A DNA stretch of 43,630 nucleotides from Shigella phage Buco. The DNA lies in sequence record MK562503, one strand, 5' to 3'. The notes under the pieces are model-generated. The model made no database searches, had not been told where the DNA came from, and was given only the letters and a program-made list of their open reading frames with translations. Below, piece after piece: positions 1 to 43,630 of this stretch. The translations under genes were made by a program, and so were the position numbers. How positions within the stretch are numbered: the stretch's first letter is position 1; each line of letters starts with the position of its first letter.

Positions 1-127
1 CCCGGGATATCCCGGGTTGACTTATCTGTTTTCGATTAAACACTAAGAAATAATCTCTTGTAGAATAGCTACTTAGAACCACTTGATAAAATACTTGAAA
101 AATAAGTTTGCAATCCCTGTAGTGGGA
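1..127. repeat. Direct terminal repeat, left copy; begins with a perfect 16-bp palindrome cccgggatatcccggg
   Basis: Bases 1..127 are identical to 43504..43630 (read directly from the sequence). The right copy is cut by the window edge, so the true repeat may be longer. Confidence 0.85.
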
Positions 128-136
128 ACCTAATAT
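108..136 (+). promoter_or_regulatory. Candidate host sigma70 promoter (TTGCAA, 17-nt spacer, TAATAT)
   Basis: -35-like hexamer 108..113 and -10-like hexamer 131..136 with 17-nt spacing, straddling the repeat boundary. Weak match, by eye only. Confidence 0.25.
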
Positions 137-265
137 GATTTCACCGGGCAGCAATACATCGCTGAACGGGGTAGTAAAGATAGCCACTGTAGTAACCCTC
201 CGGGGCGAAACAAGCTAGACGGGCCACACGGGAACAGTGGACGTGACCAATCATACGTTAACTGA

Positions 266-293
266 TTGGCAAGCTGGGTTATGGGACTAGTAT
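266..293 (+). promoter_or_regulatory. Candidate host sigma70 promoter (TTGGCA, 16-nt spacer, TAGTAT)
   Basis: Hexamers at 266..271 and 288..293; a 7-bp inverted repeat ccaatca/tgattgg (249..255 and 264..270) overlaps the -35 element. Confidence 0.2.
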
Positions 294-851
294 TTGAGTC
301 ACCGGGAGGCAAGAGGTTAGCCAAACGGGATAAGCAGTAAGACGTCGCTACGGAATGGTGACAGGTACACTCTACACTGATCAGCTAAGAGTAAATTGCG
401 GATTGAGAACCTTAACTCAGATAAGGGGCCGATTCCTACGGCACAAGTCACTACACATTTCGCGGTGACGTTAAGGCGCGAGGGCGATTGCGAAGTAAAG
501 CCAAAGAGTCAACGCTTAAAAATTTTCGTAATAAGTGTTGACAGCTACGAAGTGCTAGTCCAGACTGAATGGCAACAAAGCAGTACAGCGAGGTGAGGTG
601 AACCGCAGTACCCACGGGTACAATGACCGGGAATCCAAGATACTAGCTGGTAGTAGCAAGGCCGCCGGGCAGCACATAGTGCGACACGGTAGCGGGGAGG
701 CTGAGACTCTCTCCCCTGAAAGAATAGAGTCGAGGCCAGGACCACTGGCTACCCGGTTGTGCAGGGTGATACAAGGTTAGCTAAATAGTAAATTTAACAT
801 AGCTGGAGCTAACAAAGGCCAGCTAGATTAAATTAACTAGGAGAGCTTAAA

Positions 852-956
852 ATGCTGAGCTACGAGGAGTATTTCGACAACCTACCAGAAGGCGCTGAGG
901 CGCTGTCTGAGGCTGAGTACAACGAAGCAATAGGAGACAGCAATGGGGTACGCTAA
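852..956 (+). CDS. Small acidic hypothetical protein (34 aa)
   Basis: ATG preceded by aggagagc; below the ORF-track size cutoff; overlaps the 943..1164 ORF in another frame. Confidence 0.25.
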   Translation: MLSYEEYFDNLPEGAEALSEAEYNEAIGDSNGVR

Positions 957-1164
957 ACGCTTACAGAAGCGCTTTGACGGGCTTATAGACCTATCCGGCG
1001 GGGAGTTGCAGAAGCGCCGGGACAAGCTCAATGGCGCAGGGGTGCACCGGGGTAAGCAAAGCGCCACCTTCTCGACCTCTGTAAAGGGCAAGGAGAAGCG
1101 CAAAGGCAGCAGCAGACAGCCTATGGGTTACCCTAGCTGTAACAGCCAATTCAAGGGCAGATGA
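943..1164 (+). CDS. Hypothetical basic protein (73 aa)
   Basis: ORF-track entry; aggaga lies 7 nt upstream of the ATG; composition is low-complexity (K/R/G/S), so the coding status is doubtful. Confidence 0.25.
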   Translation: MGYAKRLQKRFDGLIDLSGGELQKRRDKLNGAGVHRGKQSATFSTSVKGKEKRKGSSRQPMGYPSCNSQFKGR

Positions 1165-1231
1165 CAGCCTACAGCGTCTCACGGGGCGCTGTGTGAAGTT
1201 ATTAATCCAATCCAAAACAAAGAGGTGTATC

Positions 1232-1789
1232 ATGGCTACTTTCAAACTCATTGCAGTAAATAGCCTTCAGAAGGCTCTTAAGGCTGCTGTAGACGCTAAG
1301 CGCAACGTCACTATCAGTGCGCTGTTCCACGGTCTGGTTAGCAGCAACGTGGCATTCGCTGCGGATATGCGTAAAGAGGATGCCGCTGATTTCGACGTCG
1401 TATTACGTGTTTTGCTCCCTATCCGCTACAACAAGGAAGCGCGTCAGTACCAGTTCGACCAGAAGAAAGCATTCGCCAGCGCTGAGAAGCTGGGGCTGAT
1501 GCTTGAAGCGGTGCGTGCTGAGTACCGCAACGCTGACAAGGCGGCGCGCGAGCAGATTGTGCAGGACTTCTATAGCCTGTGCATGAGCTACTACGACGAC
1601 AAGGCTACTGAGGCTAAGAGTAACTCTCTGGATGCTGATGCACTCCGTGATAGCGCCTTCAACCGCGTTAAGAGCAGCATCAAAAATGCCAAAGAGAAGG
1701 GCGTAACTGACGCCGCGCTGGTAGAATTGTTGATTGCTCAGGGCGTGGACGTCCGCGGCATCCTGAATGCTGAGAAAGCCACCGCATAA
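1232..1789 (+). CDS. Early hypothetical protein (185 aa)
   Basis: Internal ATG of ORF 1193..1789 preceded by agaggtg; first substantial ORF after the leader. Confidence 0.6.
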   Translation: MATFKLIAVNSLQKALKAAVDAKRNVTISALFHGLVSSNVAFAADMRKEDAADFDVVLRVLLPIRYNKEARQYQFDQKKAFASAEKLGLMLEAVRAEYRNADKAAREQIVQDFYSLCMSYYDDKATEAKSNSLDADALRDSAFNRVKSSIKNAKEKGVTDAALVELLIAQGVDVRGILNAEKATA

Positions 1790-1873
1790 GCGTGGTTTAG
1801 CGTGGTTTCTGTTAGCGCCTACATCGTGGGCGCTATAGGGCAATCATGCCGTATAGGTATTGAGGGTTTAATC

Positions 1874-2113
1874 ATGGTACAGACAATCACTATCATCGTG
1901 AAGTCGGCGCTGCTACTAATCAGCAGCAGCGTCTCCGAGCCTATCCCGTTCTGTACTATGGAAGTGCAGGGACAGCCGGGATATGAGTTGTTTGAAAACC
2001 CCGAGGGCGGCTGCAAGCAACTCGGGGCGACTTATAAACGTAACGCCGAAATTGCCTACCCGGATGCCGCGGTAGTGCTGGTGGTGGACGGTGTAAGCAA
2101 CCAGAATATGTGA
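1874..2113 (+). CDS. Early hypothetical protein (79 aa)
   Basis: Internal ATG of ORF 1802..2113 preceded by gaggg. Confidence 0.5.
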   Translation: MVQTITIIVKSALLLISSSVSEPIPFCTMEVQGQPGYELFENPEGGCKQLGATYKRNAEIAYPDAAVVLVVDGVSNQNM

Positions 2114-2120
2114 GGTTATT

Positions 2121-2300
2121 ATGTCAACCAAAACAATCGAAGTAGAACGCAATCGAGAGCAGCAGATATTCGAGCTGTTCTCGTTTCTGTTTAAACGTCC
2201 AGACCTCCCGGCTAATGACCCGGAAGGTGGGGATAACCAGCGGGTGCAAGCCCAGCAGTATCAGCACAGTGGGGCGTACGACGATGATAAAGTGGTTTAA
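2121..2300 (+). CDS. Early hypothetical protein (59 aa)
   Basis: ATG preceded by tgaggt; not in the track because it is 59 aa; reads MSTKTIEVERNREQQIFELF... Confidence 0.5.
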   Translation: MSTKTIEVERNREQQIFELFSFLFKRPDLPANDPEGGDNQRVQAQQYQHSGAYDDDKVV

Positions 2301-2439
2301 GAACAAGCTCGCTGCATGGGAGCTTAACGCCTTGCTCAAAGAGATTGAAGAGAATCTGGAGTATCAGGTGTGGTTGCAGCAGGAGCTAGAACGCGCCCAG
2401 TTCCGGCGCATTGAGCTGTTGCACCTGACCAAGAAGTAG
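2284..2439 (+). CDS. Small hypothetical helical protein (51 aa)
   Basis: Internal ATG of ORF 2215..2439; weak ribosome-binding site; overlaps the previous gene. Confidence 0.3.
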   Translation: MIKWFKNKLAAWELNALLKEIEENLEYQVWLQQELERAQFRRIELLHLTKK

Positions 2440-2446
2440 CATACTC

Positions 2447-2467
2447 AAGGGCATTCTGTGCCCTTTA
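2447..2467 (+). terminator. Stem-loop, possible early terminator
   Basis: aagggca / tgccctt 7-bp stem (2447..2453 and 2459..2465) with a 5-nt loop, followed by a T-containing tract. Confidence 0.35.
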
Positions 2468-2508
2468 TGAATGTTATTTGTTAGTTACTTACAGAGGAGA
2501 TAAGCACT

Positions 2509-2688
2509 ATGGCTCTAACAATCAACCCAGCTACGGTACTGGAGAGGCAGCAGCGGTCCAGTATTCAGGGGCTGGCAAGGGAGTACAGCGCTAAGGCAGC
2601 GCTGCGTACTATGTATGAACAACGGGCGGCCAAGCTGGGTATGACACTGGCCGGTTACTGTCAACGTTTTAATATCCGAGGTGTGTAA
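2509..2688 (+). CDS. Early hypothetical protein (59 aa)
   Basis: ATG preceded by gaggagat; stop overlaps the next start (TAATG). Confidence 0.5.
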   Translation: MALTINPATVLERQQRSSIQGLAREYSAKAALRTMYEQRAAKLGMTLAGYCQRFNIRGV

Positions 2689-2891
2689 TGGGTAATGTTT
2701 ACGCAGTAAAGGTTTACCGTAGCGATATAACCGGCAGTCTGCGGCGTGTACGGTTGAATGGCAGTGTTGAAAGATTCTCCCGTTTGAATAAATGCTGGGA
2801 ACCCTCGGCAGTTACAGCTACCGGCATGGCTAGGGAGTCTAGCGTCTTCAAGCTGATTGCTGTGCATGCGGTGTTCAAATGCCAAGCTTAA
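2688..2891 (+). CDS. Early hypothetical protein (67 aa)
   Basis: ORF-track entry; start coupled to the previous stop. Confidence 0.5.
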   Translation: MGNVYAVKVYRSDITGSLRRVRLNGSVERFSRLNKCWEPSAVTATGMARESSVFKLIAVHAVFKCQA

Positions 2892-3244
2892 CGCAAGACC
2901 TAACCCCGCTCACAGTATCGGAGGTAGCGGCGCTGTACTGGCGCATGCTTGAAACCGAGAGCAACGCTGGTTTAACCTGGGATAGCTACAGGAGAATTCC
3001 CGATGAACTCAAACCGCTCTGTCCTTGTGAGCGCCGACTTCGCCACGTTAGAAGAGAGGATGTTGTCTTGCTTGACACCCTCAGAACCTATTCTCCGGAG
3101 TGCGCAGCGCAGTCTCTGGCAAAGCTCCAGTTTCCCATCGTTGCAGAACTTACCACGAGAGGGTACGCCGGAGCATTCAAGGCTTTCAGCAGCGTTCTCA
3201 GACAGTACTACCGGGAGGCGTGCGCAATCCATTATTATGGATGA
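2879..3244 (+). CDS. Early hypothetical protein (121 aa)
   Basis: ORF-track entry; its translation looks more protein-like than the overlapping N-terminal extension of ORF 3003..4961. Confidence 0.55.
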   Translation: MPSLTQDLTPLTVSEVAALYWRMLETESNAGLTWDSYRRIPDELKPLCPCERRLRHVRREDVVLLDTLRTYSPECAAQSLAKLQFPIVAELTTRGYAGAFKAFSSVLRQYYREACAIHYYG

Positions 3245-4961
3245 GCCAGCGTATATCCTCCCCGGGCGAACTATAATCAAAGAGATACTCAACAACCACA
3301 AACAAGAAGAGGTGAAACCAATGCAACTTGAAATTAATGCTAACGCAATCTCTATGTCACTGGTTACCGGTGGCTATCACGATGGGAATGTTTACTACTT
3401 AACTCACGAACTCCCCCTTGAGGAGCTGGCTGATGAGCTGGGCAAGTGGATTAAATCTGAGCACACGCCCGAAGAGGTTATCCTGCGTATGCATCGCACC
3501 TTCTGGTACAGCTACATCGGCCCGGAAATTCTCTTGAGCAGAGACAACCATCCTCGCGGCAGCACAATAGGGCTGCACTGGGAAGATCTAACCGGGGGCA
3601 CGGCCTCAGCAATTCTTACCAAGCTAGGCTGGAAATCAGCTGGTTGGGATCAAGAGATCACTGCTACTAGTCCAGCCGGGCTGGTGCAGGCTGCTCAATC
3701 TCTGCTGCTGGGACATTTTAATCTGGTGCTGCATAAGGATGCGAGTGCTTTTGCTAATGCATTCATTGACGACTACAAGGAGGTAGTCCAAAAAACCGCC
3801 GGGGATATGGGGGTCTACTACAACACAAGCACTGGTCTCTACTCAGTAAAGAAGGTAGATTTAGTTAAGTTGCTTATGAACTTGAACGGGATCTTTGCAA
3901 ACCGGGGTGCAGTGCTGGTTGGCGAAGGCTTCAAAGATGGGAACCCTATGGCTATCCTTGCCCAACCAGTGTTTCGTGATGGGCAGTTGCAGGGCGTGAA
4001 GCTGCAAGAGCAGCGCATGGGGCGCTTCTTGACCAGCATCTTCGGCAACGCGAAAGACTTCCGCCCAGCCATTGATGACCTCAAGGTATACAACAAGAAG
4101 CCCCAGAGCTACCTTTGTGTAACAGAGGAGGAGTGGTATAATGCTTACGAGCAAGGCCCGGGCAGCTGCATGACCGATTATAAGTTTGACTGCTCCCCGG
4201 TGCGCGTCTACGCTACTACATCGCACGGGCTTCCTGATAACGGCCTGCGCCTGTGTATCAACTACACAGGGGAGTTGTTTGGTAAGGGATTCAGGGTGCT
4301 TAATCGCGCCATTGTCAATATTAACACCAAGGAATACGTCCGGGCATACGGTGAAAACGGTGATGCGGTCATGCGCAGCCTGGGTTATGAGCGCGATACT
4401 GGCGCAACCGACGGTGCTATCCTTGCCAAGATTCCGCATCCCCGTAACAACGGTGCGTATCTGATGCCGTATCTGGACGGGTCTGATGATGAAGTTGATG
4501 ACAACGACGATCACTGGGTCATCACATGCAGCGGGGATTATGGCGCTACGGATGCCAACGGATATATCTATGCGGGTGGCCGCTGCTGTGATTGCTGTGA
4601 TGAAAGAGTAGATGAGGATTCACTGACTGAGACAGCAGGTGGGGATGAGGTGTGTGGGGATTGCCTTGCGGAGAACTATGTGGTTCCCTTAGACAGGGAG
4701 GAATACTACCACCGGTGTGATTGCACCCATTCAGAATATGAGGGTGGTTGGGTATATGATAGTGACGTAGTGGATTGCCCAGTGTATGGCTGTGTATATT
4801 ATGGTAATACCATCTTTGCCCAGGGCCAGCGTGTACATGAAGACGCCACTGAGTGGTGCGAGGCGTTAGGTGACCACATCCTGACCGAAGAGGCGGCGGC
4901 CAATCTGGACGAACCTTACTTAGGCAGGGATGAAGAAGATACAGAAGAGGAAGCAGCATAA
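3237..4961 (+). CDS. Large early protein with a Cys-rich, acidic C-terminal region; function unknown
   Basis: In-frame ATG at 3237 overlaps the stop of the previous gene; an alternative start at 3321 has a strong site (gaggtga). C-terminal part carries clustered cysteines (CCDCC, CGDC, CDC, CPVYGC) and an acidic tail. Confidence 0.65.
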   Translation: MDEPAYILPGRTIIKEILNNHKQEEVKPMQLEINANAISMSLVTGGYHDGNVYYLTHELPLEELADELGKWIKSEHTPEEVILRMHRTFWYSYIGPEILLSRDNHPRGSTIGLHWEDLTGGTASAILTKLGWKSAGWDQEITATSPAGLVQAAQSLLLGHFNLVLHKDASAFANAFIDDYKEVVQKTAGDMGVYYNTSTGLYSVKKVDLVKLLMNLNGIFANRGAVLVGEGFKDGNPMAILAQPVFRDGQLQGVKLQEQRMGRFLTSIFGNAKDFRPAIDDLKVYNKKPQSYLCVTEEEWYNAYEQGPGSCMTDYKFDCSPVRVYATTSHGLPDNGLRLCINYTGELFGKGFRVLNRAIVNINTKEYVRAYGENGDAVMRSLGYERDTGATDGAILAKIPHPRNNGAYLMPYLDGSDDEVDDNDDHWVITCSGDYGATDANGYIYAGGRCCDCCDERVDEDSLTETAGGDEVCGDCLAENYVVPLDREEYYHRCDCTHSEYEGGWVYDSDVVDCPVYGCVYYGNTIFAQGQRVHEDATEWCEALGDHILTEEAAANLDEPYLGRDEEDTEEEAA

Positions 4962-5971
4962 TGTTAAACATCAGATTACTCAAGCAGTTACTGGAAATGC
5001 ACCGCCCGAGCTACGACTCGAATGCGTGGTTGCACGAGTTCCTGGACCCGCGTTTGCCAGCGGGTGCACAGAAGGTGCAGGACGATTACGGGAACGTGTT
5101 CGTTCTGGTGGGGGATAGCGAGCAAAGCGACGTGGCCTTTACCTGCCACACCGACACAGTGGCGCGCCGCAGTAGCCAGCCCCCGAAGGTGAAGATGTCT
5201 ACGTCCGGTATCATGTACGTCGGCAACCCTGACGTAGCTGACTGCCTCGGGGCTGATGATGCAGCGGGTATTTACCTGATGCTGGAGATGCTGGAGCACG
5301 GCGTGCATGGCCGTTACTGTTTCTTCCGGGATGAAGAAGTAGGCTGTGAAGGCAGTGGCTGGTCCGCAGCTGACAAGACCGGGTTCTGGACCGGGGTCAA
5401 AGCAATGATTAGTTTCGACCGCCGGGGTGATGGCATCATCACGAGCCAGCGCTTCCAGGAGTGCTGCTCCCACACCTTCGCACTGGAACTGGCCGAGCGC
5501 CTGGGCCGTACACCTGCACATCTTCAATCCGGTATCTACACGGACTCAGCGGAATTCATGGGTATCATCCCTGAGTGCACCAACATCGGGGTGGGTTATA
5601 AGTACGAGCACACCCCGGACGAGATTCTGGACATCGACATCCTGAGCTCGTTGCTGGAGCGCGTACTGGCTCCTGGTACATTCGCGAACCTGCCGATTGT
5701 ACGTGACCCGGCCCAGTCCCCTGCCAACCGTATCACTTCGTTGAGTGACTGGATGCAAGCAGCTCCGGTAGACGAGGACCCACTGCTGCTGGCCCGCTTC
5801 CGGGAATTGTCACAGCTGGGTATGCCGGAACTGGCACAGTGGGTAGTATCAAACCCGGAGGCGGCAGCGCAGTACATTGCAATTTACTCCGACTACGGAT
5901 TCAAATCAGAGCTGATTGAAGTAGGCACCAAGGTTGTGAAGGACTGGGGCGGCTTTGACAGCATGTTCTAA
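4961..5971 (+). CDS. Zn-dependent hydrolase-fold protein (M20/M28/M42 peptidase-like)
   Basis: Ordered motifs CHTDTV (about 5146), GADDAAG (about 5250), RDEEVG (about 5326) and a later His match the metal-ligand order of co-catalytic zinc peptidases. Start overlaps the upstream stop (TAATG). Confidence 0.6.
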   Translation: MLNIRLLKQLLEMHRPSYDSNAWLHEFLDPRLPAGAQKVQDDYGNVFVLVGDSEQSDVAFTCHTDTVARRSSQPPKVKMSTSGIMYVGNPDVADCLGADDAAGIYLMLEMLEHGVHGRYCFFRDEEVGCEGSGWSAADKTGFWTGVKAMISFDRRGDGIITSQRFQECCSHTFALELAERLGRTPAHLQSGIYTDSAEFMGIIPECTNIGVGYKYEHTPDEILDIDILSSLLERVLAPGTFANLPIVRDPAQSPANRITSLSDWMQAAPVDEDPLLLARFRELSQLGMPELAQWVVSNPEAAAQYIAIYSDYGFKSELIEVGTKVVKDWGGFDSMF

Positions 5972-6003
5972 GCAGTAACGAGCGACAATTCAACCATAAA
6001 CAA

Positions 6004-6024
6004 AATGAGGTTACACGGTATGGC
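6004..6024 (+). promoter_or_regulatory. Phage-promoter-like motif P1 (aatgagGTTACACGGTATgg)
   Basis: 12 of 14 match to the motif repeated at 21378, 42762 and 13102; overlaps the start of the next ORF, so its function here is uncertain. Confidence 0.35.
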
Positions 6025-6655
6025 AAAGGCAATCACTGTTAAGGTTACTGACAAGACTGATTTTGAAGCACACACTGCGTTGAAGCTCGGAGATATCTTG
6101 GTATTCAATGAGGATGGTGTTTATAAATATCCGAATGGTACCAACGGTACTTACAACGACCCCTGGCTTGAGAAGATGCTGAGCAACGGCTCATTCGCGG
6201 AGGTCCTGAGTGAGCGTAAATTCAGAGATACAGAAGCCCCTGAGTGGGCTACTGCCGTCGGGTGCTTCCAGGGCGGGTGGTACTGGGAGGAGGACATCAA
6301 CCAACGTAATGGGGCGCGCTTCCAGAACATAACAGGGACGAAGGCGTACGAGTACGACAACCACACTGTCAAAGGTTGGGACCAGTACAAAGTCCTGCCG
6401 GCGTTCGTGGAGGAGCAGCTACCGCCGGCACCGACTGCTGTCATGTACCTGAATGACACACCTACTGCCCACAGAGAACTTAAGTTACAAGGGGCCAAGG
6501 GATACCCCGGGCACTTGGTACTGAACGTAGGGGATGGTAAGGGTAACTCTAAGTCAATCGTGCTCAGTCCTGAATCAGCACTGCAACTGGCCCATGACCT
6601 GAATCGCATGGGTATGGCCGGTAAACGTAAACTAAAGGAGCAAGCTAATGGCTAA
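6020..6655 (+). CDS. Early hypothetical protein (211 aa)
   Basis: Second in-frame ATG of ORF 6005..6655, with gagg upstream. Confidence 0.55.
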   Translation: MAKAITVKVTDKTDFEAHTALKLGDILVFNEDGVYKYPNGTNGTYNDPWLEKMLSNGSFAEVLSERKFRDTEAPEWATAVGCFQGGWYWEEDINQRNGARFQNITGTKAYEYDNHTVKGWDQYKVLPAFVEEQLPPAPTAVMYLNDTPTAHRELKLQGAKGYPGHLVLNVGDGKGNSKSIVLSPESALQLAHDLNRMGMAGKRKLKEQANG

Positions 6656-6857
6656 GATTGAATATACAAGCGCACACCCTACTGTACAGGTAGGTATCCC
6701 GTTTACTTGGGGAATCAACGCTTACTGGTACATCCAAAGCTCCAATGGGTATTTTCTGTGTTTAAATGATGGTAAAGACGTAACGCAATCAATCGATCCG
6801 TACGAAATATTAAGTGAGCGTGGCTTCCGCTACGCTACGAGCATGGAGCTTAAGTAA
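6648..6857 (+). CDS. Hypothetical protein (69 aa)
   Basis: ORF-track entry; ggagc upstream. Confidence 0.5.
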   Translation: MAKIEYTSAHPTVQVGIPFTWGINAYWYIQSSNGYFLCLNDGKDVTQSIDPYEILSERGFRYATSMELK

Positions 6858-7720
6858 TGGCAGACGCCCCGTGGTTAGTAGCGTGCAAGCGCCTTGCCGT
6901 GGGGCAGACGGCCCGGTTCCGGTGCTGCGGCAGGACCCCTGCCGCGGTACTGTACAACAAGCCAGACAGCTGGGGCATGTTCTGCCACCGCTGCAAGAGC
7001 AGCCCGTACGAGAGGAAACAATACGTATCCCTGGTACAGCCCGAGATACTCCCGCGGGTGCTCCCTGCACCTGCACATCTAATCCGCGTTAGCCAGGCGA
7101 CCCCGGAGACGCGGGCACACGTATACAGTTTCATGGTCAGCAAAGGCTTGATGCCGGATATGCTGGAGGATGCATTATGGTCGGAAGAATTGAAGCGCCT
7201 GGTATTTCAAACCGGGCAAGGGACTTATCTAGCCAGGGCGATGTACGAGCATCAGCAGCCGAAGTGGTTGATGCTGGGCGGGGCGCAGAGCTATGCAATA
7301 GCACCTGCCCGGGTTGGAATTGCACAGACGAATGCACACACAACGCATTCAGCCCAAACCGCTGTCGCGGCACCTGCCAAGACACTGGATGCAGCTGCGG
7401 ACGCCGGATTGGTGGTGCTGACCGAGGATTACCTCAGCGCCCGGAAGGTGCAATGGACCAGCGAAAGGTACTCACCACAGGCTACGGTGTTAGCCGTGGC
7501 CTTACTTGGGACGAGGTTACAGCTCGCGTTAAAGAGCAAACTAGTGCAGGCAAACAAGCCCGTATTGTTGATGCTAGACGGGGATGCAGCCGGGGATGCC
7601 GGGACTGCAAGAATAAGTAAGGAGCTGCGCCCGTTCGTGCCGGTGCGGTCATATCAACTCCCTGGGCTAGACCCCAAGGATATGCAGGTACACCAGATTC
7701 TGGAGGGGTTAAATGTTTAA
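6857..7720 (+). CDS. DNA primase (zinc-binding plus TOPRIM-like)
   Basis: N-terminal Cys cluster CCGRTP...CHRC and acidic LMLDGDAAGDAG motif; sits immediately upstream of the helicase. Confidence 0.7.
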   Translation: MADAPWLVACKRLAVGQTARFRCCGRTPAAVLYNKPDSWGMFCHRCKSSPYERKQYVSLVQPEILPRVLPAPAHLIRVSQATPETRAHVYSFMVSKGLMPDMLEDALWSEELKRLVFQTGQGTYLARAMYEHQQPKWLMLGGAQSYAIAPARVGIAQTNAHTTHSAQTAVAAPAKTLDAAADAGLVVLTEDYLSARKVQWTSERYSPQATVLAVALLGTRLQLALKSKLVQANKPVLLMLDGDAAGDAGTARISKELRPFVPVRSYQLPGLDPKDMQVHQILEGLNV

Positions 7721-7910
7721 GAAAGAACCGGGCCTTACATTGGTCGGTCGTAAACTGTATCGTGGGGTGTTCGGGAATTTATATACGGTTAATAGTTTTG
7801 GTGTAGTTTGCGTTCAGACAGAGGGCTCAGAAAAGTGGGAGCCCTCCCACTACAGCTTAAAGGGTTTTAATGATGCTGTAGAAAAAGGGTATCTCAAAGA
7901 GGAGAACTAA
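7713..7910 (+). CDS. Hypothetical protein (65 aa)
   Basis: ORF-track entry between primase and helicase. Confidence 0.45.
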   Translation: MFKKEPGLTLVGRKLYRGVFGNLYTVNSFGVVCVQTEGSEKWEPSHYSLKGFNDAVEKGYLKEEN

Positions 7911-9194
7911 TTGGACTATATCGTAGTTAAGGCCATGTGTACCCGGAAGATATGGCACAGGCTGCGAGAGCAGATACCATCCAGTATGCTGGCACCAGAC
8001 ACGGTGTCTCTGCTGGGCTGGGTGGACCTGTACTGGTCAACGTACCAGGAGCATGCTGAGGTACACGCTGACGCATTCGAGAGCATGCTGAACCTCCGGG
8101 CCGGGGCAGCGCCGAAGGAGCAGATGGATATCCTGCGGCACATGTTCCGAACGGTGCAGCAGGTGCCAGATGATTCAGTGGTGGGTGTAGTACGCACCCT
8201 GAATGAGCTGGCCTACAGTGGGGAGGTGGCGGCGCTAACCCGTAGCTATCAGGACGGGGAGGAAGTAGACTTCATTGCGGAGATGAAGCGGCTTAACCGG
8301 AAGTACGGTGATGGCGCAGCAGTGCAAGACTCCTTGATGGAGTGGGAGTCTGGTTCAGTAGATGATATACTGGCGCAGACAGATGAATCAGGCGGGTTAA
8401 AGCTGAACGTGTTCGGCCAAACCCAGAGGAACATACGAGGTGCTAGAGGTGGTGACTGTATCGCTGTGGCTGCTCCTGTGGATGCTGGTAAAACTAGTCT
8501 CCTCGCTAGTATTGTTGTGGGTTTTGCTGAGCAGATGCAGCAACAGCCCGAGGTCTACGGAAGCCGCCCAATACTATGGCTGGTCAACGAATCCCTTGCG
8601 GCTCGCACTGTGCCGCGTATTTACCAAGCTGCAACGCACTGGACTCTACAGGAGATTCGAGAGCAGCATCAGCACGGTAAGTTTGCCCCGGCCTACCTTA
8701 ACAAGGTGGGTGCGTATGACCGTATTCGCGTTAAGAATGCGCACAGTCTCACTATGGCACAGATTGCAACCCTGATTGAGGAGATGAACCCTGCGGTGCT
8801 GGTCATCGACATGGTTGCAAACGTCCGGGGAGGAACCATGGAGACTGAGCACCAGAACCTGGAGGCGAAGTGGCAGGAGCTGCGCGTGCTTGGCTGTGAG
8901 CACGACTGCGTAATGCTCGGCACCATGCAGTTGTCTGCGGAGGGGTATGACATGCTGTACCCACCGCTGACCGCTATGAAGCAAAGCAAGATTGGCGTGC
9001 AGGGTGCGCTGGACTTAGCCCTGATGATGGGCCGGTTAGACCCGAGCACTAGGCCAGAGATGGTGAACGTACGCGGCATCAGTACACCTAAGAACAAGAT
9101 GGGCTTGTCTGGGTGCGAGTCGTACCTGCAATTCCAAGTGGACTTTCAGGGTGGGCGTTGTAAATTTGACGAAGGGGTAAGTGCTCATGGCTAA
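7911..9194 (+). CDS. Replicative DNA helicase (DnaB/T7 gp4 helicase-like)
   Basis: Walker A-like AAPVDAGKTS and Walker B-like LVIDMV; TTG start at 7911 after aaagaggag (alternative ATG at 7935). Confidence 0.75.
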   Translation: MDYIVVKAMCTRKIWHRLREQIPSSMLAPDTVSLLGWVDLYWSTYQEHAEVHADAFESMLNLRAGAAPKEQMDILRHMFRTVQQVPDDSVVGVVRTLNELAYSGEVAALTRSYQDGEEVDFIAEMKRLNRKYGDGAAVQDSLMEWESGSVDDILAQTDESGGLKLNVFGQTQRNIRGARGGDCIAVAAPVDAGKTSLLASIVVGFAEQMQQQPEVYGSRPILWLVNESLAARTVPRIYQAATHWTLQEIREQHQHGKFAPAYLNKVGAYDRIRVKNAHSLTMAQIATLIEEMNPAVLVIDMVANVRGGTMETEHQNLEAKWQELRVLGCEHDCVMLGTMQLSAEGYDMLYPPLTAMKQSKIGVQGALDLALMMGRLDPSTRPEMVNVRGISTPKNKMGLSGCESYLQFQVDFQGGRCKFDEGVSAHG

Positions 9195-9512
9195 CAAATT
9201 TAAAGTAGGTGACTTCGTGGTACGTACTGCTGACAACTGGGGGGTTGGTGCGCAAAGGCGACGTGTGGCAGGTCAGTGAGGTGGGGGGTATTCGGTAGCG
9301 GTATCAAACTCAAGGGTGATGCAGAGTGTACGTACGACCCGGCTAATTTCAGGTTGGCATATGACGGGGAACTATGCTCGGTCGTCGGTATGAGCTGGGA
9401 CTATGCGGAAGCACAGCGCCTACAGGACATTGCTAAGGCCGCAGTCAAAGCGTATAACGATTACGTCGGGCGTAAACCTGAAACGGTGTTCTTGAAGCTG
9501 GCTGATTACTAG
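9187..9512 (+). pseudogene. Frame-disrupted small gene (about 107 aa if two G6 tracts are read as G5)
   Basis: ATG at 9187 reads MANKFKVGDFVVRTADNWG, then the frame changes at GGGGGG 9239..9244 and again at GGGGGG 9283..9288. All three frames are protein-like in succession and the last runs to 9512. Confidence 0.45.
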
Positions 9513-9568
9513 GTACTTTTACAGGGCATCTCAGGGTGCCCTGTGTAGGTACATAGTGCGGAGGTTGT

Positions 9569-9727
9569 ATGTTACGAGCAAAAGATTTAACCATCGAGGA
9601 TGCCCAGGTTATTGGGTGGTACAGGGGCAAGCCCAGCTACATAGACCTGGCTAGGCTGACAGCATTTCACCTGGAGAGCTCGCACCTGATTGCTCTCCGG
9701 GCCATCGACAAAGCGCGGAGGGCTTGA
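9569..9727 (+). CDS. Hypothetical protein (52 aa)
   Basis: ATG preceded by gcggaggt; stop overlaps the start of the HNH gene. Confidence 0.45.
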   Translation: MLRAKDLTIEDAQVIGWYRGKPSYIDLARLTAFHLESSHLIALRAIDKARRA

Positions 9728-10161
9728 TGGAAGATTGCATTGACCACGGCCAATTGGGCGGGGTTGGCGGGTACGGAAGAGTGCGCATGGGTGGCCGGGT
9801 TACTGGTGCCCACCGCAGAGCTTATTGTGAGGCTAACGGTGTTTCGTTGGACGATATAAAGGGGAAGGTTGTGCGCCACCTTTGCGACAACCCACGGTGC
9901 ATTAATGCGGAGCATCTCGCCTTAGGCACCGCAAGCGACAACATGCAAGACCGCAACCGCGGAGTTAATAATCTGCTTGGAGAAAGGAACCCATCAGCCA
10001 AGTTAACAGCCTCGGATGTTGTGGCGATTAGGGCGGCATATAAATCAGGAGAGACTCAAGTATCTATAGCGCGCCGCCTGGGTTTACGTCAGGGCTACAT
10101 CTCAAAAATTATAACGGGGAGAATCTGGAATGAGCAGCAGCATTCTAATCACAGATTATGA
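9727..10161 (+). CDS. Free-standing HNH homing endonuclease with C-terminal helix-turn-helix
   Basis: HNH signature RHLCDNPRCINAEHLALGTASDNMQD, then a DNA-binding-like helical region (SAKLTASDVVAIRAAYKSGETQVSIARRLG). Confidence 0.75.
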   Translation: MEDCIDHGQLGGVGGYGRVRMGGRVTGAHRRAYCEANGVSLDDIKGKVVRHLCDNPRCINAEHLALGTASDNMQDRNRGVNNLLGERNPSAKLTASDVVAIRAAYKSGETQVSIARRLGLRQGYISKIITGRIWNEQQHSNHRL

Positions 10162-12505
10162 AACAGAAAATCATCCATACTATGGAGGGGTAGCTTCCCC
10201 ATACTGTCCTGACAATTACATCGTAGAATCCGCTTGGCGTATTGACCGCACAAATGATGATGGTACGGTCAACGTCGGGGACGTTGGGAGCGTTCGCTAC
10301 AATAGTCGTGAACAGTTCCTCGCTGCACCACCCTCTGAGTGGCTACCGATACCAAGCGATTGCTGGTTAATAGTGGCCCATAACGCGGCTTACGAAATCA
10401 GTTGGTTTTTATCCTTTGCCCGTAAAGAATTTGAGGACTTCTTAAAGAGGGGTGGGCGTGTCTTTGACACAATGCACGGAGAGTACATTGCCACGGACTT
10501 CCAGAGTATGTATCCGAGCTTGGATGAGACGGCTCCTAAGTATGGTGGTACGCACAAGGTAGACGGGGTAAAGATTCTGTGGGAACAGGGTGTGCTCACC
10601 TCGCAGATTGACCCGATGCTATTGCATGACTACCTGGTGAACGGGGATATCCCGAACACCGCGCTGTGCTTCTACGGCCAGTGTGCTATCTTTGCTGAGC
10701 GCGGGCAGATGCAAATGGTCTGGGAGCGTATGGACGCTGTGCTGGCCTGGGCCTACTGTGAGTTCTTCGGATTGTATGTGAACATGCCGGTAGCCCGGGC
10801 GAACCAGGCGGAGCAGGAGCAGCGCATTCAGGAGCTGAAAGAGGAGCTGGGTAAGTACCTGCCGGAACTGCCGGAGACGTTCGAGTTCAACTGGGGTAGT
10901 AACTTCCATATGTCAGCGCTGGTATACGGCGGACCTATCCGGTACAAGCGCAAGGTCCCGTATGACCCGCCGCAGTATGTAAAAGCCGACTATTATAAGC
11001 TCAATAACGGAGAGCTTATAGAGGTAGATGATTGGGACATAGAGGCGTTGGATACTCGGCTAGTGCAGGAGGGCCTGTACCGCGAGGTTTATAGGGCAGG
11101 TAAGAACAAGGGTCGGCCTAAAGTCTTCCGCGCCGACACCGAGGAGGAGAAGCTTAAGTGGGACGACGCTATCTACACCTTCCCGGGCATCGTCAAGATA
11201 GCAGAGTTGCCAGAGCACATCCGGGAGAAGTACAGCGACCGTGGCGAGTTCAGAGGGGCCCAGACACTACCCGACGGCAGTCCGATATACAGTACCAGCG
11301 GGGACGCCATGAACGGCCTGGCGGCCCAGGGGCACGCCTTCGCTAAGTTGGTGAACGAGCTGGCCGGGTTAGAGAAAGACACCGGCACCTACTACCTACG
11401 CACGGAGTACAACAAAGATGGCTCAGTCAAGAAAGTGTCCGGAATGCTCCAGTACGTTATCCCTCAGTCAGGAGACGGGAGCGGCATTATCCATCACAGA
11501 CTCAACACTTGCAGCACTGTCACTGGACGTCTCTCTGCTTCTAACCCAAATCTCCAGAACCTCCCACGAGACGGCACGAGTCGAGTTAAACAAATGTTTA
11601 CTAGCCGTTTCGGCGACGAGGGGCGGATTACAGAAGTCGACTACTCGGCTCTTGAAGTTGTTATGTCCTGTGTGCACACCGGGGACCTCAAGCTCCTAGG
11701 TCTGCTGCTGGATGGTACGGACATGCACTGTTACCGGTTAGCCTTTAAGGAGGGCAAGACCTATGATGAAGTGTACCACCTCTGTCACTCGGATGAGGTT
11801 CCGGTTGAGGTCCATAAACTTTGGAAAGCCATGCGTACCGAGATTAAACCTCCTAGCTTTGCTGCTCAGTACGGCGCTACGGCTAAAGGTATCGCATTCG
11901 CTACCGGATGTACCGTGGAGTATGCCCAGTCATTCCTTGATAATGAAGCCGCACTATTCCCTACCACCATTGGCTTTCGTGATGTAGTCCGGGAGGAAGT
12001 AGAGCGGACCGGGGCAGAGGGGCCAATGTACCGAGAACAGGGTGATGATGGGCAGTGGAGACTGTACCGCATCGGGCACTGGCGTAGCCCCGCCGGTACA
12101 CGCTACAGCTTCCGTCAGAAGCTGCAATGGAAAGCCCCGCCGGGAGGTGGCCGCAAGGTTCAGGTAATGGACTACAAGGGCACAGAGATTGCAAACTACT
12201 GGTGCCAGGGGGAGGCGTTCTTCCTGATGCTGGTGGCCGCCGGGCAGGTTATGCGGGCAATGGTGCAGCGCGACTGGTTCGATGGGCAGGTGTGTCTGAT
12301 TACGAACGTGCACGATGCGTTGTATCTGGACAGCGCCAATCCGGAGGTAGGCCGGGAAGCGAGCCTGTTGGTTAAGCAGTGTATGGAGGATGCGCCTAAA
12401 CGTATCCATGCCCTGTGGCCGGACTACGGCATCATTGGGCAGGTCCCGTTCCCGGCGGAAGCTGAGATGGGTTTGAGCATGTACAGTAAGGAGAAGATTC
12501 AATGA
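10130..12505 (+). CDS. Family A DNA polymerase with N-terminal 3'-5' exonuclease domain
   Basis: 791 aa; exo motif ILITDYETE, then DYSALEVV, RTEIKPPSFAAQYG and VHDALYLD polymerase motifs; ggggaga upstream. Confidence 0.9.
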   Translation: MSSSILITDYETENHPYYGGVASPYCPDNYIVESAWRIDRTNDDGTVNVGDVGSVRYNSREQFLAAPPSEWLPIPSDCWLIVAHNAAYEISWFLSFARKEFEDFLKRGGRVFDTMHGEYIATDFQSMYPSLDETAPKYGGTHKVDGVKILWEQGVLTSQIDPMLLHDYLVNGDIPNTALCFYGQCAIFAERGQMQMVWERMDAVLAWAYCEFFGLYVNMPVARANQAEQEQRIQELKEELGKYLPELPETFEFNWGSNFHMSALVYGGPIRYKRKVPYDPPQYVKADYYKLNNGELIEVDDWDIEALDTRLVQEGLYREVYRAGKNKGRPKVFRADTEEEKLKWDDAIYTFPGIVKIAELPEHIREKYSDRGEFRGAQTLPDGSPIYSTSGDAMNGLAAQGHAFAKLVNELAGLEKDTGTYYLRTEYNKDGSVKKVSGMLQYVIPQSGDGSGIIHHRLNTCSTVTGRLSASNPNLQNLPRDGTSRVKQMFTSRFGDEGRITEVDYSALEVVMSCVHTGDLKLLGLLLDGTDMHCYRLAFKEGKTYDEVYHLCHSDEVPVEVHKLWKAMRTEIKPPSFAAQYGATAKGIAFATGCTVEYAQSFLDNEAALFPTTIGFRDVVREEVERTGAEGPMYREQGDDGQWRLYRIGHWRSPAGTRYSFRQKLQWKAPPGGGRKVQVMDYKGTEIANYWCQGEAFFLMLVAAGQVMRAMVQRDWFDGQVCLITNVHDALYLDSANPEVGREASLLVKQCMEDAPKRIHALWPDYGIIGQVPFPAEAEMGLSMYSKEKIQ

Positions 12506-12714
12506 GCAATAAATCAAACGGTATTGGCCTGGCTAGTGTACTCGGCGTAGTGTTCGTGACCCTGAAACTGTGCGGGGTTATCAACTGGTCCTGGGTGTGG
12601 GTGCTTGCACCCTGGTGGCTCCCCCTGGTATTAGCTGTATCGCTCATGGCTAGCCTGGGCGCTGTATGGGCTGTACTGTACAGCATAAAACATCTAATGA
12701 GGAATACTAAGTGA
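12502..12714 (+). CDS. Small membrane protein (two predicted transmembrane helices)
   Basis: 70 aa, strongly hydrophobic (VFVTLKLCGVINWSWVWVLAPWWLPLVLAVSL...). Confidence 0.5.
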   Translation: MSNKSNGIGLASVLGVVFVTLKLCGVINWSWVWVLAPWWLPLVLAVSLMASLGAVWAVLYSIKHLMRNTK

Positions 12715-12917
12715 GCGAGATTAAAGTGGGTGACAAAGTTAAGATAATCCGGCACAAAGACTATCCTAATGAAATTTGGGACAAGGGTCACTTTGCTATC
12801 GGTAGCGTCCATACGGTTAAAGGCATAGACCTACACGACCACCTAGGAGTGTATCTCCGGGATGAAGAGGGGGATGATTATCTGATTCTCTGGGCAGAGA
12901 TTGAGAAGGTACAGTGA
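12711..12917 (+). CDS. Small hypothetical protein (68 aa)
   Basis: GTG start after gagga; sequence MSEIKVGDKVKIIRHKDYP... Confidence 0.5.
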   Translation: MSEIKVGDKVKIIRHKDYPNEIWDKGHFAIGSVHTVKGIDLHDHLGVYLRDEEGDDYLILWAEIEKVQ

Positions 12918-12977
12918 GTGTAGGTTTACCCCGGGCGGCACAGGGTGTTAGGGTATCACACAAAACGAGGTGGGTCA

Positions 12978-13073
12978 ATGAATTCTTTTAAAGTATTTGC
13001 ATTGCGTGTCCAAGTTTACATCCTGGCCGCAGTTTCTATCATTATCTTCATGGCACTGTTGACATACGCTTGA
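12978..13073 (+). CDS. Small hydrophobic peptide (31 aa, single transmembrane segment)
   Basis: ATG preceded by acgaggtg; MNSFKVFALRVQVYILAAVSIIIFMALLTYA; below the track cutoff. Confidence 0.35.
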   Translation: MNSFKVFALRVQVYILAAVSIIIFMALLTYA

Positions 13074-13095
13074 ATCTGTGAAACAGGCCCTAATA

Positions 13096-13115
13096 GAATT
13101 CCACGGTATAGTACG
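13096..13115 (+). promoter_or_regulatory. Phage-promoter-like motif P2 (ttcCACGGTATAGtacgac)
   Basis: Shares the CACGGTATAG core (13102..13111) with P1, P3 and P4; followed by aggaga at 13120..13125 and a TTG start at 13132. Confidence 0.5.
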
Positions 13116-13131
13116 ACACAGGAGAACTACC

Positions 13132-14118
13132 TTGGCAAAGACCAGTCTAATTAAGTTGTGGACCAAAGAGCAGCACCAGGCAATCCTGGGTCGCTATTTA
13201 AACAATGAACGGGCAGCAGAAGAGTACAACAGCACCTACGTTGTACACGGCTGCGGCAACCCGGTATCCAGGCAGCTGGTGCGCTACTGGCGCAGCATCT
13301 TCATCGACAATGGCGGCAGCAAAGCGAAGGCTAATCATGGCTTACAAGAAGCGCGCAAACTCATTCAGCCAAGTCCCACTGATGATATTGGAGCTACTCT
13401 GGTTCCTGATGTTTGTCATCGGATTCTCGTCGTTGGGGATTTGCATGCTCCTTATACCCACGCTGATGCTCTTGAGTTTCTAAAGTCCGTCCGGGATGAA
13501 TACTGCCCGGACATGGTTATTCAGGTGGGTGACGAAACGGACGGACACGCAATCAGCTTCCATGACTCCGACCCGAACCTGGACAGCGCCGGGGTGGAGC
13601 TGGAGAAGGCTAAGGTAATTCTGGAGGACGTGCATGCGCTCTTCCCGAATCTACTCGTGTGCGACTCAAATCACGGGAGTCTTGTGTATCGTCGCGCCAA
13701 GGCTCACGGTCTACCGGTACAATTCATCAAGAAGTACCGGGATATTCTGTTTCCTGAGCACGGGGCACCGTCATGGAGTTGGGCGGATGCGTGGGTGCTC
13801 AACACGCCTCTTGGTCCGGTACGCTTCCAGCACCAAGTGTCAGGCGACTTTATGCTTAATGCGTCGCATGAGCGGACCAGTCTGGTTCTTGGTCACGAGC
13901 ACGGGCGATTCGAGGTACAGTACGCCGCTTCCAGCACCGCGCTGTATTTTGGCGCTTACGCAGGGTGCCTTATTGACCGCAAATCGCTTGCATTCGCATA
14001 CGGTAAGTTAACCCGTAAGAAACCAATCCTGGGCGTGATGGTTATCACTGAGGGTTGTCCACAATTAATTCCCATGCTACTCGACGATTCCGGTAGGTGG
14101 GTTGGGAGGGCTAAGTAA
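13132..14118 (+). CDS. Calcineurin-like metallophosphoesterase (possible DNA repair exonuclease or phosphatase)
   Basis: Motifs GDLHAPY, GDETDGH, CDSNHGS, GHEHG. No in-frame ATG precedes the first motif, so the TTG at 13132 is taken as start (alternative GTG at 13078). Confidence 0.7.
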   Translation: MAKTSLIKLWTKEQHQAILGRYLNNERAAEEYNSTYVVHGCGNPVSRQLVRYWRSIFIDNGGSKAKANHGLQEARKLIQPSPTDDIGATLVPDVCHRILVVGDLHAPYTHADALEFLKSVRDEYCPDMVIQVGDETDGHAISFHDSDPNLDSAGVELEKAKVILEDVHALFPNLLVCDSNHGSLVYRRAKAHGLPVQFIKKYRDILFPEHGAPSWSWADAWVLNTPLGPVRFQHQVSGDFMLNASHERTSLVLGHEHGRFEVQYAASSTALYFGAYAGCLIDRKSLAFAYGKLTRKKPILGVMVITEGCPQLIPMLLDDSGRWVGRAK

Positions 14119-14309
14119 TGGCGACGTATCAAGTTAAAGAAGAGTACCGCGAGGTGGTAACGGGTATCCGCACCTACACCGTGGAGGCCAACTCTACGGA
14201 GGAGGCCTGGAATAAGGTGGACAGCGGGGATGTAACACCGGACTCGGAGACCAAAGAGTACAAGGATTCTGACTACAGTATGATTAGCGCATTCATAGTA
14301 GTGCCCTAA
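14118..14309 (+). CDS. Hypothetical acidic protein (63 aa)
   Basis: ORF-track entry; start overlaps the upstream stop (TAATG). Confidence 0.5.
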   Translation: MATYQVKEEYREVVTGIRTYTVEANSTEEAWNKVDSGDVTPDSETKEYKDSDYSMISAFIVVP

Positions 14310-14368
14310 TCCGTTGCGCTCTGCATCTGCACGTAAATTTTATTTAATCTAAACGAGGACGTAATTAT

Positions 14369-15208
14369 ATGACTACTGCTTTTAACCCACTGGCTAACCT
14401 TGGTTCCCTGGTAGACGCTGCTATCGCCACTCAGTCTGTGGATATGACCCAGACCGGGGCAGGTGGCTTCGAGGATGTGCTGCTGCCGAAAGGTGAATAC
14501 TACGGCCACTTTGTTGAGTACGTAGAGTACGGTAAGCGTATTCCGACCAACAAGGGTAAGCCGACTGGTAAACCGGCAGTGCTGAATACCCGCGTATGCT
14601 TCATTGTATACGGCCCTGACGGTGTTAAGAAGCGCATTCGCTCCTGGTATTTGCCAGTGTTCAACTCTGAGCGCGCCAACTTCAAGAAGCTGTTTGACCG
14701 CCTGAACTGCGGTGGGGACATTCAACATGCCGCGCAGAAACTGGGTACGGCCTGGGTTATCCCGGTGGACCAGCATACTTCTGCAACTGGCAATACCATC
14801 AATATCATCGACTACGCAACCATCCGACCGCTGCCGAAATTTGACCCGAACACCGGACAGCCTATCGCTATCCCGGACCTGGACCCGGAGGACGTACGTA
14901 TCTTCCTGTGGAACAATCCGACTAAGGAGACCTGGGATAGCCTCTTCATTGACGGTAAGAAGGATGACGGCACCAGCAAGAACTTCATTCAGGAAGATAT
15001 CATGAAGGCTGTGGACTTCGAAGGTTCACCGTTGCAGCAGATGCTGACCGGGGGTATCCCATCACCGGAAAGTATGGCACCGGTGGCACCCGCAGCACAG
15101 GTAGCTCCGACGGCTCCAGCAGCTCCGGTCAGCCCGGTGGCCCCGGCTGCGCCTGCCGCACCAGTGGCACCACAGGCTCCGCAAGCCCCGGCAGCACCGA
15201 CTGCCTGA
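14369..15208 (+). CDS. Hypothetical protein with Pro/Ala-rich low-complexity C-terminal tail
   Basis: 279 aa; acgaggac upstream; the last roughly 45 residues are APVAPAAQVAPTAPAAPVSPVAPAAPAAPVAPQAPQAPAAPTA. Confidence 0.65.
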   Translation: MTTAFNPLANLGSLVDAAIATQSVDMTQTGAGGFEDVLLPKGEYYGHFVEYVEYGKRIPTNKGKPTGKPAVLNTRVCFIVYGPDGVKKRIRSWYLPVFNSERANFKKLFDRLNCGGDIQHAAQKLGTAWVIPVDQHTSATGNTINIIDYATIRPLPKFDPNTGQPIAIPDLDPEDVRIFLWNNPTKETWDSLFIDGKKDDGTSKNFIQEDIMKAVDFEGSPLQQMLTGGIPSPESMAPVAPAAQVAPTAPAAPVSPVAPAAPAAPVAPQAPQAPAAPTA

Positions 15209-15279
15209 ACTCCTGACGACTACTGGTCTGATGATTGCCCCTTCTAATTAAAGGGCCCCACGGGGTCCCTGGAGATTAT

Positions 15280-15534
15280 ATGAACCTGATTAAGATTTTA
15301 GTTAAGCTGCTGGACAAAGCCTACCATGCGGAAGCCCGTAAACATCAGAGGGCAGCAGATAAGCACGCTGCCGATTCCCAACGCCACCACCAGGCGGCGG
15401 AGCAACTGCGTGCACAAGCAGCTGCCGCTGTAGGTGCCGGGGTTTCCAGCGCGCGTAGCTCTGAGCTCGCGTATAATCGGGCCAAGAAGATCCAGGCCAA
15501 AGCCGCCCAAGTATCCCAGTTCTTCACTGTGTAA
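15280..15534 (+). CDS. Hypothetical helical basic protein (84 aa)
   Basis: Internal ATG of ORF 15235..15534 preceded by ggaga. Confidence 0.5.
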   Translation: MNLIKILVKLLDKAYHAEARKHQRAADKHAADSQRHHQAAEQLRAQAAAAVGAGVSSARSSELAYNRAKKIQAKAAQVSQFFTV

Positions 15535-15543
15535 GGAGTAATA

Positions 15544-15903
15544 ATGACTGATAAACTACTGCATGCATACCTCCGGGTAGCCGAGGCTATTGGTAATTAT
15601 GTAGCCATGAACAGGGAGGTGGCCGGAGTAAAGGTGGCGCTATATGACCTGGCTGCTCTGTACGGCATTGACCTGGCTGCGTACGAGAAAGAAATCCTGG
15701 AGCGCAACGATATCCCGGGGCAGGCGGACAGCCTACGTGGTGACCCGCTGGTAGAGGTGCGTATGACCGGCACCCTGGCGCAGGGCCTGGCAGATATCGC
15801 CAGCTGTGTCTATGACCCGGAGACAGGTCTGCAAATGGCCGAAATTACCGGGCAAGTTCTGGGCACTGTATTAATTATTCAGGAGTATGAGAATGCGCTC
15901 TAA
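15544..15903 (+). CDS. Hypothetical all-helical protein (119 aa)
   Basis: ORF-track entry; aggag upstream; faint, unverified MazG-like helical pattern. Confidence 0.55.
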   Translation: MTDKLLHAYLRVAEAIGNYVAMNREVAGVKVALYDLAALYGIDLAAYEKEILERNDIPGQADSLRGDPLVEVRMTGTLAQGLADIASCVYDPETGLQMAEITGQVLGTVLIIQEYENAL

Positions 15904-16084
15904 ACTATCTATTCTTTTTGCTGCTCCAGCAGGGCTGCTTATGGCCACCGGTATTGTTCTACTGGGCCTGGGCGGCCTGATTGCTGGGCAAGGTTTCTTA
16001 CGCCCCACTCGTATCCTTTCAGAAGAATTCCGAGATGCCTTGGTCACAGCCAAGGCGCGCCTCCTGGCGAGTAGGCGCAAATGA
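15893..16084 (+). CDS. Small membrane protein (63 aa)
   Basis: ATG at 15893 after caggag; hydrophobic core LSILFAAPAGLLMATGIVLLGLGGLIAG. Confidence 0.45.
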   Translation: MRSKLSILFAAPAGLLMATGIVLLGLGGLIAGQGFLRPTRILSEEFRDALVTAKARLLASRRK

Positions 16085-17025
16085 TTATCCGGGGGCTGGA
16101 CCTAGCGAATCTGGGGGAACAGCTAGCCCCCGCCAACCCCGGTAAGGTATTGCTGCTGGACGGGGACTTCCTGGTGTACAAGGCAGCGGCAACTGTCAAG
16201 ACCCTGCCTACCGCTATCCGGCGCTTCTACCAGCTGGTGCTGGAGGAGATGTTTCTGGTTGGGGTGCAAGAGTGCTTCGTGTATCTGACTCCCACTGGGT
16301 GTGCTAAGTGCAACCGCTGGCATCTGCCGACGGTGAAGCCCTACCAGGGACAGCGGGCTAATCGCGTGGAGCTGCCCCTTAAGGGACCTCTGAAAACGCA
16401 CCTATTGAATAACCCGGACGAGTACAGCAGCCAGAATATTCAGGTAGTCGGGAGCATGTTCTATGAAGCTGATGACCTGATAGTAATGGACTCCTACGCT
16501 TTCAAGGAGCGCTGCATCGTTAGCTCCGGGGATAAGGACCTATGGTTAAGTCCCTGGGCCAGGATGAATGCGGAGACCGGAGAGGTCTGGGCACCGCTGG
16601 AGGACTCCTACGGCTGGATTGAGTGGGATGAGACCAAGGCTATGCCTGTGCGTGGGCACGGTCTGAAGTTCTTCTGGTGGCAAATGCTGGCTGGGGATGA
16701 GGCAGATAACATCAAAGGCATCCGTACGCTGCATGGGCGGCTCTGTGGCAAGGCTACGGCCTTCCAGGCTATCAACCCTATGGCTACAGCGGACGAGGCC
16801 GCAGAGCTCGTTATAGGAGCTTACGCAGCAATCAATCAAGACCCCTTAGCTGAGGCTGAGGCACTGTTTCTGAGACGGCATGAGCGGGACTCTGGTTATG
16901 AGTACATTATGTCGGTGCTGGCTAATCCTGCTTACAGGGACTGGCTCACCAGTCTCAGGGATTATCACACACAGCACATTCAGTATGTGCAGGAGCTTTC
17001 GCTTTATGGCATCGAAGAAACGTAG
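16081..17025 (+). CDS. 5'-3' exonuclease (FEN/T7 gene 6-like)
   Basis: N-terminal LLDGDFLVYKAA, acidic GDKDL, and GDEADNIKGI helix-hairpin-helix-like motif. Confidence 0.75.
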   Translation: MIIRGLDLANLGEQLAPANPGKVLLLDGDFLVYKAAATVKTLPTAIRRFYQLVLEEMFLVGVQECFVYLTPTGCAKCNRWHLPTVKPYQGQRANRVELPLKGPLKTHLLNNPDEYSSQNIQVVGSMFYEADDLIVMDSYAFKERCIVSSGDKDLWLSPWARMNAETGEVWAPLEDSYGWIEWDETKAMPVRGHGLKFFWWQMLAGDEADNIKGIRTLHGRLCGKATAFQAINPMATADEAAELVIGAYAAINQDPLAEAEALFLRRHERDSGYEYIMSVLANPAYRDWLTSLRDYHTQHIQYVQELSLYGIEET

Positions 17026-17212
17026 TGCAAAGGAGCTGCGGCTCCTGGCCCTGGAACTCTACTTTACGGAGAAGCATGATGAACTCGAATTGGTTATGTC
17101 TGAAATGGCTGAACGGTTCCCAAGAACACATCGAAGCACGGTTAAAGAGCTGGATTCTATCATTCACGAACAACATGACCTGGATTGCGTAGGGGAGATT
17201 AAACTATGCTGA
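17006..17212 (+). CDS. Hypothetical protein (68 aa)
   Basis: Internal ATG of ORF 16880..17212 preceded by aggagc; overlaps the end of the exonuclease gene. Confidence 0.4.
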   Translation: MASKKRSAKELRLLALELYFTEKHDELELVMSEMAERFPRTHRSTVKELDSIIHEQHDLDCVGEIKLC

Positions 17213-17457
17213 TTAAGCACGGCGACACCTATCGAGTAGATATTGTACGTCCTTACATAGCAAAACCTAATGCACCTGGAATCTCCTATGCAGGTGACTT
17301 TCCTTACTGGTGGCCGCACTCCTGGTCTGTAAACTATGGCGGATATGTACTCTTCTTTGCAGCCAAACCTACGCGTAAGCAAATTCGTAAGATGGTGAGA
17401 TGGGTGCGGGACAGTTTACCATATGATAAACATCCGGAGGATGCGCCGTGGCATTAA
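17206..17457 (+). CDS. Hypothetical protein (83 aa)
   Basis: ORF-track entry; ggggaga upstream. Confidence 0.5.
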   Translation: MLIKHGDTYRVDIVRPYIAKPNAPGISYAGDFPYWWPHSWSVNYGGYVLFFAAKPTRKQIRKMVRWVRDSLPYDKHPEDAPWH

Positions 17458-17879
17458 GGAAGGTTACCCGGGGTCAAATCCGGGCCGTAGCAATGCGCCT
17501 GGCAAAGGAGCAGGGTGGGGTGTGCCCCCTCTGCTTTGAGCCTTTGGACTTCTCAATCAAGGGGGTGACTGGTGATTCAGTTGTCGTCGACCACTGCCAT
17601 ATCACGGGCAGAATCCGAGGTGCTCTGCACCGCTCATGTAATGGCGGGGAGGGTAAAGTGGCCTCCGCCGCTGGGCGGTGGGTGGTGGGTAGTATGCAGT
17701 CTACTGCTGCTATTGCTACTGCGCTACGTCGTATCGCTGACTACCTAGACAAGGAACCGTCGGACCTGGTATACTATACGCATAAAACGCCGGAAGAAGC
17801 TGCTGCCGCATTGAAGATGCGCGCGCGCCGCCGCCGAGTCCAACGTAAGGCAAGAGAGGTTATCAAGAGTGTTCAATAA
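17448..17879 (+). CDS. Endonuclease VII-family resolvase
   Basis: CPLC...DHCHITGRIRGALHRSCNGGEG matches the T4 endonuclease VII zinc/His-Me signature; GTG start after ggagga. Confidence 0.75.
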   Translation: MALRKVTRGQIRAVAMRLAKEQGGVCPLCFEPLDFSIKGVTGDSVVVDHCHITGRIRGALHRSCNGGEGKVASAAGRWVVGSMQSTAAIATALRRIADYLDKEPSDLVYYTHKTPEEAAAALKMRARRRRVQRKAREVIKSVQ

Positions 17880-18354
17880 ACCTATCATAGTATTTGACCT
17901 GGATGGTACGCTGGCAGACGGGCGTCATCGCCTGCATCTTCTGCCAAAGAAGGATTACCACCTTACCGAATCCTGGACGGAGTTTAATCTCGCTGCGGTG
18001 GATGACCTCCCTATTAGGGATAACATCGTGCTTTGTAATGCACTGTACCAGCATTACTACATCATTATCCTAACCGGTCGCAGCGATGTTGCTGGGCAAG
18101 TTACTCGCCAGTGGCTGCAAAAACACGGTGTGATGTATAGTGAGTTGATTATGCGTAAGCAGACGGATAATCGGAAGGATGTACAGATTAAAGAGGAAGA
18201 GCTGCGTAGAATTGGATTAGACCAGATTCTGTGCTGCTTCGACGACTTACCGCACGTAGCCTATCACATGCGTGGCCTGGGACTGACCTGTCATCTGGTC
18301 ACCCACTACGAAGAGCTGCGTACTGACCTAGTGTCACATGGAGAAGATAAATGA
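17869..18354 (+). CDS. HAD-superfamily phosphatase (nucleotidase or 3'-phosphatase-like)
   Basis: N-terminal FDLDGTL motif and later aspartates; 161 aa. Confidence 0.6.
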   Translation: MFNKPIIVFDLDGTLADGRHRLHLLPKKDYHLTESWTEFNLAAVDDLPIRDNIVLCNALYQHYYIIILTGRSDVAGQVTRQWLQKHGVMYSELIMRKQTDNRKDVQIKEEELRRIGLDQILCCFDDLPHVAYHMRGLGLTCHLVTHYEELRTDLVSHGEDK

Positions 18355-18821
18355 AAGCTATCTGTATAGAGCCAGTTCGCAATCTCACCAAAGGTGCGGT
18401 GTATGATATCCGTCCTGTAGATGCAACGTATGTAAAATTAATTATGGATGATGGCTCAGAGAGAGAGTTGTTTGCCCGCCGCTTCCAACCTTTCACTGAG
18501 GCGGTAGCGTCTCCGCAGCCAGATCTGAAGTACGACCAAGGCAAACCTCGCATGTCCTTGCTGTTAAGTGGCTGCCCGCTGGCCCTGGAGGCGGTGGGGC
18601 AGGTGCTGACCTTCGGCGCGCAGAAGTACGAGGCCCATTCCTGGCAGACGGTGGACAACGGACGGGAGCGCTACGAGAGCGCACTCATGCGGCATCTGCT
18701 CGCTATCGGTAAAGGTGAGGACAGAGATAGTGAATCCGGCCTGCATCACCTGGCGCACGCCGCCTGCAATGCCCTGTTTATTCTGGAACTTGAACTTCGT
18801 AAGCAGCAAGCAAAACAATAA
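18351..18821 (+). CDS. Hypothetical protein, possible nucleotide pyrophosphohydrolase-like helical domain
   Basis: Pattern KYDQGKPRMSLL...FGAQKYEAHSWQ...RYESALMRHLLA...GLHHLAHAACNALFILE; family assignment is from memory and tentative. Confidence 0.5.
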   Translation: MKAICIEPVRNLTKGAVYDIRPVDATYVKLIMDDGSERELFARRFQPFTEAVASPQPDLKYDQGKPRMSLLLSGCPLALEAVGQVLTFGAQKYEAHSWQTVDNGRERYESALMRHLLAIGKGEDRDSESGLHHLAHAACNALFILELELRKQQAKQ

Positions 18822-18826
18822 CTATT

Positions 18827-18835
18827 TGATATAAT
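18827..18835 (+). promoter_or_regulatory. Extended -10 element (TGaTATAAT) just upstream of the RNAP start
   Basis: Perfect TATAAT at 18830..18835 preceded by TG at 18827..18828; no good -35 hexamer. Confidence 0.25.
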
Positions 18836-18851
18836 GGGAGAATATGCGCCT

Positions 18852-21332
18852 ATGACTAGCGCCCCGCTGTTCACTTATCAGTTCCACGGCACTGACGTTA
18901 CAGAAGCACAGGTACAGCGCCAGGCTCAGCTGGAGCAGGACTACCGCACCCGCGGCCTTGACCGCTCCCGGAGACTGGTACGCGAAGCTATTGAGTCCGG
19001 CAGAGTATCGACGCTACCGGCGGCACAGCGTCTGATTGCTGCCGCTTATGATACGGTAGCGCTCCAGCTGGATCGTATCAAAGCAGAGAAGGCCCCGGGG
19101 GTCGGTGGCCGCTACCGCGCGCTGCTTCGACAGGTGCCGACCACGGTGCTTGCCGCGCTGTCCCTGACTAAGTGCATTGACCTCATGGCGTGTGGGAACG
19201 GGCACAGCACCAACAGCTCTGCGCAGTCGGTTATGTCCGCACTGGGCCGACTGGTGGAATCTGAGCTGCTGAGCATTCAGCTGAAGGCCGTGGCTCCGGC
19301 GTACATGAACAGGGTGCACGAGTATCTGAAAGAGCGCCACACTAAGAACTCGTCGCATATTCTCCAGACCTACCGGGCGTCAGCAGAGAACGTACACTTC
19401 AACCACGAGAACTGGAGCAATGCCCAGTGCATCTCCGTTGGCCGGTTGCTGATGCAGGCAGTATACAGCACTGGCATGTTCCAGTGGCGCAAGGGTTCTG
19501 ATGCTAGCCAGCTTACGTACCTGGAACCCTCTGAGGAGGTGCAGGGGGTGCTAACGGACCTGGTACAGAATGCAGACTCAGTGACATACAAGCCGCCGAT
19601 GCTGGTGCCGCCGCTGGCGCATGAGACAATCTTCTCTGGCGGGTACATTACGGACATTGACCGGCGCGGTACTTACAAGAACACCCAAATAACGCGCAGG
19701 CAGCTCCGTGACGTGGCGAACAGCTTCAAGGAAGCCCAGGGTATTAAAGACGCTCTGAACCGCGCACAGAGCGTCCCATACCGTATAAACAAGGGTATGC
19801 TGGAACTGGTGCGAGAGGCTCAGCGCCTCGGGGTGGCTGTAGGTATGCCCAGCACTAACCCAGCACCGAAGCCGCAGTGGTATCTGGACGGGGTGCCAAA
19901 GGAGACCTACAGTGAGCGCCAGCTTGACGACTTCAATGAGTGGAAGCTCATGATGCGCGAGTGGTACAACGAGGACCGTACCCGTATCAGCCAGCTCCGC
20001 CAAGTGGCCCGTACCCTGCAAATGTCTGAGGAGTTTAAAGATGAGCCAGCCCTGTACTTCCCGACCTGTGTGGACTGGCGATATCGCGTCTACTTCAAAT
20101 CCTCCCTGCATCCCCAGGGTTCTGATTTGCAGAAAGCCCTGCTGTGTTTTGGGCGCGGAAAGGCCCTTGGCGCACGCGGGTTATTCTGGCTTAAGGTACA
20201 CGTCGCTACATGCTTTGGTTATGACAAAGCCTTATTCGAGCAGCGTGCAGCTTGGGCTGATGCAAACTATGCAATCATTGAACAGGTTGCAGATAACCCC
20301 TTTGATTCTGAGTCTTTTAAACTTGCCGATTCGCCGTGGTGTTTCCTTGCGGCATGTATCGACCTGGTTAATGCTACCCGCTCTGGCAGCCCGGAGCAGT
20401 ATGTATCGCACATCCCAGTCGCTATGGACGCTACAAACTCTGGTGGGCAGCACTTCTCCGGAATGCTCCGAGACCCGGTAGGCGGACGCTTAACGAACCT
20501 GTTCTGGGAAGGCAACGAGGAGAAGGCGGACCTGTACATGGACGTGAAGCAGCGTACAGACTCCAAGGTTATCATGGATTTAGCTAATCCAGACTTCGTG
20601 GTACAGGCGCACTACTGGATGGAGAATAGCATCACCCGTACCATGACCAAGCGCCCGAGCATGACCTACTTCTACAGCGCCACGGTGCGCTCCTGTAGCG
20701 ACTACATCGTTACCGGCGCTAAGGGGGAGGGCTATGAGGGCACGGAGGAATACAGTCTCTGGAAGCTGGCAGGTTATCTGGCCCCGCGTATGCGCAACGC
20801 TATCGAGGAGGCCAACCCGGCAGCGGCGGCAGCTATGCATTACTTGCAGCAGGTGGCCCGACGGGTCCCGGTGAAGCTGCATCTGCAATGGAAAACCCCG
20901 TTAGGTGGGCTCGTTATCAATCGTTATACCGAGTCTAAGGAGACCCGTGTCCGCATCGACAGCATGAACCTGACGTCTCTGCTGGCATACAACCGGGACT
21001 ACGAAATTAATAACAGGAAGAAGGCCGCTTCCGGCATCGCTCCGAACTTTGTGCATAGTCTGGATGGTACGCATCTTATGATGGTTATCACTGCATTTAG
21101 CGGCGATATCGTGCCTATTCACGACTCGTTGGCGACACATGCTTGTGACGTTGATGAGATGCACCGGGTAATCCGTGAGCAGTTCGTGAAGCTGTATACC
21201 GAGAACGACCCTCTGCAAACCGTAGCTGATGCAGCAGTAGCAGTAGGCGCTGACCTATCAGGTATCGAAATGCCGGAACATGGCAGACTGGACCTGCGGC
21301 AAGTGCTTGATTCGCCCTTCTTTTTCTGCTAA
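18852..21332 (+). CDS. Single-subunit DNA-dependent RNA polymerase (T7 RNAP-like)
   Basis: About 826 aa; catalytic motifs PVAMDATNSGGQHFSGMLRD and IHDSLATHA. Start taken at the ATG with gggagaa upstream; ORF opens at 18834. Confidence 0.9.
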   Translation: MTSAPLFTYQFHGTDVTEAQVQRQAQLEQDYRTRGLDRSRRLVREAIESGRVSTLPAAQRLIAAAYDTVALQLDRIKAEKAPGVGGRYRALLRQVPTTVLAALSLTKCIDLMACGNGHSTNSSAQSVMSALGRLVESELLSIQLKAVAPAYMNRVHEYLKERHTKNSSHILQTYRASAENVHFNHENWSNAQCISVGRLLMQAVYSTGMFQWRKGSDASQLTYLEPSEEVQGVLTDLVQNADSVTYKPPMLVPPLAHETIFSGGYITDIDRRGTYKNTQITRRQLRDVANSFKEAQGIKDALNRAQSVPYRINKGMLELVREAQRLGVAVGMPSTNPAPKPQWYLDGVPKETYSERQLDDFNEWKLMMREWYNEDRTRISQLRQVARTLQMSEEFKDEPALYFPTCVDWRYRVYFKSSLHPQGSDLQKALLCFGRGKALGARGLFWLKVHVATCFGYDKALFEQRAAWADANYAIIEQVADNPFDSESFKLADSPWCFLAACIDLVNATRSGSPEQYVSHIPVAMDATNSGGQHFSGMLRDPVGGRLTNLFWEGNEEKADLYMDVKQRTDSKVIMDLANPDFVVQAHYWMENSITRTMTKRPSMTYFYSATVRSCSDYIVTGAKGEGYEGTEEYSLWKLAGYLAPRMRNAIEEANPAAAAAMHYLQQVARRVPVKLHLQWKTPLGGLVINRYTESKETRVRIDSMNLTSLLAYNRDYEINNRKKAASGIAPNFVHSLDGTHLMMVITAFSGDIVPIHDSLATHACDVDEMHRVIREQFVKLYTENDPLQTVADAAVAVGADLSGIEMPEHGRLDLRQVLDSPFFFC

Positions 21333-21338
21333 CTAAGT

Positions 21339-21369
21339 GGGTGGTTTTACGACCTAAAATCACCCTTTT
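21339..21369 (+). terminator. Stem-loop plus T4 tract after the RNAP gene
   Basis: gggtggtttta / taaaatcaccc 11-bp stem (one G-U pair), 5-nt loop, then tttt at 21366..21369. Confidence 0.45.
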
Positions 21370-21371
21370 CA

Positions 21372-21395
21372 AATGGTGTTACACGGTATAGTAGG
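21372..21395 (+). promoter_or_regulatory. Phage-promoter-like motif P3 (aatggtGTTACACGGTATAGtag)
   Basis: Core GTTACACGGTATAG at 21378..21391, followed by gggaga and the ATG at 21407. Confidence 0.55.
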
Positions 21396-21406
21396 GAGAA
21401 CCCCCG

Positions 21407-21814
21407 ATGACCTATTCAGTTAAACTATATAACTGGTCAACACATTCTGACTATATAAAAACCCTTATTCAAGAGTTCCATATCTATGGTCATGGTATAG
21501 AGCTAGGTATGGACCCTAGTGAACATTTAGAGAGGGTATTAAACTGGTCAGTTAACAATTCTGTTATAGTGCTATACTCTGGTGATATCCCTGTAGGTAT
21601 TGTAGGGGTAGTGCCACAGCTACAGAGAGACCCGCACTTCCCGGGGTTGAGCATGCACACCAGCTTCACAGTGGTTCTACCGGGGTATCCGGGAGCTGCG
21701 CTGAAACTGTACCGGGCATTGCGAACCGTGGCTAAGTTAAATGGAGCTGACTGGCTATGTACCAGCAAGCGCACTGATAACCTAACTTACACGTTAAGAG
21801 GACACCCACTATGA
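21407..21814 (+). CDS. Hypothetical protein in an AT-rich segment (possible small acyltransferase-like fold)
   Basis: 135 aa; own promoter-like motif and ribosome-binding site; first roughly 200 nt visibly AT-rich relative to flanks; the acyltransferase resemblance is weak. Confidence 0.6.
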   Translation: MTYSVKLYNWSTHSDYIKTLIQEFHIYGHGIELGMDPSEHLERVLNWSVNNSVIVLYSGDIPVGIVGVVPQLQRDPHFPGLSMHTSFTVVLPGYPGAALKLYRALRTVAKLNGADWLCTSKRTDNLTYTLRGHPL

Positions 21815-22071
21815 GTGGAGTTAAAAACATTCTGAGCGACGCCACTGACCTGGTAGGGCTCACTAACACAGACGCCCTGGAGGCTCAGCAGAAGGCTGCT
21901 AAAGAGCAGCAGCGCGCTATGGAGAACGAAGCTGCCCTGCAAGCTAACGGCGCAGCAGACAATATTACATCGGTAAGCTCAGGTGGCGCTGCATCAGCAT
22001 CCTCTGATGCAATCACCGCATCCCAGAAGAAGCGCCGCGCTGGTAGCATGAGCAACGTGCTGGGCATCTAA
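21811..22071 (+). CDS. Small hypothetical protein upstream of portal (86 aa)
   Basis: ORF-track entry; Ala/Ser/Gln-rich. Confidence 0.5.
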   Translation: MSGVKNILSDATDLVGLTNTDALEAQQKAAKEQQRAMENEAALQANGAADNITSVSSGGAASASSDAITASQKKRRAGSMSNVLGI

Positions 22072-22080
22072 GGAGATACA

Positions 22081-23634
22081 ATGCAAGGGCAGCAGAAAGA
22101 ATCACTGGAGTCCCTGTTTACTAAGGACTCGGACCCGACTGTATTAGACGCTGCCGAGCAATTTGCCCAGTGGACACTACCTACAGTGCTCACCCGGGAT
22201 ATCTCCGGAATGGACGGTAAGCGCACCTCCCTGCACCGCGACTATCAGAGTACGGGTGCGGTACTGGTGAACTCGGCATCGACCAAAGTTACTAATGCAC
22301 TGTTCCCACAAGGAGCCCCGTTCTTCCGGTTCGTGGACTCGCCAGACATGGCTGCTGCGGTAGCAGAGCTAGGTATCAATGGCACCGTGCAGTCACAGCA
22401 ATCACAAATTGAGTTATCAGCATCCAGCCTGGTGTTCTCTCGGGATAACTACGCCGCATCTCTCCGTGCCGTGAAATTACTCATGGTGACCGGGAATGCG
22501 TTGGAGTATTTCGACGAGGGCACCGGGCGTTCTCACATTTACAGTGTCCGAGAATACACGGTCCGCCGGGATGGTTCCGGGAATATCCTCCGGGTTGTGC
22601 TCAAAGAGCGCATCGCGGCTATGGACTTACCACAAGAGTTCCGGAGTGCACACCTGGGTCAGAAAGATGACTACGACGACGTAACGCTGTACACTGGTAT
22701 CTGTCTTGAAGATAACAAGTTCAAGATTTACCAGGAGGTGCAGCAGCAGCAGATTGGTGATGCCAGTACCTACCCCATTGACGAGTGCCCGTATACGGTG
22801 CTTGTGTGGAATCTGGTCAACGGAGAGCATTACGGTCGCGGCCTGGTTGAGGATTACGCGGGTGACTTTGCACGCTTGTCTGTGCTGAGCCAGGCCCTGA
22901 CCTTGTACGAGGTTGAGGCTGCGCGGCTGTACAACGCTGTGAGCGCAGGGGCGGGCATTGATGTAGACGCGGCACAGGCTGCTGAGACCGGCGATTATGT
23001 GCAGACCAGCGCAGCGCCGGGAACTAACCCGGGTATCTGGGCGGTTGAGAATGGTTCCGATAGGAAGATTATGTCTCTCCAGAGCGAAATCAGTATGATT
23101 GAGCAAAAGCTGGCGCGCGCATTCATGTACGCCGGGAACACTCGCCAAGGCGAGCGTGTTACAGCTTATGAGATTCGTACTAATGCTCAAGAGGCTCAGA
23201 ACTCTCTTGGAGATGCGTACAGCATCCTGAGTGACCACTGGCTGCGTAAGCGCGCTTATCTGTACACCGTGTACCAGTACCCTCCGATGCGTGCTATGTT
23301 TACACTTGGGGCTACCACCATTCAGATTCTGGTGGGTACAGCCTCGTTGAACAAGGCGGCGCAGGCAGACAGGTTACTGGAAGCGTCACAGAGTATTCAG
23401 CTTGTACTGCCAGTGCTGCAAGGGGCTACGAAGCGCACCAATCCGGACGCGGTCGTAGACTTTATTCTGGATGCATTCGGCGTAGTGAGCAGCAAGCTCA
23501 TGTACACCGAGGAGCAGCTTAAGCAGATTCAGGACCAGCAGGACCAGCAGCAGGCGGACCAGCAACGTAATCTGGAATTGGCACAGGCCAACCCAGAAGT
23601 CGCCGGGCAGCAGCTCGGTTTAATTCCATCATAA
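22081..23634 (+). CDS. Portal (head-tail connector) protein
   Basis: 517 aa; aaggag upstream; first large gene of the structural block, at the position of T7 gp8; Gln-rich C-terminus. Confidence 0.75.
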   Translation: MQGQQKESLESLFTKDSDPTVLDAAEQFAQWTLPTVLTRDISGMDGKRTSLHRDYQSTGAVLVNSASTKVTNALFPQGAPFFRFVDSPDMAAAVAELGINGTVQSQQSQIELSASSLVFSRDNYAASLRAVKLLMVTGNALEYFDEGTGRSHIYSVREYTVRRDGSGNILRVVLKERIAAMDLPQEFRSAHLGQKDDYDDVTLYTGICLEDNKFKIYQEVQQQQIGDASTYPIDECPYTVLVWNLVNGEHYGRGLVEDYAGDFARLSVLSQALTLYEVEAARLYNAVSAGAGIDVDAAQAAETGDYVQTSAAPGTNPGIWAVENGSDRKIMSLQSEISMIEQKLARAFMYAGNTRQGERVTAYEIRTNAQEAQNSLGDAYSILSDHWLRKRAYLYTVYQYPPMRAMFTLGATTIQILVGTASLNKAAQADRLLEASQSIQLVLPVLQGATKRTNPDAVVDFILDAFGVVSSKLMYTEEQLKQIQDQQDQQQADQQRNLELAQANPEVAGQQLGLIPS

Positions 23635-23644
23635 GAGGTGAGTT

Positions 23645-24481
23645 TTGGATAATACCAATACAGACATTACACACGTAGAGAACAGCGGCGGTCCGGTTAT
23701 CCCTGGTGCAGGGAAACCGCCCGCTCAAGCATCTAATCCGCAGTCTGTTCCTACGGATGCACCTGTCCCCGGTGACGCGAAGAACCCGCAAACCGGTGCA
23801 CAGGGTCTGGATATTGAGGCACTAGCCGCCGCCCTTAAGGGCAAGACCGGCACTGAGGCTGCACCCGCCGCTAGCACACAAGAACTGGCCCAGACGGGCA
23901 ACCCCGCTATTGATGCGGGCGTAGCTATGCTCACCAAAGTATCCGGTCTTAATGACGGGGATATGCAGCGAGCGATTGGCAAAGCAATTGAGTACGGTGA
24001 TAAGAACCTGATTGACAAGGCCTTTATCAAAGAGCGTTTCGGTGAGCATGCTGCGTATGCAGAGTTGCTTGCGGAGGCGTATCTCGATGATCAAGTAGGC
24101 CAGGCACAGCGGGCAGTAACTGCTGCTTACGACGTAGCCGGGGGTAAAGAGAGCTGGGATGTAGCTGCACAGGTATTCAAGGGCAAAGCCCCCGAGCACC
24201 TCCAGGCCGCTGCTCGCGCTCTCGCTAACTCTGGTGACCTCGCAGGCGCAGCTAAACTGGTTGTTGAAACCTGTCAGAGCATGGGCTTAATCCCAAATGT
24301 GAATCCACAGCTTAAAGGCGGTGCCGGTAACTATGGCGCGCTCTCAGCTGAGGCATTCTCGAAGGAGTACCAAGCTCTCCGCAAGGAGGCTGGAAATCGT
24401 AGTCTTGAATCTCATCAGTTCAAGCAACGATACGACAACCTGTTACAACGCCGTGCCGCTGGTAAGCGTCAGGGTATCTAA
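23645..24481 (+). CDS. Scaffolding protein
   Basis: 278 aa between portal and capsid; Ala-rich; TTG start after aagaggtgag. Assignment is positional. Confidence 0.55.
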   Translation: MDNTNTDITHVENSGGPVIPGAGKPPAQASNPQSVPTDAPVPGDAKNPQTGAQGLDIEALAAALKGKTGTEAAPAASTQELAQTGNPAIDAGVAMLTKVSGLNDGDMQRAIGKAIEYGDKNLIDKAFIKERFGEHAAYAELLAEAYLDDQVGQAQRAVTAAYDVAGGKESWDVAAQVFKGKAPEHLQAAARALANSGDLAGAAKLVVETCQSMGLIPNVNPQLKGGAGNYGALSAEAFSKEYQALRKEAGNRSLESHQFKQRYDNLLQRRAAGKRQGI

Positions 24482-24502
24482 TCTTAAATAAGGAAATAGT
24501 AA

Positions 24503-25498
24503 ATGGCTAATACAGATTACGCTGGCAACCTCACTCGTCCGCACTGGGGTGGTGCTGCCTCCGACGTAGATATCCATCTGGAAGTCTACCAGAATGAAGT
24601 GGATACCCGCTTCCAGTACCAGGCGATGTTCCTGGGTCTCAGCTCTCAGCGCTCCGTGGCTGACCGCTCCAACACCTACCGTATTGACCGCCTGAACACC
24701 TCTTCAGTGAAAGGCCGTACCTCTGGCGTGGCGCTGGAACCGACCCCGGTACGCAACGACAAGATGCTGATCGTCGTGGATACGGTGCTGTACATCCGTA
24801 ACCCAATCGACTACCAGGATGACTGGACTGCTCCGGACTTCCTGACCGAGATGGGCCAGAACAACGGCTCTGAGTTCGCGGAGGTGTTTGACCAGGCGCA
24901 CCTGATTCAGCTCATCAAGGGCCGTTCCTGGGTTGCCCCGGCGCACCTGAAACCTGCGTTCTCCGACGGTATCGAAATCGAAGCGACTATCGACTCCGAT
25001 GTGACTACTCAGGCAGGTATGGAAGCTAACGCTATCGCCATCAACCAGGCTCACAAGGCTGGTATCGACGAGCTGATTAAGCGTAAGGTTCCGCTGAACG
25101 ACATGATCACTCTGGTCAGCACCGAGATTTATTCTCTGCTGCTGGAGCATCCGAAGCTGTTCAACAAGGACTGGGGTGATGCTAACGCCAACGGCTACAA
25201 AGAGCGTCGTGCTGTGCTCATGAACGGTATTCCGGTCGTCGAGTGCACCGAGTTCCCGGACGCAGGTACGCACCCACTGGGTAGCGCCTACACCGTGACC
25301 GCCGACGATGCCAAGTGCCGTATGGTGACTTTCAGCAAGTCCCGTACCCTGGTTACCGTAGAGGCGAAACCGTTCACCTCCCGCATCTGGGACGATGAGC
25401 AGAACTTCGCGAACGTGCTGGACTGCTACGCGATGTACCAGGTCGGGGAACGCCGTCCGGATACCGCCGCTGTAGTTAAGTTCAACGAAGCACCATAA
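24503..25498 (+). CDS. Major capsid protein
   Basis: 331 aa; aaggaa upstream; at the T7 gp10 position and followed by a strong terminator. Confidence 0.8.
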   Translation: MANTDYAGNLTRPHWGGAASDVDIHLEVYQNEVDTRFQYQAMFLGLSSQRSVADRSNTYRIDRLNTSSVKGRTSGVALEPTPVRNDKMLIVVDTVLYIRNPIDYQDDWTAPDFLTEMGQNNGSEFAEVFDQAHLIQLIKGRSWVAPAHLKPAFSDGIEIEATIDSDVTTQAGMEANAIAINQAHKAGIDELIKRKVPLNDMITLVSTEIYSLLLEHPKLFNKDWGDANANGYKERRAVLMNGIPVVECTEFPDAGTHPLGSAYTVTADDAKCRMVTFSKSRTLVTVEAKPFTSRIWDDEQNFANVLDCYAMYQVGERRPDTAAVVKFNEAP

Positions 25499-25509
25499 TA
25501 GGAGGCCCC

Positions 25510-25794
25510 GTGGCATTACTAAAATCCTTCGGGGCTGACGTTCTGGCTGCTAACGTAGCCAAACGCCAAGCCTATCATGACGTGCGTCTGGGTATTGCCC
25601 AGATGGACAATGGTGAGCCGGTAGTACCGGGTAAGCAGAGCAAGAGCAAACGCGCTCAGAAAGCTAGTAAGAGCCCGGCTACTGAGAAAGTACCTGATAA
25701 GGTAATCGAAGTACCTGAGGAAGATATCAAGCCGGATGAGTCGGCTAAGGATATTGAAGTAGACAAGAACCCGGAACCGGGTAAAGCAGAGTAA
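25510..25794 (+). CDS. Lys/Glu/Pro-rich small protein downstream of capsid
   Basis: GTG start 4 nt after aggagg; its frame is -1 relative to the capsid gene and is open from 25480. Confidence 0.4.
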   Translation: MALLKSFGADVLAANVAKRQAYHDVRLGIAQMDNGEPVVPGKQSKSKRAQKASKSPATEKVPDKVIEVPEEDIKPDESAKDIEVDKNPEPGKAE

Positions 25795-25799
25795 ACAGA

Positions 25800-25837
25800 G
25801 GCCCTGTCCATTCGTTTGGGCGGGGCCTTTTTTTTTT
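25800..25837 (+). terminator. Rho-independent terminator downstream of the capsid region
   Basis: 10-bp GC-rich stem (ggccctgtcc / ggacggggcc, two G-U pairs), 8-nt loop, then T10 at 25828..25837. Confidence 0.7.
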
Positions 25838-25883
25838 GGCTCCTGATTTATGGGCCTTTCGGACCTATAACTGAGGAACTAAA

Positions 25884-43630: not shown

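Follow-up and report, generated by a model that had tools for sequence, protein, structure and literature searches.

In the Autographivirales, genome ends are broadly found between the late and the early genes. In T7, the concatemer junction has an inverted repeat and an ATCTGTT class II pause signal beside the terminal repeat; a hairpin intermediate at this junction, and the class II pause site, were reportedly described by Chung, Nardone and Hinkle in 1990 and by Lyakhov et al. in 1997. The T7 sequence starts with TCTCAC, with CCCCCATAGGGGG 26 nt in, and its ATCTGTT (checked in the sequence) starts right after the 160-bp terminal repeat.

Six relatives of the phage considered here have annotated direct terminal repeats (DTRs) and were aligned: Cronobacter phage Peggy (271 bp), the Klebsiella Drulisvirus phages Dlv622 (278-279 bp), KpV48 (192 bp), fHe-Kpn01 (222 bp), and AttikonH4 (297 bp), and IMGVR_2974624307 (282 bp). 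For fHe-Kpn01 the termini, which are blunt, were determined by restriction analysis, ligation and Sanger sequencing, as well as by PhageTerm (PMC7291057); the Dlv622 ends are PhageTerm calls (PMC8381472). All six annotated repeats (192-297 bp) start with CCTCACCCTSARCG..., are preceded by ...AAATTTRTTAKACTCAC..., and end 0-3 nt before CTTGCYTMTTTTG. In the four Drulisvirus phages and IMGVR_2974624307 the repeat opens with one shared word, CCTCACCCT, which follows one shared A+T-rich motif; the Peggy record, which has this junction as well, ends ...ACCCAAAATTTATTATATTCACGCGAGGCCGTC, and its annotated repeat begins CCTCACCCTCAACGCCGCCC.

Terminal repeats can also be products of assembly. The maximum k of the SPAdes assembler is 127. 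SPAdes phage contigs are reported to carry “127 bp artificial overlaps” (PMC5923482), and “127 bp artefactual DTRs” have been described as well, including one in a phage whose real 5.7-kb DTR had been collapsed (PMC9331655). Library preparation, for its part, is documented to yield artefactual chimeric reads at palindromes and inverted repeats (PMC10908179).

Shigella phage Buco (formerly HRP29; MK562503) belongs, by exact protein look-ups, to the genus Bucovirus in the subfamily Slopekvirinae, and is KP34-like. The window analyzed here is the whole stretch of DNA in its record, 43,630 bp; the genome is also present in IMG/VR, as IMGVR_UViG_2974508359_000001. The phage collection used for comparison dates from August 2025, and MK562503 itself is not among its records. 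The large Buco ORFs are all on the + strand and follow the phiKMV/KP34 order: DNA polymerase, a mid-genome RNA polymerase, structural genes, the T7-type terminase small and large subunits (TerS and TerL; 36586-38891, + strand, Pfam PF11123 and PF22530), and a tailspike gene ending at 42230. The closest record is that of Peggy, which matches half of the late region at about 75% nucleotide identity; Peggy's TerL is 84% and its TerS 75% identical to that of Buco. Given this similarity of TerL and its T7-type nuclease domain, the Buco terminase should share the cleavage specificity of Peggy's; the conserved ends described below are where it would be expected to cut. Exact-protein look-ups of TerL, and of the GIY-YIG protein discussed below, found no other assemblies or contigs. 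Rfam gave no match at the gathering threshold over the whole window, nor any in searches of 1-1200 and 42200-43630 at E<=1.

A sequence-only reading of this window had drawn attention to its ends, which it described as identical over 127 bp, with a repeat opening on a 16-bp self-complementary palindrome. Both observations are correct. The longest exact prefix of the window that is also its suffix is 127 bp (1-127 and 43504-43630, 127/127 identical), a length of exact repeat that is beyond chance; the flanks diverge at once, with ...GAAGGTTAG preceding the right copy and ACCTAATATG following the left one. The first 16 nt, CCCGGGATATCCCGGG, are their own reverse complement. The same sequence at both ends of a record is what a DTR would produce, and equally what an assembly overlap would produce, so the identity of the ends cannot by itself separate the two.

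In its likeness to the SPAdes overlap the Buco repeat is close: it is exact, direct, at both ends, and 127 bp long, and removing one copy leaves a circle. The left copy (1-127) is read here as the k-mer overlap left by a de Bruijn graph in a circularized assembly, and not as a physical end of the genome, on the basis of its exact identity, length, GC content, lack of the family's end motifs, and behavior in a toy graph (below); the right copy (43504-43630) is then the sole one in true upstream context. From the number 127 alone, we infer that the assembly was most probably made by SPAdes at k = 127. The published case of such an overlap in a phage with a collapsed longer DTR (PMC9331655) parallels Buco. 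The difference is that the opening point in Buco is not arbitrary, but the first base of the longest palindrome in the genome.

In its likeness to the terminal repeats of the relatives, on the other hand, the 127-bp block shares none of the elements of the T7/KP34-like (Slopekvirinae) DTR and concatemer junction. None of the end motifs of the group was present when searched for within 1-140, and 1-127 has no short-repeat array of the kind typical of the relatives' DTRs. The block is 36% GC, compared with 62-70% for the DTRs of the six relatives, so that it lacks both the end motifs and the G+C-rich body of a repeat of this group. Neither the 127-mer nor the final 2.6 kb had a homologue among GenBank phages when both window ends were run through megablast and blastn. 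A sigma-70 scan found a single weak site in the 127-mer (TAAACA-18-TAGAAT), which is at the background rate; calling this an early promoter region would therefore draw only on its position and A+T content.

A full homologue of the DTR and concatemer junction is found elsewhere, at 42355-42733. Each of the group's end motifs occurs once in the window, and all are internal (42389, 42413, and 42720). The conserved A+T-rich motif (CCCAAAATTTATTATATTCAC...; 42355-42388, + strand, by alignment with the six relatives) immediately precedes the first base of the DTR, on that side of the concatemer junction which is unique sequence; in Buco this junction reads ...ACCCAAAATTTATTATATTCACGAGAGGCAGTC followed immediately by CCTCACCCTCAGCGCCGCCC, with the boundary between 42388 and 42389. 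The surrounding stretch, 42331-42424, is matched by 227 phage records. The inverted repeat CCCCCATAGGGG, unique in the window, is at 42413-42424, 25 nt inside the predicted left end; where T7 starts with TCTCAC, the Buco site starts with CCTCAC. At the other side, 42718-42733 (+ strand) holds the T-rich motif ACGTTGCCTCTTTTGC, also unique in the window, which matches the (N0-3)CTTGCYTMTTTTG found directly after the relatives' DTRs; GTTGCCTCTTTTG has its single occurrence in the window here, at 42720. Between them, 42389-42717 is a block of 329 bp with 68% GC and short repeats of 10-bp period, in keeping with the G+C-rich DTRs of the relatives. The start, internal, and post-end motifs are in the right order and at the right spacing, and the block is single-copy in the assembly, as expected if it had been collapsed.

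From the motif alignment with the six relatives and T7, this block (42389-42717, + strand) is predicted to be the direct terminal repeat, present in one copy in the assembly. The physical ends of Buco DNA would then be at 42389 (left) and about 42717 (right, ±3 nt), a prediction by homology with relatives of about 75% genome identity or less. A complete KP34-like junction and terminal-repeat structure has apparently been sitting unrecognized inside the record; its first two elements, the A+T-rich pre-junction motif and the CCTCAC start, are shared with T7 itself. The feature first pointed out is almost certainly an artefact of assembly, with the true terminal repeat, which is of a familiar type, lying elsewhere; the combined reading, that the 127-bp repeat is an assembly overlap and that the real DTR runs from 42389 to about 42717, is given a probability of roughly 0.88. 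The exact end overlap has the length of an assembler k value, and the unit, once circularized, places the genome ends of the group internally.

The sequence-only reading had preferred a T7-type terminal repeat, with a terminase or nicking enzyme cutting at the left edge of the palindrome and duplication during concatemer resolution as in T7. The mechanism has a genuine precedent there, in the inverted repeat and pause signal of the T7 concatemer junction. This deserves weighing: a T7-type terminase is encoded, the group packages its DNA with short DTRs, the repeat lies in a non-coding region between late and early genes, and a break at the longest palindrome is far from random. However, the family's end motifs, which even T7 shares, lie at 42389, 42413, and 42720, not at 1 or 127, and the A+T-rich 127-mer is unlike any of the relatives' DTRs. 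A genuine 127-bp DTR would also leave a complete DTR-like block with its junction motifs internal, between the tailspike and GIY-YIG genes; its length would equal the SPAdes maximum k by coincidence; and the graph model described below gives both length and start without any biology. The T7-type reading is accordingly very improbable and is not retained, with the family's end motifs elsewhere (42389 and about 42717), the wrong composition, and a length that is that of the largest SPAdes k; nor is there support for the palindrome at the boundary as a terminase or nicking site, the conserved end motifs lying at those same two positions.

The alternative offered at the time, that the repeat is a wrap-around artefact of a circularly permuted genome, was half right. 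A contig from a permuted, headful-packaged genome would likewise close on itself with an overlap of length k, and the artefact part, an overlap of k-mer length, stands. The permuted part does not: the terminase is T7-type (PF22530), with a TerL 84% identical to that of a phage with a DTR, and the fixed-end motifs of the DTR-packaging relatives are all present and intact. Headful packaging would go with a headful terminase and no fixed-end motifs, neither of which describes Buco, and permutation is regarded as extremely improbable.

An assembly overlap accounts for the length of the repeat, but the position of the break calls for an explanation of its own. With one overlap copy removed, the unit genome of 43,503 bp has just one perfect palindrome of 16 bp (CCCGGGATATCCCGGG, 43504-43519, also 1-16), one of 14 bp, three of 12 bp, and 23 of 10 bp. 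The chance that a contig broken at random would start precisely with the longest of these is about 1/43,503 (about 2e-5), a coincidence that calls for an explanation. The palindrome, the probable cause of the contig break, is carried by none of the relatives (megablast and blastn against GenBank phages, and IMG/VR), and with its flank it matched the window alone in IMG/VR. It lies in the long non-coding stretch from the last late gene to the first conserved early genes, a counterpoint to the artefact reading, this being where genome ends might be looked for. A protelomerase-type hairpin telomere was considered for the palindrome and dropped, in view of the T7/KP34-like organization and T7-type terminase. 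The second-longest palindrome, CCCGGATATCCGGG (33153-33166), is almost the same word as CCCGGGATATCCCGGG and is within the ORF of a 1279-aa internal virion protein; this likeness could be due to chance or to a shared protein-binding site.

It might be supposed that the overlap is an artefact whose start at the palindrome is pure coincidence, or the result of manual editing. An isolated cycle can in principle be opened anywhere, and sibling records from the same submission have been re-oriented by hand to start at rIIA. Coincidence has the probability just given against it, and anyone re-orienting the record by hand would not normally leave a duplicate of 127 bp in place; this explanation too is given very little weight.

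A toy de Bruijn graph offers a more specific account. The linear virion was modeled, with k = 127, by opening the unit genome at 42389 and adding a repeat of 329 bp; by itself, this model gave a closed cycle with no tips or branches, in which the real ends leave no trace. On adding a single fold-back chimera, rc(Y)-P-Y (P being the palindrome and Y what follows it), the graph had exactly one branching node, the 127-mer at 1-127, and the unitig leaving and returning to this node was 43,630 bp, identical to the window base for base. At k = 99 or 77 the overlap became 99 or 77 bp, and the start was still at the palindrome.

The proposed course of events would be as follows. A DTR longer than k would collapse to one copy, leaving the graph circular and the real ends lost. 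Low-level fold-back chimeric reads at the palindrome would attach a path rc(Y)-P-Y to the true one, X-P-Y; the earliest k-mer common to both would be that starting with the first base of P. The 127-mer at P, as the only branching node, would then be where the loop contig both begins and ends. This holds generally: the first k-mer common to the chimera and the true path lies at the onset of perfect self-complementarity, so the break would be expected on the first base of the palindrome, as is the case. The graph model is sufficient for the length of the repeat and for its start point, with the fold-back reads entering as a supposition of the model; a fold-back origin of the break point is rated as moderately probable.

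The position of the boundary relative to a longer hairpin bears on this point. On the + strand, 43497-43536 has the form of a terminator-like RNA hairpin (terminator scan and RNA fold), with a 13-pair stem including three G.U pairs, the loop AUAU, and the tail AUCUGUUUUC. The stem (43497-43526) begins 1 nt past the stop codon of the GIY-YIG ORF, and the palindrome 7 nt after it. The RNA fold has a predicted energy of -32.5 kcal/mol (z = -3.6 vs. shuffles). In DNA folds, the seven outer stem pairs form on the + strand only, and their 5′ half (43497-43503) is outside the 127-bp repeat. The left boundary of the repeat thus coincides with the end of perfect DNA self-complementarity, and cuts through the longer + strand RNA stem starting at 43497. 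A boundary that follows DNA self-complementarity rather than the RNA element fits a graph, and is not expected of a biological unit.

As to what the hairpin itself might do, it resembles an intrinsic (rho-independent) terminator in having, downstream of a stop codon, a G+C-rich coding-strand stem-loop with a U-rich tail; it differs in that its U tract is interrupted (AUCUGUUUUC) and in its lack of conservation in the relatives. The 13-pair stem, the tail (ATCTGTTTTC), and the position 1 nt after the stop codon are what a terminator would show, but the background of the scan is about one site per region, and confidence is moderate for this reason. The palindrome is the core of this terminator-like + strand hairpin, whose likeliest role would be to terminate the GIY-YIG transcript or to stabilize its 3′ end; the chances of a terminator role seem about even. 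A similar hairpin, GCCGGGGTTATCCCGGC (42273-42291), which comes about 40 nt past the stop codon of the tailspike gene and shares 84% sequence identity with the region of the palindrome, is a candidate for a late terminator, with the true right-end junction a short way downstream.

Directly after the 43497-43526 hairpin is a copy of the T7 heptamer ATCTGTT (24-30, equivalent to 43527-43533). Buco therefore has the sequence of the T7 class II pause site as well, but about 1.1 kb from the predicted end, where in T7 it adjoins the terminal repeat. As a packaging signal it was rejected: ATCTGTT occurs 3 times in the window, compared with 4.5 expected, and this copy is far from the predicted ends.

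The ORF preceding the palindrome (43167-43496, + strand) encodes 109 aa and matches the GIY-YIG domain (Pfam PF01541) with E = 9.4e-5, at 23.1 bits vs. a cut-off of 22.6. It has no match in Peggy, the closest relative, and only distant phage homologues were found for the protein. By synteny offset, the Buco interval holding the ORF is about 450 bp longer than the corresponding one in Peggy. Possibly, the ORF is a mobile nuclease cassette. A distant GIY-YIG homologue is found near the right end of the record of Pectobacterium phage Peat1. Several short sequences recur around the Buco ORF: TCCCGGGTT is present in two tandem copies just before its start codon (43130-43149) and once after its stop codon (43513-43521), and TAGCCCGGG or its complement occurs three times in or after it (43205, 43363, and 43501). 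CCCGGG occurs 30 times in the unit genome.

A further possibility is that the overlap is an artefact, but one whose break marks a real site-specific discontinuity that enriches fold-backs: a localized nick like those reported in phiKMV-like phages, a cut or hairpin made by the GIY-YIG protein, or snap-back in vivo. The ORF ends 7 nt upstream of the palindrome, and what a fold-back needs for priming is precisely a strand end there. Localized nicks are known to give extra PhageTerm peaks in relatives, for example at nt 7873 in fHe-Kpn01 (PMC7291057). On the other side, random shearing at the usual high phage coverage suffices for rare fold-back chimeras (PMC10908179), the ORF encodes just a 109-aa catalytic-domain protein barely over the Pfam cut-off, in which no DNA-binding domain was detected, and the palindrome is in none of the relatives. 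A real discontinuity is therefore considered unlikely; if there were one, the assembly break would be reporting a biological event, and not only an accident of library preparation.

On the preferred reading, of a k-mer overlap and a collapsed DTR, the genome can be re-opened at 42389. The terminal repeat then comes first, followed by about 450 bp of non-coding sequence, the GIY-YIG ORF, and, about 1.1 kb in from the predicted left end, the palindrome; beyond it lie an A+T-rich stretch and then the conserved early region. A non-coding element of the early region, 332-504, is 80-85% conserved in phages of other genera and of another subfamily: Kayfunavirus ASO2B and ST38, Klebsiella phage Hope, and E. 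coli phage phiHAO78-1. It contains a small hairpin (about 345-364) whose pairing is kept by compensatory changes at two pairs, and has no Rfam match.

Buco was deposited as what looks like a raw contig, unlike its siblings MK562502 and MK562504 (L030, L031; Shigella phage KPS64, Enterobacteria phage CHB7), which have been re-oriented to the rIIA start. Having been re-oriented in this way, the siblings are uninformative on whether 127-bp overlaps were left untrimmed. On this analysis, 127 bp are artefactually duplicated in the Buco record, its opening point is some 1.1 kb off the true left end, and of a real DTR of about 329 bp it retains a single copy. The error passes into catalogues in which “DTR” contigs are counted as evidence for termini. 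More generally, a perfect palindrome can set where a graph assembler opens a circular contig, giving the boundary a deceptively “biological” look.

Buco itself represents the type species of Bucovirus; there is a RefSeq record for it, and its capsid structures have been solved. A genome with fixed ends is predicted for this phage, whose direct terminal repeat of about 329 bp has been collapsed to one internal copy; the virion DNA would be about 43,832 bp long, vs. 43,630 bp in the record. The combination YCTCAC...CCCCCATAGGGG is conserved from T7 to the KP34-like phages, and is usable for re-orienting genomes without reads.

Follow-up and report, generated by a model that had tools for sequence, protein, structure and literature searches.

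A conserved, covarying pseudoknot in the gene-free early control region of Shigella phage Buco

The window analyzed here is the complete podovirus genome of Shigella phage Buco (MK562503; 43,630 bp), which is flanked by a 127-bp direct terminal repeat (1-127 = 43504-43630, 100% identical). The stretch at 128-851 is bounded on the left by this repeat and on the right by the first real gene (ATG 852). ORFs to the right of this leader match PHROG 2061 (852-956), PHROG 6352 (943-1164), and PHROG 5277 (1232-1789), and PDB sequence searches with two conserved early proteins gave nothing. The phage's own RNA polymerase gene is located at 18834-21332, ~19 kb from the left end.

A first-pass annotation, made from the sequence alone, had described 128-851 as a leader of poor composition without convincing ORFs, and our results agree on both counts. 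The longest ORFs, of 54 to 66 aa, overlap and occur on both strands, and the five largest have no PHROG or Pfam family match. In comparison with Cronobacter phage Peggy, the closest relative, substitutions in the two largest ORFs are spread evenly over codon positions (9/12/9 and 8/12/13), and the frames of both are broken by a 1-nt indel. No other 724-nt stretch of the genome is as rich in purines as the leader (60% A+G); C exceeds G in 2% of its 78-nt windows, compared with 26% in genes, and its GC content is 49.5%, compared with 51 to 59% in most 1-kb genome windows. AGGAG at 839-843 precedes the ATG of the first gene. We read 128-851 as noncoding, the early control region of a KP34/phiKMV-like podovirus, without a gene. 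The features that concern its ends and transcription initiation are as follows.

1..127, no strand: left direct terminal repeat, holding the P1 -35 and its A/T-rich upstream tract
109..137, + strand: candidate sigma70 promoter P1, TTGCAA (109-114), 17 nt, TAATAT (132-137)
141..154, + strand: initially transcribed box TCACCGGGCAGCAA after P1, repeat family D1
247..269, no strand: inverted repeat CCAATCA-N9-TGATTGG, 7-bp arms 247-253/263-269, 9-nt loop, overlapping the P2 -35
266..293, + strand: candidate sigma70 promoter P2, TTGGCA, 16 nt, TAGTAT, scan match 9/12
299..312, + strand: initially transcribed box TCACCGGGAGGCAA after P2, a D1 copy also found in Peggy and KP34
515..566, + strand: promoter P3 (predicted), A/T-rich tract 515-537, TTGACA 538-543, 17 nt, CAGACT 561-566
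839..854, + strand: first gene start, AGGAG 839-843 and ATG 852, 34 aa, PHROG 2061

Two of these candidates had been named before. The one placed at 108-136 exists as P1, but it reaches a consensus score of only 8/12, which is under the scan threshold; its -35 lies within the terminal repeat and its -10 beyond it, and the repeat segment 83-114 is homologous to Peggy L001 ~887-934. The other, P2, is present as described, and its segment 284-328 is 91% identical to Peggy 948-992. P1 and P2 both share homology with the promoter-proximal segment in phages Peggy and KP34, and the segment common to Buco, Peggy, and KP34 carries a TCACCGGG(A/C)(G/A)GCA box directly 3' of the -10. Repeat family D1 has three copies, at 141-154, 299-312, and 662-675. 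An inverted repeat reported at 249-270 is real, although its true arms are those listed above. By our estimate, 7-bp inverted repeats would arise ~0.4 times by chance in 724 nt; this one is not kept in Peggy and is probably incidental.

For P3, a perfect TTGACA lacking a -10 had been noted. The hexamer is indeed perfect, but a weak -10, CAGACT, follows it at a 17-bp spacer; this -10 is poor (3/6), yet A is retained at -11 and T at -7, and the predicted start is ~572-574. Peggy has TTGACA-17-TAGATT at this position, with the A/T-rich upstream tract in common, and a perfect TTGACA with a 17-nt spacer is found 101 to 190 nt 5' of the block B pseudoknot (below) in 36 of 38 distinct relatives. The positional homologue in Pseudomonas phage LUZ19 is P005 (TTGACA, 17 nt, TAACAT), with its transcription start site (TSS) 7 nt after the -10. 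This TSS was mapped to 1284 by ONT-cappable-seq, P005 is strongly active in E. coli and P. aeruginosa, and the sigma70-type TSSs of LUZ19, at 950, 1029, 1182, and 1284, are all 5' of gp0.1 (PMC10914365).

Promoter prediction, proposed earlier as a check, does find sites, but their number in 1-3000 (2) is no more than expected by chance (2.4 ± 1.6). The consensus scores are not above chance, and support for the promoters comes from conservation. The Peggy and KP34 homology, the spacing kept in the relatives, and LUZ19 P005 favor the expectation of host-recognized early promoters at this position. These comparisons support rightward host-type promoters in the leader at 109-137 (P1), 266-293 (P2), and 538-566 (P3), and among these sequence-based predictions, P3 is the best supported.

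The first-pass annotation had not noticed the main content of the region, namely conserved, covarying RNA modules, although covariation across relatives was one of the checks that it suggested. Such structured-RNA modules fill ~60% of the leader and are listed below with the hairpin that follows them.

332..504, + strand: block A, a leader RNA module consisting of a row of hairpins, H1 to H5
344-350/356-362 and 369-373/388-392, + strand: block A H1 (by eye only) and H2
403-407/416-420, 428-431/439-442, and 447-451/465-469, + strand: block A H3, H4 (both by eye only), and H5
587..648, + strand: block C, a leader RNA module forming an irregular hairpin, outer stem 587-593/642-648
~603-605/628-630 and 608-612/617-621, + strand: block C middle stem (by eye only) and apical hairpin
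694..767, + strand: block B, a 74-nt leader RNA module, H-type pseudoknot followed by two hairpins
694-699/711-716 and 700-704, + strand: block B pseudoknot stem S1 and loop L1 (GCUGA)
705-710/726-731 and 717-725, + strand: block B pseudoknot stem S2 and loop L3
735-739/745-749, + strand: block B hairpin S3, preceded by GAG
751-754/764-767, + strand: block B hairpin S4, loop GGUUGUGCA
786..839, + strand: long irregular hairpin, 21-nt arms, central 2x2 internal loop, adjoining the Shine-Dalgarno

Block A is 83 to 85% identical to its counterparts in E. coli phage phiHAO78-1 and Klebsiella phage Hope, and its core also occurs in Kayfunavirus ASO2B, GA2A, and ST38 and in Pectobacterium PPWS1. The module rests on 7 sequences. 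H2 and H5 are 98.6% paired, compared with 20 to 47% when slid, and 4 pairs are changed on both sides. A pattern scan of IMG/VR for block A returned Buco itself as the sole match. In block C, RNAalifold with 19 sequences gave compensatory changes in 10 of 15 pairs, and the internal loops UUGCGG(U/G)G, (R)AUGA, and AAUCCUAGAUA are conserved. By eye, RAUGA opposite YA in the block C internal loop might be read as a k-turn, which we do not claim.

Across 27 to 28 distinct sequences, 96% of block B cells are paired, compared with 35 to 53% when slid, and double (compensatory) changes occur in 16 to 17 of 21 pairs; pairing in pseudoknot stem S2 is complete (100%), with covariation at each of its six pairs. 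The invariant unpaired segments are GCUGA, an A-rich loop placed to lie in a helix groove, GA(G), and GGU..GC. G.U pairs far outnumber A.C (block B, 8:0; block C, 26:2), which marks both blocks as + strand RNA. Block B lies 35 to 130 nt from the start, ~120 nt downstream of a P3-type start, and it is single copy in the genome (89 bits with the covariance model; next best, 12 bits). Its 3' flank differs between subgroups. Rfam 15 has no covariance-model match at E≤1 in 1-3000, only chance matches of ≤19 bits at E≤10 in 670-860, and nothing relevant in the leaders of relatives, LUZ19 included. We did not find the block B fold described in the literature or in Rfam 15.

Three further readings of parts of block B were dropped. 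A sigma-dependent pause element (a -10-like hexamer, as in putL) would correspond to TAGAGT in Buco, which, by eye, is not kept in relatives. A tie between the S4 loop CCACGGUNGUG and the phage-RNAP promoter ACACGGTATAG fails because the loop is invariant though the promoters differ, e.g., in KP34 and LUZ19. A kissing interaction between the S3 and S4 loops was set aside because the S3 loop is not conserved.

Members of Drulisvirus, Kotilavirus, and Phikmvvirus carry block B, as does a Vibrio phage; the hosts of block B phages are Klebsiella, Pectobacterium, Cronobacter, E. coli/Shigella, Vibrio, and Pseudomonas. In GenBank, at least 255 phages, mostly infecting Klebsiella, have block C and/or block B, and all 38 block B matches in IMG/VR are on podovirus-sized contigs or fragments of such. 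Mimicry of a host RNA was rejected, as a scan of 100,044 bacterial and archaeal genomes with the block B pattern gave 0 matches and a BLAST search of 5,426 E. coli genomes was likewise empty. The LUZ19 homologue (1400-1496, 33.5 bits) starts 125 nt after the P005 TSS and was found by the covariance model only, LUZ19 and Buco having no BLAST-detectable DNA similarity; it has a shorter S1 and L3 and an additional hairpin within the S4 loop.

The gene that follows block B varies. Most members have a PHROG-6352 gene, which encodes a small basic protein, 60 to 390 nt downstream (~60 loci). An extra small ORF intervenes in Buco, PPWS2, and L138; the next gene is 145 to 190 nt from the motif in phiHAO78-1-type leaders; and no PHROG-6352 homologue is detectable in Vibrio G1, L145, L158, L209, or L245. 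Judged from this gene order, block B is independent of the identity of the next gene, and the leader modules look to have moved between subfamilies as separate cassettes.

Between block B and the first ribosome-binding site, an equivalent hairpin of 20 to 25 bp was found in 11 of 11 relatives folded (z, -3.2 to -5.6). Their upper-stem sequences diverge with pairing retained, and in Buco the arms of 786-839 (inverted repeat I1) are 86% complementary. We propose that this hairpin is an RNase III-type processing site; cleavage in Buco is suggested by analogy with the R0.3 site of T7. The Shine-Dalgarno is not sequestered in predicted folds, and a scan of Buco found no terminator after block B.

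The left end of T7 is similar in several respects. It has a gene-free ~0.85 kb after the terminal repeat, a purine-rich untranslated leader, three tandem rightward host promoters (A1, A2, and A3, at 498, 626, and 750, versus candidates at ~137, 293, and 566 in Buco), and a long hairpin just 5' of the first gene, which starts at 925 (gene 0.3) in T7 and at 852 in Buco. Promoter cassettes are visibly homologous across subfamilies, Vibrio G1 resembling A3 and L248 the A1-A2 interval. Unlike Buco, T7 has a perfect boxA at 814-825 and the phage promoter phiOL at 405, and both T7 and Kayfunavirus lack block B. LUZ19, with its P002-P006 cluster, has the same genome layout as Buco, including an RNA polymerase gene far from the left end. 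The report on LUZ19 (Putzeys et al. 2024) does not describe the block B motif; its ncRNA candidates are elsewhere in the genome, and the leader is not in the supplementary table (PMC10914365).

Taken together, these observations indicate that 128-851 is very probably a promoter region followed by a structured leader RNA. In the explanation that we favor overall, to which we assign a probability of roughly 55%, it is an early control region whose folded leader includes block B as a binding site for a conserved host component. Host RNA polymerase would initiate at P1 to P3 once the leading DNA end enters the cell, giving a long untranslated leader that is purine rich, C poor, and highly folded, with few Rho loading sites. 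Block B, probably with block C, would fold cotranscriptionally and bind a host component conserved in gamma-proteobacteria, and RNase III would cut the terminal hairpin, as at T7 R0.3, parting the leader from the first mRNA. The most likely role that we infer for block B is a cis effect on the nascent early transcript, exerted through a conserved host machine that it binds.

The preferred candidate for this component would be the transcribing RNA polymerase itself, with a put-like anti-pausing or antitermination effect, although we hold this specific mechanism, drawn by analogy, only tentatively and think the odds are against it. The put RNAs come from a temperate lambdoid phage, bind the beta-prime zinc-binding domain of RNA polymerase, and suppress pausing and termination in cis. 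Those of HK022 are ~70-nt folded elements just 3' of the early promoters that act in cis on RNA polymerase, and they consist of two stem-loops in a V shape with some triplex-type tertiary structure (PMC9378689). Like putL and putR, block B is of about this length, lies in the sense strand, and is located shortly downstream of an early promoter; unlike them, it is a pseudoknot with two hairpins rather than two stem-loops with the put consensus, which speaks against a put likeness, and we found no sequence relationship between the two. Such an effect would suit phages that, like Buco, have their own RNA polymerase gene ~19 kb in from the left end.

Antitermination recurs in leaders of this kind, as boxA is found in several relatives. 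The leaders with a perfect rrn-type boxA (GCUCUUUAACAA) are those of T7, Peggy, PPWS2, Vibrio G1, and three other contigs, and Buco 1-851 has no boxA within 2 mismatches. We considered boxA and block B as mutually exclusive alternatives and rejected the idea, as both occur in Peggy, PPWS2, and Vibrio G1; this co-occurrence also argues against block B being a simple boxA substitute. Terminator-like sites on the + strand of 1-20000 are weak and no commoner than chance (11 versus 13.5 expected), which counts against the explanation favored here. The longest LUZ19 P005 reads stop by 1815 and P002 reads reach 3586, a pattern with no hint of special processivity, although processing could explain it.

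Alternatively, block B and the following hairpin could serve the first early genes as a translational operator or a riboswitch, with a phage protein (e.g., the PHROG-6352 product) or a small molecule binding the pseudoknot and altering access to the ribosome-binding site. We regard this as unlikely, though it is the strongest competitor. The motif is a pseudoknot in a 5' untranslated region with many invariant unpaired bases, the usual proximity of the PHROG-6352 gene would also fit an operator, and in Drulisvirus a stem, CAAGGUUAA/UUAACUUUG, ends 2 to 5 nt 5' of the Shine-Dalgarno. There is also a precedent in the T4 gene 32 leader, which likewise has a conserved H-type pseudoknot 5' in a phage mRNA leader that is not in Rfam (PMC10690425). 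The T4 pseudoknot nucleates binding of the gene's own product along an unstructured A/U-rich tract, whereas in Buco a stable hairpin occupies the tract to the ribosome-binding site and the downstream genes vary. The distance from motif to ribosome-binding site (63 to >400 nt) and the intervening sequence are not conserved, extra ORFs are inserted in three of the phages, and the five divergent members named above (Vibrio G1, L145, L158, L209, and L245) lack a detectable PHROG-6352 homologue. As for a riboswitch, block B has an aptamer-like conserved fold, covariation, and invariant unpaired bases. As for an expression platform, no terminator lies 3' of the motif, the downstream hairpin leaves the Shine-Dalgarno uncovered, and the 3' flank varies by subgroup.

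Slightly less probable than an operator is that the cleaved leader is a stable trans-acting ncRNA, abundant from the strongest early promoters, that titrates a host protein (e.g., a ribonuclease, RNA chaperone, or defense effector) as a decoy or sponge. A hairpin resembling a processing site directly follows block B in all relatives folded, the modules are exchanged among subfamilies as independent cassettes, and phages with widely differing hosts have the same invariant unpaired bases, suggesting that the host target is conserved. A CsrA sponge, suggested by a GGA in the block A H1 loop (the only hairpin loop with one), was rejected because GGA is not enriched in the leader (12 observed versus 16 expected; ANGGA, 1 versus 5). 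A ToxI-like type III antitoxin mimic was likewise rejected, as the motif is single copy, with no tandem array, and bears no likeness to any Rfam sRNA or antitoxin family. In addition, the ncRNA candidates from LUZ19 long reads include no short leader RNA (PMC10914365).

It is very improbable that the conserved blocks are a DNA-level signal read from double- or single-stranded DNA, whether as an origin of replication, for packaging or concatemer processing, or for genome entry. In T7, packaging and secondary-origin functions lie near the terminal repeat, which we count in favor of this explanation, and the Buco region both adjoins its terminal repeat and is somewhat A+T-richer than the genome. 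However, the helices are kept by compensatory changes, including an interleaved pseudoknot that duplex DNA has no need of, G.U pairs occur in the + strand sense only, and the blocks are always 3' of a sigma70 promoter in the transcribed orientation. The earlier suggestion of a possible origin finds no support either: a repeat search of the leader found no iterons or tandem repeat family, there is no phage-RNAP promoter within 3 mismatches of GTTACACGGTATAG such as T7 has in phiOL, and GC is only modestly below the genome mean. Least probable of all, and dropped, is the idea that short ORFs such as 598-780 (+) or 545-745 (-) encode a small protein and that the conservation is coding: both are open in Buco, and "hypothetical proteins" are annotated over the same DNA in some GenBank relatives, but besides the lack of family matches, the even substitutions, and the frame-breaking indel, the block B core varies in length from 70 to 74 nt, 17 of 38 block B variants have a stop in the + frame, and no ribosome-binding site precedes the leader ORFs.

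Returning to the cis-acting leader, block B may be among the >10,000 unnamed candidates of the Fremin et al. 2023 phage survey, which, as here, recovered covarying intergenic motifs in IMG/VR contigs (PMC10690425). The text of that article does not mention Klebsiella, Autographiviridae, or an early-leader pseudoknot. We think it doubtful, but worth stating, that blocks B and C represent a new class of nascent-RNA regulator in virulent phiKMV/KP34-type phages. If so, the folded leader would bind the host RNA polymerase that transcribed it or another universal machine and make early transcription resistant to pauses and terminators, transcription-driven genome entry would also be faster, and block B would do the work of put RNA with a pseudoknot fold unrelated to it, in phages from those of Pseudomonas to those of Klebsiella and Vibrio.

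Early promoter regions without genes are ordinary in this phage family, whereas the conserved pseudoknot found here is out of the ordinary. Block B is among the most conserved sequences of otherwise fast-evolving early regions and reaches from phages of Klebsiella, a host for which phage therapy is pursued, to the Pseudomonas phiKMV group and Vibrio phages, yet it has gone unannotated or been hidden under spurious "hypothetical proteins." The motif (as model R1 or as a scan pattern) marks the true left end and the direction of early transcription in permuted or reversed assemblies. Because its unpaired bases are invariant across distant hosts, a specific partner conserved in gamma-proteobacteria is implied. 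Identifying it would provide a compact RNA part for control of bacterial transcription or translation and would reveal how such phages secure the opening minutes of infection, when host RNA polymerase alone is available.

The 43,630-bp podovirus genome is complete, with 127-bp direct repeats at its ends and all large ORFs on the + strand, and its single-subunit RNA polymerase gene (18834-21332; 76% nucleotide identity to Cronobacter phage Peggy) occupies the position of the phiKMV/KP34 gene order. The contig is also present in IMG/VR (UViG_2974508359); the GenBank phage collection contained no close relative, the best leader matches being ~80% identical over parts only. The first gene (ATG 852) is preceded by AGGAG (839-843). 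Between the terminal repeat and this gene, the longest ORFs are 54-66 aa, overlap, and lie on both strands; none matched a PHROG or Pfam family, unlike the three ORFs that follow, each of which has a PHROG match. Substitutions relative to Peggy fall evenly over the codon positions of the two largest (9/12/9 and 8/12/13), and a 1-nt indel disrupts both frames. The leader is the genome's most purine-rich stretch, with C exceeding G in 2% of its 78-nt windows versus 26% in genes. These results bear out the first-pass annotation, which had described a leader with only short, overlapping ORFs of poor composition, none of them convincing, and coding by these ORFs is excluded for practical purposes.

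A perfect palindrome of 16 nt, CCCGGGATATCCCGGG (SmaI-EcoRV-SmaI-like; 1-16 and 43504-43519), opens both ends of the genome, and CCGGG is overrepresented in the leader (5 observed versus 0.7 expected). A GTTACACGGTATAG-type repeat has five + strand copies (6010, 13098, 21378, 32875, and 42762; 10 matches at ≤3 mismatches versus 3.0 expected), two upstream of the RNA polymerase gene, one near the right end, and none in the leader. These are probably phage RNA polymerase promoters.

The candidate leader features, all on the + strand, are as follows.

Candidate promoters and RNA structures of the leader
P1: -35 TTGCAA 109-114, 17 nt, -10 TAATAT 132-137; homology to Peggy promoter segment
P2: 266-293; homology to Peggy promoter segment
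Block A: 332-504; common to phiHAO78-1 and Hope
P3: TTGACA 538-543, 17 nt, CAGACT 561-566; A/T-rich upstream tract also in Peggy, whose -10 is TAGATT
Block C: 587-648; irregular hairpin with conserved internal loops, between P3 and block B
Block B helix S1: 694-699/711-716; alignment
Block B helix S2: 705-710/726-731; alignment
Block B helix S3: 735-739/745-749; alignment
Block B helix S4: 751-754/764-767; alignment
Long hairpin: 786-839; every folded relative has a 20-25-bp counterpart with an internal loop at its center

BLAST identified two noncoding leader blocks conserved among otherwise diverged phages. In block B (694-767), aligned from 27 distinct sequences and then 28 with Pseudomonas phages added, four helices persist despite sequence change, and because S1 and S2 interleave, with zero bases separating the S2 5' strand from the S1 3' strand, the element is an H-type pseudoknot. 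Pairing holds in 96% of cells, compared with 35 to 53% when partners are slid. The covariation check across relatives that the first-pass annotation had suggested shows helices kept by compensatory changes, both sides having changed in 16-17 of 21 block B pairs; S2 pairing is complete (100%), and a single S2 position has as many as four pair types. Unpaired parts are nearly invariant (GCUGA, the A-rich loop 3, GA(G), and the S4 loop GGU.GUGCA). Wobbles occur in the + strand sense only (eight G.U versus zero A.C), motif length varies over 70-74 nt, and 17 of 38 variants have a + frame stop. The covariance model finds a single copy in the window (89 bits; runner-up, 12 bits). Immediately 5' of S1, 683-693 reads GACACGGTAGC, of which an 8-nt core, ACACGGTA, also occurs in the putative phage promoter. 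The remaining promoter sequence is missing there, Drulisvirus does not conserve the segment, and the likeness is probably coincidence.

A stringent block B pattern matched 38 IMG/VR contigs, each either 41.7-47.8 kb long or a fragment of a contig of that size, and 26 metagenome contigs, with 0 matches in bacterial/archaeal genomes of 100,044 species. Block C and/or B occurs in 255 GenBank phages (both in 133), mainly Klebsiella Drulisvirus, and the records usually leave the region without annotation. The covariance model also recovered divergent, architecturally identical copies in LUZ19 (1400-1496), PJNP013, PollyC/SeaP2, and Vibrio phage G1; in the last, a sigma70 start (TTGACA, 17 nt, TACTAT) is predicted 34 nt upstream of the copy. 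Block B was absent from the left ends of T7 and three Kayfunavirus members, no Rfam 15 family matched it, and no description was found in the literature searched; it could still be among the candidates that Fremin et al. 2023 left unnamed.

In block C, 10 of 15 predicted pairs covary, in the outer stem and in the apical hairpin. The block A core also occurs in Kayfunavirus ASO2B, GA2A, and ST38 and in Pectobacterium PPWS1, starting there directly downstream of a sigma70 promoter that is annotated or obvious. Pairing reaches 98.6% in two block A helices, where four pairs are doubly changed (n = 7 sequences). Counterparts of the long hairpin end a few bases upstream of the Shine-Dalgarno sequence in each relative folded, and their upper stems differ in sequence while retaining pairing (z, -3.2 to -5.6). 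In LUZ19 (1505-1561), the 5' end published as "P006" (1561) lacks a promoter motif and shows no activity in E. coli. It falls just 3' of a long hairpin that follows the block B homologue, 55 nt before gp0.1, and could represent either a processed end or a start that depends on a factor.

Short "hypothetical proteins" are annotated over blocks A, B, and C in many GenBank records (Klebsiella phage Hope 1442-1980, PP889457, PP889500, and others), with some of them on the minus strand; these are probably spurious gene calls on structured RNA. The otherwise noncoding PPWS2 leader contains an HNH endonuclease gene (532-1047), and leader lengths from 0.7 kb (window) to ~2.2 kb (phiHAO78-1) indicate a region tolerant of insertions. 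A ~185-aa protein (1232-1789, PHROG 5277; homologues in relatives L035, L145, L158, and L245) comes after block B in every member, even the most divergent ones; its homologues share a V.V.A.A.L.H....GD-like segment, and it matched nothing in Pfam or PDB.

The promoter-like sites and TTGACA listed in the first-pass annotation are present, and a consensus scan of 1-3000 gave no excess over chance (2 sites versus 2.4 expected). Its inverted repeat exists with arms at 247-253/263-269 rather than spanning 249-270; about 0.4 such 7-bp repeats are expected by chance, by our estimate, and it has no conserved counterpart in Peggy. Comparison with relatives gives what consensus scores cannot. A single Peggy promoter segment (TTGATAAAATA..TTGAAAA..TTGCA, then TAGTAT, then ttgagTCACCGGGAGGCAAG) is homologous to window 83-137 and also to window 284-328, and KP34 has the same TCACCGGGAGGCA box downstream of TATAGT, so that P1 and P2 resemble two copies of one promoter module. 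P1 is split by the terminal-repeat boundary (127/128), its -35 lying in the repeat and its -10 in unique DNA. At the right end, the repeat thus carries a -35 without a -10 unless joined in a concatemer.

The TTGACA of P3 had been described as lacking a -10, which was too pessimistic given CAGACT at 17-nt spacing and TAGATT in Peggy. Among 38 distinct variants with enough upstream sequence, 36 have a perfect TTGACA and 17-nt spacer 101-190 nt upstream of block B, usually ~126 nt, with -10s such as TAACTT, TAGATT, and TAAAGT. The LUZ19 counterpart, P005 (TTGACA, 17 nt, TAACAT; TSS 1284), is among the four mapped sigma70 promoters that lie upstream of gp0.1 and is strongly active in E. coli as well as in P. 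aeruginosa (Putzeys et al.); by analogy, P3 should start near 573. Homology to Peggy and KP34, the 36 relatives, and P005 together argue for host-recognized early promoters, as first proposed.

Subfamilies exchange early promoter cassettes: upstream of block C, the T7 A1-A2 interval has a homologous segment in a metagenomic KP34-like contig (L248), and the Vibrio phage G1 promoter (2427-2480) resembles T7 A3 (GGTAC.ATGTACCACAT). Several phages have a GCAGTA(A)G motif 10-40 nt downstream of the early starts predicted for them, preceding blocks A and C (window 334-342 and 581-588; relatives L009 966-985 and L005 ~500-512); GCAGTA occurs three times in the leader versus 0.3 expected. Early leaders of several relatives and T7 contain a perfect 12-nt match to E. 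coli rrn boxA (GCTCTTTAACAA), in every case in the transcribed sense: Peggy (1101-1112), T7 (814-825), PPWS2, L209, L236, L259, and Vibrio G1, ~600 nt upstream of block B. None was found in the leaders of the window or Drulisvirus.

In T7, host RNA polymerase begins early transcription at A1-A3 within a gene-free 0.9-kb left end, and RNase III cleaves at R0.3, ahead of gene 0.3. LUZ19 experiments found a T7-like scheme of left-end host promoters (Putzeys et al.), and both resemble the gene-free, host-transcribed left end proposed here. The leader would be a long untranslated RNA that evades Rho by being C-poor and folded, and the terminal hairpin may be a processing site. Blocks B and C may bind a partner conserved across gamma-proteobacteria, since their unpaired bases are invariant from Pseudomonas to Klebsiella/Vibrio phages and phage early proteins are not.

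The place of block B is fixed with respect to the P3-type promoter and does not depend on what the next gene is or how far off it lies. The reading we favor, for three reasons, is that blocks B and C act in cis on the early transcription complex, like put; we give it roughly one chance in four. Host polymerase is needed for ~19 kb before the phage polymerase gene, related leaders carry a perfect rrn boxA, an antitermination signal, and the put RNAs of HK022 occupy a comparable position (PMC9378689). This step is speculative: the fold is unlike that of put, block B can occur together with boxA, terminators are not evident in the early region, and nothing in the LUZ19 read lengths suggests special processivity. 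A released leader RNA acting in trans is possible. A translational operator or riboswitch would fit the 5' UTR location and the frequent neighboring PHROG-6352 gene, but spacing to the gene varies, ORFs are inserted in between, and some members lack that gene. Leader composition and motif analysis exclude a CsrA sponge. DNA-level signals find no support, including the suggested origin, the one exception to a largely correct first interpretation: the leader has no iterons or phage promoter, and the wobbles fit + strand RNA.

The early promoter/leader region of a T7-supergroup phage is an ordinary feature. Within this otherwise ordinary region sits a pseudoknotted leader RNA that is widely conserved, undescribed, and backed by excellent covariation.

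Follow-up and report, generated by a model that had tools for sequence, protein, structure and literature searches.

A probable 107-codon gene beside the helicase gene of Shigella phage Buco is interrupted in the deposited sequence by two single-G insertions

Comparison with its homologues indicates that the short gene annotated as gp16 in Shigella phage Buco is the C-terminal part of a single ancestral 107-codon gene, a probable member of the phrog_19629 family, in which two Buco-specific insertions have each lengthened a G5 tract to G6. We read the locus as one gene because the protein restored by removing the two extra bases aligns end to end with intact homologues. We regard the locus as a frameshift lesion of the ordinary kind in a known phage gene family, arising either from recent mutation or from base-calling error, and between these two we lean, if only slightly, towards real and recent mutation.

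The window, that is, the whole stretch of DNA analysed, is the 43,630-base record of Shigella phage Buco (formerly HRP29; GenBank MK562503.1), a phage of the genus Bucovirus, subfamily Slopekvirinae, order Autographivirales. The phage collection that we searched contains no near-identical record; its best match is Cronobacter phage Peggy, to which parts of a 10-kb query align at about 81% DNA identity, and the helicases of the two phages are 89.6% identical in amino acid sequence in a single HSP. The ATG of the broken gene (9187-9189) lies within the element ATGGCTAA at 9187-9194, giving an 8-base overlap with the helicase stop, and the last reading frame of the locus closes at TAG 9510-9512. 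No promoter or terminator for an independent downstream gene was found within 8800-10200, and we therefore rejected an explanation in which such a gene is served by elements of its own.

Table 1. Features of the helicase-gp16 region of Buco, in window coordinates.
Feature	Position	Strand	Remarks
DNA helicase gene (GenBank gp15, QBP32915.1)	7911..9194	+	TAA stop 9192-9194 inside ATGGCTAA
ORF A as deposited	9187..9279	+	frame 1, 30 aa; TGA 9277-9279
Middle ORF as deposited	9209..9298	+	frame 2, includes LVRKGDVWQVSEV
ORF B as deposited, gp16 (QBP32916.1 / YP_009821300.1)	9276..9512	+	frame 0, 78 aa, GTG start
Segment 1 of the putative ancestral gene, codons 1-19 (MANKFKVGDFVVRTADNWG)	9187..9243	+	frame 1; aligns to MGNKFKVGDFVVRTAGDWG of P0001
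First G6 tract, ctGGGGGGtt	9239..9244	+	one surplus G relative to the putative ancestral frame; relative L003: TGGGGAATA
Segment 2, codons 20-33 (LVRKGDVWQVSEVG)	9245..9286	+	frame 2; central beta strand of the predicted barrel
Second G6 tract, gtGGGGGGta	9283..9288	+	one surplus G; relative L003: GTTGTGGGCAG
Segment 3, codons 34-107 and TAG	9288..9512	+	frame 0; predicted rest of barrel and C-terminal helix WDYAEAQRLQDIAKAAVKAYNDYVGRKPETVFLKLADY

As deposited, the locus consists of three short overlapping ORFs in frames 1, 2, and 0 (Table 1). ORF A has 19 native codons followed by 11 that are out of frame (VGAQRRRVAGQ); it carries no GenBank annotation, and an exact-sequence look-up found neither the 30-aa product nor a 32-aa product in the protein collection. 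The product of ORF B begins M-R-W and continues with native residues 33-107, and the 78-aa ORF is 100% identical to gp16 [Shigella phage Buco] in the protein collection (entry P0002). The GenBank entry, which is the only one that the look-up returned, holds only the gp15 helicase and the 78-aa gp16 fragment at this locus, leaving bases 9195-9275 unannotated. The GTG start of ORF B overlaps the stop of ORF A in the 4-base sequence GTGA, an overlap that exists only with both G insertions in place, and it is preceded by a weak Shine-Dalgarno (SD) sequence, AGG, 3 bases upstream.

An initial annotation made from the letters alone had described a protein-like reading that starts at the ATG at 9187, passes into the next frame and then into the third at two GGGGGG tracts, and runs to 9512. 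The coordinates of the start, the tracts and the end are all exact, and the path through the frames is borne out by codon usage, which we scored as log-odds trained on the 22 long ORFs of the window with no use of homologues. Frame 1 scores best over 9187-9240 (+16.9), frame 2 over 9244-9285 (+8.2, versus -10.7 and -9.4 in the other frames), and frame 0 over 9289-9510 (+32.7). Deletion of one G from each tract yields one continuous ORF of 107 codons, in line with the approximately 107 aa that the same annotation had given for reading both as G5. Homology places the shifts at the same sites: the first is bounded to about 9241-9262, where the first G6 tract is the sole homopolymer, and the second to about 9281-9293.

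The restored protein and its closest homologue (P0001, encoded at 5001-5324 of ENA/Logan contig L003) are both 107 aa long and are 73% identical in a gap-free alignment with 100% coverage. At the DNA level, the gene for P0001 aligns to Buco with 80% identity over 367 bases, the only gaps being two of 1 base each, both next to the tracts, and the Buco peptide between the tracts, VWQVSEV, matches VYQVSEL in P0001. Alignments with many other single-chain homologues of about 100-120 aa likewise run through both junctions. The PHROG profiles also cover the two junctions, with phrog_4317 matching residues 1-64 (E 1.6e-9) and phrog_19629 matching residues 21-104 (E 2.5e-12) through its profile positions 12-102 of 107. 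Using a family HMM built from 25 homologues with Buco left out, the G5/G5 reading scores 111.8 bits, compared with 99.8 for a reading with a single -1 shift, 99.3 for ORF A and ORF B joined, and 83.8 for gp16 alone; the 12-bit gain of the G5/G5 reading stems from the 14 residues between the tracts. The restored gene has no internal stop and no other indel relative to its 80%-identical relative, and its conserved residues and C-terminal motif are intact.

The predicted structure is of a piece with this. An AlphaFold2 model computed from a 26-sequence alignment (mean pLDDT 77) has a five-stranded barrel at residues 1-57 (pLDDT 80-90) and a helix at residues 72-95, and the residues between the tracts form the central strand of the barrel (E26-32, pLDDT about 90). 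On this model the fold class is clear: the restored protein is predicted to be an N-terminal SH3/KOW-like barrel followed by the conserved C-terminal helix. Foldseek searches of the PDB returned generic SH3/KOW barrels only (ribosomal L24, the KOW domains of Spt5/NusG, and SH3), with E values of at least 0.02, and a sequence profile search of the PDB gave only insignificant hints of CarD/TRCF Tudor-like domains (E 0.16-0.9). A Pfam search with the restored protein returned nothing significant and PADLOC gave no match to it. One orthologue carries the label “nucleotide kinase”, for which we found no support.

We examined eight relatives: three are phages, namely Cronobacter phage Peggy and two Drulisvirus phages of Klebsiella, and five come from metagenomes and encode helicases with 89-95% identity to that of Buco. 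In every one of the eight the corresponding position is occupied by a single unbroken ORF of 98-113 aa, which starts in ATGNNTAA and overlaps the helicase stop by 8 bases, as in Buco, and none has a G run of five or more anywhere in the gene, the tract sites being occupied by G4 or by no run at all. The initial annotation had proposed alignment to orthologues as a check, with two independent small genes as the result that would tell against it; we looked for such pairs, and the orthologues show instead one intact gene that extends through both junctions. As deposited, Buco lacks a feature of the family, one unbroken ORF of about 100-113 codons, and shows it only in the sequence from which the two Gs have been removed. 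In keeping with this, the Peggy orthologue aligns to the deposited Buco sequence in a single frame over its residues 42-109 only. Members of phrog_19629 (for example, Peggy GAKPeggy_150 and XQQ56922.1 of Klebsiella phage IME323-1) share with the Buco locus the position, the 8-base overlap, the size of 98-113 aa, the N-terminal KFKVGD barrel motif and the C-terminal helix WDYAEAxRL...AYNxY..RKP, and they differ from it in that the Buco copy is cut by two +1 frameshifts.

The gene diverges much faster than the helicase, with 32-64% identity in the N-terminal domain versus 89-95% in the helicase, which is as expected if it is a dispensable accessory gene. The N-terminal domain of the family occurs in several unrelated variants and the C-terminal helix is better conserved; the variant present in Buco is common to one metagenomic relative only (P0001). 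That relative, contig L003, is also the nearest overall, with 95% amino acid identity in the helicase and 73% in the homologue of the broken gene. A peptide-pattern scan of viral_contigs for closer relatives returned only the Buco window, DNA-pattern scans of the same collection returned the window and three unrelated KFKVGD-encoding loci but no closer relative, and a 20-mer scan of metagenome_contigs gave nine chance matches with no homology.

The two tracts stand apart in the genome. They are the only runs of six or more G or C in the 43,630 bases, and long G runs are strongly avoided in Buco: under a first-order Markov model, 18.5 +/- 4.6 G runs of six or more are expected against the two observed, and 44.7 G5 runs against the 19 observed. 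The lesions are alike, each being +1 G in a T-G6-T context, and they are 44 bases apart; by our own arithmetic, a pair of positions drawn at random from 43.6 kb would be that close in about 0.2% of cases. The absence of other G runs of six or more suggests that runs of this length pose a genuine risk of mutation and have been purged by selection elsewhere.

We put slightly above even the chance that the G insertions are real and recent replication-slippage mutations and that they have newly turned a fast-evolving accessory gene into a pseudogene. In the sequence of events that we envisage, the G5 tracts, of which the gene would have had exactly two, were the likeliest sites of slippage, the first frameshift would have killed the gene, and the second would then have been neutral. 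Removal of frameshifts from essential genes by selection would explain the survival of both in one dispensable gene. Real frameshifts, being filtered by selection, should gather only in a dispensable gene, whereas sequencing errors are blind to gene function. Elsewhere in the window, 37 other genes have a homologue in Peggy and each of them is represented by one unbroken HSP (37/37), gene packing is tight, and there are no unexplained coding gaps. With regard to the signs of a pseudogene, the ORF is disrupted relative to intact orthologues, and further decay in the form of stops, indels or residue loss is not seen; the lesions, if real, would therefore be very recent.

The same absence of decay is equally expected from a base-calling error in a functional gene, and we assign a substantial chance, somewhat below even, to the lesions being an artefact. 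The true sequence would then be G5/G5, the 107-codon gene would be intact and expressed, and the one surplus G in each tract would be an over-call from a short region of poor data, such as might arise at a contig end, from low coverage or from a gap-closing read. Two identical +1 G lesions 44 bases apart could lie together in a single read or low-quality stretch. The restored ORF has no flaw, as judged by the length of its nearest relative, the codon signal in all three segments, the conserved residues and a confident predicted fold, and the presence of an intact gene at the same position in 8/8 relatives argues that it is useful. On the other side, no general homopolymer-calling problem is visible in the record, because its 44 other homopolymers of five or more (19 G5, 11 C5, 9 A5, one A6, 4 T5, and one T10) leave the comparable genes intact. 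A systematic miscall of T-G5-T as a general rule can be rejected, given that the T-G5-T at 3809 is called as G5 and the comparable gene there is intact. If errors were uniform per tract, both would fall in this one 326-base gene with a probability of about 2% by our own estimate. The phages of the Buco laboratory were probably sequenced on the Illumina platform, on which consensus indels at G5 or G6 are rare.

The published base rate points the other way, towards error, since Antonov et al. (2013; PMC3711429) expected most of the singleton frameshifts that homology validates in genome records to be sequencing errors. The GeneTack “singletons” of that study resemble the Buco locus in having a homology-validated frame transition that is not shared by relatives and lies at a short homopolymer, and in having the downstream fragment annotated as a short “hypothetical” gene (PMC3711429). 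Buco differs from them in having two lesions in one 45-base stretch at the genome's only G/C runs of six or more. Those papers mentioning Buco that we consulted contain nothing on this locus. The initial annotation had named sequencing error and a genuine pseudogene among its options, and we retain both.

If the deposited G6/G6 sequence is genuine, ribosomes coupled from the helicase stop would start at 9187 and produce a 30-aa peptide ending at the TGA at 9277-9279. The GTG at 9276, within GTGA, may permit re-initiation to give the 78-aa gp16, a fragment without the first two strands of the barrel in which the C-terminal helix alone could retain activity. A meaningful amount of full-length protein would not be expected. 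We treat the stop/start overlap as a coincidence worth noting and see no evidence of design in it. We think it improbable that G6/G6 is genuine and the locus at the same time not simply dead, by way either of two-cistron delivery of the helix or of low-level +1 slippage giving a strongly attenuated dose of the full-length protein. If that were true, the phage would have a means of lowering the output of an accessory gene with a cost, such as one that sets off a host defence, while keeping the gene itself.

The more specific proposal of a functional split gene, in which the insertions are real and were kept because they are useful, and helicase-coupled termination-reinitiation at GTGA delivers the C-terminal helix alone, we consider very improbable. 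It draws on the dependence of the GTGA overlap on both insertions, on the C-terminal module, which is what the family conserves and which follows N-terminal domains of several unrelated kinds, and on the C-terminal region of Buco being undecayed. Nevertheless, none of the eight relatives examined has such an arrangement, the SD before the GTG at 9276 is weak (AGG), a single stop/start coincidence is weak evidence, and the 78-aa product would, according to the model, carry a half barrel that is not foldable.

We give the slightest chance of all to programmed recoding, in which G6/G6 would be genuine and the full-length protein would be made by two +1 slips on GGG_G, by RNA polymerase dropping a G at each tract, or by a single -1 slip. 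At both tracts a tRNA-Gly on GGG can re-pair one base downstream, and a slip of this kind at each would yield the G5/G5 protein exactly; the only suggestive element is an SD-like GAGGTG immediately upstream of the second tract, which before a slip site loosely resembles prfB. Two low-efficiency shifts in series would, however, have a negligible yield, the codons after the shift sites (GTT and GGT) are common and neither slow nor stop codons, and G6 is a short tract for transcriptional slippage or phase variation. The +1 frameshifting of prfB and the -1 frameshifting of gene 10A/10B in T7-like phages are similar to what Buco would require in that a run permits the P-site tRNA to re-pair. They differ in that the Buco site is unconserved, lacks a stimulatory structure, has neither a slow codon nor a stop codon in the A site, and would need two shifts, and in that the relatives of Buco encode the product in a single frame. 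In the phase-variable poly-G tracts of Neisseria, Haemophilus, Campylobacter and their phages the length of a G run sets the coding frame, as it does in Buco, but those contingency tracts typically have at least 8 G and are conserved as tracts among strains, while those of Buco are G6 from G5 and are absent in the relatives.

Conservation of the position and direction of a shift is the accepted criterion for recoding (PMC3711429). In this case both the tracts and the frame breaks are unconserved, the gene being uninterrupted and lacking a G run of five or more in 8/8 relatives. RNA folds at 9225-9300 and 9289-9370 are no better than those of shuffled sequences (z +0.54 and +0.75), and there is no Rfam match in 8500-10500. 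Because the tracts and breaks are absent in the eight relatives, and no stimulatory RNA structure and no Rfam match were found in the regions given, programmed frameshifting, a further option of the initial annotation, is not supported at the Buco locus. Its variant, one -1 slip at the first tract that connects the frame of 9187 to that of 9276, was correct as regards the frames, frame 0 being open from 9234 so that such a slip is possible. The product of that slip lies 12 bits lower on the family profile (99.8 versus 111.8 bits), and we reject the variant on this score and on the codon usage between the tracts.

If the lesions are real, as we favor, Buco would be a natural knock-out, showing that growth on Shigella flexneri does not require this conserved protein encoded next to the helicase, which would be a small usable fact about the family and would open no new mechanism. 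The main value of the result is in curation, with gp16 to be seen as the probable C-terminal fragment of a frameshifted 107-codon gene, and those who use Buco (HRP29) as the type of Bucovirus should treat the locus as frameshifted.

The small protein family encoded next to the helicase gene is a mosaic. In a comparison of the broken gene of Buco (9187-9512) with loci L001, L003 and L019-L024, at least four unrelated variants of the predicted N-terminal barrel (32-41% identity) were found among relatives whose helicases are 89-95% identical, and behind each variant lies the same conserved C-terminal helix, WDYAEAxRL..AK.AV.AYN.Y..RKP. Such a pattern resembles the exchange of a host-interaction or anti-defence module.

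In GenBank/RefSeq the helicase (gp15) and the 78-residue gp16 have consecutive accessions, and 81 bases within the N-terminal part of the broken gene, at 9195-9275, are without annotation; gp16 is therefore a fragment and not a complete gene. The orthologue at L019 1495-1824 (Klebsiella phage phi1_146001, XCO36848.1) has been named 'nucleotide kinase', a name supported neither by Pfam nor by the predicted SH3/KOW-like fold. The orthologue in Klebsiella phage Hope apparently bears the same name.

Across the whole window there is a strong depletion of G and C homopolymers, with 19 G5 runs observed versus about 45 expected and, outside the broken gene, no G run of six or more versus about 18 expected. 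C5 occurs 11 times and C6 is absent.

HNH / His-Me finger endonuclease ORFs occur around the primase-helicase-polymerase block in placements that vary between relatives, and this part of the genome resembles a hot spot for homing endonucleases. The Buco ORF and the start of the DNA polymerase overlap by 32 bases, and the nearest relative, L003, has an additional ORF between the helicase and the small helicase-adjacent gene.

Coordinates of endonuclease ORFs, hairpins and the long homopolymer
Feature	Position	Remark
Endonuclease ORF, Buco	9724-10161	
Endonuclease ORFs, L003	4601-5008; 6112-6525	
Endonuclease ORF, L023	41-487	
Endonuclease ORF, L024	3466-3903	
Hairpin, Buco	9507-9558	starts at stop codon of broken gene; MFE -31.1 kcal/mol, z -4.6
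Hairpin core, L003	5330-5365	
Hairpin + T10, Buco	25800-25837	candidate terminator
T10, Buco	25828-25837	only long homopolymer in window

The core of the strong hairpin at the end of the broken gene, ACAGGGCATCTCAGGGTGCCCTGT, is conserved in L003, and no T run comes after it. The hairpin has no match in Rfam; candidate roles are an RNase III site, a phage-polymerase terminator or a regulatory element. Directly 3' of the small gene that follows the major capsid gene, T10 is preceded by a GC-rich hairpin (GGCCCTGTCC...GGGCGGGGCC); the pair resembles an intrinsic terminator, and T7 has a terminator at the corresponding place downstream of its capsid gene.

Follow-up and report, generated by a model that had tools for sequence, protein, structure and literature searches.

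The ORF at 9727-10161 on the + strand of the window, by which we mean the whole 43,630-nt stretch of DNA analysed, very likely encodes a free-standing HNH_3 homing endonuclease that would spread by break repair together with the 5′ tract of the adjoining DNA polymerase gene, and that would be unnecessary for the phage. The element is of a known and ordinary kind, which the initial annotation recognized correctly. Its proposal of a homing endonuclease is borne out by a free-standing HNH gene that lies beside the polymerase gene, occurs sporadically among relatives and is linked to a block of ~350 nt, whereas its suggestion of collateral damage to a neighbouring gene is not supported.

The window is the record MK562503 of Shigella phage Buco (Bucovirus buco, Slopekvirinae; PMC11522302). 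Its ends, at 1-127 and 43504-43630, are perfect 127-nt direct terminal repeats, indicating that it represents the complete linear phage genome. All large genes, including those encoding the T7-type RNA polymerase, the large terminase and the tailspike, are located on the + strand. Of the genomes in the phage collection, that of Cronobacter phage Peggy is the nearest, with an identity of 81.5% at the nucleotide level over the matched replication region and 82.4% for the polymerase protein. Upstream of the HNH gene lie the primase (6857-7720) and DnaB-like helicase (7911-9194) genes, followed by a frame-disrupted homologue of Peggy_150 (phrog_19629; 9187-9512, + strand), which is outside the HNH element, an intergenic stem-loop (9507-9558) and a conserved 52-aa gene (phrog_4548; 9569-9727, + strand) that forms the left flank of the HNH gene and shares 71% of its residues with Peggy_170. 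On the other side, the element adjoins the essential gene of a family A DNA polymerase of 791 residues (10130-12505, + strand). A tblastn search with the HNH protein detected no other HNH copy in the window, and Pfam scans of sixteen other window ORFs found no HNH or other homing endonuclease domain, the only nuclease of note being endonuclease VII. Scans of positions 9000-10400 for sigma-70 promoters and intrinsic terminators gave no matches.

The HNH ORF described in the initial annotation is confirmed. It comprises 144 codons plus a stop, with a significant match to the Pfam family HNH_3 and a C-terminal domain of three helices. An identical protein of Buco is already named "endonuclease" in the public record, and orthologues already carry HNH or homing endonuclease annotations. 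An in-frame TTG lies at 9724, but it is the ATG at 9727 that follows GGAGG (9717-9721) and shares bases with the TGA closing the upstream 52-aa gene. The score against HNH_3 (PF13392) is 39.2 bits at a cut-off of 24.8 (E 5.4e-10), and the PHROG HNH families phrog_6254 and phrog_59 are matched with E-values of about 2e-24; the Pfam matches to zf-His_Me_endon and HTH_3 are sub-threshold. In the AlphaFold model (pLDDT 83), a core of β-hairpin and helix is followed by the C-terminal three-helix domain and a disordered tail. The modelled strands 48-51 and 64-67 and the helix 69-78 have a pLDDT of about 90, compared to values below 50 for residues 139-144, with an average of 36 for the final four-residue block. 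The HNH_3 or His-Me-finger nuclease core (residues 27-74; 9805-9948) is defined by the model, by the invariant residues and by matches to I-HmuI and I-PpoI. These matches to solved homing endonucleases are weak, with a Foldseek E-value of 0.035 and an E-value of 0.12 in a phmmer search against the PDB. In an alignment of 31 homologues, the residues C4, R30, H51, C53, C58, H63, G67, N72 and D75 are invariant, and all are kept in Buco; they include the catalytic His (H51) and the metal-binding Asn (N72) of a ββα-metal finger. The three-helix domain (residues 95-130; 10009-10116) is a predicted helix-turn-helix (HTH) DNA-binding domain, and the segment of residues 86-137 matches several PHROG families of HTH or DNA-binding proteins. 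The protein has the two-domain plan of I-HmuI, in which a nuclease domain precedes a C-terminal HTH.

Between Buco and the orthologues, pN is 0.22-0.27 and pS is 0.85-0.96; because of saturation at synonymous sites, these comparisons are given as pN and pS rather than as dN/dS. Among the Klebsiella-phage copies with an estimable dS, dN/dS ranges from 0.03 to 0.45. These values point to purifying selection on the HNH protein, which counts against a decaying relic. The tblastn coverage of many orthologues, confined to residues 28-144, had raised the possibility of N-terminal truncation; this was rejected, as these orthologues are complete proteins whose N-terminal segment is divergent. Across the whole window, scans for Rfam families and tRNAs were empty. 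Given the lack of an Rfam match, the position of the ORF between two intact genes and the uninterrupted polymerase gene, the HNH gene is free-standing and an intron context is excluded; the ORF does not belong to the intron- or intein-encoded homing endonucleases.

Comparison of the loci revealed a fixed docking site at the 3′ end of the 52-aa gene. This end (GGAGGGCTTGA) provides a Shine-Dalgarno sequence and the point at which each alternative cassette starts: the same GGAGGGCTnAnTGGAA followed by ATG precedes the HNH gene, the polymerase gene, SU503_17 or Peggy_180, depending on the phage. The junction rule of GGAGGGCTnAnTGGAA and ATG applies to the examined relatives that retain the 52-aa gene, which is missing from BUCT86 and VLC6. 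The slot is empty in KpV475 and PAS7, in which the polymerase gene starts at the docking ATG, and is occupied in Peggy by a 58-aa DUF7336 gene and in SU503 by a 118-aa ORF, relatives of which are present in VLC3 (123 aa) and KMI5 (125 aa). Judged from these junctions, the HNH gene is placed exactly at the position of the polymerase start codon of the empty-site phages. More generally, the helicase-to-polymerase interval is a hot spot of cassettes. In this interval Peggy has two such genes (L001 3174-3587 and 3732-3908), an extra one of 137 aa without a counterpart in the window and the 58-aa DUF7336 gene in the HNH slot, and the 118-125-aa family of SU503, KMI5 and VLC3, to which no function is assigned, is also located here (L012 2255-2611; L009 2249-2626).

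At its 3′ end, the HNH gene overlaps the polymerase gene by 32 nt, from the polymerase ATG at 10130 to the HNH end at 10161, in full agreement with the initial annotation. The HNH reading frame is not closed ahead of the polymerase gene, and the last ten HNH codons, encoding the tail NEQQHSNHRL (10129-10161 with the stop), are the polymerase codons 1-10 read in the -1 frame. According to the homologue alignment, family members at other sites lack a tail of this type and finish near ...GRxW. The sequence GGGGAG (10116-10121, + strand), which lies within the HNH coding sequence 8 nt before the polymerase ATG and is kept in orthologues, is the putative ribosome-binding site of the polymerase. The pattern AAGGGGAG(A/G)GTATGGA-ATG occurs, KX1 excepted, in four of five further HNH-bearing loci that were compared and that share the 32-nt overlap. 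An overlap of 32 nt is annotated in VLCpiA1a, phi1_146051, BUCT86 and Henu2_3, and one of 8 nt, as annotated, in KX1. By the predicted signals, the HNH gene uses the ribosome-binding site at the end of the 52-aa gene and brings a new one for the polymerase in its own 3′ end.

The initial annotation had proposed comparing the helicase-to-polymerase interval among related phages, with universal presence and conserved boundaries counting against its reading. Instead, neither Peggy nor most other relatives have the HNH gene, and KpV475 and PAS7 have an empty slot. A tblastn search identified HNH orthologues with 60-80% identity at the protein level in 34 phage records, nearly all of Klebsiella Drulisvirus. 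Set against 318 records whose polymerase is at least 60% identical to that of Buco, only about 11% carry the gene, and it is therefore not universally present. The orthologues occupy the same slot in the loci examined, and Peggy, the nearest relative (polymerase 82% identical at the protein level) and the only close HNH-less relative available for comparison, is without it. The HNH gene is accordingly present or absent at one fixed site of otherwise collinear relatives. Moreover, a second HNH lineage, about 42% identical to the Buco protein, resides in the same slot in 12 further records, including VLC3, VLC4, VAC25, KPR2 and RCIP0039. Metagenomic homologues with 50-59% identity also lie directly upstream of a polymerase gene, and one homologue with 47% identity lies directly downstream of a polymerase gene that has another HNH gene upstream. 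On a metagenomic contig (L020 153-3432) the polymerase gene is flanked by HNH genes on both sides. PAS7 (L014 1971-2396, 2598-4959 and 4952-5455), whose polymerase is annotated as two overlapping CDSs, has different HNH genes after the helicase and directly after the polymerase.

Presence of the HNH gene is completely linked to a diverged 5′ haplotype of the polymerase gene. Over residues 1-150, the Buco polymerase aligns without gaps to those of HNH-bearing Klebsiella phages at 87-88% identity, compared to 73-75% with a 4-residue indel for Peggy and other HNH-less phages, although Peggy is the nearest over the whole protein. With polymerase residues 1-100 as the tblastn query, the best 28 records (85-86%) all carry the HNH gene, and the next class is at 76%; the linkage is complete in these 28 of 28 top matches, as expected for co-inheritance of flanking sequence. 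In a nucleotide alignment of four HNH-bearing against five HNH-less polymerase genes, 61 differences are fixed between the two groups; they are confined to nt 5-350, and the other ~2,000 nt contain none. At these sites Buco has the HNH-bearing state in 37, the HNH-less state in 9 and neither in 15, and the last three informative sites (348-350) are of the HNH-less type. The identity between Buco and Peggy is 59% over nt 1-350 and 79% over the remainder; in a sliding comparison, it returns to 75-86% from about position 10,450. The linked haplotype block of ~350 nt (10130-10480, + strand) would represent a co-conversion tract or a cleavage-resistant allele.

The Klebsiella phages display the same discordance between block and backbone. 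Over polymerase nt 1-350, the HNH-bearing phages are 95-99% alike and only about 61% identical to HNH-less phages. From nt 351 to the end, by contrast, the HNH-bearing F19 and the HNH-less KpV475 are 94% identical, as are VLCpiA1a (with HNH) and KMI5 (without) at 91%, whereas the two HNH-bearing phages VLCpiA1a and F19 share only 81%. The near-isogenic F19 and KpV475 are 95-98% identical through the helicase and 52-aa genes, after which F19 has a clean 418-nt insertion; a sliding comparison then gives ~330 nt at 47-77%, followed by 90-99%. This discordance of block and backbone identities argues that the mobile unit is the HNH gene together with the first ~350 nt of the polymerase gene, on unrelated backbones. 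In Buco, the HNH gene and the block are 72-73% identical at the nucleotide level to the Klebsiella-phage version, a divergence about equal to that of the backbone, and the HNH protein, with 63-68% identity to its nearest orthologues, has diverged like the rest of the genome. Recent mobility in the Buco lineage is thus not indicated. Polymerase-based phylogenies of Buco- or Drulisvirus-type phages would be distorted in the first ~350 nt.

The 5′ ends of the HNH genes retain what look like insertion scars. In F19, SRD2021 and BHU3 the HNH gene begins with ATGACA, the pair of codons that opens the HNH-less polymerase (MTT...), and in VLCpiA1a it begins with ATGGAAATGACA. In Buco these six bases of ATGACA have been lost and the gene starts at an upstream ATG. 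The second-lineage HNH gene of VLC3 (L015 1746-2201; also L016) is identical over its first 34 nt to the start of the HNH-less polymerase (MTTSIMHIDLE), after which the HNH protein follows. As far as sequence comparison can tell, these polymerase-start remnants at the HNH N-termini show that the HNH-less arrangement came first, and that each HNH lineage would have entered within the first codons of the polymerase, bringing a replacement 5′ end. The second lineage is linked to a third N-terminal allele of the polymerase (VSSILFTDYETENH), and KX1 combines a Buco-type HNH gene with this third allele (VSSILFTDYETENH). The linkage of a recoded polymerase 5′ end and the scars at the start codon were not found described, and they fit standard expectations.

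The disrupted neighbour is better explained otherwise than by the insertion. The segment 9187-9512 is homologous to Peggy_150, KMI5_21 and KX1_40, and is read across three successive frames, both switches being +1 shifts at runs of six G (9239-9244 and 9283-9288). If each run is shortened by one G, an ORF of 107 aa results, which can be aligned with the family. The lesion that the initial annotation had tentatively attributed to insertion of the HNH gene lies 440-490 nt upstream of it, with a hairpin and the intact 52-aa gene between them, and the left flank is Peggy-like and outside the exchanged block. The two frameshifts are more simply explained by miscalled homopolymers or by ordinary slippage.

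We propose a process for the spread of the element in which, during a mixed infection, the HNH enzyme would recognize an allele without the HNH gene and nick or cut it at, or close to, the polymerase 5′ end. Monomeric HNH enzymes of the I-HmuI-like type have one active site, and nicking is for this reason the more probable reaction. Phage recombination would then repair the break with the HNH-bearing genome as the template, to which the phage endonuclease VII (17448-17879, found in the Pfam scan) and a putative, weakly supported 5′-3′ exonuclease (16081-17025) could contribute. The repair would copy the HNH gene and the adjoining polymerase 5′ tract, whose substitutions would make the carrier resistant to cleavage; over its first 30 nt the HNH-linked tract differs in 12, and the HNH-less start sequence is absent from the window. 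The diverged block of ~350 nt is, by this account, the expected footprint of homing, and the HNH gene would serve no necessary function of the phage. Comparison provides the domain plan, the coupling to the 52-aa gene, the embedded ribosome-binding site, the sporadic distribution and the diverged linked flank, from which we infer the endonuclease activity, the target site and the mobility of the protein. Literature searches turned up no study, biochemical or genetic, in which cleavage, the target site or biased inheritance had been tested for the Buco HNH protein or its orthologues. The individual steps are modelled on the biology of T4 Seg, MobE and I-HmuI (PMC2988022, PMC2790892, PMC10448857).

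Among known systems, the closest in domain plan is I-HmuI of Bacillus phage SPO1 (PDB 1U3E), together with its relatives I-HmuII, I-BasI and I-TwoI. I-HmuI resides in a group I intron inside a polymerase gene, whereas the Buco HNH gene is free-standing and upstream of the polymerase, with no intron according to the Rfam search. The sequence identity between the two proteins is only about 17%, and the Buco family possesses an additional invariant Cys/His set (C4, C53, C58 and H63) that resembles the zinc loop of I-PpoI. I-PfoP3I of the T7-like cyanophage Pf-WMP3 (PMC3428280) is likewise intron-encoded, in contrast to the free-standing Buco gene. Similar in genomic setting are MobE and the Seg proteins of T4, which are free-standing and located between or beside essential genes of nucleotide metabolism and replication, as is the Buco gene (PMC2790892, PMC2988022). 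Their spread relies on break repair, during which flanking markers are co-converted, and is termed "intronless homing" (PMC2790892, PMC2988022). MobE belongs to the HNH family, as does the Buco protein; however, the T4 enzymes come from a different phage group and from different HNH or GIY-YIG subfamilies. Compared to MobE and Seg, the Buco element overlaps the start of its neighbour and supplies its ribosome-binding site, and the putatively resistant linked tract is the 5′ end of that neighbour.

In a survey of ICP1 and other phages (Barth, Dunham & Seed 2023; PMC10448857), HNH homing endonuclease genes were frequent neighbours of DNA polymerase genes, at 29% of the neighbourhoods analysed, and such genes mark the edges of exchanged segments, or recombination boundaries (PMC10448857). 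The IPA-HNH and T5orf172 genes of that study display the same pattern as the Buco locus, at the side of a polymerase and at a recombination boundary (PMC10448857), but the IPA-HNH proteins have an AP2 DNA-binding domain where the Buco protein has an HTH tail. The Klebsiella Drulisvirus orthologues, including F19, VLCpiA1a, BUCT86 ORF2, Henu2_3 gp11 and P929, are 63-68% identical to the Buco protein, occupy the same slot, mostly with the 32-nt overlap, and share the linked polymerase 5′ haplotype; they are known by annotation alone. In contrast to them, the Buco gene has neither the ATGACA remnant nor the STCRGK insertion near the N-terminus.

Other explanations account for parts of these observations. 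The nuclease may be kept as a weapon of interference competition that damages the polymerase gene of co-infecting HNH-less relatives and cuts their yield, an explanation that overlaps with homing mechanistically and differs only in what maintains the gene. An intron endonuclease of phage PhiPA3 is reported to interfere with a co-infecting virus (PMC11620839), which offers a precedent, and both the purifying selection on the HNH protein and a target neighbourhood in an essential replication gene would fit. The sequence data do not separate such a weapon from plain homing, and the presence of the gene in only about 11% of relatives speaks against a strong general advantage, and we regard this explanation as unlikely. 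Still less probable is an inactive or decaying copy in Buco, perhaps binding DNA only, that is kept since the ribosome-binding site of the polymerase lies inside it. The Shine-Dalgarno sequence (10116-10121) and the start of the polymerase within the HNH ORF would explain such retention, the closest orthologue is only 68% identical with signs of recent transfer not found, and an imprecise deletion in SRD2021 took polymerase codons 1-51 along. Against this, the ORF is intact, all family-invariant residues are kept, including the catalytic H51, N72 and the Cys/His set, and pN is far below pS in comparison with the orthologues.

HNH proteins with roles in packaging or in the degradation of host DNA occur in other phages, and the gene lies within a DNA-metabolism operon, so that a housekeeping nuclease such as a terminase-associated packaging factor (HK97 gp74-like) or an enzyme for host-DNA degradation might be considered. 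A required enzyme would hardly be missing from Peggy and about 89% of relatives; moreover, the gene is 27 kb from the T7-type large terminase gene (37014-38891), which does not match a terminase-associated HNH protein, and the combination of an HTH tail with an I-HmuI-like plan suggests that DNA is recognized in a sequence-specific manner. We consider such a role highly improbable. The faintest probability falls to a chance ORF or a mis-called upstream extension of the polymerase gene, in favour of which there is nothing but the overlap with the polymerase start. A chance ORF is refuted by the Pfam and PHROG matches, the conserved orthologues and a pN much lower than pS, together with the confidently modelled fold, and an extension is contradicted by the polymerase N-terminus, which aligns from its own ATG in all relatives.

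Within the homing interpretation, a more far-reaching version is conceivable, which we put forward as a tentative and rather doubtful extension. The element would have taken over the original start of the polymerase and reissued the gene with its own ribosome-binding site and ~115 recoded N-terminal codons, including the region of the Exo I motif, such that its loss would need precise excision, an addiction-like lock; in addition, at least two HNH lineages with recoded alleles of their own would compete for the same bases. If true, the polymerase start would be a natural battleground for rival gene drives, or for interference competition, within the Slopekvirinae. The locus is a very clean natural case of a free-standing homing endonuclease gene that carries a recoded piece of an essential neighbour, and the near-isogenic pair of F19 and KpV475, with and without the gene, makes the target site and the drive easily testable. 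As the HNH gene appears dispensable, it might also offer a safe engineering site in Buco- or Drulisvirus-type therapeutic phages, although the practical value is small. In one study, insertion downstream of a homing endonuclease gene gave the best reporter signal (PMC8069110).

Several further features of this region were observed. The stem-loop at 9507-9558 is strong, with a folding energy of -31.1 kcal/mol (z-score of -5.7 against shuffled sequences), and its central stem is flanked on both sides by TAGGTAC. It has no U-tract and may be an RNase III site or a signal for the phage polymerase. A similar hairpin together with TGTAGGTACA lies just upstream of the polymerase gene in VLC6. In Buco, TGTAGGTACA also lies beside the hairpin, but a role as a phage promoter was discounted, as the motif is not enriched in the genome. 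No resemblance was seen to the promoter annotated in KpV475.

Two relatives have unusual polymerase genes. Compared to F19, SRD2021 (L006 2405-2900) has a 217-nt deletion, through which the HTH region of the HNH gene is lost together with codons 1-51 of the polymerase and their Exo I D-x-E motif, and HNH residues 1-118 continue in frame into the polymerase. Either the record contains an assembly error, or the phage makes a viable HNH::polymerase fusion that lacks some of its proofreading domain. In BUCT86, a helicase fragment of 849 nt (AAA_25/DnaB_C; L004 1262-2110) splits the polymerase at residue 137, and the record begins in the middle of the helicase gene; the fragment is more suggestive of mis-assembly or of an artefact of permutation than of a mobile element.

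The polymerase is also mosaic downstream of the linked block. Over residues 451-525 (11480-11700), Buco is 90-93% identical to VLCpiA1a and KMI5 and 72-76% identical to other Klebsiella phages, regardless of HNH status, which indicates that recombination here needs no nuclease. In addition, the segment of residues about 276-350 (about 10955-11180) is hypervariable, with only 3-17% identity to every relative, including Peggy, over about 50 residues. It is flanked by well-conserved sequence and probably corresponds to a surface insertion of variable sequence that separates the exonuclease domain from the polymerase domain.

Follow-up and report, generated by a model that had tools for sequence, protein, structure and literature searches.

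The window is the complete genome of Shigella phage Buco (43,630 nucleotides, sequence record MK562503), a phiKMV/KP34-like podovirus. Three small ORFs within it, designated A, C and D, have as their neighbours the genes for DNA polymerase, a metallophosphoesterase, a DNA-binding protein and a 5'-3' exonuclease, and the replication-module setting given to them by the original prediction is thereby upheld. The C-terminal 250 aa of the Buco polymerase found polymerase matches in 81 of 85 related loci, and PF00476 is recorded for its orthologues in the relatives L103 and L096. In phiKMV-type phages this region is transcribed by the host RNA polymerase, since the gene for the phage's own RNA polymerase is located further downstream. 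The features of the locus, together with the lysis cassette, are as follows.

10130..12505, plus strand: DNA polymerase (family A), context gene from the ORF list, its stop codon overlapping the start of ORF A
12502..12714, plus strand: ORF A (gp20), predicted 70-aa two-helix inner-membrane hairpin of phrog_1374, from the ORF list and a profile match
12711..12917, plus strand: ORF B (gp21), 68-aa soluble acidic protein, non-membrane by its hydropathy maximum of 0.41
12918..13131, no strand assigned: conserved non-coding spacer upstream of the phosphoesterase gene, from the six-phage alignment A1 and a promoter scan
About 12927-12955: G-rich box of the spacer
Within 12918..13131: GGTCAA element of the spacer
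13058-13063: GTTGAC box of the spacer
13070-13075 and 13094-13099: -35/-10-like pair of the spacer (TTGAAT and TAGAAT)
13120-13124: AGGAG of the spacer
12978..13073, plus strand: ORF C, unannotated, Buco-specific, 31 aa with a single hydrophobic helix, from an ORF with a Shine-Dalgarno site
13132..14118, plus strand: metallophosphoesterase, context gene, with a TTG start at 13132 as against the annotated GTG at 13078
15893..16084, plus strand: ORF D, 63 aa (65 aa if the start is at 15887), an exact match to gp27
16081..17025, plus strand: 5'-3' exonuclease, context gene, whose Peggy orthologue is annotated as exonuclease
39436-40686: Buco lysis cassette, with a SAR-type lysozyme (PF00959), a holin-like 81-aa gene and a spanin-like gene

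Each of the three ORFs is present at the coordinates given in the original prediction and begins with an ATG preceded by a Shine-Dalgarno site (AAGGAG 8 nt upstream in ORF A, GAGGTG 5 nt upstream in ORF C and AGGAG 7 nt upstream of the 15893 start in ORF D), and each contains a hydrophobic helix. The Kyte-Doolittle 19-residue maximum of ORF A is 2.17; ORF C has a single hydrophobic stretch (maximum 2.41), as does ORF D (maximum 2.14), where a basic C-terminal tail follows. The structural reading of the locus as small membrane proteins with ribosome-binding sites among DNA-metabolism genes therefore holds. The start of ORF A overlaps the polymerase stop codon (ATGA), and the GTG start of ORF B overlaps the ORF A stop (GTGA), so that ORF B is probably translationally coupled to ORF A; ORF B is kept in Peggy and L103 and has a 73-aa counterpart in nearly all Drulisvirus loci. 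ORF D overlaps both its upstream gene and the exonuclease start, the exonuclease ATG overlapping the ORF D stop (ATGA) and probably being coupled to it. Since ORFs A and D share stop and start codons with their neighbours in this way, their translation is probably coupled to that of the neighbouring genes.

The three flagged ORFs are not one kind of thing. The original prediction had named conservation in relatives as a check, and this was found for ORF A (a member of phrog_1374 with 193 database homologues) and for ORF D (five relatives in the same slot); ORF C was absent from 84 related loci, the closest relatives included, and had no homologue in a search of 5.8 billion proteins.

gp20 matched phrog_1374 with an E value of 1.1e-19 (71 bits), residues 2-66 aligning to profile positions 10-74 of 89, and its homologues include a 100% match to gp20 'putative membrane protein'. 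Hydropathy and an AlphaFold2 model agree with the family plan of a two-helix membrane hairpin of 55-80 aa; the model (mean pLDDT 83.6) has helices at residues 10-23 and 36-69 and a short turn helix at 31-34. The near-invariant core reads LKLCGVINWSW...P.W (in its fuller form L..F..LKLCGVINWSW.WV..P.W). In alignment A2 the invariant columns are L14, F18, L21, K22, W29, W31, W33, V34, P37 and W39, and gp20 has 10 of the 10. The core was also found in 40 IMG/VR contigs, and it persists in phage contigs ranging over 23-172 kb and in records from Pseudomonadota and Paenibacillus. dN/dS was 0.24-0.29 (below 1), and it is helix 1 and the turn, rather than helix 2, that are under selection. The sequence evidence thus points clearly to a real gene, conserved beyond chance. 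According to the positive-inside rule, both short ends of gp20 would be cytoplasmic and the Trp-rich turn WSWVWVLAPWW would lie at the outer face of the inner membrane, the basis of this topology being hydropathy, charge and the AlphaFold2 monomer only. A lipoprotein reading of ORF A was rejected, as the L-K-L-C context is not a lipobox. The PDB gave no match by sequence or by fold, and NCBIfam gave nothing useful for the ORFs. Literature on phage Buco, phrog_1374, Fragile-X-F in phages and Drulisvirus transcriptomes yielded nothing on function. A tblastn search of the phage collection with ORF A gave zero matches; clear homologues do occur in PSK2, Kpn13 and fHe-Kpn01, so that the negative result is a false one due to the low-complexity filter.

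Members of phrog_1374 such as fHe-Kpn01 Gp25 and PSK2_00022 share the core, size and two-helix plan of ORF A. The Drulisvirus subfamily differs in that it lies after the phosphoesterase gene, lacks the polar N-terminus and reads LKLTGV(I/V)AWSW, whereas Buco ORF A is of the canonical type and lies after the polymerase, as in L103 and L096. The L103 homologue occupies the same slot as in Buco, and that of L096 is found between an inserted nucleotidyltransferase gene and ORF B. In 33 other loci a family member sits directly after the phosphoesterase gene and not after the polymerase. Of 60 relatives, 26 have nothing in the post-polymerase slot; in others it is taken up by an HNH nuclease, a nucleotidyltransferase or other genes. 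On this distribution ORF A would be classed as an accessory, mobile gene. Among unrelated phages, one homologue was found between SSB and a family A polymerase, and another beside DNA polymerase III alpha. The 147 neighbours of 39 IMG/VR carriers commonly include methylases, SSB, dUTPase, NrdD, ThyA and DHFR, with only a single lysin among them, these counts being inflated by near-identical contigs. In many unrelated phages the ORF A family belongs to modules for replication and nucleotide metabolism and not to the lysis cassette.

A further likeness was found to PF10269 (Tmemb_185A), the eukaryotic 'Transmembrane Fragile-X-F protein', in that the ORF A hairpin resembles one repeat of this polytopic protein. 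Sub-threshold to modest PF10269 matches were obtained for 19 of 32 ORF A-family members (best E value 6e-6), some of which carry a precomputed PF10269 assignment. gp20 itself scored 15.9 bits, below the gathering threshold of 23.1 bits; it is a single 70-aa hairpin that covers profile positions 143-189 of 252 only, and is not a multi-repeat protein.

The relatives of ORF D are full-length proteins of 66-67 aa with 38-52% identity, encoded in L094-L099 and L103; they were found by exhaustive search, a word-index search having returned ORF D itself only. The residues P14, A15, L25, G29, G34, G36, F37, R39, E47, D50, A51 and R58 are invariant, and dN/dS was 0.35-0.56, again below 1. ORF D, too, is therefore clearly a real gene, conserved beyond chance. 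Its predicted plan is an N-terminal transmembrane helix and a basic amphipathic C-terminal helix, so that it would be anchored by a single membrane pass, with EEFxDAL..A..R as its conserved, basic and amphipathic tail. In nearly all Drulisvirus loci the exonuclease gene has a small membrane ORF in front of it. The families phrog_17815 and phrog_7652, found there upstream of the exonuclease, are similar to ORF D in size and in their slot between a 120-aa gene and the exonuclease, and share with it a basic N-terminus, a P-A motif and one membrane helix. Comparison of ORF D with a phrog_17815-type family by hhalign gave 94.4% probability (E value 9e-8, 58 columns), and ORF D scored 8.8 bits against a phrog_17815-type model built here, a score exceeded by 1 of 1000 shuffles. 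ORF D had no direct PHROG match, phrog_17815 included, at E <= 1, and its longer conserved EEFxDAL tail is missing in both families. Profile comparison thus makes ORF D a distant relative of phrog_17815.

ORF C lies in the spacer between ORF B and the metallophosphoesterase gene. The true start of the latter is likely to be TTG 13132 rather than the annotated GTG 13078, from which GenBank derives the 346-aa form of gp22: in Peggy the annotated start is the aligned TTG, reading MAKISLIKLW, and the six-phage alignment shows indels of 1-2 nt in relatives upstream of it. The motifs of the spacer have no repeats elsewhere in the genome and it is therefore not a reiterated phage promoter. Its folding as RNA was no better than that of shuffles (z = +1.4), and no Rfam family was found in the whole window. 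The distance from TTAGGGTA to the GTTGAC box measures 55-56 nt in 39 loci; Buco alone has 110 nt there, and it is inside this Buco-only 55-bp expansion of the spacer that ORF C sits. The insert has no other copy in the Buco genome, and its origin as a tandem duplication was rejected, the best internal alignment scoring below the shuffle mean. ORF C overlaps the conserved GTTGAC box, and its stop codon falls within the -35-like hexamer.

From these observations, ORF C is probably not a functional gene; the ORF looks to have been made by the expansion of an AT-rich, promoter-bearing spacer. It is absent from the GenBank annotation and protein collection, its matches in IMG/VR are to Buco only, and Peggy, L094, L096 and L103 have stops in all frames at its position. 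As a type I toxin-like peptide it would have no conserved locus, Rfam match or unusual RNA structure behind it. It is possible, if doubtful, that ORF C is instead a real, newborn Buco-specific membrane peptide of 31 residues, translated from read-through transcripts of the polymerase operon. Its ATG and GAGGTG at 5-nt spacing fit this reading, as does a codon score typical of real genes (0.38 per codon, the gene mean being 0.39), and there is no terminator-like site upstream of it. Moreover, in random 214-nt gaps from a Markov-1 model, a hydrophobic ORF of at least 31 codons with a Shine-Dalgarno site arose in only 0.03% of trials. Against this, T-rich, AT-rich sequence is expected to yield hydrophobic ORFs, and on the minus strand of Buco, which is non-coding throughout, there are two comparable ones of 25-80 aa preceded by Shine-Dalgarno sites. 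The peptide would also be without homologue or annotation and missing in the closest relatives, and the insert may instead hold a promoter, TTTACA-16-TATCAT, which matches at 10 of 12 positions and whose TATCAT lies at 13037-13042.

On balance, the explanation we favour is that gp20 and gp27 are genuine, dispensable accessory membrane-protein genes and that ORF C is probably not a gene. The two proteins would be small cytoplasmic-membrane proteins produced alongside the replication enzymes. As selection on gp20 falls on helix 1 and the turn, it may act within the membrane and not on DNA, by self-assembly or by binding a membrane partner. Tentatively, the envelope of the infected cell could be where both proteins act while replication is under way, either to block the entry of a second genome or to protect the membrane from premature lysis or from defences directed at it. 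Known exclusion proteins are phage-specific and fast-evolving; the extreme conservation of the ORF A core is unlike them and counts against such an explanation.

Superinfection exclusion in the narrower sense, one of the two roles that the original prediction described as frequent for such proteins in T7-like phages, a generality that the present results do not bear out, is plausible if somewhat doubtful. Here gp20 and/or gp27, at the inner membrane, would block translocation of the genome of a second phage, for example by binding its ejection-channel proteins. In Buco the internal virion (ejection) proteins are encoded at 29411-35928. Both are small inner-membrane proteins, expressed with the middle genes, non-essential and patchily distributed, and the Trp-rich loop of ORF A is predicted to face outward. 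There are precedents in T4 Imm, a 9.3-kDa membrane protein that blocks genome translocation, binds its tape-measure protein and has a loop residue, W50, which matters for activity (bioRxiv 10.64898/2026.03.06.709160), and in HK97 gp15. These are likewise small inner-membrane phage proteins made early and acting within the membrane, but neither shows a sequence relationship to gp20 or gp27, and Imm is described as having four helices where gp20 has two. The Pfam superinfection-immunity families gave no match to ORFs A, C and D at E <= 1, and PADLOC gave zero matches for the same three. Moreover, a core that is nearly invariant across very different phage types is hard to square with recognition of the ejection proteins of one phage.

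It was also considered that the LKLCGVINWSW hairpin is a pan-phage module of the membrane, akin to the TMEM185 repeat unit of eukaryotes, that would bind a universally conserved component of the bacterial cytoplasmic membrane. Phages with unrelated replication systems would then carry the hairpin beside polymerase and nucleotide-metabolism genes because a universal membrane target is bound. We regard this as unlikely.

The other role in the original prediction, that of host-inhibitory or toxic factors, is improbable. Such peptides would shut the host down, either by damaging or depolarising its membrane or through inhibition of an essential enzyme located there. Toxicity can occur among small hydrophobic phage peptides, cells grew poorly when T4 Imm was strongly induced (bioRxiv 10.64898/2026.03.06.709160), and the near-invariant helix 1 and turn of ORF A would suit binding to a universally conserved membrane target. 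In the Drulisvirus Klebsiella phage fHe-Kpn01, the ORF A homologue Gp25 and Gp30, the small membrane protein in the ORF D slot by the exonuclease, were screened for toxicity in E. coli with a cut-off of 0.4, and neither came out as toxic, a property confirmed for three other proteins (PMC7291057). Although one of the two replicates for Gp25 was low (0.18), its mean was 0.49 +/- 0.31 and it was not selected, while Gp30 scored 1.03. Toxicity also fits poorly with genes that are missing from many close relatives.

A part in lysis timing, with gp20 or gp27 as holin-, antiholin- or pinholin-like proteins encoded away from the lysis cassette, is very unlikely. ORF A is similar in size and architecture to class II holins and pinholins such as S21 of phage 21 (about 70 aa, two membrane helices), and weak matches to PF07332 (Phage_holin_3_6) were obtained for 6 of 32 family members. 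gp20 itself has no holin-family match, and the spanin, holin-like gene and SAR-type lysozyme of Buco lie 23-27 kb away. With this cassette of its own, the replication neighbours of ORF A and the near-absence of lysins around its family, the holin reading was rejected on genomic context. Membrane tethering of the replication machinery in the manner of phi29 p16.7 would explain the adjacency to polymerase and exonuclease, including that of the ORF A family, in unrelated phages, to polymerase genes from two distinct families, and the conserved basic tail of ORF D (about 27 aa) could contact nucleic acid or protein, but it is most improbable, as the soluble portions of ORF A amount to only about 7 and 10 residues at its two ends, and neither gene is needed in many relatives that have the same set of replication enzymes.

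Two hypothetical Shigella phage genes, gp20 and gp27, can now be placed in defined, conserved families, and the unannotated 31-codon ORF between them should not be accepted without translation data. The gp20 hairpin, an almost frozen sequence that recurs by replication and nucleotide-metabolism genes in very different phages, offers a testable lead. If the pan-phage reading were true, it would be a general device for host takeover or protection rather than a phage-specific exclusion factor. For phage therapy, it would be useful to learn whether such genes alter the susceptibility of the host to other phages, and a function found for any member of the ORF A family would annotate hundreds of phage genes.

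Three small membrane proteins, ORFs A, C and D, had been predicted among the replication genes of Buco and proposed to act in superinfection exclusion or host inhibition. All three are present as described, each with a ribosome-binding site, and their hydrophobic character was confirmed by hydropathy (19-residue window maxima of 2.17, 2.41 and 2.14 for A, C and D). The features discussed here are as follows:

12502-12714, + strand, ORF A (GenBank gp20), AAGGAG 8 nt upstream
12711-12917, soluble ORF between A and C (GenBank gp21, ORF B)
12978-13073, + strand, ORF C, GAGGTG 5 nt upstream, without GenBank annotation
15893-16084 (alternative ATG at 15887), + strand, ORF D (GenBank gp27, 63 aa), AGGAG 7 nt upstream
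39436-40686, lysis cassette (spanin-like gene, holin-like gene and lysozyme)

The ATG of ORF A overlaps the polymerase stop and its own stop overlaps the GTG of the next gene, while the stop of ORF D overlaps the exonuclease ATG. Conservation in relatives was found for ORFs A and D, which belong to homologue families, and not for ORF C, which is without a homologue. The observation is thus real for two of the three: A and D already have annotations as hypothetical proteins and are members of uncharacterised phage families, and the third is a lineage-specific ORF within a regulatory spacer.

The window is the complete Buco genome, in which all long ORFs lie on the + strand. As in phiKMV and KP34, the gene for RNA polymerase (18834-21332) comes after those of DNA metabolism. 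Among annotated phages Cronobacter phage Peggy is closest, sharing ~78% identity across 42% of the first 25 kb; the Klebsiella Drulisviruses come next. In the lysis cassette, the 135-aa spanin-like protein combines an LTGC lipobox with a membrane helix at its C-terminus, an arrangement like that of a unimolecular spanin; the holin-like membrane protein has 81 aa, and the lysozyme (PF00959) has an SAR-like N-terminal hydrophobic segment.

ORF A is a genuine gene and belongs to a large, uncharacterised family: it matches phrog_1374 (E 1.1e-19), and the protein collection holds 193 relatives, gp20 of Buco among them at 100% identity. Across 32 diverse members L14, F18, L21, K22, W29, W31, W33, V34, P37 and W39 are invariant, and the second helix is variable and merely hydrophobic. 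AlphaFold2 run on this alignment predicted a hairpin (helices 10-23 and 36-69 with a short turn helix, pLDDT 83.6), and the charge distribution suggests that both ends lie on the cytoplasmic side. The similarity to PF10269 (TMEM185A) is weak in Buco (15.9 bits, below the cut-off of 23.1 bits) and clearer in some relatives. dN/dS was 0.24-0.29 against two metagenomic Buco-clade phages, L103 and L096, with synonymous sites near saturation.

The position of ORF A was compared in 85 loci (80 viral loci centred on the phosphoesterase and 5 from annotated phage records). The family occurs in 34, and in all 33 besides Buco it directly follows the phosphoesterase. In L103 and L096 the homologue lies directly upstream of ORF B, as in Buco; it directly follows the polymerase in L103, and in L096 a nucleotidyltransferase with a weak Pfam Gad2 match separates the two. 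The intact 62-aa homologue of L096 (2923-3111) was missed by the gene caller of the source record because it ran the adjacent ORF B too far upstream in a different frame. The post-polymerase slot (12505-12711) is a favoured site of accessory genes: it is vacant in 26 of 60 syntenic relatives and in others is occupied by HNH endonucleases, a nucleotidyltransferase of 180-182 aa, unknown genes (92 and 119 aa) or, in Peggy, a Cys-rich 85-aa protein. The counterpart of this nucleotidyltransferase in Drulisvirus fHe-Kpn01 is Gp22, toxic in E. coli. In L094, a Buco-clade contig, a different 45-aa hydrophobic ORF (1731-1868) directly follows the phosphoesterase, at the site of the ORF A family in Drulisviruses, so unrelated small membrane genes recur at the same places.

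Beyond these loci, a Pseudomonadota MAG has an ORF A homologue flanked by an Enc34-type SSB and a family A polymerase, and a phage contig of 70 kb has one flanked by a PD-(D/E)XK nuclease and DNA polymerase III alpha. A degenerate scan of IMG/VR for LKLCGVINWSW found 40 contigs of 23-172 kb. Among 147 larger neighbours around 39 of them, DNA methylases, DUF1064, SSB, metallophosphatase, dUTPase, NrdD, ThyA, DHFR, PNKP and YqaJ dominated, against one lysin and three terminases, although these counts are inflated since about one third of the loci are near-identical. The genomic context of ORF A is replication, not lysis.

For ORF D, a word-index search returned only the self-match, and an exhaustive search found five full-length relatives (66-67 aa, 38-52% identity). 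Each follows a 124-128-aa gene and overlaps the start of the downstream gene, which is a 313-aa exonuclease wherever the contig reaches it (L094-L098 and L103) and a 151-aa HNH-like gene in the short contig L099. Invariant residues include P14, A15, G34, G36, F37, R39, E47, D50, A51 and R58, and dN/dS was 0.35-0.56. ORF D is a real gene of narrow distribution. In nearly all Drulisvirus loci the exonuclease is likewise preceded by one or two small single-pass ORFs of the phrog_17815 and phrog_7652 types; profile-profile comparison linked the ORF D family to the former (94.4% probability, E 9e-8), with marginal direct HMM support. An AKPTRKQ(V/I) motif is common to an 83-aa Buco protein (17206-17457; compare L095 2192-2371) and a 65-67-aa Drulisvirus protein (e.g., L005 6447-6644). 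The gene lies upstream of the exonuclease in Drulisviruses and downstream in the Buco clade, and so appears to have switched sides.

ORF C lies in the spacer that separates gp21 from the phosphoesterase (12918-13131). This non-coding element is strongly conserved in Buco, Peggy and the Drulisviruses, and its spacing is fixed. An alignment of six phages kept, in order, a G-rich box ending GTTAGGGTA, GGTCAA, an AT-rich tract, GTTGAC, -35/-10-like hexamers (with TAnnnT 29 nt beyond GTTGAC) and AGGAG-TTG. The spacer matched no Rfam family, has no second copy in the genome and probably acts as the promoter region of the phosphoesterase operon for the host polymerase. The phosphoesterase (gp22, 346 aa) is annotated from GTG 13078, whereas that of Peggy starts at the aligned TTG (13132; AGGAG at 13120-13124). 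As relatives also carry 1-2-nt indels upstream of this TTG, the first 18 annotated codons (13078-13134 region) are probably non-coding promoter or leader sequence.

In 39 loci the distance from TTAGGGTA to GTTGAC is 55-56 nt; Buco alone reaches 110 nt, and ORF C fills exactly this extra DNA, which is neither a duplication nor copied elsewhere in the genome. Its ATG arises where GGTCAACTAA is replaced by GGTCAATGAA; it reads through GTTGAC and stops within the -35-like TTGAAT. What came with the insert may be a promoter and not a gene: a sigma-70-like TTTACA-16-TATCAT (10/12 positions, 13015-13042) lies inside ORF C, although such matches in the region do not exceed shuffle expectation. That ORF C is a functional gene seems doubtful. 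It has an SD site and a codon score like that of genes (0.38; real 31-codon windows score 0.39), and a comparable ORF is expected in 0.03% of Markov-randomised gaps, but the fully non-coding minus strand holds two comparable ORFs. Sequence comparison gives it no support: in Peggy, L094, L096 and L103 every frame is closed by stops at this point, a hydrophobic mini-ORF in the 260 nt upstream of the phosphoesterase turned up in only one of 84 related loci (L077, TTG start), and no homologue was found in IMG/VR or among 5.8 billion proteins.

Regarding function, NCBIfam, PADLOC and PDB searches gave no clue. The sole experiment found is a toxicity screen of fHe-Kpn01, in which Gp25 (the ORF A homologue) and Gp30 (a phrog_7652-type protein adjoining the exonuclease) were cloned and plated in E. 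coli (PMC7291057). Relative transformant counts were 0.797 and 0.179 (mean 0.488) for Gp25 and 0.824 and 1.237 for Gp30; both miss the toxicity cut-off (<=0.4 with SD <=0.15), and Gp10, Gp22 and Gp38 were confirmed toxic (PMC7291057). The screen thus gives no support for strong host toxicity. The Gp25 result is ambiguous, and the assay host was E. coli, the native host of fHe-Kpn01 being Klebsiella. T4 Imm, a small inner-membrane protein, binds an incoming channel-forming protein and thereby excludes superinfecting phage (bioRxiv 10.64898/2026.03.06.709160); a Pfam search gave no sequence link between it and ORFs A, C or D. The frozen LKLCGVINWSW hairpin and its recurring site beside replication genes are the most interesting residue of the finding, and the near-invariance of the ORF A core across very different phages argues that the protein would act on a general membrane target or by self-assembly.

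Follow-up and report, generated by a model that had tools for sequence, protein, structure and literature searches.

The window analyzed here, the whole stretch of 43,630 nucleotides from Shigella phage Buco (sequence record MK562503), is a complete genome of the KP34/phiKMV-like Autographivirales. Between the genes for DNA polymerase (10130-12505) and exonuclease (16081-17025), the ORF list contains a reading frame at 14369..15208 on the plus strand, which starts with ATG and encodes 279 amino acids, exactly as an earlier note made from the sequence had described it. We found the following features at this locus.

14355..14359, plus strand: ribosome-binding site GAGGA, 9 nt 5' of the ATG (direct sequence reading).
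[quoted passage not shown]
14387..14467, plus strand: N-terminal helix (aa 7-21), then at aa 24-33 a flexible stretch with the conserved sequence V-D-M-T-(E/Q)-T-G-x-G-G (AlphaFold, alignment).
14492..14809, plus strand: predicted OB-fold core, aa 42-147 (beta strands 42-57, 71-81, 87-91, 128-137 and 143-147; inserted helix 104-112).
14816..15058, plus strand: highly conserved C-terminal subdomain, aa 150-230 (conserved residues; pLDDT 84-95).
15074..15205, plus strand: Pro/Ala linker, aa 236-279, with 13 x-A-P triplets, uncharged and predicted to be disordered (composition, spacing, pLDDT 55-77).
15206..15208, plus strand: UGA stop in the context GCC UGA ACU, proposed to be leaky (TGA/TAA comparison of relatives, Qbeta context).
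15209..15244, plus strand: in-frame extension of 12 codons, TPDDYWSDDCPF, an acidic/aromatic SSB-like tip predicted for a 292-aa isoform only (homologs, codon bias).
15245..15247, plus strand: second stop, TAA, end of the putative read-through isoform (sequence).
15253..15269, plus strand: GC-rich hairpin in the intergenic region, GGGCCCC-ACG-GGGTCCC, lacking a U tract; beyond it lie GGAG (15271) and the start codon ATG (15280) of the next gene.

The 279-aa protein matched the profile of PHROG 862 with an E of 2.7e-70, its residues 11-272 being aligned with profile positions 7-272 of 276. The family, which corresponds to NCBI PHA02030 and includes gp26 of KP34 and gp21 of phiKMV and LUZ19, had a homolog in 899 phage records and comprised 1284 clusters at 50% identity (E <= 1e-3). 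Its members are nearly always labelled "hypothetical", and no assignment of the family as SSB was found in the literature, of which our coverage was incomplete. Some GenBank and UniRef records bear the product names "large tegument protein", "Fe-S oxidoreductase", "levansucrase" or "oxidoreductase", and these names are the sole support for the idea that the protein is structural or enzymatic. We regard this idea as extremely improbable. Neither Pfam nor the NCBI-style and PDB sequence searches returned a match to any such family; the matches that exist (AKAP14, a collagen peptide and a tail-fiber PHROG with an E of 0.027) all fall within the Pro/Ala tail and are low-complexity artefacts. Moreover, only two Cys and no cluster motif occur in the 279 residues, and the gene is located in the replication block, not in the virion block.

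The AlphaFold2 model (mean pLDDT of 83, with 86-97 for the core residues 41-220) is predicted to contain an OB-like beta barrel with the five strands that define an OB fold. Residues 22-40, which include the conserved N-terminal motif (D25 invariant; M26, G32 and G33 nearly invariant), have low pLDDT values. By analogy with PrgE's N-terminal tail, this arm may contribute to oligomerisation or cooperativity (PMC11137577). The C-terminal subdomain carries the motifs LPKFDPxTG, LFLWNxPTKETWDSL and SKNFIQEDIxxAxDFxGSPLQxLL, in which P156, F179, W181, P184, W189, D190, N205, Q208, G219 and S220 are invariant or nearly so; it is specific to the family, with no counterpart in PrgE or in classical SSBs. 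The earlier note had reported no ligase motif KxDG. As to the letters, a KDDG string does exist at K198; its place is a variable loop, however, and homologs have not conserved it, so that the conclusion drawn from its supposed absence stands: an ATP-dependent DNA ligase was ruled out by the OB-like fold, the lack of ligase matches and the non-conserved KDDG.

No match at E <= 0.001 was obtained by Foldseek against the PDB, and the weak matches listed were mostly bacterial and mitochondrial SSBs, PriB, PRD1 P12 and the gene V protein. A structural resemblance to DUF669 phage proteins was detected in BFVD (E of about 3e-5); the 279-aa protein and 21 aligned members had no Pfam profile match to DUF669. 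Among the OB-fold proteins tested, the closest structural neighbour was PrgE-like. PrgE is an OB-fold ss/dsDNA-binding protein of the Enterococcus faecalis plasmid pCF10 (PDB 8S4S/8S4T) with a sequence identity of 7% to the Buco protein. Being 144 aa long, it lacks the 80-residue C-terminal subdomain, the Pro/Ala linker and the acidic tip, and it is encoded on a plasmid and does not belong to a phage replisome. An HHpred match to 8S4T, the DNA-bound form of PrgE (PMC11137577), had been noted independently by those who deposited Cronobacter phage Peggy, the closest isolate. This match was not reproduced in our comparison of family alignment A2 with the single PrgE sequence by hhalign (probability of 0.3%), and the link to PrgE rests on structure. 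Both dsDNA and ssDNA are bound by PrgE, which the authors of that work refrained from labelling an SSB (PMC11137577).

The arrangement DNA polymerase, PHROG 862 gene, 5'-3' exonuclease was kept in every subfamily checked (9 annotated phages), and was seen in KP34, phiKMV, Friunavirus, Percyvirus, Sukuvirus, Cuernavacavirus, Mguuvirus and a Xanthomonas phage. Furthermore, a subset of the family members bears canonical SSB tips fused to the protein, such as ...EDDIPF in JG068 and ...DFDDDTPF in P0110, as well as those in P0164, P0247, P0252 and P0269. Fused acidic/aromatic ends were found in 32 of 150 diverse representatives, four of which end in ...DDDIPF. The PHROG 862 protein resembles E. coli-type SSB (tip ...DFDDDIPF) in its three-part layout, namely an OB core, a disordered, Pro-rich linker and an acidic/aromatic tip, which in Buco lies beyond the TGA, and many of the homologs end, like bacterial SSB, in literal ...DDDIPF, ...DDIPF or ...DDDTPF. 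Altogether, the gene most likely encodes the SSB of the phage, a member of a divergent OB-fold family that would bind DNA. The earlier note had guessed at the SSB or annealing protein of the replication module, and had named homology to a non-DNA-binding enzyme as the observation that would speak against this guess; the SSB alternative gained support from the predicted fold, the synteny and the tips of the homologs, and no enzyme was matched in Pfam or the PDB.

Known SSB families were not retrieved at the sequence level. Pfam gave no match at E <= 10, PF00436 included, for the 279-aa protein or any of the 21 aligned members, and sequence and profile searches of the PDB returned no SSB, only low-complexity or chance matches. 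Membership in the T7 gp2.5 family was ruled out, as the family alignments A1 and A2 gave no signal in hhalign (probability of 0.1%). T7 gp2.5, the SSB and annealing protein of the type autographivirus, has the function predicted here for the PHROG 862 protein in a related replisome with a T7-like polymerase, primase, helicase, exonuclease and endonuclease, and has an acidic C-terminal tail with an aromatic end (...DEDGDF). This acidic tail is essential for the contacts of gp2.5 with polymerase and helicase.

In favour of an SSB, Gp21 of LUZ19 is one of the most abundant early/middle proteins (PMC3604761). As a point against it, host growth ceased when Gp21 was expressed, and transcription and translation fell by 20-25%, with host DNA synthesis unaffected; the authors considered a possible role in host shutoff (PMC3604761). 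The PHROG 862 protein might be no replication SSB but an abundant early OB-fold protein for host takeover or general DNA coating, which binds DNA (ds/ss) or RNA, shuts down host functions, is toxic in its own right and contacts host proteins with its Pro/Ala tail. We consider this quite improbable. In every lineage examined the gene lies inside the replication block and not among the early host-takeover genes, and the DDDIPF tips that many homologs carry would make little sense if the protein did not fill the niche of an SSB. A scan of 20 early/replication-region ORFs of the window yielded no other SSB candidate, and toxicity would be expected from over-expression of a foreign SSB.

The protein of Buco ends in a Pro/Ala tail, residues 236-279 (nt 15074..15205), which reads MAPVAPAAQVAPTAPAAPVSPVAPAAPAAPVAPQAPQAPAAPTA. 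Its 44 residues, close to the about 45 of the earlier note, comprise 19 Ala and 13 Pro arranged in x-A-P triplets, with no charged residue, and the Pro are spaced by exactly 3 residues except for one gap of 6. The tail is no product of chance: after the same conserved core, a low-complexity tail is present in all 120 homologs listed and in the diverse set of 150 representatives. It is Pro/Ala-rich in the 120 close homologs; in the diverse set, the comparison among related phages that the earlier note had proposed gave a median P+A content of 0.35 and a median length of 53 aa. The DNA encoding the tail had been called correspondingly repetitive, which did not hold beyond a biased composition: the sole unit detected by Tandem Repeats Finder was 9 bp x 2, at 15120-15138, and different codons are used side by side (Ala: GCA 9, GCT 5, GCC 4, GCG 1; Pro: CCG 8, CCA 3, CCC 1, CCT 1). 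These two observations rule out that the tail originated from tandemly repeated DNA; it is in the protein that the repeat is maintained.

The 279-aa product ends with the uncharged ...APAAPTA. Past its TGA, the frame stays open for 12 codons until TAA, a point missed in the earlier note, and the predicted read-through product would end with ...DDYWSDDCPF; this hidden tip, present only beyond the TGA, shares D, D, P and F with ...DDDIPF of bacterial SSB. To compare this arrangement among relatives, we used an alignment-based scan of viral contigs, since a scan with the single protein gave only 3 loci. A meaningful in-frame continuation was found in 20 of the 20 relatives in which the first stop is TGA and in none of the 63 with TAA. 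The continuation is an acidic/aromatic tip in 18 of the former and a start-less DUF4326 domain in the remaining 2. When only a short acidic/aromatic extension is counted among these 83 relatives, the figures are 17/20 for TGA and 0/63 for TAA (Fisher p = 6e-15, related sequences being counted as independent); the three TGA relatives left over, Peggy, L012 and L056, fit the pattern as well, as described below. The cultured phages LIMElight, Zoomie, Micant and PhiM1 also possess the TGA and the tip. In the phylogeny, the lineages with TGA and tip span the whole Enterobacterales-phage clade and tip-less TAA clades are nested inside. No hidden tip was found in phiKMV, KP34 or four distant Pro/Ala-ended lineages, and the arrangement is restricted to a clade as far as the sequences compared are concerned.

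Could the TGA be a true stop of a tip-less SSB, and the codons downstream the decaying relic of a fused tip that was lost, as in KP34 and phiKMV, and is not usefully translated? Whole clades function without any tip, the relatives with fused tips make an uninterrupted ancestor plausible, and the extension of the L024/Zoomie lineage is shortened and ends with ...DWGW. In addition, wild Enterobacterales may read through UGA at a low basal rate. We regard such a relic as unlikely on the following grounds. The extension is open and acidic/aromatic with a Pro-hydrophobic end across lineages of which the cores are 38-65% identical. Extensions homologous to that of the window are present in L011, L013 and Peggy. 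Within the extensions, substitutions are concentrated at third codon positions (15/14/43 at the first, second and third), and one serine has switched between AGC and TCG; the extensions evolve like coding sequence. In front of them the first stop is without exception TGA, neither TAG nor TAA having been seen there, despite TGG to TAG being an equally easy mutation. Between L064 and L075-77, all changes in the extension are synonymous, and similarity ends immediately past the second stop; recombination breakpoints (L064 vs L075) lie after the second stop and not the first.

Two further cases bear on this issue. In Peggy the TGA lies inside the tip (WDSWDD|TGA|NNYPLI), and L013 has TGG at that site but its own TGA five codons upstream, at the junction of linker and tip. 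The position of the stop was thus shifted with one TGA kept, which is hard to reconcile with decay, and the interchange of TGA and TGG fits the insertion of Trp. L012 and L056 possess, directly after the TGA, a complete DUF4326 (Pfam E = 1e-25, profile positions 2-82 of 82) with no ATG, GTG or TTG in its first 20 codons. The two copies differ by 26 synonymous and 13 non-synonymous codons, a ratio that points to purifying selection on the domain, again unexpected of a relic. L056 is the only TGA member of the otherwise all-TAA KP34 clade, and it is this member that has the downstream in-frame domain. DUF4326 is a predicted ADP-ribose-phosphate-processing domain.

TGA is the ordinary stop of 13 of the 50 genes in the window, where the continuations look random, and no tRNA gene is present in the window; these findings rule out genome-wide recoding of UGA or a suppressor tRNA of the phage. 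Frameshifting need not be invoked, as the extension is in frame 0, and an error of sequencing or assembly at the TGA was excluded by the same arrangement in independent assemblies and cultured phages. A stimulatory RNA structure 3' of the UGA was not supported, the stability of the hairpin against shuffled sequence giving a z of -1.2. Comparable hairpins occur 3' of the second stop in L011, L013, Peggy and L075-77. Because the hairpin lies beyond the second stop, is not significantly more stable than shuffled sequence and is absent from LIMElight, it is unlikely to stimulate read-through. In 15 of the 20 TGA cases the stop is followed by A; Engelberg-Kulka is said to have found in 1981 that a 3' A favours UGA read-through.

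From the comparison of relatives, we infer a programmed UGA read-through that gives a tip-less and a tipped isoform. We propose the following model. The OB-fold core, which carries the family-specific C-terminal subdomain, would bind DNA, and the uncharged Pro/Ala stretch of ~44 residues would serve as a flexible linker, probably polyproline-II-like. The terminal acidic/aromatic tip would recruit partners, possibly the polymerase or helicase of the phage, or proteins of the host that bind SSB. In Buco and its relatives among Enterobacterales phages, this tip would lie behind a leaky UGA: most ribosomes would stop there and release the tip-less 279-aa protein, and perhaps a few per cent would insert Trp and produce the 292-aa isoform. 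As the tip lies beyond a leaky UGA, probably only a small share of the molecules carries it, and the ssDNA coat would then present a low, genetically set density of partner-binding tips. We judge the two parts of this proposal taken together, a replicative SSB and a tip gated by read-through to give two isoforms, to be reasonably probable. The large KP34 and phiKMV clades have neither a tip nor a hidden extension, which shows that the core function does not require the tip. A free ...IPF carboxylate end is lacking in most of the hidden tips (e.g., ...TPLM, ...YPMQ and ...PFN), and may thus not bind the host SSB interactome.

The closest parallel to the proposed decoding is the coat gene of Qbeta, of which the stop TAC TGA ACT, decoded by tRNA-Trp, is annotated in the GenBank record with about 5% read-through. 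A1 of Qbeta resembles the predicted Buco product both in the UGA + A context (GCC TGA ACT in Buco) and in the output of a major short and a minor extended product. On the other hand, Qbeta is an ssRNA phage with a 196-aa capsid-domain extension, whereas we deal here with a replication protein of dsDNA phages that would be extended by 6-16 aa or, in two relatives, by DUF4326; and read-through is known in Qbeta but deduced for Buco from comparative data. Recoding of E. coli dnaX also yields two replisome isoforms, tau and gamma, which differ in a C-terminal interaction module. In dnaX, a -1 frameshift truncates the product at roughly 1:1, whereas stop read-through in Buco would extend it, probably in a few per cent of the molecules. 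No report of read-through in a phage SSB was found in the literature, again with incomplete coverage. If our proposal is correct, this would be the first programmed read-through in a replication protein of a dsDNA phage and in any SSB, and would add a rare example of programmed stop-codon read-through in bacterial viruses.

On balance, we lean towards regarding the proposed leaky UGA, placed where the linker of the SSB ends, both as a genetically set dial for the tipped fraction and as a docking socket for domains. If it is a dial, one codon would tune the recruitment of replisome and repair factors, TGA giving few tips, a sense codon giving tips on all molecules and TAA giving none; all three states, the TGA-gated tip, the fused tip and TAA without a tip, are present in the family. 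If it is a socket, whole domains would be appended to a sub-population of SSB, as would have occurred at least twice with DUF4326. Functional extensions as short as these, and even an entire domain like DUF4326, will systematically escape gene-calling programs. The phiKMV-, KP34-, Friunavirus- and Limelight-like phages are among those most used in therapy against Pseudomonas, Klebsiella and Acinetobacter, and if the PHROG 862 protein is assigned as the SSB lacking so far, the replisome of this very large phage group would be complete. The tip behind the stop codon also raises a testable question of how many partner-binding tails an SSB-coated strand needs or tolerates, for which nature has apparently built the variants with tips on all, few and none of the molecules within one family.

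Shigella phage Buco has a complete KP34/phiKMV-like autographivirus genome of 43,630 bp, with all substantial ORFs on the + strand. Among cultured phages, Cronobacter phage Peggy is the closest; its homolog is 84% identical to the 279-aa protein. The gene lies in the following replication block.

Replication genes of the window
6857-7720, +, primase
7911-9194, +, DnaB-like helicase
10130-12505, +, DNA polymerase
13078-14118, +, metallophosphoesterase
14369-15208, +, gene under study (predicted SSB)
16081-17025, +, 5'-3' exonuclease
17448-17879, +, endonuclease VII
17869-18354, +, polynucleotide-kinase-like phosphatase
18834-21332, +, RNA polymerase

The largest early-region gene without assignment (3003-4961; 652 aa) matched only the unknown-function PHROGs 6980 and 13313. 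The 156-aa ORF at 18351-18821, in the position of phiKMV gp25, matched several PHROGs whose labels disagree ('dATP/dGTP pyrophosphohydrolase' versus 'endolysin; inhibits RNA polymerase'). The first and last 127 nt of the window (1-127 and 43504-43630) are the same sequence at 100% identity. They may form a short terminal direct repeat of the phage, or may be an overlap that the assembler left on circularising the contig, maximum k-mers of 127 being common.

No Pfam match was found with the 279-aa protein; PHROG 862 ('unknown function') matched it end to end (E = 2.7e-70). The protein is KP34 gp26 and phiKMV/LUZ19 gp21. Homologs were found in 899 phage records, the hosts being Klebsiella, Pseudomonas, Acinetobacter, Pectobacterium, Vibrio, Ralstonia, Rhizobium, Xanthomonas, Burkholderia, Caulobacter, and others, and the core profile search yielded 1284 clusters at 50% identity. 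In every annotated genome examined, the homolog sits between DNA polymerase and 5'-3' exonuclease and is labelled 'hypothetical'. Other GenBank/UniRef records name homologs 'large tegument protein', 'Fe-S oxidoreductase', 'oxidoreductase', 'levansucrase (levS)', or 'DNA polymerase'; all of these look like misannotations that were first made on low-complexity hits in the Pro/Ala tail and then passed on.

As the earlier note described, the ORF at 14369-15208 opens with ATG and comprises 279 codons (ORF list); a ribosome-binding site, GAGGA, was read from the sequence at 14355-14359 (+). Residues 236-279, MAPVAPAAQVAPTAPAAPVSPVAPAAPAAPVAPQAPQAPAAPTA, comprise 19 Ala and 13 Pro and are uncharged, with Pro every three residues except for one gap of six. 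The Pro/Ala tail reported in that note is thus present, but the DNA is not correspondingly repetitive: its composition is biased, and TRF found only 9 bp x 2, no tandem repeat. As the Ala and Pro codons are of mixed usage and no tandem repeat is present, selection therefore works on the peptide. A low-complexity tail follows the same conserved core in every one of the homologs listed (n=120) and of the diverse representatives (n=150); it is Pro/Ala-rich in close homologs, and has a median length of 53 aa and a median P+A of 0.35 in the representatives. The ligase KxDG motif, noted as absent, occurs literally as KDDG at aa 198 but is not conserved in homologs.

The AlphaFold2 model, built from an alignment of 32 sequences, had a mean pLDDT of 83 (86-97 for residues 41-220) and contained an OB-type beta barrel.

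Features of the AlphaFold2 model
aa 7-21, N-terminal helix
after this helix, flexible segment with the conserved motif VDMT(E/Q)TGxGG
strands 42-57, 71-81, 87-91, 128-137, and 143-147, beta barrel with an inserted helix
aa 150-230, very conserved C-terminal subdomain
after this subdomain, disordered tail

Independently, those who annotated phage Peggy noted an HHpred hit of their homolog to 8S4T, PrgE bound to DNA (PMC11137577); profile comparison of the family with PrgE and with T7 gp2.5 found no link. Judged from the model, the protein belongs to a separate OB-fold family, with moderate likeness to its ssDNA-binding nearest neighbours. Foldseek against BFVD also matched the model to Xanthomonas phage Xp10 protein 37L and to several DUF669 phage proteins (E 1e-10 to 1e-5), which hints at a wider phage OB-fold superfamily including DUF669.

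Bacterial SSB characteristically ends in the hexapeptide DDDIPF, a tip that docks SSB-interacting proteins. Fused acidic/aromatic ends were found in 32 of the 150 diverse representatives (PF ends, n=12; PY ends, n=4), including ...DDDIPF in four homologs (P0164, P0247, P0252, and P0269), ...DDIPF, and ...DDDIPY. Burkholderia phage JG068 gp20 ends in ...GIDLEDDIPF and the homolog P0110 in ...SIDFDDDTPF. The family is therefore built like bacterial SSB, with an OB core and a tip joined by a disordered linker, which is the Pro/Ala tail. Of the two options guessed earlier, SSB or annealing protein, the SSB is backed by the OB-type model, the SSB-type tips on homologs, and the lack of a detectable second SSB among the 20 scanned early/replication-region ORFs. 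We regard the 279-aa protein as likely the phage SSB, or at least the ssDNA-coating OB-fold protein of the phage, DNA binding being deduced from prediction and comparison. LUZ19 Gp21 is among the most abundant late-early proteins and toxic if expressed alone (PMC3604761), and this toxicity leaves room for a host-directed role.

Another C-terminal motif that recurs, ...(D/E)DPLA(G/A)(I/L/M) or ...DALADLGL(DL), is distinct from the DDDIPF tip and occurs in homologs of alpha- and beta-proteobacterial phages (loci L006, L007, L008, and L009; proteins P0132, P0174, P0192, P0198, P0216, P0246, P0258, and P0264), where it presumably docks a different partner.

Past the TGA at 15206-15208, the reading frame of the predicted SSB gene continues with ACT CCT GAC GAC TAC TGG TCT GAT GAT TGC CCC TTC TAA, translated as TPDDYWSDDCPF*. 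Relatives share this arrangement with differing peptides.

In-frame continuations after a first stop TGA in relatives
locus L011, TLADYWSDDCPFN
locus L013, DSWDDWNNYPFN
Proteus PM75-like, NDADWCDDTPLM
Pantoea phage LIMElight, NSDVINQRDWDEPIPL
Erwinia phage Micant, KHDVVNQTDWGAETPL
Erwinia phage Zoomie, KSDVVNQSDWGW
Enterobacter/Salmonella group, TPAQLDFETYPMQ
locus L084, NDSEWVQEPISLI
Pectobacterium phage PhiM1, GDEWDGYANL

Sorted by first stop, 17 of the 20 TGA relatives carried a short tip-type extension versus none of the 63 TAA relatives (83 in total; the Fisher test treats kin as independent). One of the three exceptions, Peggy, has its TGA within the tip, ...AGWDSWDD|TGA|NNYPLI|TAG (8838-8873 of its locus, L001). 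L013 has TGG at this position, and its own TGA stands where linker and tip meet, five codons upstream; such an interchange is expected if UGA is decoded as Trp. Half of the tip is therefore already part of the annotated Peggy protein, which would gain six residues by read-through.

In the other two exceptions (L012 and L056), a complete DUF4326 directly follows the TGA in frame (E = 1e-25, profile positions 2-82 of 82), located at 1423-1700 of ENA SHEN23 scaffold_978 (L012) and in IMGVR_UViG_3300045988_011332 (L056). Both copies lack a start codon and were missed by the gene caller. The domain is conserved from one copy to the other, which differ by 26 synonymous against 13 non-synonymous codons (10/4/28 by codon position), and the arrangement occurs in two different clades. 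Judged from sequence, read-through appears to be the only route by which DUF4326 is made, as a fusion to the SSB linker. The role proposed for this domain is the processing of phosphates of ADP-ribose derivatives (PMC9503650).

Differences within the extensions were distributed 15/14/43 over codon positions 1/2/3 and included an AGC<->TCG serine switch. Between the loci L064 and L075-77, the extension changes were synonymous only, and the sequence past the second stop was unrelated. Judged by these substitutions, the extensions evolve as coding sequence. In the neighbour-joining tree of homolog cores, lineages with TGA and tip spread across the whole Enterobacterales-phage clade, with the tip-less TAA clades (KP34, L079/82/85, and Vibrio) nested among them. 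L056 is the sole TGA member of the KP34 clade and also the one with a downstream domain.

TGA is the normal stop in 13 of 50 window genes, with random-looking continuations; the window encodes no tRNA gene, and no stimulatory RNA structure was evident at the UGA. Its context, GCC TGA ACT, is similar to the leaky Qbeta coat stop, TAC TGA ACT (annotated ~5%). We consider the UGA at 15206-15208 probably leaky in function, on comparative grounds. Most of the product would then be the 279-aa form without a tip, next to a minor form of 292 aa that ends in ...A-W-TPDDYWSDDCPF. A literature search with incomplete coverage found no paper assigning the PHROG 862 family or describing such read-through.

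A GC-rich hairpin without a U tract (15253-15269) lies between the second stop and the ribosome-binding site of the next gene. L011, L013, Peggy, and L075-77 have similar hairpins at this place. The hairpin may serve RNase III or mRNA stability, or may make the phage polymerase pause. The next ORF was called mechanically at 15235-15534 from a TTG at 15235, and PHROG 5965 matches from residue 16. With GGAG at 15271 and ATG at 15280, the true start is probably 15280, in which case this small gene does not overlap the read-through extension.

Altogether, the tip is fused, absent, or gated within the family, and is dispensable, as KP34 and phiKMV show. The canonical ...IPF ends suggest host SSB-binding proteins as partners; the variable gated tips (...PLM, ...PMQ, and ...PFN) point rather to co-evolving phage proteins. 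The three states suggest a tunable trait, namely how densely partner-binding tips stand on the SSB coat.

Follow-up and report, generated by a model that had tools for sequence, protein, structure and literature searches.

Overlapping HAD phosphatase and DUF5664 genes next to the RNA polymerase gene in Shigella phage Buco: a possible two-step route for deoxynucleotide disposal

Two overlapping genes lie just before the RNA polymerase gene of Shigella phage Buco (sequence record MK562503), a phiKMV/KP34-like member of the Autographiviridae. What do their products do, and do they act together? The window analyzed here is the whole Buco genome of 43,630 nucleotides. A first-pass annotation had placed the adjacent, overlapping pair at 17869-18821, directly before the RNA polymerase gene, and our coordinates agree exactly (Table 1). 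It took the first gene for a HAD-fold phosphatase from an FDLDGTL motif, which spans residues 9-15 of ORF1, and raised the possibility that the pair is coupled in nucleotide processing. This interpretation is largely right. Both protein families were already known; the useful addition is a link between DUF5664 and HAD phosphatases, by gene adjacency and by gene fusions.

Table 1 Features of the Buco genome discussed in the text.
Feature	Position	Strand	Description
Calcineurin-like metallophosphoesterase (MPE)	13078-14118	+	346 aa; phrog_221 5.8e-111; PF00149 4.8e-5; possibly associated
ORF1	17869-18354	+	161 aa, GTG start; probably gp31; stand-alone PNKP-type HAD phosphatase
ORF1/ORF2 junction	18340-18354	+	GGAG Shine-Dalgarno motif inside ORF1 and ATGA stop/start overlap
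ORF2 (Buco gp32)	18351-18821	+	156 aa, ATG start; N-terminal variable and DUF5664 domains
ORF2 N-terminal appendage, aa 1-55	18351-18515	+	Small three-stranded beta domain
DUF5664 (PF18909) candidate catalytic domain, aa 56-156	18516-18818	+	Helical bundle
RNA polymerase ORF	18834-21332		Starts 13 nt past ORF2; PF00940 1.3e-88

The ATGA overlap joins the stop codon of ORF1 (TGA, 18352-18354) to the start codon of ORF2 (ATG, 18351-18353), and the GGAG motif at 18340-18343 sits 7 nt 5' of the ORF2 start. The GTG start of ORF1 has GAGAGG 9 nt 5' of it, and ORF1 shares 11 nt with the endonuclease VII gene. Stop/start overlaps are the norm in the compact Buco genome, and the ATGA overlap by itself says little about coupling of the two ORFs. 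The junction as a whole, read from its sequence, implies that the genes would be co-transcribed, and they are probably translationally coupled. Counts in a promoter and terminator scan around ORF1-ORF2 were not above shuffled expectation, so a separate transcription unit for the pair cannot be claimed. ORF1 has 5'-3' exonuclease and endonuclease VII genes nearby, and both ORFs are middle (DNA-metabolism) genes of Buco. Megablast against a phage collection gave a single match, 279 bp at 83% within the endonuclease VII gene of Cronobacter phage Peggy; relatives were therefore compared at the protein level.

Families of the two proteins

ORF1 matches the PF25109 (HAD_PNKP) profile over residues 6-145 of 161 (4.9e-16, 59.6 bits; cut-off 27.6) and phrog_415 with 4e-58. 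The phosphatase activity of T4 Pnkp depends on residues D165, D167, R176, R213, D254, D277 and D278. In our alignment D165 and D167 correspond to D10 and D12 of ORF1, within motif I (D10-x-D12-x-T14), and R21 (R176), T69/R71 (S211/R213), D104 (D254), K108 (K258) and D125/D126 (D277/D278) occupy the remaining equivalent positions. These catalytic residues are invariant or nearly so in 119 homologs. An AF2 model of ORF1 (pLDDT 91.7) has its best Foldseek matches in the PDB among Pnkp1 (4xru, 4xrp) and T4 Pnkp (5uj0, 2ia5) structures, with E-values from 5e-9 to 1e-6; the Pnkp1 phosphatase domain 4xru comes first (5e-9), and the T4 3'-phosphatase 5uj0 matches at 1.8e-8 with a TM-score of 0.77. Profile, residues and modeled fold agree that ORF1 is an Asp-nucleophile HAD phosphomonoesterase, specifically of the PNKP 3'-phosphatase family, as its motif had promised. 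The classical specificity in this family is for 3'-phosphates, which T4 Pnkp removes from polynucleotide ends and from 3'-dNMPs.

The public record for the 161-aa protein (P0345) reads "polynucleotide kinase [Shigella phage Buco]". The phosphatase domain fills the whole of ORF1. A Pfam search returned no kinase domain, reading of the 161-aa sequence revealed no Walker A motif, and the match to phrog_505 is confined to its C-terminal phosphatase half (positions 161-291 of 295). With the P-loop 5'-kinase domain absent, the label is wrong.

ORF2 is identical (100%) to the public entry "gp32 [Shigella phage Buco]". Its sole Pfam match is PF18909 (DUF5664 / dGTP_diPhyd_N), described as "dATP/dGTP diphosphohydrolase, N-terminal" (2.2e-34, 117.8 bits, residues 56-154; cut-off 27), and it matches phrog_801, "dATP/dGTP pyrophosphohydrolase", with 1.8e-44. 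NCBIfam gave no informative matches for ORF1, ORF2 or the metallophosphoesterase. Of the two domains of ORF2, the N-terminal appendage has strands at residues 17-22, 27-31 and 37-41, modeled by AF2 with a pLDDT of 60-85. It is highly variable, showing no conservation in either of our alignments (A1 and A2), and is absent from the 104-aa homolog of Klebsiella phage SKP1 (Drulisvirus). Foldseek on residues 1-55 found just weak matches to Tudor, SH3 and L2-like barrels (E > 0.3). The DUF5664 domain is modeled with a pLDDT of about 98 and helices at 68-74, 76-92, 104-120 and 133-155. No solved DUF5664 structure was found with either the single sequence or a 150-sequence profile, and the PARP1 and hemolysin II matches in this search are weak and due to chance.

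DUF5664 is a very large family, with more than 20,000 clusters at 50% identity, so far characterized only in phages with Z genomes; we sampled it through 150 diverse representatives and 80 loci. Residues G89, K92, Y93, Y108, A111, R114, H115 and D126 of ORF2 are invariant in the 150 homologs, and each of K60, D62, K65, W98, R107, G122, E128, H133 and H136 is kept in 90% or more of them. Alignment A1, which includes the enzyme of Arthrobacter phage Wayne, has G89, K92, Y93, W98, Y108, A111, R114, H115, G122, E123, D126 and H133 as invariants. This stand-alone Wayne protein (ALY10775.1, "DUF5664-1") was shown in 2026 to convert dATP, dUTP and dGTP to dNMP and PPi, with a kcat of 0.48 s-1 and a Km of 20 uM for dATP and no activity on rNTPs (PMC12884076). 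It removes dATP and feeds dZTP synthesis in a PurZ0 Z-genome siphovirus (PMC12884076). We predict from the family profile and these residues that gp32 is a metal-dependent DUF5664 dNTP pyrophosphohydrolase, releasing dNMP and PPi, and by analogy with Wayne it probably prefers dATP, dUTP and dGTP. The pyrophosphohydrolase-like assignment, called weak in the first-pass annotation, holds as well, given the PF18909 match, the activity of the Wayne enzyme and the invariant residues in common with it. Profile searches, which that annotation had suggested as a check, assign both proteins to families (PF25109 and PF18909) and do not move the second to an unrelated one.

Gene fusions and gene order in relatives

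Gene fusions join DUF5664 to HAD phosphatases of two distinct lineages, and both domain orders occur. A PNKP-like HAD domain precedes DUF5664 in P0247, P0242 and P0378; the last is found on four contigs from three assemblies, while P0247, the fusion most like the Buco pair, comes from a single contig. An NT5C-like 5'(3')-deoxyribonucleotidase HAD domain follows DUF5664 in P0392-P0401 and P0407. Among these, P0400 is found on 18 contigs, and P0401 and P0407 score above the NT5C gathering threshold. The same DUF5664-NT5C-like architecture is present in a cultured phage, as gp72 of Cellulophaga phage Calle_1 (QQV89743.1, annotated "5' nucleotidase"). The NT5C-like profile fails to match the Buco HAD protein even at E <= 10, which indicates that the fusions of the two lineages arose independently. 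Fusion is infrequent in the family at large, a HAD domain being present in just two of the 150 diverse DUF5664 representatives. One further fusion, P0386, has a DUF3310/SaV-like domain where the others have DUF5664; as a distant DUF5664 relative it was rejected (hhalign probability 0.4%).

As a separate gene, HAD immediately precedes DUF5664 in 17 of 80 related loci, which are the closest relatives of Buco. The order recurs in annotated genomes of Escherichia phage glasur (Bonnellvirus) and Klebsiella phage SKP1, with annotated overlaps of 8 nt and 4 nt, respectively. The other 63 loci have no HAD gene within 3.5 kb of DUF5664, and a search of six-frame ORFs from all 80 with HMMs for PNKP-like, fusion-type and NT5C-like HADs recovered the same 17 only. 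Homologs in phage records number 1431 for HAD and 780 for DUF5664, with differing host distributions. The Buco HAD gene is 73-76% identical to loci whose RNA polymerases are 36-37% identical, and about 55% identical to those with the closest RNA polymerases (64-65%); at 48% GC it also lies below the genome as a whole (54%). Because these identities disagree with those of the RNA polymerases and the GC content is low, the gene looks exchanged, with the HAD-DUF5664 order nonetheless kept.

Content beside DUF5664 varies by lineage and may be HAD, a metallophosphoesterase (MPE) or neither. Loci L010-L016 have MPE-HAD-DUF5664, and L019, L024, L027, L029 and L030 have MPE-DUF5664; the Buco MPE gave no significant match to PDB sequences. 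About 35 phiKMV-like loci have the DUF5664 gene immediately before the one for the phage RNA polymerase, and in other phages the genes are part of the replication module, beside ligase, sliding clamp, ThyX and exonuclease genes.

A proposed two-step route and its alternatives

We lean toward a reading in which the pair is co-transcribed and acts in sequence on the deoxynucleotide pool, gp32 before the HAD enzyme. Family membership, conserved catalytic residues, gene order and the repeated fusions are shown; what the two Buco proteins act on, the dephosphorylation step and the purpose in infection are what we infer here. gp32 would strip PPi from selected, possibly non-canonical, dNTPs to leave dNMP, from which the HAD enzyme may remove the remaining phosphate to give dN and Pi. 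Dephosphorylation of the dNMP would make dNTP removal irreversible, and the net result would be a two-enzyme equivalent of a dNTP triphosphohydrolase, by which a phage with ordinary DNA could edit or sanitize its pool during replication. The recurrent fusions and the kept adjacency support such a route from dNTP through dNMP to dN, and give the idea of a coupled pair independent support. The ATGA overlap with its internal Shine-Dalgarno motif speaks for it as well. Host PUA-Cal-HAD systems set a precedent for a HAD enzyme alongside a partner that cleaves dNTPs (bioRxiv 10.64898/2026.01.15.699771). Against it, DUF5664 yields 5'-dNMPs, and the second step needs a specificity undocumented for the PNKP-type HAD family; nor is the HAD-DUF5664 pairing obligate.

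The two proteins could instead be functionally independent and neighbors by synteny only. The HAD enzyme would then heal 3'-phosphate DNA or RNA ends left by host or phage nucleases, for use by polymerase or ligase, like T4 Pnkp, and DUF5664 would be a house-cleaning dNTPase in its own right, standing in, for example, for a dUTPase. The closest relatives of ORF1 in both sequence and structure are indeed end-healing enzymes, T4 Pnkp and the Capnocytophaga Pnkp1 of the Pnkp1/Rnl/Hen1 RNA-repair complex, and every residue essential to the T4 phosphatase is conserved. The location of ORF1 among 5'-3' exonuclease and endonuclease VII genes points the same way, as does the neighboring metallophosphoesterase in relatives, the other classical type of end-healing phosphoesterase. 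Most DUF5664 genes have no HAD neighbor and most HAD genes no DUF5664 neighbor. A dUTPase role for DUF5664 is consistent with the dUTPase activity of the Wayne protein (PMC12884076), a homolog of the Wayne Dut fusion not having been found in Buco. However, it is difficult to see why DUF5664 should have fused independently with two different HAD lineages, including the 5'(3')-deoxyribonucleotidase type, if the enzymes did not draw on a common flow of substrates, and no RNA ligase or polynucleotide kinase to complete healing and sealing was seen among the scanned Buco ORFs, which cover part of the small ones. We consider independence rather unlikely.

With the same enzymology, the purpose of the pair may be immune evasion, the two enzymes destroying nucleotide-derived immune molecules or their precursors. 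Candidate targets are the dITP messenger of Kongming, the (d)ITP of RADAR, the m6-dAMP trigger of PUA-Cal-HAD, and the chain-terminating ddhNTPs with which prokaryotic viperins poison T7-type RNA polymerases. The 5'-dNMP phosphatase Dmp of phage T5 sets a precedent: it takes away dAMP, from which the dITP signal is made, and so defeats Kongming (bioRxiv 10.1101/2024.12.20.629578). PUA-Cal-HAD, for its part, is triggered by m6-dAMP from phage-induced breakdown of host DNA (bioRxiv 10.64898/2026.01.15.699771). DUF5664 favors purine dNTPs and dUTP, and dITP is therefore a plausible substrate. The position directly upstream of the RNA polymerase gene in the phiKMV-like loci fits this purpose, and the lineage-variable neighbors are typical of accessory or conflict genes. 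ORF1, ORF2 and the metallophosphoesterase match no PADLOC model, in a library of defense rather than anti-defense proteins, and a literature search for viperin or MazG anti-defense links returned nothing relevant. The replication-module setting in other phages fits ordinary nucleotide metabolism equally well. That HAD and DUF5664, with MPE in relatives, strip dITP/ITP, m6-dAMP or ddhNTPs to nucleosides as counter-defense seems to us improbable. If true, the phage genes would be a mirror image of host HAD plus calcineurin/MazG effectors that deplete dNTPs, and the DUF5664 fusions to two HAD lineages would mark a widespread, previously unrecognized two-step "nucleotide eraser".

Participation in 2-aminoadenine (Z-genome) biosynthesis, suggested by the DUF5664 proteins acting in the Z-genome phages SH-Ab 15497 and Wayne (PMC12884076), is hardly credible: tblastn with Wayne PurZ0, DmtZ-DutZ and DNA polymerase I found no homologs of PurZ or DutZ/DmtZ and no Wayne-type DNA polymerase in the whole 43.6-kb Buco genome (best E 0.3-0.75), PHROG scans place an ordinary primase, helicase and DNA polymerase among its replication genes, and the DUF5664 clusters far outnumber Z-genome phages.

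Equally negligible is a T7 gp3.5-like lysozyme: the label "endolysin; inhibits RNA polymerase" is carried by phrog_5033 (2.7e-45 with ORF2), by phrog_2252, and by LUZ24 gp38 and many Vibrio phage records, a support that consists of database labels only, and it is effectively refuted by the domain content (Pfam finds no amidase, lysozyme or other peptidoglycan-hydrolase domain beside PF18909), by the small helical bundle of the model and by the dNTP pyrophosphohydrolase activity of a family member (PMC12884076). The label looks like an unsupported annotation passed between records.

Two widespread mislabels are thereby corrected: the "polynucleotide kinase" is a phosphatase without a kinase domain, and the "endolysin; inhibits RNA polymerase" is a predicted dNTP pyrophosphohydrolase. 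For phages with ordinary DNA, the DUF5664-HAD link gives a testable hypothesis, the two-step disposal of dNTPs through dNMPs to nucleosides. Nucleotide pools and non-canonical nucleotides are central to phage-host conflict, as in Kongming dITP signaling and PUA-Cal-HAD, and the substrates of the pair could reveal pool sanitizing or a new anti-defense strategy in therapeutic phiKMV/KP34-like phages.

Comparison with known systems

The 3'-phosphatase domain of T4 Pnkp and Capnocytophaga Pnkp1 have the HAD fold, the DxDxT motif and all phosphatase-essential residues in common with ORF1. Unlike them, ORF1 has neither a 5'-kinase domain nor an identified RNA ligase partner, and its conserved partner is a predicted dNTP pyrophosphohydrolase.

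The Wayne enzyme matches PF18909 about as well as Buco gp32 does (3.5e-32 and 2.2e-34) and has the same layout, with the DUF5664 domain at the C-terminus behind an N-terminal extension that is not conserved. The two are 46% identical over a 59-aa core and have the invariant G/K/Y, W, Y, R/H, G-E, D, E and H residues in common. Their N-terminal extensions, of 97 aa in Wayne and 55 aa in Buco, are unrelated, and the gene neighbors in Wayne are PurZ0 and DmtZ-DutZ, with no HAD phosphatase among them. The dATP/dGTP diphosphohydrolase of Acinetobacter phage SH-Ab 15497, the source of the Pfam name, carries DUF5664 like ORF2 and converts dATP and dGTP to dNMP and PPi (as cited in PMC12884076). In this protein DUF5664 is fused to a MazZ-type DUF550 domain, which ORF2 lacks, and the activity is not assignable to DUF5664 alone.

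Calle_1 gp72 resembles the Buco pair in combining DUF5664 with a HAD phosphatase inside a replication module. It differs in being a single polypeptide of opposite domain order, and its HAD domain is of the 5'(3')-deoxyribonucleotidase lineage (motif LDIDEVL), whose relation to the PNKP-type domain of Buco is undetectable beyond the superfamily.

T5 Dmp, a 5'-deoxyribonucleotidase, is likewise encoded by a phage; by dephosphorylating dNMPs it alters the deoxynucleotide pool and so blocks nucleotide-based immune signaling. In contrast to the Buco pair it acts alone and early in infection, and it is not known to be of the PNKP-type HAD family. Immune blocking is a feature of Dmp, and for the Buco proteins an immune role is hypothesis only.

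Host PUA-Cal-HAD systems, and the rarer MazG-HAD variants, use two enzymes to degrade dNTPs stepwise (bioRxiv 10.64898/2026.01.15.699771). The PUA-Calcineurin-CE-HAD and PUA-MazG-HAD arrangements pair a HAD domain with a calcineurin-like or MazG-like phosphohydrolase, comparable to the MPE-HAD-DUF5664 order in relatives of Buco. PUA-Cal-HAD and the phage components are compared here at the level of the superfamily. The bacterial effectors have a PUA sensor, assemble into filaments and abort infection, whereas the phage genes lack PUA and are expressed by the phage.

A gene pair ahead of the RNA polymerase

Both an ORF listing and inspection of the sequence itself place two genes on the plus strand just before the single-subunit RNA polymerase gene, with coordinates exactly as in the first-pass annotation. 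The stop of ORF1 and the start of ORF2 overlap in the sequence ATGA, and a GGAG motif lies 7 nt 5' of the ORF2 start. ORF1 in turn overlaps the upstream endonuclease VII gene by 11 nt, and a profile search also identified a 5'-3' exonuclease gene upstream. All sizeable genes of the genome are carried on the plus strand, and their order (primase, helicase, DNA polymerase, exonuclease, endonuclease VII, then RNA polymerase and portal) is that of the phiKMV/KP34-like Autographiviridae. The window spans the entire 43,630-bp genome of Shigella phage Buco. ORF2 is identical (100%) to the public record 'gp32 [Shigella phage Buco]', and the record 'polynucleotide kinase [Shigella phage Buco]' (P0345) equals ORF1 in length. 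The palindrome at the left genome end could reflect a real terminal feature, or else an assembly or cloning artefact.

Coordinates of the gene pair and other features of the Buco genome
Feature	Position	Strand	Details
Perfect palindrome	1-16		CCCGGGATATCCCGGG; left genome end
Early protein, then predicted peptidase	3003-5971	+	652 aa (phrog_6980) and 336 aa (phrog_4191); stop/start overlapping
HNH endonuclease ORF	9724-10161	+	PF13392 5.5e-10; ~30-nt overlap with DNA polymerase gene start
DNA polymerase	10130-12505	+	
Calcineurin-like metallophosphoesterase (MPE)	13078-14118	+	346 aa; phrog_221 5.8e-111; PF00149 4.8e-5
Exonuclease and endonuclease VII	16081-17879		
Endonuclease VII	17448-17879	+	
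ORF1 (HAD)	17869-18354	+	GTG start; 161 aa; begins MFNKPIIVFDLDGTL
ORF2 (gp32)	18351-18821	+	ATG start; 156 aa
ORF2 N-terminal 55 aa	18351-18515		
RNA polymerase	18834-21332	+	832 aa; PF00940 1.3e-88; starts 13 nt past ORF2

The phosphatase and the DUF5664 protein

ORF1 is a genuine PNKP-type HAD phosphatase by profile, residues and fold. It matches the PNKP phosphatase domain PF25109 (4.9e-16, well over the gathering score) and phrog_415 (4e-58). A HMMER alignment to T4 Pnkp, combined with the columns that are invariant among 119 aligned sequences, assigns D10, D12 and T14 to the DxDxT nucleophile motif (T4 D165/D167) and equates R21, T69/R71, D104, K108 and D125/D126 with T4 R176, S211/R213, D254, K258 and D277/D278. 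In the PDB, its AlphaFold2 model (pLDDT 91.7) comes nearest to Capnocytophaga Pnkp1 and T4 Pnkp, in each case to the phosphatase domain (E 5e-9 to 1e-6), with a TM score of 0.77 against the isolated T4 domain. The profile match, catalytic residues and fold thus bear out the initial HAD-fold call. Since ORF1 has no kinase domain, the label 'polynucleotide kinase' is a misnomer. Its best protein matches in the phage collection come from Pectobacterium and Dickeya phages.

Residues 56-154 of ORF2 match PF18909 (DUF5664, 'dATP/dGTP diphosphohydrolase, N-terminal'; 2.2e-34). The Pfam name traces to a fusion protein of an Acinetobacter phage, which joins DUF5664 to a MazZ-type DUF550 domain, and would not alone prove DUF5664 to be catalytic. 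The question is settled by a 2026 study of Arthrobacter phage Wayne, whose stand-alone DUF5664 protein converts dATP (kcat 0.48 s-1, Km 20 uM), dUTP and dGTP to dNMP and PPi and does not hydrolyse rNTPs (PMC12884076). The Wayne protein has the layout of ORF2, with PF18909 (3.5e-32 for Wayne) at the C-terminus behind an N-terminal extension, and shares 46% identity with it across a 59-aa core, although the two extensions are unrelated. The profile match and this homology substantiate the nucleotide pyrophosphohydrolase-like pattern that had at first been only a weak assignment. Homologues of PurZ and DutZ/DmtZ and a Wayne-type DNA polymerase were not found in the Buco genome; Buco is therefore ruled out as a Z-genome phage, and the Z-DNA setting in which the enzymes of this family were characterised is not its own.

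The DUF5664 family comprises 20,767 clusters at 50% identity (E <= 1e-3). Among 150 diverse members, G89, K92, Y93, Y108, A111, R114, H115 and D126 (Buco numbering) are invariant and K60, D62, K65, W98, R107, G122, E128, H133 and H136 nearly so; these residues could plausibly bind metal, triphosphate and base. The AlphaFold2 model of ORF2 (pLDDT 87.5 overall) contains a very confident helical bundle (68-155) and an N-terminal three-stranded beta domain of modest confidence, with weak Tudor/SH3-like structural matches for residues 1-55. This N-terminal segment is highly variable among relatives and missing from the 104-aa homologue of Klebsiella phage SKP1. Across DUF5664 proteins, such appendages range from 0 to about 200 aa and are hypervariable, without conservation between relatives.

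The PHROG and GenBank label 'endolysin; inhibits RNA polymerase' was rejected, as ORF2 has no lytic domain and its family is one of nucleotide hydrolases. This label or 'endolysin' is attached to DUF5664 in LUZ24 gp38 (L004 3315-3818), a further viral locus (L005 3276-3791), phrog_5033, phrog_2252 and many Vibrio phage records. Both these labels and 'polynucleotide kinase', as given to kinase-less HAD phosphatases, appear to be propagated errors. Two NCBI partial proteins assigned to Cutibacterium acnes (P0022, P0033; contigs of about 500 bp) are ~80% identical to gp32 and probably represent phage contamination of the assemblies.

Adjacency, gene exchange and fusion

We searched 80 viral loci encoding DUF5664 for HAD genes within 3.5 kb, using three HAD profiles. 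Only 17 carried one, these being the closest relatives of Buco, and in 17/17 the HAD gene lay directly upstream of DUF5664, abutting or overlapping. Among annotated phages, Escherichia phage glasur (Bonnellvirus) shows this order, as does Klebsiella phage SKP1 (Drulisvirus). The pair is not obligate. HAD homologues occur in 1431 records of the phage collection and DUF5664 in 780, with differing host spectra. In LUZ24-like and Vibrio phages the neighbours of DUF5664 encode SSB, exonuclease or structural proteins, and in others ligase, sliding clamp, ThyX, RusA or exonuclease; moreover, overlapping genes are the norm in Buco. Against this, coupling is favoured by the order kept in the 17 loci, its retention despite an apparent HAD exchange, and recurrent fusions.

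The closest exonuclease, endonuclease VII and RNA polymerase (64-81% identity) come from loci L017-L023, whose HAD proteins are only about 55% identical to that of Buco. The Buco HAD is instead 73-76% identical to those of L010-L016, whose RNA polymerases share only 36-37% identity with Buco's; for HAD and MPE together, identity to the L010-L016 counterparts is 70-78%. The HAD gene has a GC content of 48.4%, against 54.1% for the genome. It thus appears to have been exchanged while the HAD-DUF5664 order persisted, and the mosaic identities and GC content suggest gene replacement with position preserved.

Fusions of DUF5664 to a HAD phosphatase recur, with the HAD either N- or C-terminal. A PNKP-like HAD precedes DUF5664 in P0247 (one contig, same position before an RNA polymerase gene), P0242 and P0378 (four contigs, three assemblies), the last two being 46% identical. 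An NT5C-like 5'(3')-deoxyribonucleotidase HAD follows DUF5664 in P0392-P0401 and P0407 (P0400 on 18 contigs), an architecture with no fewer than nine clusters at 90% identity; two of these proteins, P0401 and P0407, score above the NT5C gathering threshold. Cellulophaga phage Calle_1 gp72, from a cultured phage and annotated '5' nucleotidase' (L095 2863-3792), has this architecture. The profile of the N-terminal fusion HADs matches the Buco HAD at 6e-14, while the NT5C-like profile does not match it at all; two HAD lineages have therefore joined DUF5664 independently and in both orders, which is a classic signature of enzymes acting on one substrate stream. As far as our searches show, this recurrent linkage is absent from the DUF5664 paper.

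The DUF5664-NT5C-like fusions measure about 265-310 aa. Besides the cultured phage, which is marine, metagenomic contigs (including L088-L090) encode them, and some of these contigs show giant-virus-like neighbours (TFIIS zinc ribbon, SNF2 helicase) and wide intergenic spacers. In metagenomic P0386 (233 aa), a P0378-type PNKP-like HAD is fused to PF11753 (DUF3310/SaV-like) in place of DUF5664; hhalign gave no relationship between the two domains.

A proposed two-step model and known systems

The linkage offers a testable two-step model. First, gp32 would convert selected dNTPs to dNMP and PPi, a step supported by homology to the characterised enzyme. The HAD enzyme would then remove the remaining phosphate, as inferred from the fusions, above all those with deoxyribonucleotidase-type HADs; the combined conversion of dNTP to dN would be irreversible. 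The T4 Pnkp phosphatase is specific for 3'-phosphates, which conflicts with action on dNMP. The leading alternative is accordingly healing of 3'-phosphate nucleic-acid ends by the HAD protein, with its adjacency to DUF5664 a matter of mere synteny.

For a phage whose DNA is normal, hydrolysis of dATP or dGTP looks like a waste. The pair could plausibly sanitise the pool by removing dUTP or damaged or non-canonical purine dNTPs, or serve in counter-defence. PADLOC models gave no matches to the ORF1 and ORF2 proteins. Phage T5 overcomes the Kongming system, which signals through dITP, by means of its 5'-dNMP phosphatase Dmp (bioRxiv 10.1101/2024.12.20.629578), and hosts degrade dNTPs stepwise with HAD and calcineurin-CE proteins upon an m6-dAMP trigger, or pair the HAD with predicted MazG-like enzymes (bioRxiv 10.64898/2026.01.15.699771). 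By analogy, these cases provide a precedent for the earlier suggestion that nucleotide-based signals might be degraded by the pair.

The MPE gene is directly upstream of HAD-DUF5664 in loci L010-L016 and of DUF5664 without HAD in L019, L024, L027, L029 and L030; in Buco it lies 3.7 kb from the pair. The MPE may thus share a functional neighbourhood with HAD-DUF5664, and the trio is similar in composition to the dNTP-depleting PUA-Calcineurin-HAD effectors of bacterial hosts.

Follow-up and report, generated by a model that had tools for sequence, protein, structure and literature searches.

A perfect extended -10 motif upstream of the RNA polymerase gene of Shigella phage Buco is probably incidental spacer sequence

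Introduction

The gap in front of the single-subunit RNA polymerase (RNAP) gene of Shigella phage Buco holds TGATATAAT, which fits the sigma70 extended -10 consensus at every specified base and raises the question of whether this is a host promoter for the phage polymerase or an incidental match. A perfect TGnTATAAT with GGGA after it is close to the strongest -10-proximal signal that sigma70 can recognise. According to Kumar et al. (1993) and Barne et al. (1997), as they are cited in PMC7057261, extended -10 promoters are able to function with no -35 element. The window that we analysed is the whole of record MK562503 (43,630 nt), the complete genome of this phiKMV/KP34-like podophage.

Results

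The motif lies within the 30 nt that separate the stop codon of gene 32 from ATG 18852 of the RNAP gene, in the following arrangement.

18351 to 18821, + strand: gene 32, encoding a dATP/dGTP diphosphohydrolase N-terminal domain protein (Pfam PF18909, E 2e-34; identical to Buco gp32)
18819 to 18821, + strand: TAA stop codon of gene 32
18822 to 18835, + strand: spacer CTATTTGATATAAT from the stop codon to the Shine-Dalgarno sequence, fast-evolving, which holds the motif
18827 to 18835, + strand: TGATATAAT, perfect sigma70 extended -10 (consensus TGnTATAAT)
18834 to 18836, + strand: ATG inside TATAATG, in frame, at which the longest ORF and the 832-aa GenBank RNAP begin
18836 to 18842, + strand: Shine-Dalgarno region GGGAGAA of the RNAP gene (core GGAG, 18837-18840), of which GGGA would be the discriminator if the motif were a promoter
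18852 to 21332, + strand: single-subunit RNAP gene, 826 aa from ATG 18852

Reading the + strand directly confirmed the perfect extended -10 that the initial annotation had reported, with TG at 18827-18828, a spacer A at 18829 and TATAAT at 18830-18835. This is the sigma70 extended -10 form, TG at -15/-14 and one base before a near-TATAAT hexamer. GGGAGAA comes directly after the hexamer, and the site ties for the top score when the extended -10 is scored alone. On the reverse complement of the site, no convincing antisense hexamer was found.

The motif had also been described as abutting the RNAP start codon, which holds only for ATG 18834, which the hexamer in fact overlaps; the homologue-supported ATG 18852 is 16 nt 3' of the hexamer. 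That RNAP truly starts at ATG 18834, with TATAATG as start-codon context and GGGAGAA as coding sequence, is very improbable, even though this codon is in frame, opens the longest ORF and is used in the deposited Buco record. It has no Shine-Dalgarno sequence 5' of it, the equivalent ATG or TTG is not in frame and leads to a TGA stop in ten related loci (L011, L097, L099-L102, L104-L107), and homologue alignments begin no earlier than residue 15-18 of the 826-aa form. GGGAG, by comparison, is spaced workably from ATG 18852, and all 12 of the other RNAP cluster members are called at 826 aa or as a fragment. The GenBank start of the 832-aa form is therefore probably wrong, and ATG 18852 is likelier. 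The sequence before ATG 18852, TGGGAGAATATGCGCC, is identical in L011, L097-L099, L101-L103, L105 and L106, with one change in L100, L104 and L107.

The start codon at 18852 is itself enclosed in a small structure.

18846 to 18862, + strand: small hairpin in which GCGC at 18846-18849 pairs with GCGC at 18859-18862, the RNAP start codon lying in the 9-nt loop

This stem is found in the minimum-free-energy fold and is 100% paired in 14 distinct sequences, drawn both from the Buco clade and from Drulisvirus-like loci, with two two-sided changes and one G-U wobble, a record equalled in 6 of 500 shuffles. In the Koutsourovirus and Peggy leaders, a hairpin sequesters the Shine-Dalgarno sequence. A 3-codon mini-ORF running from ATG 18844 to TGA 18855 and overlapping the RNAP ATG might have served for coupling on a near-leaderless transcript, but this idea was rejected because the mini-ORF is not conserved: L011 and other close relatives read ATGCGCCATGA in this region, and the Drulisvirus loci have no upstream ATG.

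The geometry expected of a promoter was then compared with the site. At spacings of 16-18 nt, the best -35 candidates are AAGCAA (16 nt) and CAAGCA (17 nt), each matching TTGACA at two of six positions, and TTGAAC at 18790-18795, a decent match, is at a distance of 34 nt. By a rough two-hexamer score the site ranks 111th on the + strand, and a promoter scan of the sequence did not list a site at 18827. The usual distance from a -10 hexamer to +1 is 6-8 nt, which places the start as follows.

18841 to 18843, + strand: predicted transcription start if the sigma70 holoenzyme used the element, 6-8 nt from the -10 hexamer and 3' of the GGAG core

The initial annotation had noted both the lack of a good -35 and a start that would clip the ribosome-binding site, and both points were borne out, the second because a start at 18841-18843 excludes GGAG at 18837-18840. 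The predicted +1 would thus not give a transcript of the T7 promoter C type, which includes both the ribosome-binding site and the start codon. A degenerate copy of a phage-RNAP promoter at 18827 was also rejected: neither the KP34 pattern nor the Buco family consensus matches, the core GTTACA(C/G)GG(T)A(T)AG is not at this position, and only TATA..GGGAG resembles it. Across 18600-19050, Rfam covariance models gave no match with E up to 1, and an inverted-repeat search returned nothing around the motif site.

How often such a match should arise by chance was estimated from shuffled sequence. Across the whole genome, TGNTATAAT occurs twice on both strands against 1.09 +/- 1.14 expected, and at least two matches were seen in 30 of 100 shuffles; there is no genome-wide enrichment. 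The sole other match is the following.

4134 to 4142, + strand: second copy of TGNTATAAT (TGGTATAAT), inside the ORF 3003 to 4961

As an internal control, this intragenic copy shows that chance produces such matches. For sense-strand intergenic DNA alone, a test picked after the fact, the composition-based expectation is 0.03-0.06, and the placement is therefore mildly unusual. Hexamers resembling a -10 adjoin Shine-Dalgarno sequences at further genes as well (25494, 40687).

Buco was placed by a protein-level search, which found roughly 2,700 records of RNAP-bearing phages and in which its RNAP is 78.5% identical in amino acids to that of Cronobacter phage Peggy, ~70% to those of Koutsourovirus and ~66% to those of Drulisvirus; the homologues carry PF00940/PF14700. 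A megablast of 18300-19500 against GenBank phages, a collection that seems to lack the Buco record itself, gave no match, and an exact-pattern scan of IMG/VR with TTGATATAATGGGAGAATATGCG matched Buco's own contig alone. The best homologue of gp32 is just 65% identical and its cluster has a single member, making it uninformative for the history of the spacer. The only informative syntenic loci, L102 and L103, were reached through the RNAP cluster. Both have the gene order of Buco (HAD_PNKP, dGTP_diPhyd_N, RNAP), and the alignment is continuous over 18522-22829 at 80% nucleotide identity. At the motif position they carry CGATAACCT, in which TG has become CG and TATAAT has become TAACCT, so that four of the eight specified bases differ against an average divergence of ~20%. 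They read TAA-TCATTCGATAACC-TGGGAGAATATGCGCC-ATG, with TCATTCGATAACC(T) in place of the Buco spacer, and the 16 nt after the motif are identical to those of Buco.

Where other genes stand upstream, the spacer from stop codon to Shine-Dalgarno sequence is just 3-4 nt (AAA, AAT, AGTC) or reads GTTTAATCATAAT. Six close relatives share nucleotide homology with Buco only from 18831-18835 onwards, starting within the hexamer, and the relatives at this breakpoint have DUF8272 or gp49_66 upstream (L011, L097, L099, L100, L101). As judged from these alignments, the motif straddles a mosaic or recombination breakpoint.

None of the 94 related RNAP loci scanned has TGNTATAAT at the Buco position, and the conservation among orthologues that would mark a selected promoter was not found. 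Anywhere within 300 nt upstream, the pattern occurs only in L014 (-51) and L063 (-111). Perfect or near-perfect extended -10 sites ~110 nt or less upstream of the RNAP gene are found in L014, L062 and L063 and could represent recurrent promoter gain. Scored with a crude weight matrix built from consensus frequencies, the upstream regions of 85 loci reached 7.36 bits against 5.79 bits for coding controls, a small and heterogeneous excess that is indicative only.

The position of the RNAP gene bears on whether a local promoter is required at all. The gene sits at 43% of the genome, after the DNA-metabolism genes, and is the last of a contiguous array from 13078 to 21332 in which gaps are at most 59 nt. 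Upstream of it, predicted terminators are not commoner than in shuffles and none is convincing. Because the genes are contiguous and there is no excess of terminators upstream, no local promoter is needed. Directly after the RNAP gene lie two further elements.

21339 to 21369, + strand: terminator-like hairpin with an 11-bp stem and a 5-nt loop, then UUUU (-13.5 kcal/mol, z-score -2.06)
21371 to 21396, + strand: candidate phage-RNAP promoter AAATGGTGTTACACGGTATAGTAGGG, of a 5-copy family with other copies at 6003, 13092, 32864 and 42751

Pattern searches find the family at 21375 and 32872, and repeat families D6, D7 and D15 give the copies at 6003, 13092 and 42751. The core of AAATGGTGTTACACGGTATAGTAGGG is similar to T(A/G)ATGTTACAGGAGTA, the strong promoter of KP34, which recurs behind the RNAP gene, within the structural region and close to a genome end (PMC6834552). 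In LUZ19, ONT-cappable-seq mapped five promoters to the left end, of which four are host-like, and placed phage promoters behind the RNAP gene; host promoters are at the left end only, and there is no start site in front of the RNAP gene (PMC10914365). This pattern agrees with KP34 (PMC6834552), and left-end host promoters have been described for Autographivirinae generally (PMC3765740).

Discussion

Taken together, these results indicate that the 9-mer has probably not been selected as a promoter of the RNAP gene but is incidental, Buco-specific spacer sequence, most likely left by drift where two gene modules meet. The last bases of the hexamer (AAT) would come from the conserved RNAP translation-initiation module, (A)AT-TGGGAGAATATGCGCC-ATG, and the 5' part of the 9-mer (TGATAT) from the tail of the dATP/dGTP diphosphohydrolase module upstream, which diverges rapidly; the A/T-rich sequence in which they join, directly past the TAA stop codon, would spell the consensus by accident. 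The suggestion of the initial annotation that the motif may be coincidental gains support from its absence from every relative examined, including the syntenic L102 and L103, and from its position on a breakpoint. The accompanying claim, that a host promoter would be needed here, finds none, given the contiguous array, the lack of a convincing terminator upstream and the LUZ19 precedent (PMC10914365). We infer that the motif lacks promoter function and that the RNAP gene is expressed by read-through: long transcripts would run from sigma70 promoters near the left genome end, later ones may begin at phage-RNAP promoters that precede the RNAP gene, and both would end at the hairpin just 3' of it, with translation presumably from ATG 18852 using the conserved GGGAG. 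Since the -10 region fits the consensus so well, the element may, judging by its sequence, fire weakly as a cryptic sigma70 promoter in the host. Such RNA, starting at ~18842, would have a 10-nt leader with no Shine-Dalgarno sequence and would therefore contribute little RNAP.

A functional, recently acquired host extended -10 promoter, starting at ~18842 and giving a host-dependent RNAP transcript as T7 promoter C does, is the reading invited by the perfect TGnTATAAT with its GGGA discriminator, the top-tied extended -10 score and the low expectation for sense-strand intergenic DNA. T7 promoter C, which has a TG before its -10 and was strong in a reporter study (PMC11863960), offers a precedent, and strong promoter-like sites are scattered upstream of RNAP genes in other lineages. 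The RNA would then be translated poorly for want of a Shine-Dalgarno sequence, or the site would provide extra entry for host RNA polymerase during genome internalisation. We nevertheless consider this reading unlikely, because the element is unconserved even in L102 and L103 and straddles the breakpoint, has no -35 and would yield a transcript without the conserved Shine-Dalgarno sequence, and because start-site mapping in LUZ19 placed no host promoter at the RNAP gene (PMC10914365). Unlikely too is a very recent gain at the module junction, in which drift of the 14-nt spacer produced a perfect extended -10 with GGGA and a start at ~18842. Under such a gain, the 10-nt leader would lack a Shine-Dalgarno sequence and the conserved GCGC/GCGC hairpin would hold the start codon in its loop; this RNA could give a low early dose of RNAP or a second entry of host RNA polymerase for internalisation, and the perfect sites in L014 and L063 would be independent gains of a like solution. 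Should the element be active in vivo, it would offer a small but clear instance of a promoter arising where phage modules join, and of an RNAP message that has no Shine-Dalgarno sequence.

The spacer might instead act in the RNA, as an A/U-rich translational enhancer or a ribosome standby site bound by ribosomal protein S1, the Buco RNAP gene having lost the tight coupling of stop codon and Shine-Dalgarno sequence seen in relatives and the likeness to a promoter being a side effect of A/U content. A/T-rich bases do stand just 5' of TGGGAG in all close relatives (AAA, AAT, CATAAT, TAAAAT), the region 18800-18900 shows no more structure than its shuffles do (z +0.67), as an accessible initiation region should be, and -10-like hexamers lie beside Shine-Dalgarno sequences at other Buco genes. 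However, the specific spacer sequence is unconserved and relatives manage with 3-4 nt between stop codon and Shine-Dalgarno sequence, which leaves a dedicated enhancer rather improbable. It is in any case largely compatible with incidental drift of the spacer and not a true alternative to it.

The reading as incidental spacer sequence guards against annotating a host promoter before the Buco RNAP gene on the strength of the motif alone, and the likely RNAP start codon is corrected from 18834 to 18852. The start-codon and Shine-Dalgarno hairpins may help explain RNAP dosing in phiKMV/KP34-like phages, possibly outweighing the motif.

Several known systems bear comparison with Buco. As in the phiKMV-like scheme of LUZ19 and KP34, the RNAP gene ends the DNA-metabolism block, a KP34-like promoter (GTTACACGGTATAG core) lies directly after it, and further copies occur within the structural region and close to a genome end. 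No host promoter accompanies the RNAP gene in that scheme, so the Buco motif is an extra element without counterpart. T7 has E. coli promoter C directly before RNAP gene 1 (PMC11863960), and in both phages a host sigma70-type signal stands just before a single-subunit RNAP gene. Promoter C also has TG one base before its -10, reading TTGACG-17 nt-TAGTCT with TGA before the hexamer (TGATAGTCT, reporter sequence, PMC11863960). Unlike Buco, T7 has a good -35, a leader of ~50-60 nt with the gene 1 ribosome-binding site and an RNAP gene near the left genome end, whereas the predicted Buco start is 3' of the ribosome-binding site and its RNAP gene lies far into the genome. With E. coli extended -10 promoters of the galP1 type, a class defined by demonstrated initiation, Buco shares the exact TGnTATAAT and an optimal GGGA-type discriminator, but its motif is not conserved in orthologous loci and its predicted transcript has no Shine-Dalgarno sequence. 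The element is like the spurious or cryptic promoter-like sequences of A/T-rich DNA in being a short, high-scoring, drifted and unconserved -10 at an A/T-rich junction, with its second match intragenic; it differs from them in matching perfectly at eight specified bases in one of the few intergenic gaps, which is why it looked purposeful.

An extended −10 match at the RNAP junction

The perfect sigma70 extended −10 string reported in the initial annotation is present ahead of the phage single-subunit RNA polymerase (RNAP) gene, in the 30-nt gap between the ORF 18351..18821 (gene 32) and the RNAP ATG at 18852.

Features around the element
18819-18821: TAA stop of the ORF 18351..18821
18827..18835, + strand: extended −10 string TGATATAAT, read from the sequence
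18836-18842: GGGAGAA, directly 3′ of the hexamer
18837-18840: GGAG core of the Shine–Dalgarno sequence
18852..21332: RNAP gene, single-subunit RNA polymerase (826 aa, ATG 18852)

Two further points of that annotation also held: the best −35 candidates upstream of TGATATAAT match just two of six positions, and transcription starting at the predicted 6–8 nt past the hexamer (18841-18843) would leave GGAG outside the RNA, clipping the ribosome-binding site. An Rfam search of 18600-19050 returned no match, a search around the site for inverted repeats of at least 8 nt found none, and the RNA of 18800-18900 is not more structured than its shuffles (z +0.67), which fits an accessible initiation region.

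The window corresponds to the whole contig IMGVR_UViG_2974508359_000001, and the protein encoded by gene 32 is identical in sequence to Shigella phage Buco gp32. Since it carries a perfect direct terminal repeat of 127 nt (1-127 and 43504-43630), it represents a complete linear phage genome. An 832-aa Buco RNAP shares a 90% cluster with the closest homologue, and RNAP identities of 78.5% to Cronobacter phage Peggy, ∼70% to Koutsourovirus and ∼66% to Drulisvirus (KP34-like) mark Buco as a phiKMV/KP34-like podophage of an enterobacterium, for which E. coli sigma70 rules are valid. All genes lie on the + strand and are tightly packed, with gaps of at most 59 nt from 13078 to 21332. The terminal repeat itself contains a near-consensus extended −10, TGATAAAAT (84-92), and upstream of it near the right genome end, tandem-like short repeats of ∼10 nt with GGTGGCTATG-type units (family D2) occupy 42614-42706.

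Chance expectation and promoter scores

Across the whole genome and both strands, TGNTATAAT is no more frequent than chance, with two copies observed against 1.09 ± 1.14 expected; the second, at 4134..4142, lies inside the ORF 3003..4961. The position of TGATATAAT in intergenic DNA is somewhat unusual, the composition-based expectation for sense-strand intergenic DNA alone being 0.03–0.06 in a test picked after the fact. Hexamers resembling a −10 abut the Shine–Dalgarno sequence at other genes as well (21387, 25494 and 40687). By a rough two-hexamer score, computed with a matrix of general consensus frequencies, the missing −35 puts the site in 111th place on the + strand; when the extended −10 is scored alone, it shares first place with the intragenic copy.

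Comparison with related RNAP loci

A megablast search for relatives found nothing; relatives were gathered through the RNAP protein, and their contigs were then fetched. The syntenic relative (loci L102/L103) shares Buco's gene order (HAD_PNKP, dGTP_diPhyd_N, RNAP) and aligns with it unbroken over 18522-22829 at 80% identity.

The junction in Buco and its syntenic relative
Buco: stop TAA, spacer CTATTTGATATAA, conserved block TGGGAGAATATGCGCCT, start ATG
L102/L103: stop TAA, spacer TCATTCGATAACC, conserved block TGGGAGAATATGCGCC, start ATG

From Buco to this relative, TG becomes CG and TATAAT becomes TAACCT, a change in four of the eight specified bases that is well above the average divergence of 20% between the two, while the 16 nt directly after the element are identical. 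Other close relatives have different upstream genes, for a DUF8272 or gp49_66 protein; their spacers are AAA, AAT, AGTC or GTTTAATCATAAT, and their nucleotide homology to Buco begins inside the hexamer (18831-18835). At the orthologous position, TGNTATAAT occurs in 0 of 94 related RNAP loci, and within 300 nt upstream it occurs only in L014 (−51, within a small ORF) and L063 (−111). The differences in L102/L103, the breakpoint within the hexamer and the absence from these 94 loci together identify the motif as Buco-specific, arising from a fast-evolving junction. Judged from the alignments, the motif's final three bases go with the conserved RNAP module and the six before them with the end of the upstream module.

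A module-exchange hotspot (18351-18851, compared with L011 and L097-L107) separates the DUF3310 or endonuclease VII genes from the RNAP gene and holds dGTP_diPhyd_N (Buco, L102), small DUF8272 ORFs (L011, L099-L101, L104-L107) or the gp49_66 protein (L097/L098), with the right-hand breakpoint always at the RNAP Shine–Dalgarno sequence.

The RNAP start codon and conserved RNA pairings

The longest RNAP ORF opens at ATG 18834, within TATAATG. The equivalent codon is out of frame in relatives (L011, L097, L099-L102, L104-L107), where this reading ends at a TGA overlapping the real, conserved ATG; Buco has one additional T (GCGCC-T-ATG), which brings ATG 18834 into frame. Homologue alignments begin at residue 15–18 of the 826-aa form, and the remaining full-length cluster members are all called at 826 aa. 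Taken together, the relatives' frame, the alignment start and these calls make ATG 18852 the likely RNAP start, and the 832-aa GenBank start (ATG 18834) is probably a longest-ORF artefact, six codons too long.

The start codon lies in the 9-nt loop of a 4-bp stem (18846-18862) formed by GCGC 18846-18849 and GCGC 18859-18862. In all, 14 distinct sequences of the Buco clade and Drulisvirus-like loci retain the pairing; two-sided changes occur twice (ACGC/GCGT in L014, GCGT/ACGC in the L079 group) and a G-U wobble once, values that 6 of 500 shuffles reach. The stem may contribute to translational control of the RNAP gene. Peggy and Koutsourovirus-type loci have another conserved RNAP leader of ∼43 nt, AACCTCA.AAACGTC..GATTAACGTAGAGG (L001 1449-1491; L002-L004 1455-1497; also L016, L017, L019-L021 and L069), retained despite differing upstream genes. 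Here the Shine–Dalgarno GAGG may pair with CCUC, and (A)CGU with ACG(U); an inner pair covaries from U-A to C-G, but folding is predicted to be weak (−2.3 kcal/mol). The two structures would provisionally point to translational control of RNAP dosage rather than a local promoter.

Transcription of the RNAP gene

Upstream of the RNAP gene, terminator prediction gave weak candidates at a frequency not above shuffles. Only after the gene does a convincing hairpin plus U-tract appear, the likely end of the early/middle transcription unit; behind it lies one copy of aAATGnnGTTACACGGTATAGnAG, a five-copy family of candidate Buco RNAP promoters.

Hairpin and candidate phage promoters
21339-21369: 11-bp hairpin plus UUUU, directly 3′ of the RNAP gene (−13.5 kcal/mol, z −2.06)
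6003-6028: aAATGnnGTTACACGGTATAGnAG copy, upstream of the RNAP gene
13092-13113: aAATGnnGTTACACGGTATAGnAG copy, upstream of the RNAP gene
21371-21396: aAATGnnGTTACACGGTATAGnAG copy
32864-32895: aAATGnnGTTACACGGTATAGnAG copy
42751-42782: aAATGnnGTTACACGGTATAGnAG copy

In its core the family is similar to the KP34 RNAP promoter T(A/G)ATGTTACAGGAGTA, which was defined by experiment; KP34 has copies of it behind the RNAP gene, within the structural region and close to one genome end (PMC6834552). In LUZ19, ONT-cappable-seq mapped five left-end promoters, four of them host-like, and found phage promoters beyond the RNAP gene, with none in front of it (PMC10914365); host promoters at the left end are described for the subfamily in general (PMC3765740). 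The weak upstream terminators, the hairpin only after the gene and the LUZ19 and KP34 schemes argue against the initial annotation's premise that a host promoter is needed here. In the simplest reading, the RNAP gene would be expressed by read-through of early transcripts, with a possible later contribution of the candidate phage promoters at 6003 and 13092, which, if active, would allow positive feedback.

A coincidental match, which the initial annotation had allowed for, is the best-supported reading of TGATATAAT and probably the correct one, the motif being Buco-specific and not enriched. That TGATATAAT has a real role in RNAP expression is improbable, even though the site combines an extended −10 with GGGA, a favourable discriminator, and extended −10 promoters can function without a −35. 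Such elements have been reviewed (PMC7057261). Strong promoter-like sites ∼50–110 nt upstream of the RNAP genes of L062, L063 and L014 also speak for a promoter. High-scoring sigma70-like sites lie ∼108–111 nt (L063), ∼92 nt (L062) and ∼111 nt (L058) upstream of the RNAP start in one metagenomic sublineage (RNAP ∼60–62% identical), preceding a small gene before the RNAP gene; the L063 site combines a perfect TGTTATAAT and a good −35, and could be a true host promoter in this sublineage. For Buco, a promoter as a selected feature is not supported, and a coincidental match would still be compatible with cryptic binding of host RNA polymerase to TGATATAAT.

The closest precedent for a promoter at this position is T7, where E. 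coli promoter C lies directly ahead of gene 1; this promoter carries TG upstream of its −10 and showed strong activity with a reporter (PMC11863960). The Buco element likewise has TG before the −10 and precedes the RNAP gene; T7 promoter C, however, has a −35 and a leader that includes the ribosome-binding site, whereas the Buco element has no −35 and its RNA would lack GGAG.

Follow-up and report, generated by a model that had tools for sequence, protein, structure and literature searches.

A probable conserved middle-to-late transcription switch with a small acetyltransferase-fold gene in Shigella phage Buco

In the KP34-like Shigella phage Buco (sequence record MK562503), positions 21339-21814 form a conserved middle-to-late switch of transcription, composed of a hairpin, a phage-polymerase promoter and a small acetyltransferase-fold gene, here termed ORF135. 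All coordinates refer to the window, i.e. the whole stretch of 43,630 nt that was analysed. As the best explanation overall, with a probability of about 0.65, we consider the locus to mark the point where middle transcription gives way to late transcription in a KP34/phiKDA1-like phage (Autographivirales), with ORF135 as a first cistron that encodes a Rac-related minimal GNAT-fold protein. Since this switch is conserved in the phage group, the locus belongs to the ordinary core of the group, and ORF135 is no recent import. The following features constitute the locus and its surroundings.

18834-21332, plus strand: gene of the single-subunit phage RNA polymerase (RNAP), the last one before the switch (832-aa ORF, tblastn)
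21339-21369, plus strand: terminator-like hairpin followed by TTTT (11-bp stem and 5-nt loop at 21339-21365, folding energy)
21345-21616, no strand assigned: AT-rich tract over the hairpin, the promoter and the first ~70 codons of ORF135 (100-nt GC below 0.39, minimum 0.33)
21371-21393, plus strand: predicted phage-RNAP promoter AAATGGTGTTACACGGTATAGTA with predicted +1 at G 21394 (five-copy motif, resemblance to KP34)
21394-21399, plus strand: Shine-Dalgarno sequence GGGAGA, 7-8 nt before the ATG (read from sequence)
21407-21814, plus strand: ORF135, first cistron downstream of the promoter (GNAT-fold; Rac (LUZ19 gp28) / KP34 gp38 / phrog_5167 family)
21811-22071, plus strand: gene of an 86-aa small virion protein similar to LUZ19 gp29 and T7 gp7.3 (phrog_3112, E 1e-17)
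22081-23634, plus strand: portal (head-tail connector) gene (517-aa ORF; orthologues in relatives carry PF12236 Head-tail_con)
25797-25830, plus strand: first strong terminator-like site downstream of the promoter in the scan (14-bp stem, T9)

The RNAP gene ends with TAA at 21330-21332, and its product shares 78.5% identity with the RNAP of Cronobacter phage Peggy and about 65% with that of KP34 (tblastn). Megablast of positions 20800-22400 against phage records gave no match, hence there is no close sequenced isolate. The Shine-Dalgarno sequence forms the extreme 5' end of the predicted late transcript. At the other end of ORF135, its stop codon overlaps the start of the 86-aa virion gene (ATGA). 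The phrog_3112 family of this small protein is also matched by LUZ19 gp29, and in phiKMV-like phages a "wedge" protein similar to gp7.3 is encoded directly ahead of the portal (bioRxiv 10.64898/2026.05.18.726046). The terminator-like site at 25797-25830 is located after the capsid gene and one small ORF; a conserved Rho-independent terminator within structural genes is known from KP34-like phages (PMC4411677). Rfam scan of 21000-22200 detected no family.

The hairpin begins 6 nt past the RNAP stop codon and consists of GGGTGGTTTTA-CGACC-TAAAATCACCC (21339-21365), followed by TTTTC. Its folding energy is -13.5 kcal/mol (z = -3.7), and none of 200 shuffled sequences was equally stable; z is just -1.7 when the hairpin is folded in longer, 61-nt context. 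As in intrinsic terminators, a stable G+C-rich stem-loop is present, with 5 G-C pairs among 11 bp. The run of at least five U directly after the stem is missing, TTTT being followed by C. Generic scan for sigma-70 promoters and terminators, which gave no excess over shuffled sequences, did not call the hairpin because its T run comprises only four T. The stem-loop with a T tract that the preliminary description had placed after the RNAP stop is thus real, albeit with a short T run.

Hairpins of different sequences occupy the same place in seven other loci, i.e. in six close metagenomic relatives and in Escherichia phage PAS7 (-12.6 to -17.6 kcal/mol, z -2.7 to -4.4), so that a hairpin was found in 8/8 loci folded. 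Stems of these relatives are followed by GTTTC, GTTTT, TTTATTTAT, TTAT or TTCTT. No hairpin is present in KP34 and VLCpiA1b, whose gap at this place is 24 nt; the RNAP-to-ORF gap of Buco measures 74 nt, hairpin included, as against these 24 nt of KP34. The run of four U and the missing KP34 hairpin imply that termination may be weak or that the hairpin has another role. We suppose that it either ends RNAP-gene transcripts or stabilises their 3' end. By analogy with phiKMV-like phages, these transcripts are presumably products of host polymerase.

Downstream of the hairpin lies one of five copies of the motif GTTACACGGTATAGTA that occur in the window at up to 3 mismatches, all of them on the plus strand. 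Only 0.18 copies are expected, and five were reached in 0 of 100 shuffles. The four copies other than that at 21378 are as follows.

6010-6025, plus strand: weaker copy in the early/middle region (2 mismatches)
13098-13113, plus strand: weaker copy in the early/middle region (2 mismatches)
32875-32890, plus strand: copy inside the structural region (1 mismatch)
42762-42777, plus strand: copy near the genome end (1 mismatch)

The copy at 21378-21393 is identical with the column-wise majority consensus of the five, in agreement with its earlier designation as the best copy of a repeated motif. Its 16-mer is invariant across 10 aligned sequences from relatives with diverging flanks. Promoter-like motifs also immediately precede the orthologous gene in phiKDA1, Micant, LIMElight (where one is annotated), PAS7 and Peggy, and they are duplicated in the RNAP-to-ORF gap of several relatives.

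Position of the motif agrees with that of promoters determined in related phages. In KP34, the strong promoter TAATGTTACAGGAGTA is situated directly behind the RNAP gene, with transcription start at 22213 as established by 5'-RACE and in vitro transcription, and occurs again at 33721 (PMC6834552). LUZ19 promoters P007 and P008 are likewise found directly downstream of the LUZ19 RNAP gene (PMC10914365). The predicted Buco promoter has two traits in common with the KP34 sequence T(A/G)ATGTTACAGGAGTA (PMC6834552) and with P007/P008 (PMC10914365), namely placement immediately after the RNAP gene and recurrence within the structural region; the copy at 32875-32890 corresponds in position to the KP34 copy at 33721-33736 and to LUZ19 P009. 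The copy at 42762-42777 may correspond to the KP34 copy at 475-490, provided that the window is circularly permuted. Buco and KP34 promoters share TGTTACA...AGTA followed by GG at the start site. They differ between the two conserved blocks, where Buco has CGGTAT and KP34 has GG, so that the core is longer by four bases in Buco, and in copy number (five versus three). As a multi-copy, same-strand motif at KP34/LUZ19 positions, the element fits the class of the KP34 strong promoter, and the predicted promoter at 21371-21393 is the positional equivalent of that promoter heading the structural-gene region. A different sequence, the putative "Kp34likevirus phage promoter" AGCCTATAGC... (PMC4411677), was set aside because a template tested by Lu et al., from a region with a sequence occurring twice in the genome, was inactive with KP34 RNAP (PMC6834552).

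On the basis of this comparison and of the experiments in KP34 and LUZ19, phage RNAP would use a promoter nine bases past the hairpin and initiate at about 21394, and so start the structural-gene transcript. This predicted start is close to position 21392 proposed in the preliminary description. The private promoter postulated there for ORF135, on the other hand, turned out to be the same conserved promoter that lies behind the RNAP gene in KP34 (PMC6834552) and LUZ19 (PMC10914365), and it serves structural genes.

The switch coincides with the most AT-rich part of the genome. Sliding-window analysis places the lowest-GC 200-nt window of the 43.6-kb sequence at 21406 (GC 0.36; mean 0.542, sd 0.046) and the lowest-GC 300-nt window at 21304 (0.387), and the statement that the first ~200 nt of the ORF are AT-rich relative to the genome proved correct. 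GC content of the first 198 nt of ORF135 is 0.354 and GC3 is 0.303, whereas the RNAP and portal genes on either side have GC3 of 0.62-0.67. GC3 of the first 66 codons is the lowest among 55 ORFs (mean 0.578, sd 0.099), while the whole gene is only third lowest in GC and its 3' half has normal GC (0.548). Orthologues in enterobacterial phages show the same tendency, with GC of 0.40-0.49 versus 0.46-0.56 in flanking genes and the lowest values at the 5' end; the dip is weak in Micant, LIMElight and Pseudomonas phages. Because low GC recurs in enterobacterial orthologues, it is a family trait and no sign of recent import.

Composition and the promoter directly upstream had suggested a moron, i.e. 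a foreign gene of recent arrival that brings its own promoter and is retained for a host-interaction or anti-defence benefit. Lambda/HK97-type morons, which are promoter-gene-terminator inserts, indeed resemble ORF135 in these two traits. Composition unlike the rest of the genome is however also seen in orthologues of ORF135, and the promoter belongs to the conserved layout downstream of the RNAP gene. Unlike a moron, ORF135 lacks a private terminator and overlaps the next start with its stop, and its promoter is shared with the structural genes downstream, the next strong terminator-like site in the scan being that at 25797. Neither is the gene present in some close relatives and absent from others. 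A homologue is likewise encoded between RNAP and portal genes in Slopekvirinae, Limelightvirus, Erwinia phage Micant and Kantovirus, and in Krylovirinae as Rac. The order RNAP - (hairpin/promoter) - GNAT - small virion protein - portal was observed at every locus inspected. Homologues of KP34 gp38 were found in 261 phage records, compared to 267 records with an RNAP 60-80% identical to that of Buco.

ORF135 is under purifying selection, with dN/dS of 0.105 (RNAP 0.06, portal 0.03), i.e. about 0.10, which also speaks against a moron. A further point in favour comes from one relative, in which the GNAT gene and the gp7.3-like gene are far more diverged than the flanks (63-69% versus 80-99% nucleotide identity, dS saturated). 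This suggests exchange of alleles among related phages. Recent horizontal acquisition was rejected given the synteny, a 3' half with normal GC and the low GC common to orthologues, and a moron is very improbable. Universal conservation at this locus together with a known structural role had been named beforehand as an outcome that would refute a moron; the gene proved to be conserved here in all relatives inspected, but it is not known to have a structural role.

Other explanations of the AT-rich 5' end have to be considered. RNA that begins at the predicted start shows only a moderate lack of structure (z +1.6; 5.5% of genome windows are less stable). Weak 5' structure is thus not sufficient to account for the tract, which extends ~200 nt into ORF135, beyond the need of a simple translation-initiation effect. 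The AT-rich 5' end appears to be a lineage-wide property of the gene, strongest beside the promoter, and selection at DNA or RNA level would explain it better than foreign origin. Such selection could favour ready melting and little structure where the late transcript begins, or throttled translation of a toxic enzyme.

Alternatively, promoter and AT-rich tract might form a transcription-primed replication origin in the 5' end of ORF135, similar to the T7 primary origin at phi1.1A/B behind gene 1. In the T7 origin, an AT-rich stretch follows the promoter. Buco displays the same T7-like layout, with a phage promoter directly behind the RNAP gene (T7 layout: PMC8373140) and then AT-rich DNA, and every T7 origin requires a T7 RNAP promoter (PMC8373140). 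An origin embedded in the coding sequence would explain AT-rich synonymous sites, such as those behind the GC3 of 0.30 in the first 66 codons. It also fits with duplicated promoter-like motifs in the gap of several relatives and with reduced synonymous divergence from the closest relative (pS 0.30 in the first 66 codons versus 0.495 in the rest of the gene), although the latter difference rests on ~13 versus 26 changes and is, with so few sites, suggestive. Cumulative GC/AT skew has no inflection at 21.4 kb and so lends no support to an origin, which is a weak test in a one-strand genome. Weakness of the AT dip in Micant, LIMElight and Pseudomonas phages likewise counts against it, and literature search for a phiKMV-type origin found nothing relevant. 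We therefore regard an origin at this site as improbable. An origin would be compatible with a GNAT/Rac-like nature of the ORF135 protein.

We return to the conserved switch and its first cistron. According to a confident AF2 model (pLDDT 95.7), ORF135 is a minimal GNAT-fold protein. Its elements (E3-8, H10-27, H29-32, H37-47, E52-58, E61-68, E82-90, H97-111, E116-124, E127-134) follow the strand/helix order of the GNAT core fold, beta1-alpha1-alpha2-beta2-beta3-beta4-alpha3-beta5-(alpha4)-beta6. As no helix separates the last two strands, this is a minimal version. Foldseek with this model retrieved 154 PDB matches at E<=1e-3, the best 50 of which are all GNATs (TM 0.47-0.71). The weak acyltransferase-like pattern noticed in the preliminary description is thus supported by the modelled fold.

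Sequence comparison places ORF135 in its own family, phrog_5167 (E 9e-38), with a weaker match to phrog_3986, the Rac family (E 7.9e-5). KP34 gp38 belongs to the same direct family (phrog_5167 at 1e-59) and occupies the same slot, immediately downstream of the verified strong promoter (PMC6834552). Identity amounts to ~30% with KP34 gp38 and to 51% with the best isolate (Peggy), and reaches 89% only with metagenomic contigs. Word-indexed protein searches returned close relatives only (7 for ORF135, 1 for Rac). In Slopekvirinae, members of the KP34 gp38 family are annotated as "hypothetical protein" and sporadically as acetyltransferase. ORF135 has no Pfam match at E<=10 and no meaningful match in NCBIfam. 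Profile search of PDB sequences gave weak GNAT matches (E 0.48 and 1.2), and with a curated GNAT model (cut-off 20.7 bits) the Peggy orthologue scores 13.3, whereas LUZ19 Rac passes (23.0).

Several lines of evidence connect ORF135 with LUZ19/phiKMV gp28, known as Rac. Profile and fold comparison identify ORF135 as its remote homologue and positional equivalent. Alignment by hhalign with the Rac clade gives 99.1% (4e-19), with a stricter Rac set 98.0% and with the single Rac sequence 92.4%; BLASTP detects 26% identity over 81 aa (E 6e-4). LUZ19 Rac itself matches phrog_3986 at 2e-66 and phrog_5167 at 0.031. Three sequences found by the ORF135 profile (P0052, P0062 and P0063) bridge both groups, since they match Rac at 3e-20 to 3e-15.

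Rac is an acetyltransferase of the GNAT type and triggers cleavage of the alpha subunit of host RNAP (PMC7552054); its gene lies downstream of the RNAP gene and overlaps the first structural gene. ORF135 shares this slot, the overlap and the small GNAT fold, as well as a D-P-H-x-G motif, Ala in the third helix and a C-terminal Tyr. Differences are also apparent. Identity is only ~21-26%, and ORF135 is shorter (135 versus 157 aa), lacking the C-terminal tail. Its beta4-alpha3 loop is, in the hhalign alignment, two residues shorter than in Rac and devoid of Arg. No gp27-like gene separates the RNAP and GNAT genes in Buco, unlike in the Rac locus. Moreover, Rac is a Pseudomonas phage protein, whereas the host of the ORF135 phage is, judging by its closest phage relatives, probably enterobacterial.

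The same source (PMC7552054) states that Rac raises lysine acetylation and needs its acetyl-CoA pocket, and that Rac expressed alone acts on host proteins. Mapping of this pocket by our own hhalign alignment pairs Rac QYVLPRYRNSG (QYV...R being taken as the pocket residues) with ORF135 TVVLPGYP--GA, so that among the mutated residues Q, Y, V and R only V appears identical in ORF135. The acetyl-CoA loop Q/R-x-x-G-x-G/A between beta4 and alpha3 is represented by G92-Y-P-G95-A-A97, in which Gly and Ala are present and Q/R is absent; it varies in the family (GYSKAG, YHPKAV, GNSKAV). Such a degenerate loop, the differences in the majority of Rac pocket residues, the absence of a Pfam GNAT match and the missing helix would all fit a catalytically inactive scaffold, in which the fold serves as a binding module (e.g. 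host-protein inhibitor) and transfers no acyl group. On the contrary, D75, H77, G80 and Y128 vary little or not at all in the ORF135 family, a pattern typical of catalytic residues, and the D-x-H-x-x-G motif is common to ORF135, Rac and T7 gp7 families. Considering also that Rac requires its pocket (PMC7552054), we find an inactive scaffold quite unlikely.

For ORF135 as a Rac-related acetyltransferase, the most likely mechanism is that, after takeover by phage RNAP, it would acetylate one or few proteins using acetyl-CoA. Its target would most probably be a host protein, which may help to shut down host functions. In LUZ19, action of Rac leads to cleavage of the C-terminal domain of host RNAP alpha, but alpha-subunit cleavage is specific to the genus Phikmvvirus and is not caused by the LKA1 homologue (PMC7552054), so this phenotype should not be assumed for ORF135. 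A role in host interaction, suggested earlier, is possible and is supported by homology to Rac. Literature search for a Drulisvirus acetyltransferase study found nothing relevant.

A relationship of ORF135 to T7 gp7 ("host range") is likewise probable. T7 gene 7 (phrog_2746) has the same slot, before 7.3 and the portal gene 8, and AF2 models of both proteins have identical strand/helix order; ORF135 thus combines the fold of the T7 gp7 family with its slot before gp7.3 and portal. Foldseek with the ORF135 model finds T7-group gp7 proteins (TM 0.68-0.73, E ~1e-7), and the reciprocal search, started from the model of T7 gp7, retrieves proteins of LIMElight, PP90 and KP-Rio. Alignment of the ORF135 family with T7 gp7 by hhalign brings D-x-H-x-x-G motifs together but stays below threshold (73.6%, E 2.9e-5), which makes the sequence relationship suggestive only. 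T7 gp7 matches phrog_5167 (0.01) and phrog_3986 weakly, and the Rac family at 31%, below threshold. T7 gene 7 differs in that it does not follow the RNAP gene but is the third cistron after promoter phi6.5.

This relationship brings up a virion-maturation or host-range factor, i.e. a GNAT-like protein that, in the course of assembly, modifies or chaperones the neighbouring gp7.3-like protein or tail proteins and not host proteins. Shared slot, reciprocal Foldseek matches, the aligned motif, the weak phrog matches of T7 gp7 and the virion gene start overlapped by the ORF135 stop are all consistent with it. Nevertheless, sequence support is sub-threshold for the ORF135 and Rac families alike, no published mechanism for T7 gp7 was found in the literature, and Rac, the sole tested relative, acts on host proteins when expressed alone (PMC7552054). 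A virion-directed function is rather unlikely. Tentatively, ORF135/KP34 gp38, Rac and T7 gp7 could form one ancient minimal-acetyltransferase family encoded just upstream of gp7.3-like/portal genes in T7, SP6, phiKMV and KP34 phages, a possibility we rate somewhat below even. In such a family, the common D-x-H-x-x-G...Y residues would be the active site, and the conserved AT-rich 5' end might additionally have a DNA-level role, e.g. as a T7-like origin. If so, protein acetyltransferase activity becomes a testable hypothesis for T7 gene 7 and its relatives.

Low GC together with a promoter marks, in this phage group, the conserved middle-to-late switch and not a moron. The "hypothetical protein" of the KP34 gp38 family, carried by ~260 Klebsiella, Enterobacter and Escherichia phages of therapeutic type, acquires a testable function as Rac-like acetyltransferase, which matters for understanding of host takeover by these phages. 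The predicted promoter adds the promoter sequence of a new RNAP/promoter pair akin to that of KP34, a system used for RNA synthesis in vitro. As a by-product, T7 gene 7 is linked to the same fold as ORF135.

The window covers the entire genome of a phiKMV/KP34-type phage, with all long ORFs carried by the + strand. By tblastn, its RNAP shares 78.5% identity with the enzyme of Cronobacter phage Peggy, ~70% with that of Enterobacter phage phiKDA1 and ~65% with that of Klebsiella phage KP34. Megablast of 20800-22400 against phage records retrieved no close sequenced isolate at the DNA level; metagenomic contigs display 86-91% nucleotide identity around the region of ORF135, a 135-aa ORF located between the RNAP gene and the genes for a gp7.3-like protein and the portal. 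Judged by comparison with relatives, the elements following the RNAP gene are of known kinds in a new, diverged example: a KP34-type promoter and a gene for a GNAT acetyltransferase similar to Rac (LUZ19/phiKMV gp28). The features concerned are:

6010-6025 and 13098-13113, + strand: promoter motif copies with 2 mismatches each, in the early/middle DNA-metabolism region
18834-21332, + strand: single-subunit RNAP gene (832-aa ORF)
21339-21365, + strand: hairpin GGGTGGTTTTA-CGACC-TAAAATCACCC, 6 bases past the RNAP stop, with TTTTC next
21407-21814, + strand: ORF135
25797-25830: strong terminator-like site downstream of the capsid gene and a small ORF, with a 14-bp stem and nine T

Positions 1-127 and 43504-43630 form an exact direct repeat, which is either an assembly overlap or part of a terminal repeat. 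The value of 127 is a common largest k-mer in assembly. With the end repeat removed, the unique genome would comprise ~43,503 bp, and the window is possibly circularly permuted.

A stem-loop with a T tract directly after the RNAP stop had been noticed in the preliminary description and is indeed present. Its folding energy is -13.5 kcal/mol (z -3.7, with 0 of 200 shuffles equally stable; z -1.7 when folded in longer context). It went unlisted in a generic terminator scan, its T run being short. Hairpins with differing stems, including GGGTGATTC/GAATCACCC, GCCCTTGTAA/TTACAAGGGC and GGGGTAG/CTACCCC, occupy the same place in six distinct close relatives and in PAS7, with z of -2.7 to -4.4 each and a T-rich run after most of them. 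It is the fold of the hairpin, not its stem sequence, that is conserved. KP34 and VLCpiA1b lack it, and there the gap between RNAP and the next gene is only 24 nt. Presumably the hairpin serves as a terminator, perhaps a leaky one, or as a 3' stabiliser of RNAP-gene transcripts; together with the promoter it would mark the middle-to-late boundary.

The 16-mer GTTACACGGTATAGTA occurs in five copies with up to 3 mismatches, all on the + strand (expected 0.18). The copy at 21378, following the hairpin, is identical to the majority consensus; the preliminary description had taken it for the best one. This 16-mer is unchanged in ten aligned sequences of close relatives, while its flanks diverge. 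In KP34, in vitro transcription and 5'-RACE demonstrated initiation by the phage RNAP at nt 22213, driven by the strong promoter TAATGTTACAGGAGTA (Lu et al., PMC6834552). This promoter lies "right behind the RNAP gene"; it recurs at 33721, and a variant of it is found at 475 (PMC6834552). The start at 22213 precedes the ATG of gp38, the KP34 homologue of ORF135, by 3 nt. TGTTACA...AGTA followed by GG is common to both promoters, and the window's sites at 21378 and 32875 correspond in position to those of KP34. More distant relatives possess their own promoter-like variant at most ~25 nt from the start codon of the orthologue, and that of LIMElight is annotated as a phage promoter. By analogy, G21394 is the predicted transcript start, which would place the Shine-Dalgarno GGGAGA, 7-8 nt upstream of the ORF135 ATG, at the extreme 5' end of the transcript. 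The motif at 21378 is the putative conserved promoter behind the RNAP gene, and not the private promoter of ORF135 that had been suggested. KP34 is reported to have three strong promoters only (PMC6834552); the early/middle copies, each within a local AT-rich dip, may mean that the present phage uses its own RNAP earlier or at more sites.

Further, we examined base composition. Of all 200-nt windows, the one with the lowest GC (0.36, against a mean of 0.542 with sd 0.046) begins at 21406, at the start of ORF135, and the lowest-GC 300-nt window begins at 21304, so the reported AT-richness of the first ~200 nt of the gene is confirmed. The first 198 nt have GC of 0.354 and GC3 of 0.303 (0.62-0.67 in neighbouring genes), and the rest is normal (0.548 and 0.571). 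Among 55 ORFs, ORF135 ranks lowest in GC3 of the first 66 codons, second lowest in GC3 and third lowest in GC. Enterobacterial orthologues have GC of 0.40-0.49 against 0.46-0.56 in their flanking genes, and GC is without exception lowest in their first 198 nt; the dip is weaker in Micant, LIMElight and Pseudomonas phages. Normal composition of the 3' half, and a trait common to orthologues of only 30-50% identity, would not be expected of a recently imported gene. Local AT-rich dips accompany four of the five promoter copies, that at 21378 being the deepest and extending furthest downstream. Over its first 200 nt, the predicted transcript has less structure than the average RNA, though not extremely so (z +1.6), and pS against the closest relative is 0.30 in the first 66 codons and 0.495 in the remainder, on few sites. 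Selection at the DNA or RNA level beside the promoter is the likeliest cause. At the primary origin of T7, AT-rich DNA comes after the promoter. A similar layout, with a phage promoter behind the RNAP gene (PMC8373140) and AT-rich DNA next, could make the present tract a T7-like primary replication origin, a low-probability reading to which GC skew lends no support.

We wondered if ORF135 is a moron, i.e. a horizontally acquired gene with a promoter of its own. Homologues of its product were detected in 113 phage records by tblastn. With KP34 gp38 as query the number was 261, close to the 267 records carrying an RNAP 60-80% identical to that of the window. In every locus inspected (Peggy, phiKDA1, VLCpiA1b, PAS7, KP34, Erwinia phage Micant, Pantoea phage LIMElight and Pseudomonas phage C171), the homologue lies in the same slot between RNAP and small virion protein/portal genes, and this order also recurs on 12 metagenomic contigs. 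ORF135 is under purifying selection, with dN/dS of 0.105 against the closest contig (RNAP 0.06, portal 0.03). Its stop and the start codon of the following gene overlap (ctATGAgt, 21811-21814), and the scan revealed no terminator-like site before 25797, beyond the capsid gene. KP34-like phages are known to have a conserved Rho-independent terminator within the structural genes (PMC4411677). Together, same-slot conservation, purifying selection, the overlap and the lack of an own terminator are at odds with two of the three properties by which a moron is defined. The moron interpretation does not hold; the hairpin, the motif, the AT-rich ORF and the acyltransferase hint of the preliminary description stand.

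The idea of horizontal transfer may survive in another form. Compared with relative L014, sliding windows display 80-99% identity in RNAP, a drop to 63-69% with saturated dS in 21430-21950 (4020-4560 in L014), and values back above 80% in the portal. The drop covers the GNAT and gp7.3-like genes, so this pair either has been exchanged between related phages, giving a recombination mosaic, or evolves fast; such a change would be allele replacement in a conserved slot and not insertion of a moron.

The RNAP-to-GNAT gap itself is an insertion hotspot in relatives. It holds an annotated HNH homing endonuclease in Peggy (L001 1853-2446), 812 unannotated nt with an apparent HNH-like ORF in C171 (L010 2102-2913), 386 non-coding nt with two promoter-like copies in phiKDA1 (L005 2591-2976) and the extra small gene gp27 in LUZ19/phiKMV (L003 4284-4535 in LUZ19). 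Just upstream of the RNAP gene are two ORFs, 17869-18354 (HAD-like FDLDGTLADG motif) and 18351-18821. ORFs in 17860-18750 are unalignable with the closest relatives (sliding identity 0.2-0.4), and this is a truly variable accessory slot, in contrast to the ORF135 locus. Four small + strand ORFs (6648-6857, 7713-7910, 12711-12917 and 17206-17457; GC 0.43-0.47), whose whole-gene GC is below or about that of ORF135, are better candidates for acquired accessory genes. RNAP and GNAT genes are also present in OR846985.1 and OR848265.1 ("Listeria phage LM 4-11-1" and "LM 4-14-1"; 7.6 and 9.2 kb). Their tblastn results equal those of Escherichia/Salmonella phage records deposited within one submitter series with them; a mislabelled host or a contaminated sample is possible.

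Curated models (Pfam, NCBIfam) gave no usable match to ORF135, which hits phrog_5167 at 9e-38. Profile search of 1.84 billion representative proteins retrieved 57 clusters at E<=0.001, with members of ~90-160 aa except for a few long, repetitive sequences. The AlphaFold model (pLDDT 95.7, 16-sequence alignment) displays GNAT strand/helix order, except that no helix separates the final two strands. Foldseek matched it to 154 PDB chains at E<=1e-3, the best 50 of which are all GNAT acetyltransferases, so the acyltransferase hint is upheld by the predicted structure. The second-best PHROG is phrog_3986 (8e-5), which Rac matches at 2e-66. Profile-profile comparison of the ORF135 and Rac families gave 99.1% (E 4e-19; 98.0% with a stricter Rac set, 92.4% against Rac alone), and intermediate sequences connect them. 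A helix-3 Ala, a C-terminal Tyr and a D-P-H-x-G motif between strands 3 and 4 occur in both families; of the classical Q/R-x-x-G-x-G/A loop, ORF135 has only a part. Rac is a predicted GNAT encoded downstream of the phage RNAP gene, its coding sequence overlapping the first structural gene. The protein depends on its acetyl-CoA pocket, increases lysine acetylation and triggers cleavage of the alpha subunit of host RNAP; this effect was observed for Phikmvvirus only and did not occur with the LKA1 homologue (PMC7552054). By our mapping onto the alignment, Val alone of the four mutated Rac residues is apparently identical in ORF135. On the modelled structure and profiles, the GNAT fold and homology to Rac can be regarded as established, and acetyltransferase activity on some target is predicted. 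ORF135 is a new, diverged Rac-like GNAT gene behind a KP34-type promoter.

In the viral structure library, best matches of the ORF135 model belong to its own family (LIMElight TM 0.85, KP-Rio TM 0.90), followed by Rac-side and then T7-group proteins. The latter are "host specificity protein A / host range" proteins (TM 0.68-0.73, E ~1e-7). T7 gene 7 ("host range", 133 aa, 1631-2032 of T7 locus L023) precedes gene 7.3 and portal gene 8; the ORF after ORF135 is of the LUZ19 gp29 family, and a recent preprint (bioRxiv 10.64898/2026.05.18.726046) reports that phiKMV-like phages conserve a gp7.3 orthologue ahead of the portal gene. T7 gp7, unmentioned in the Rac paper (PMC7552054), weakly matches phrog_5167 and phrog_3986. 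In hhalign it scores 73.6% with the ORF135 family, the D-x-H-x-x-G motif being aligned, and only 31% with Rac. Its AlphaFold model (pLDDT 92) is a minimal GNAT-like fold with the element order of ORF135 and returns the same protein set; beyond its own family, annotated GNATs as well as Rac/KP34-type proteins are among the viral structures it matches best. Apart from the low score with Rac, these results are suggestive of one family across Autographiviridae, comprising ORF135, Rac and T7 gp7 and possibly one of acetyltransferases.
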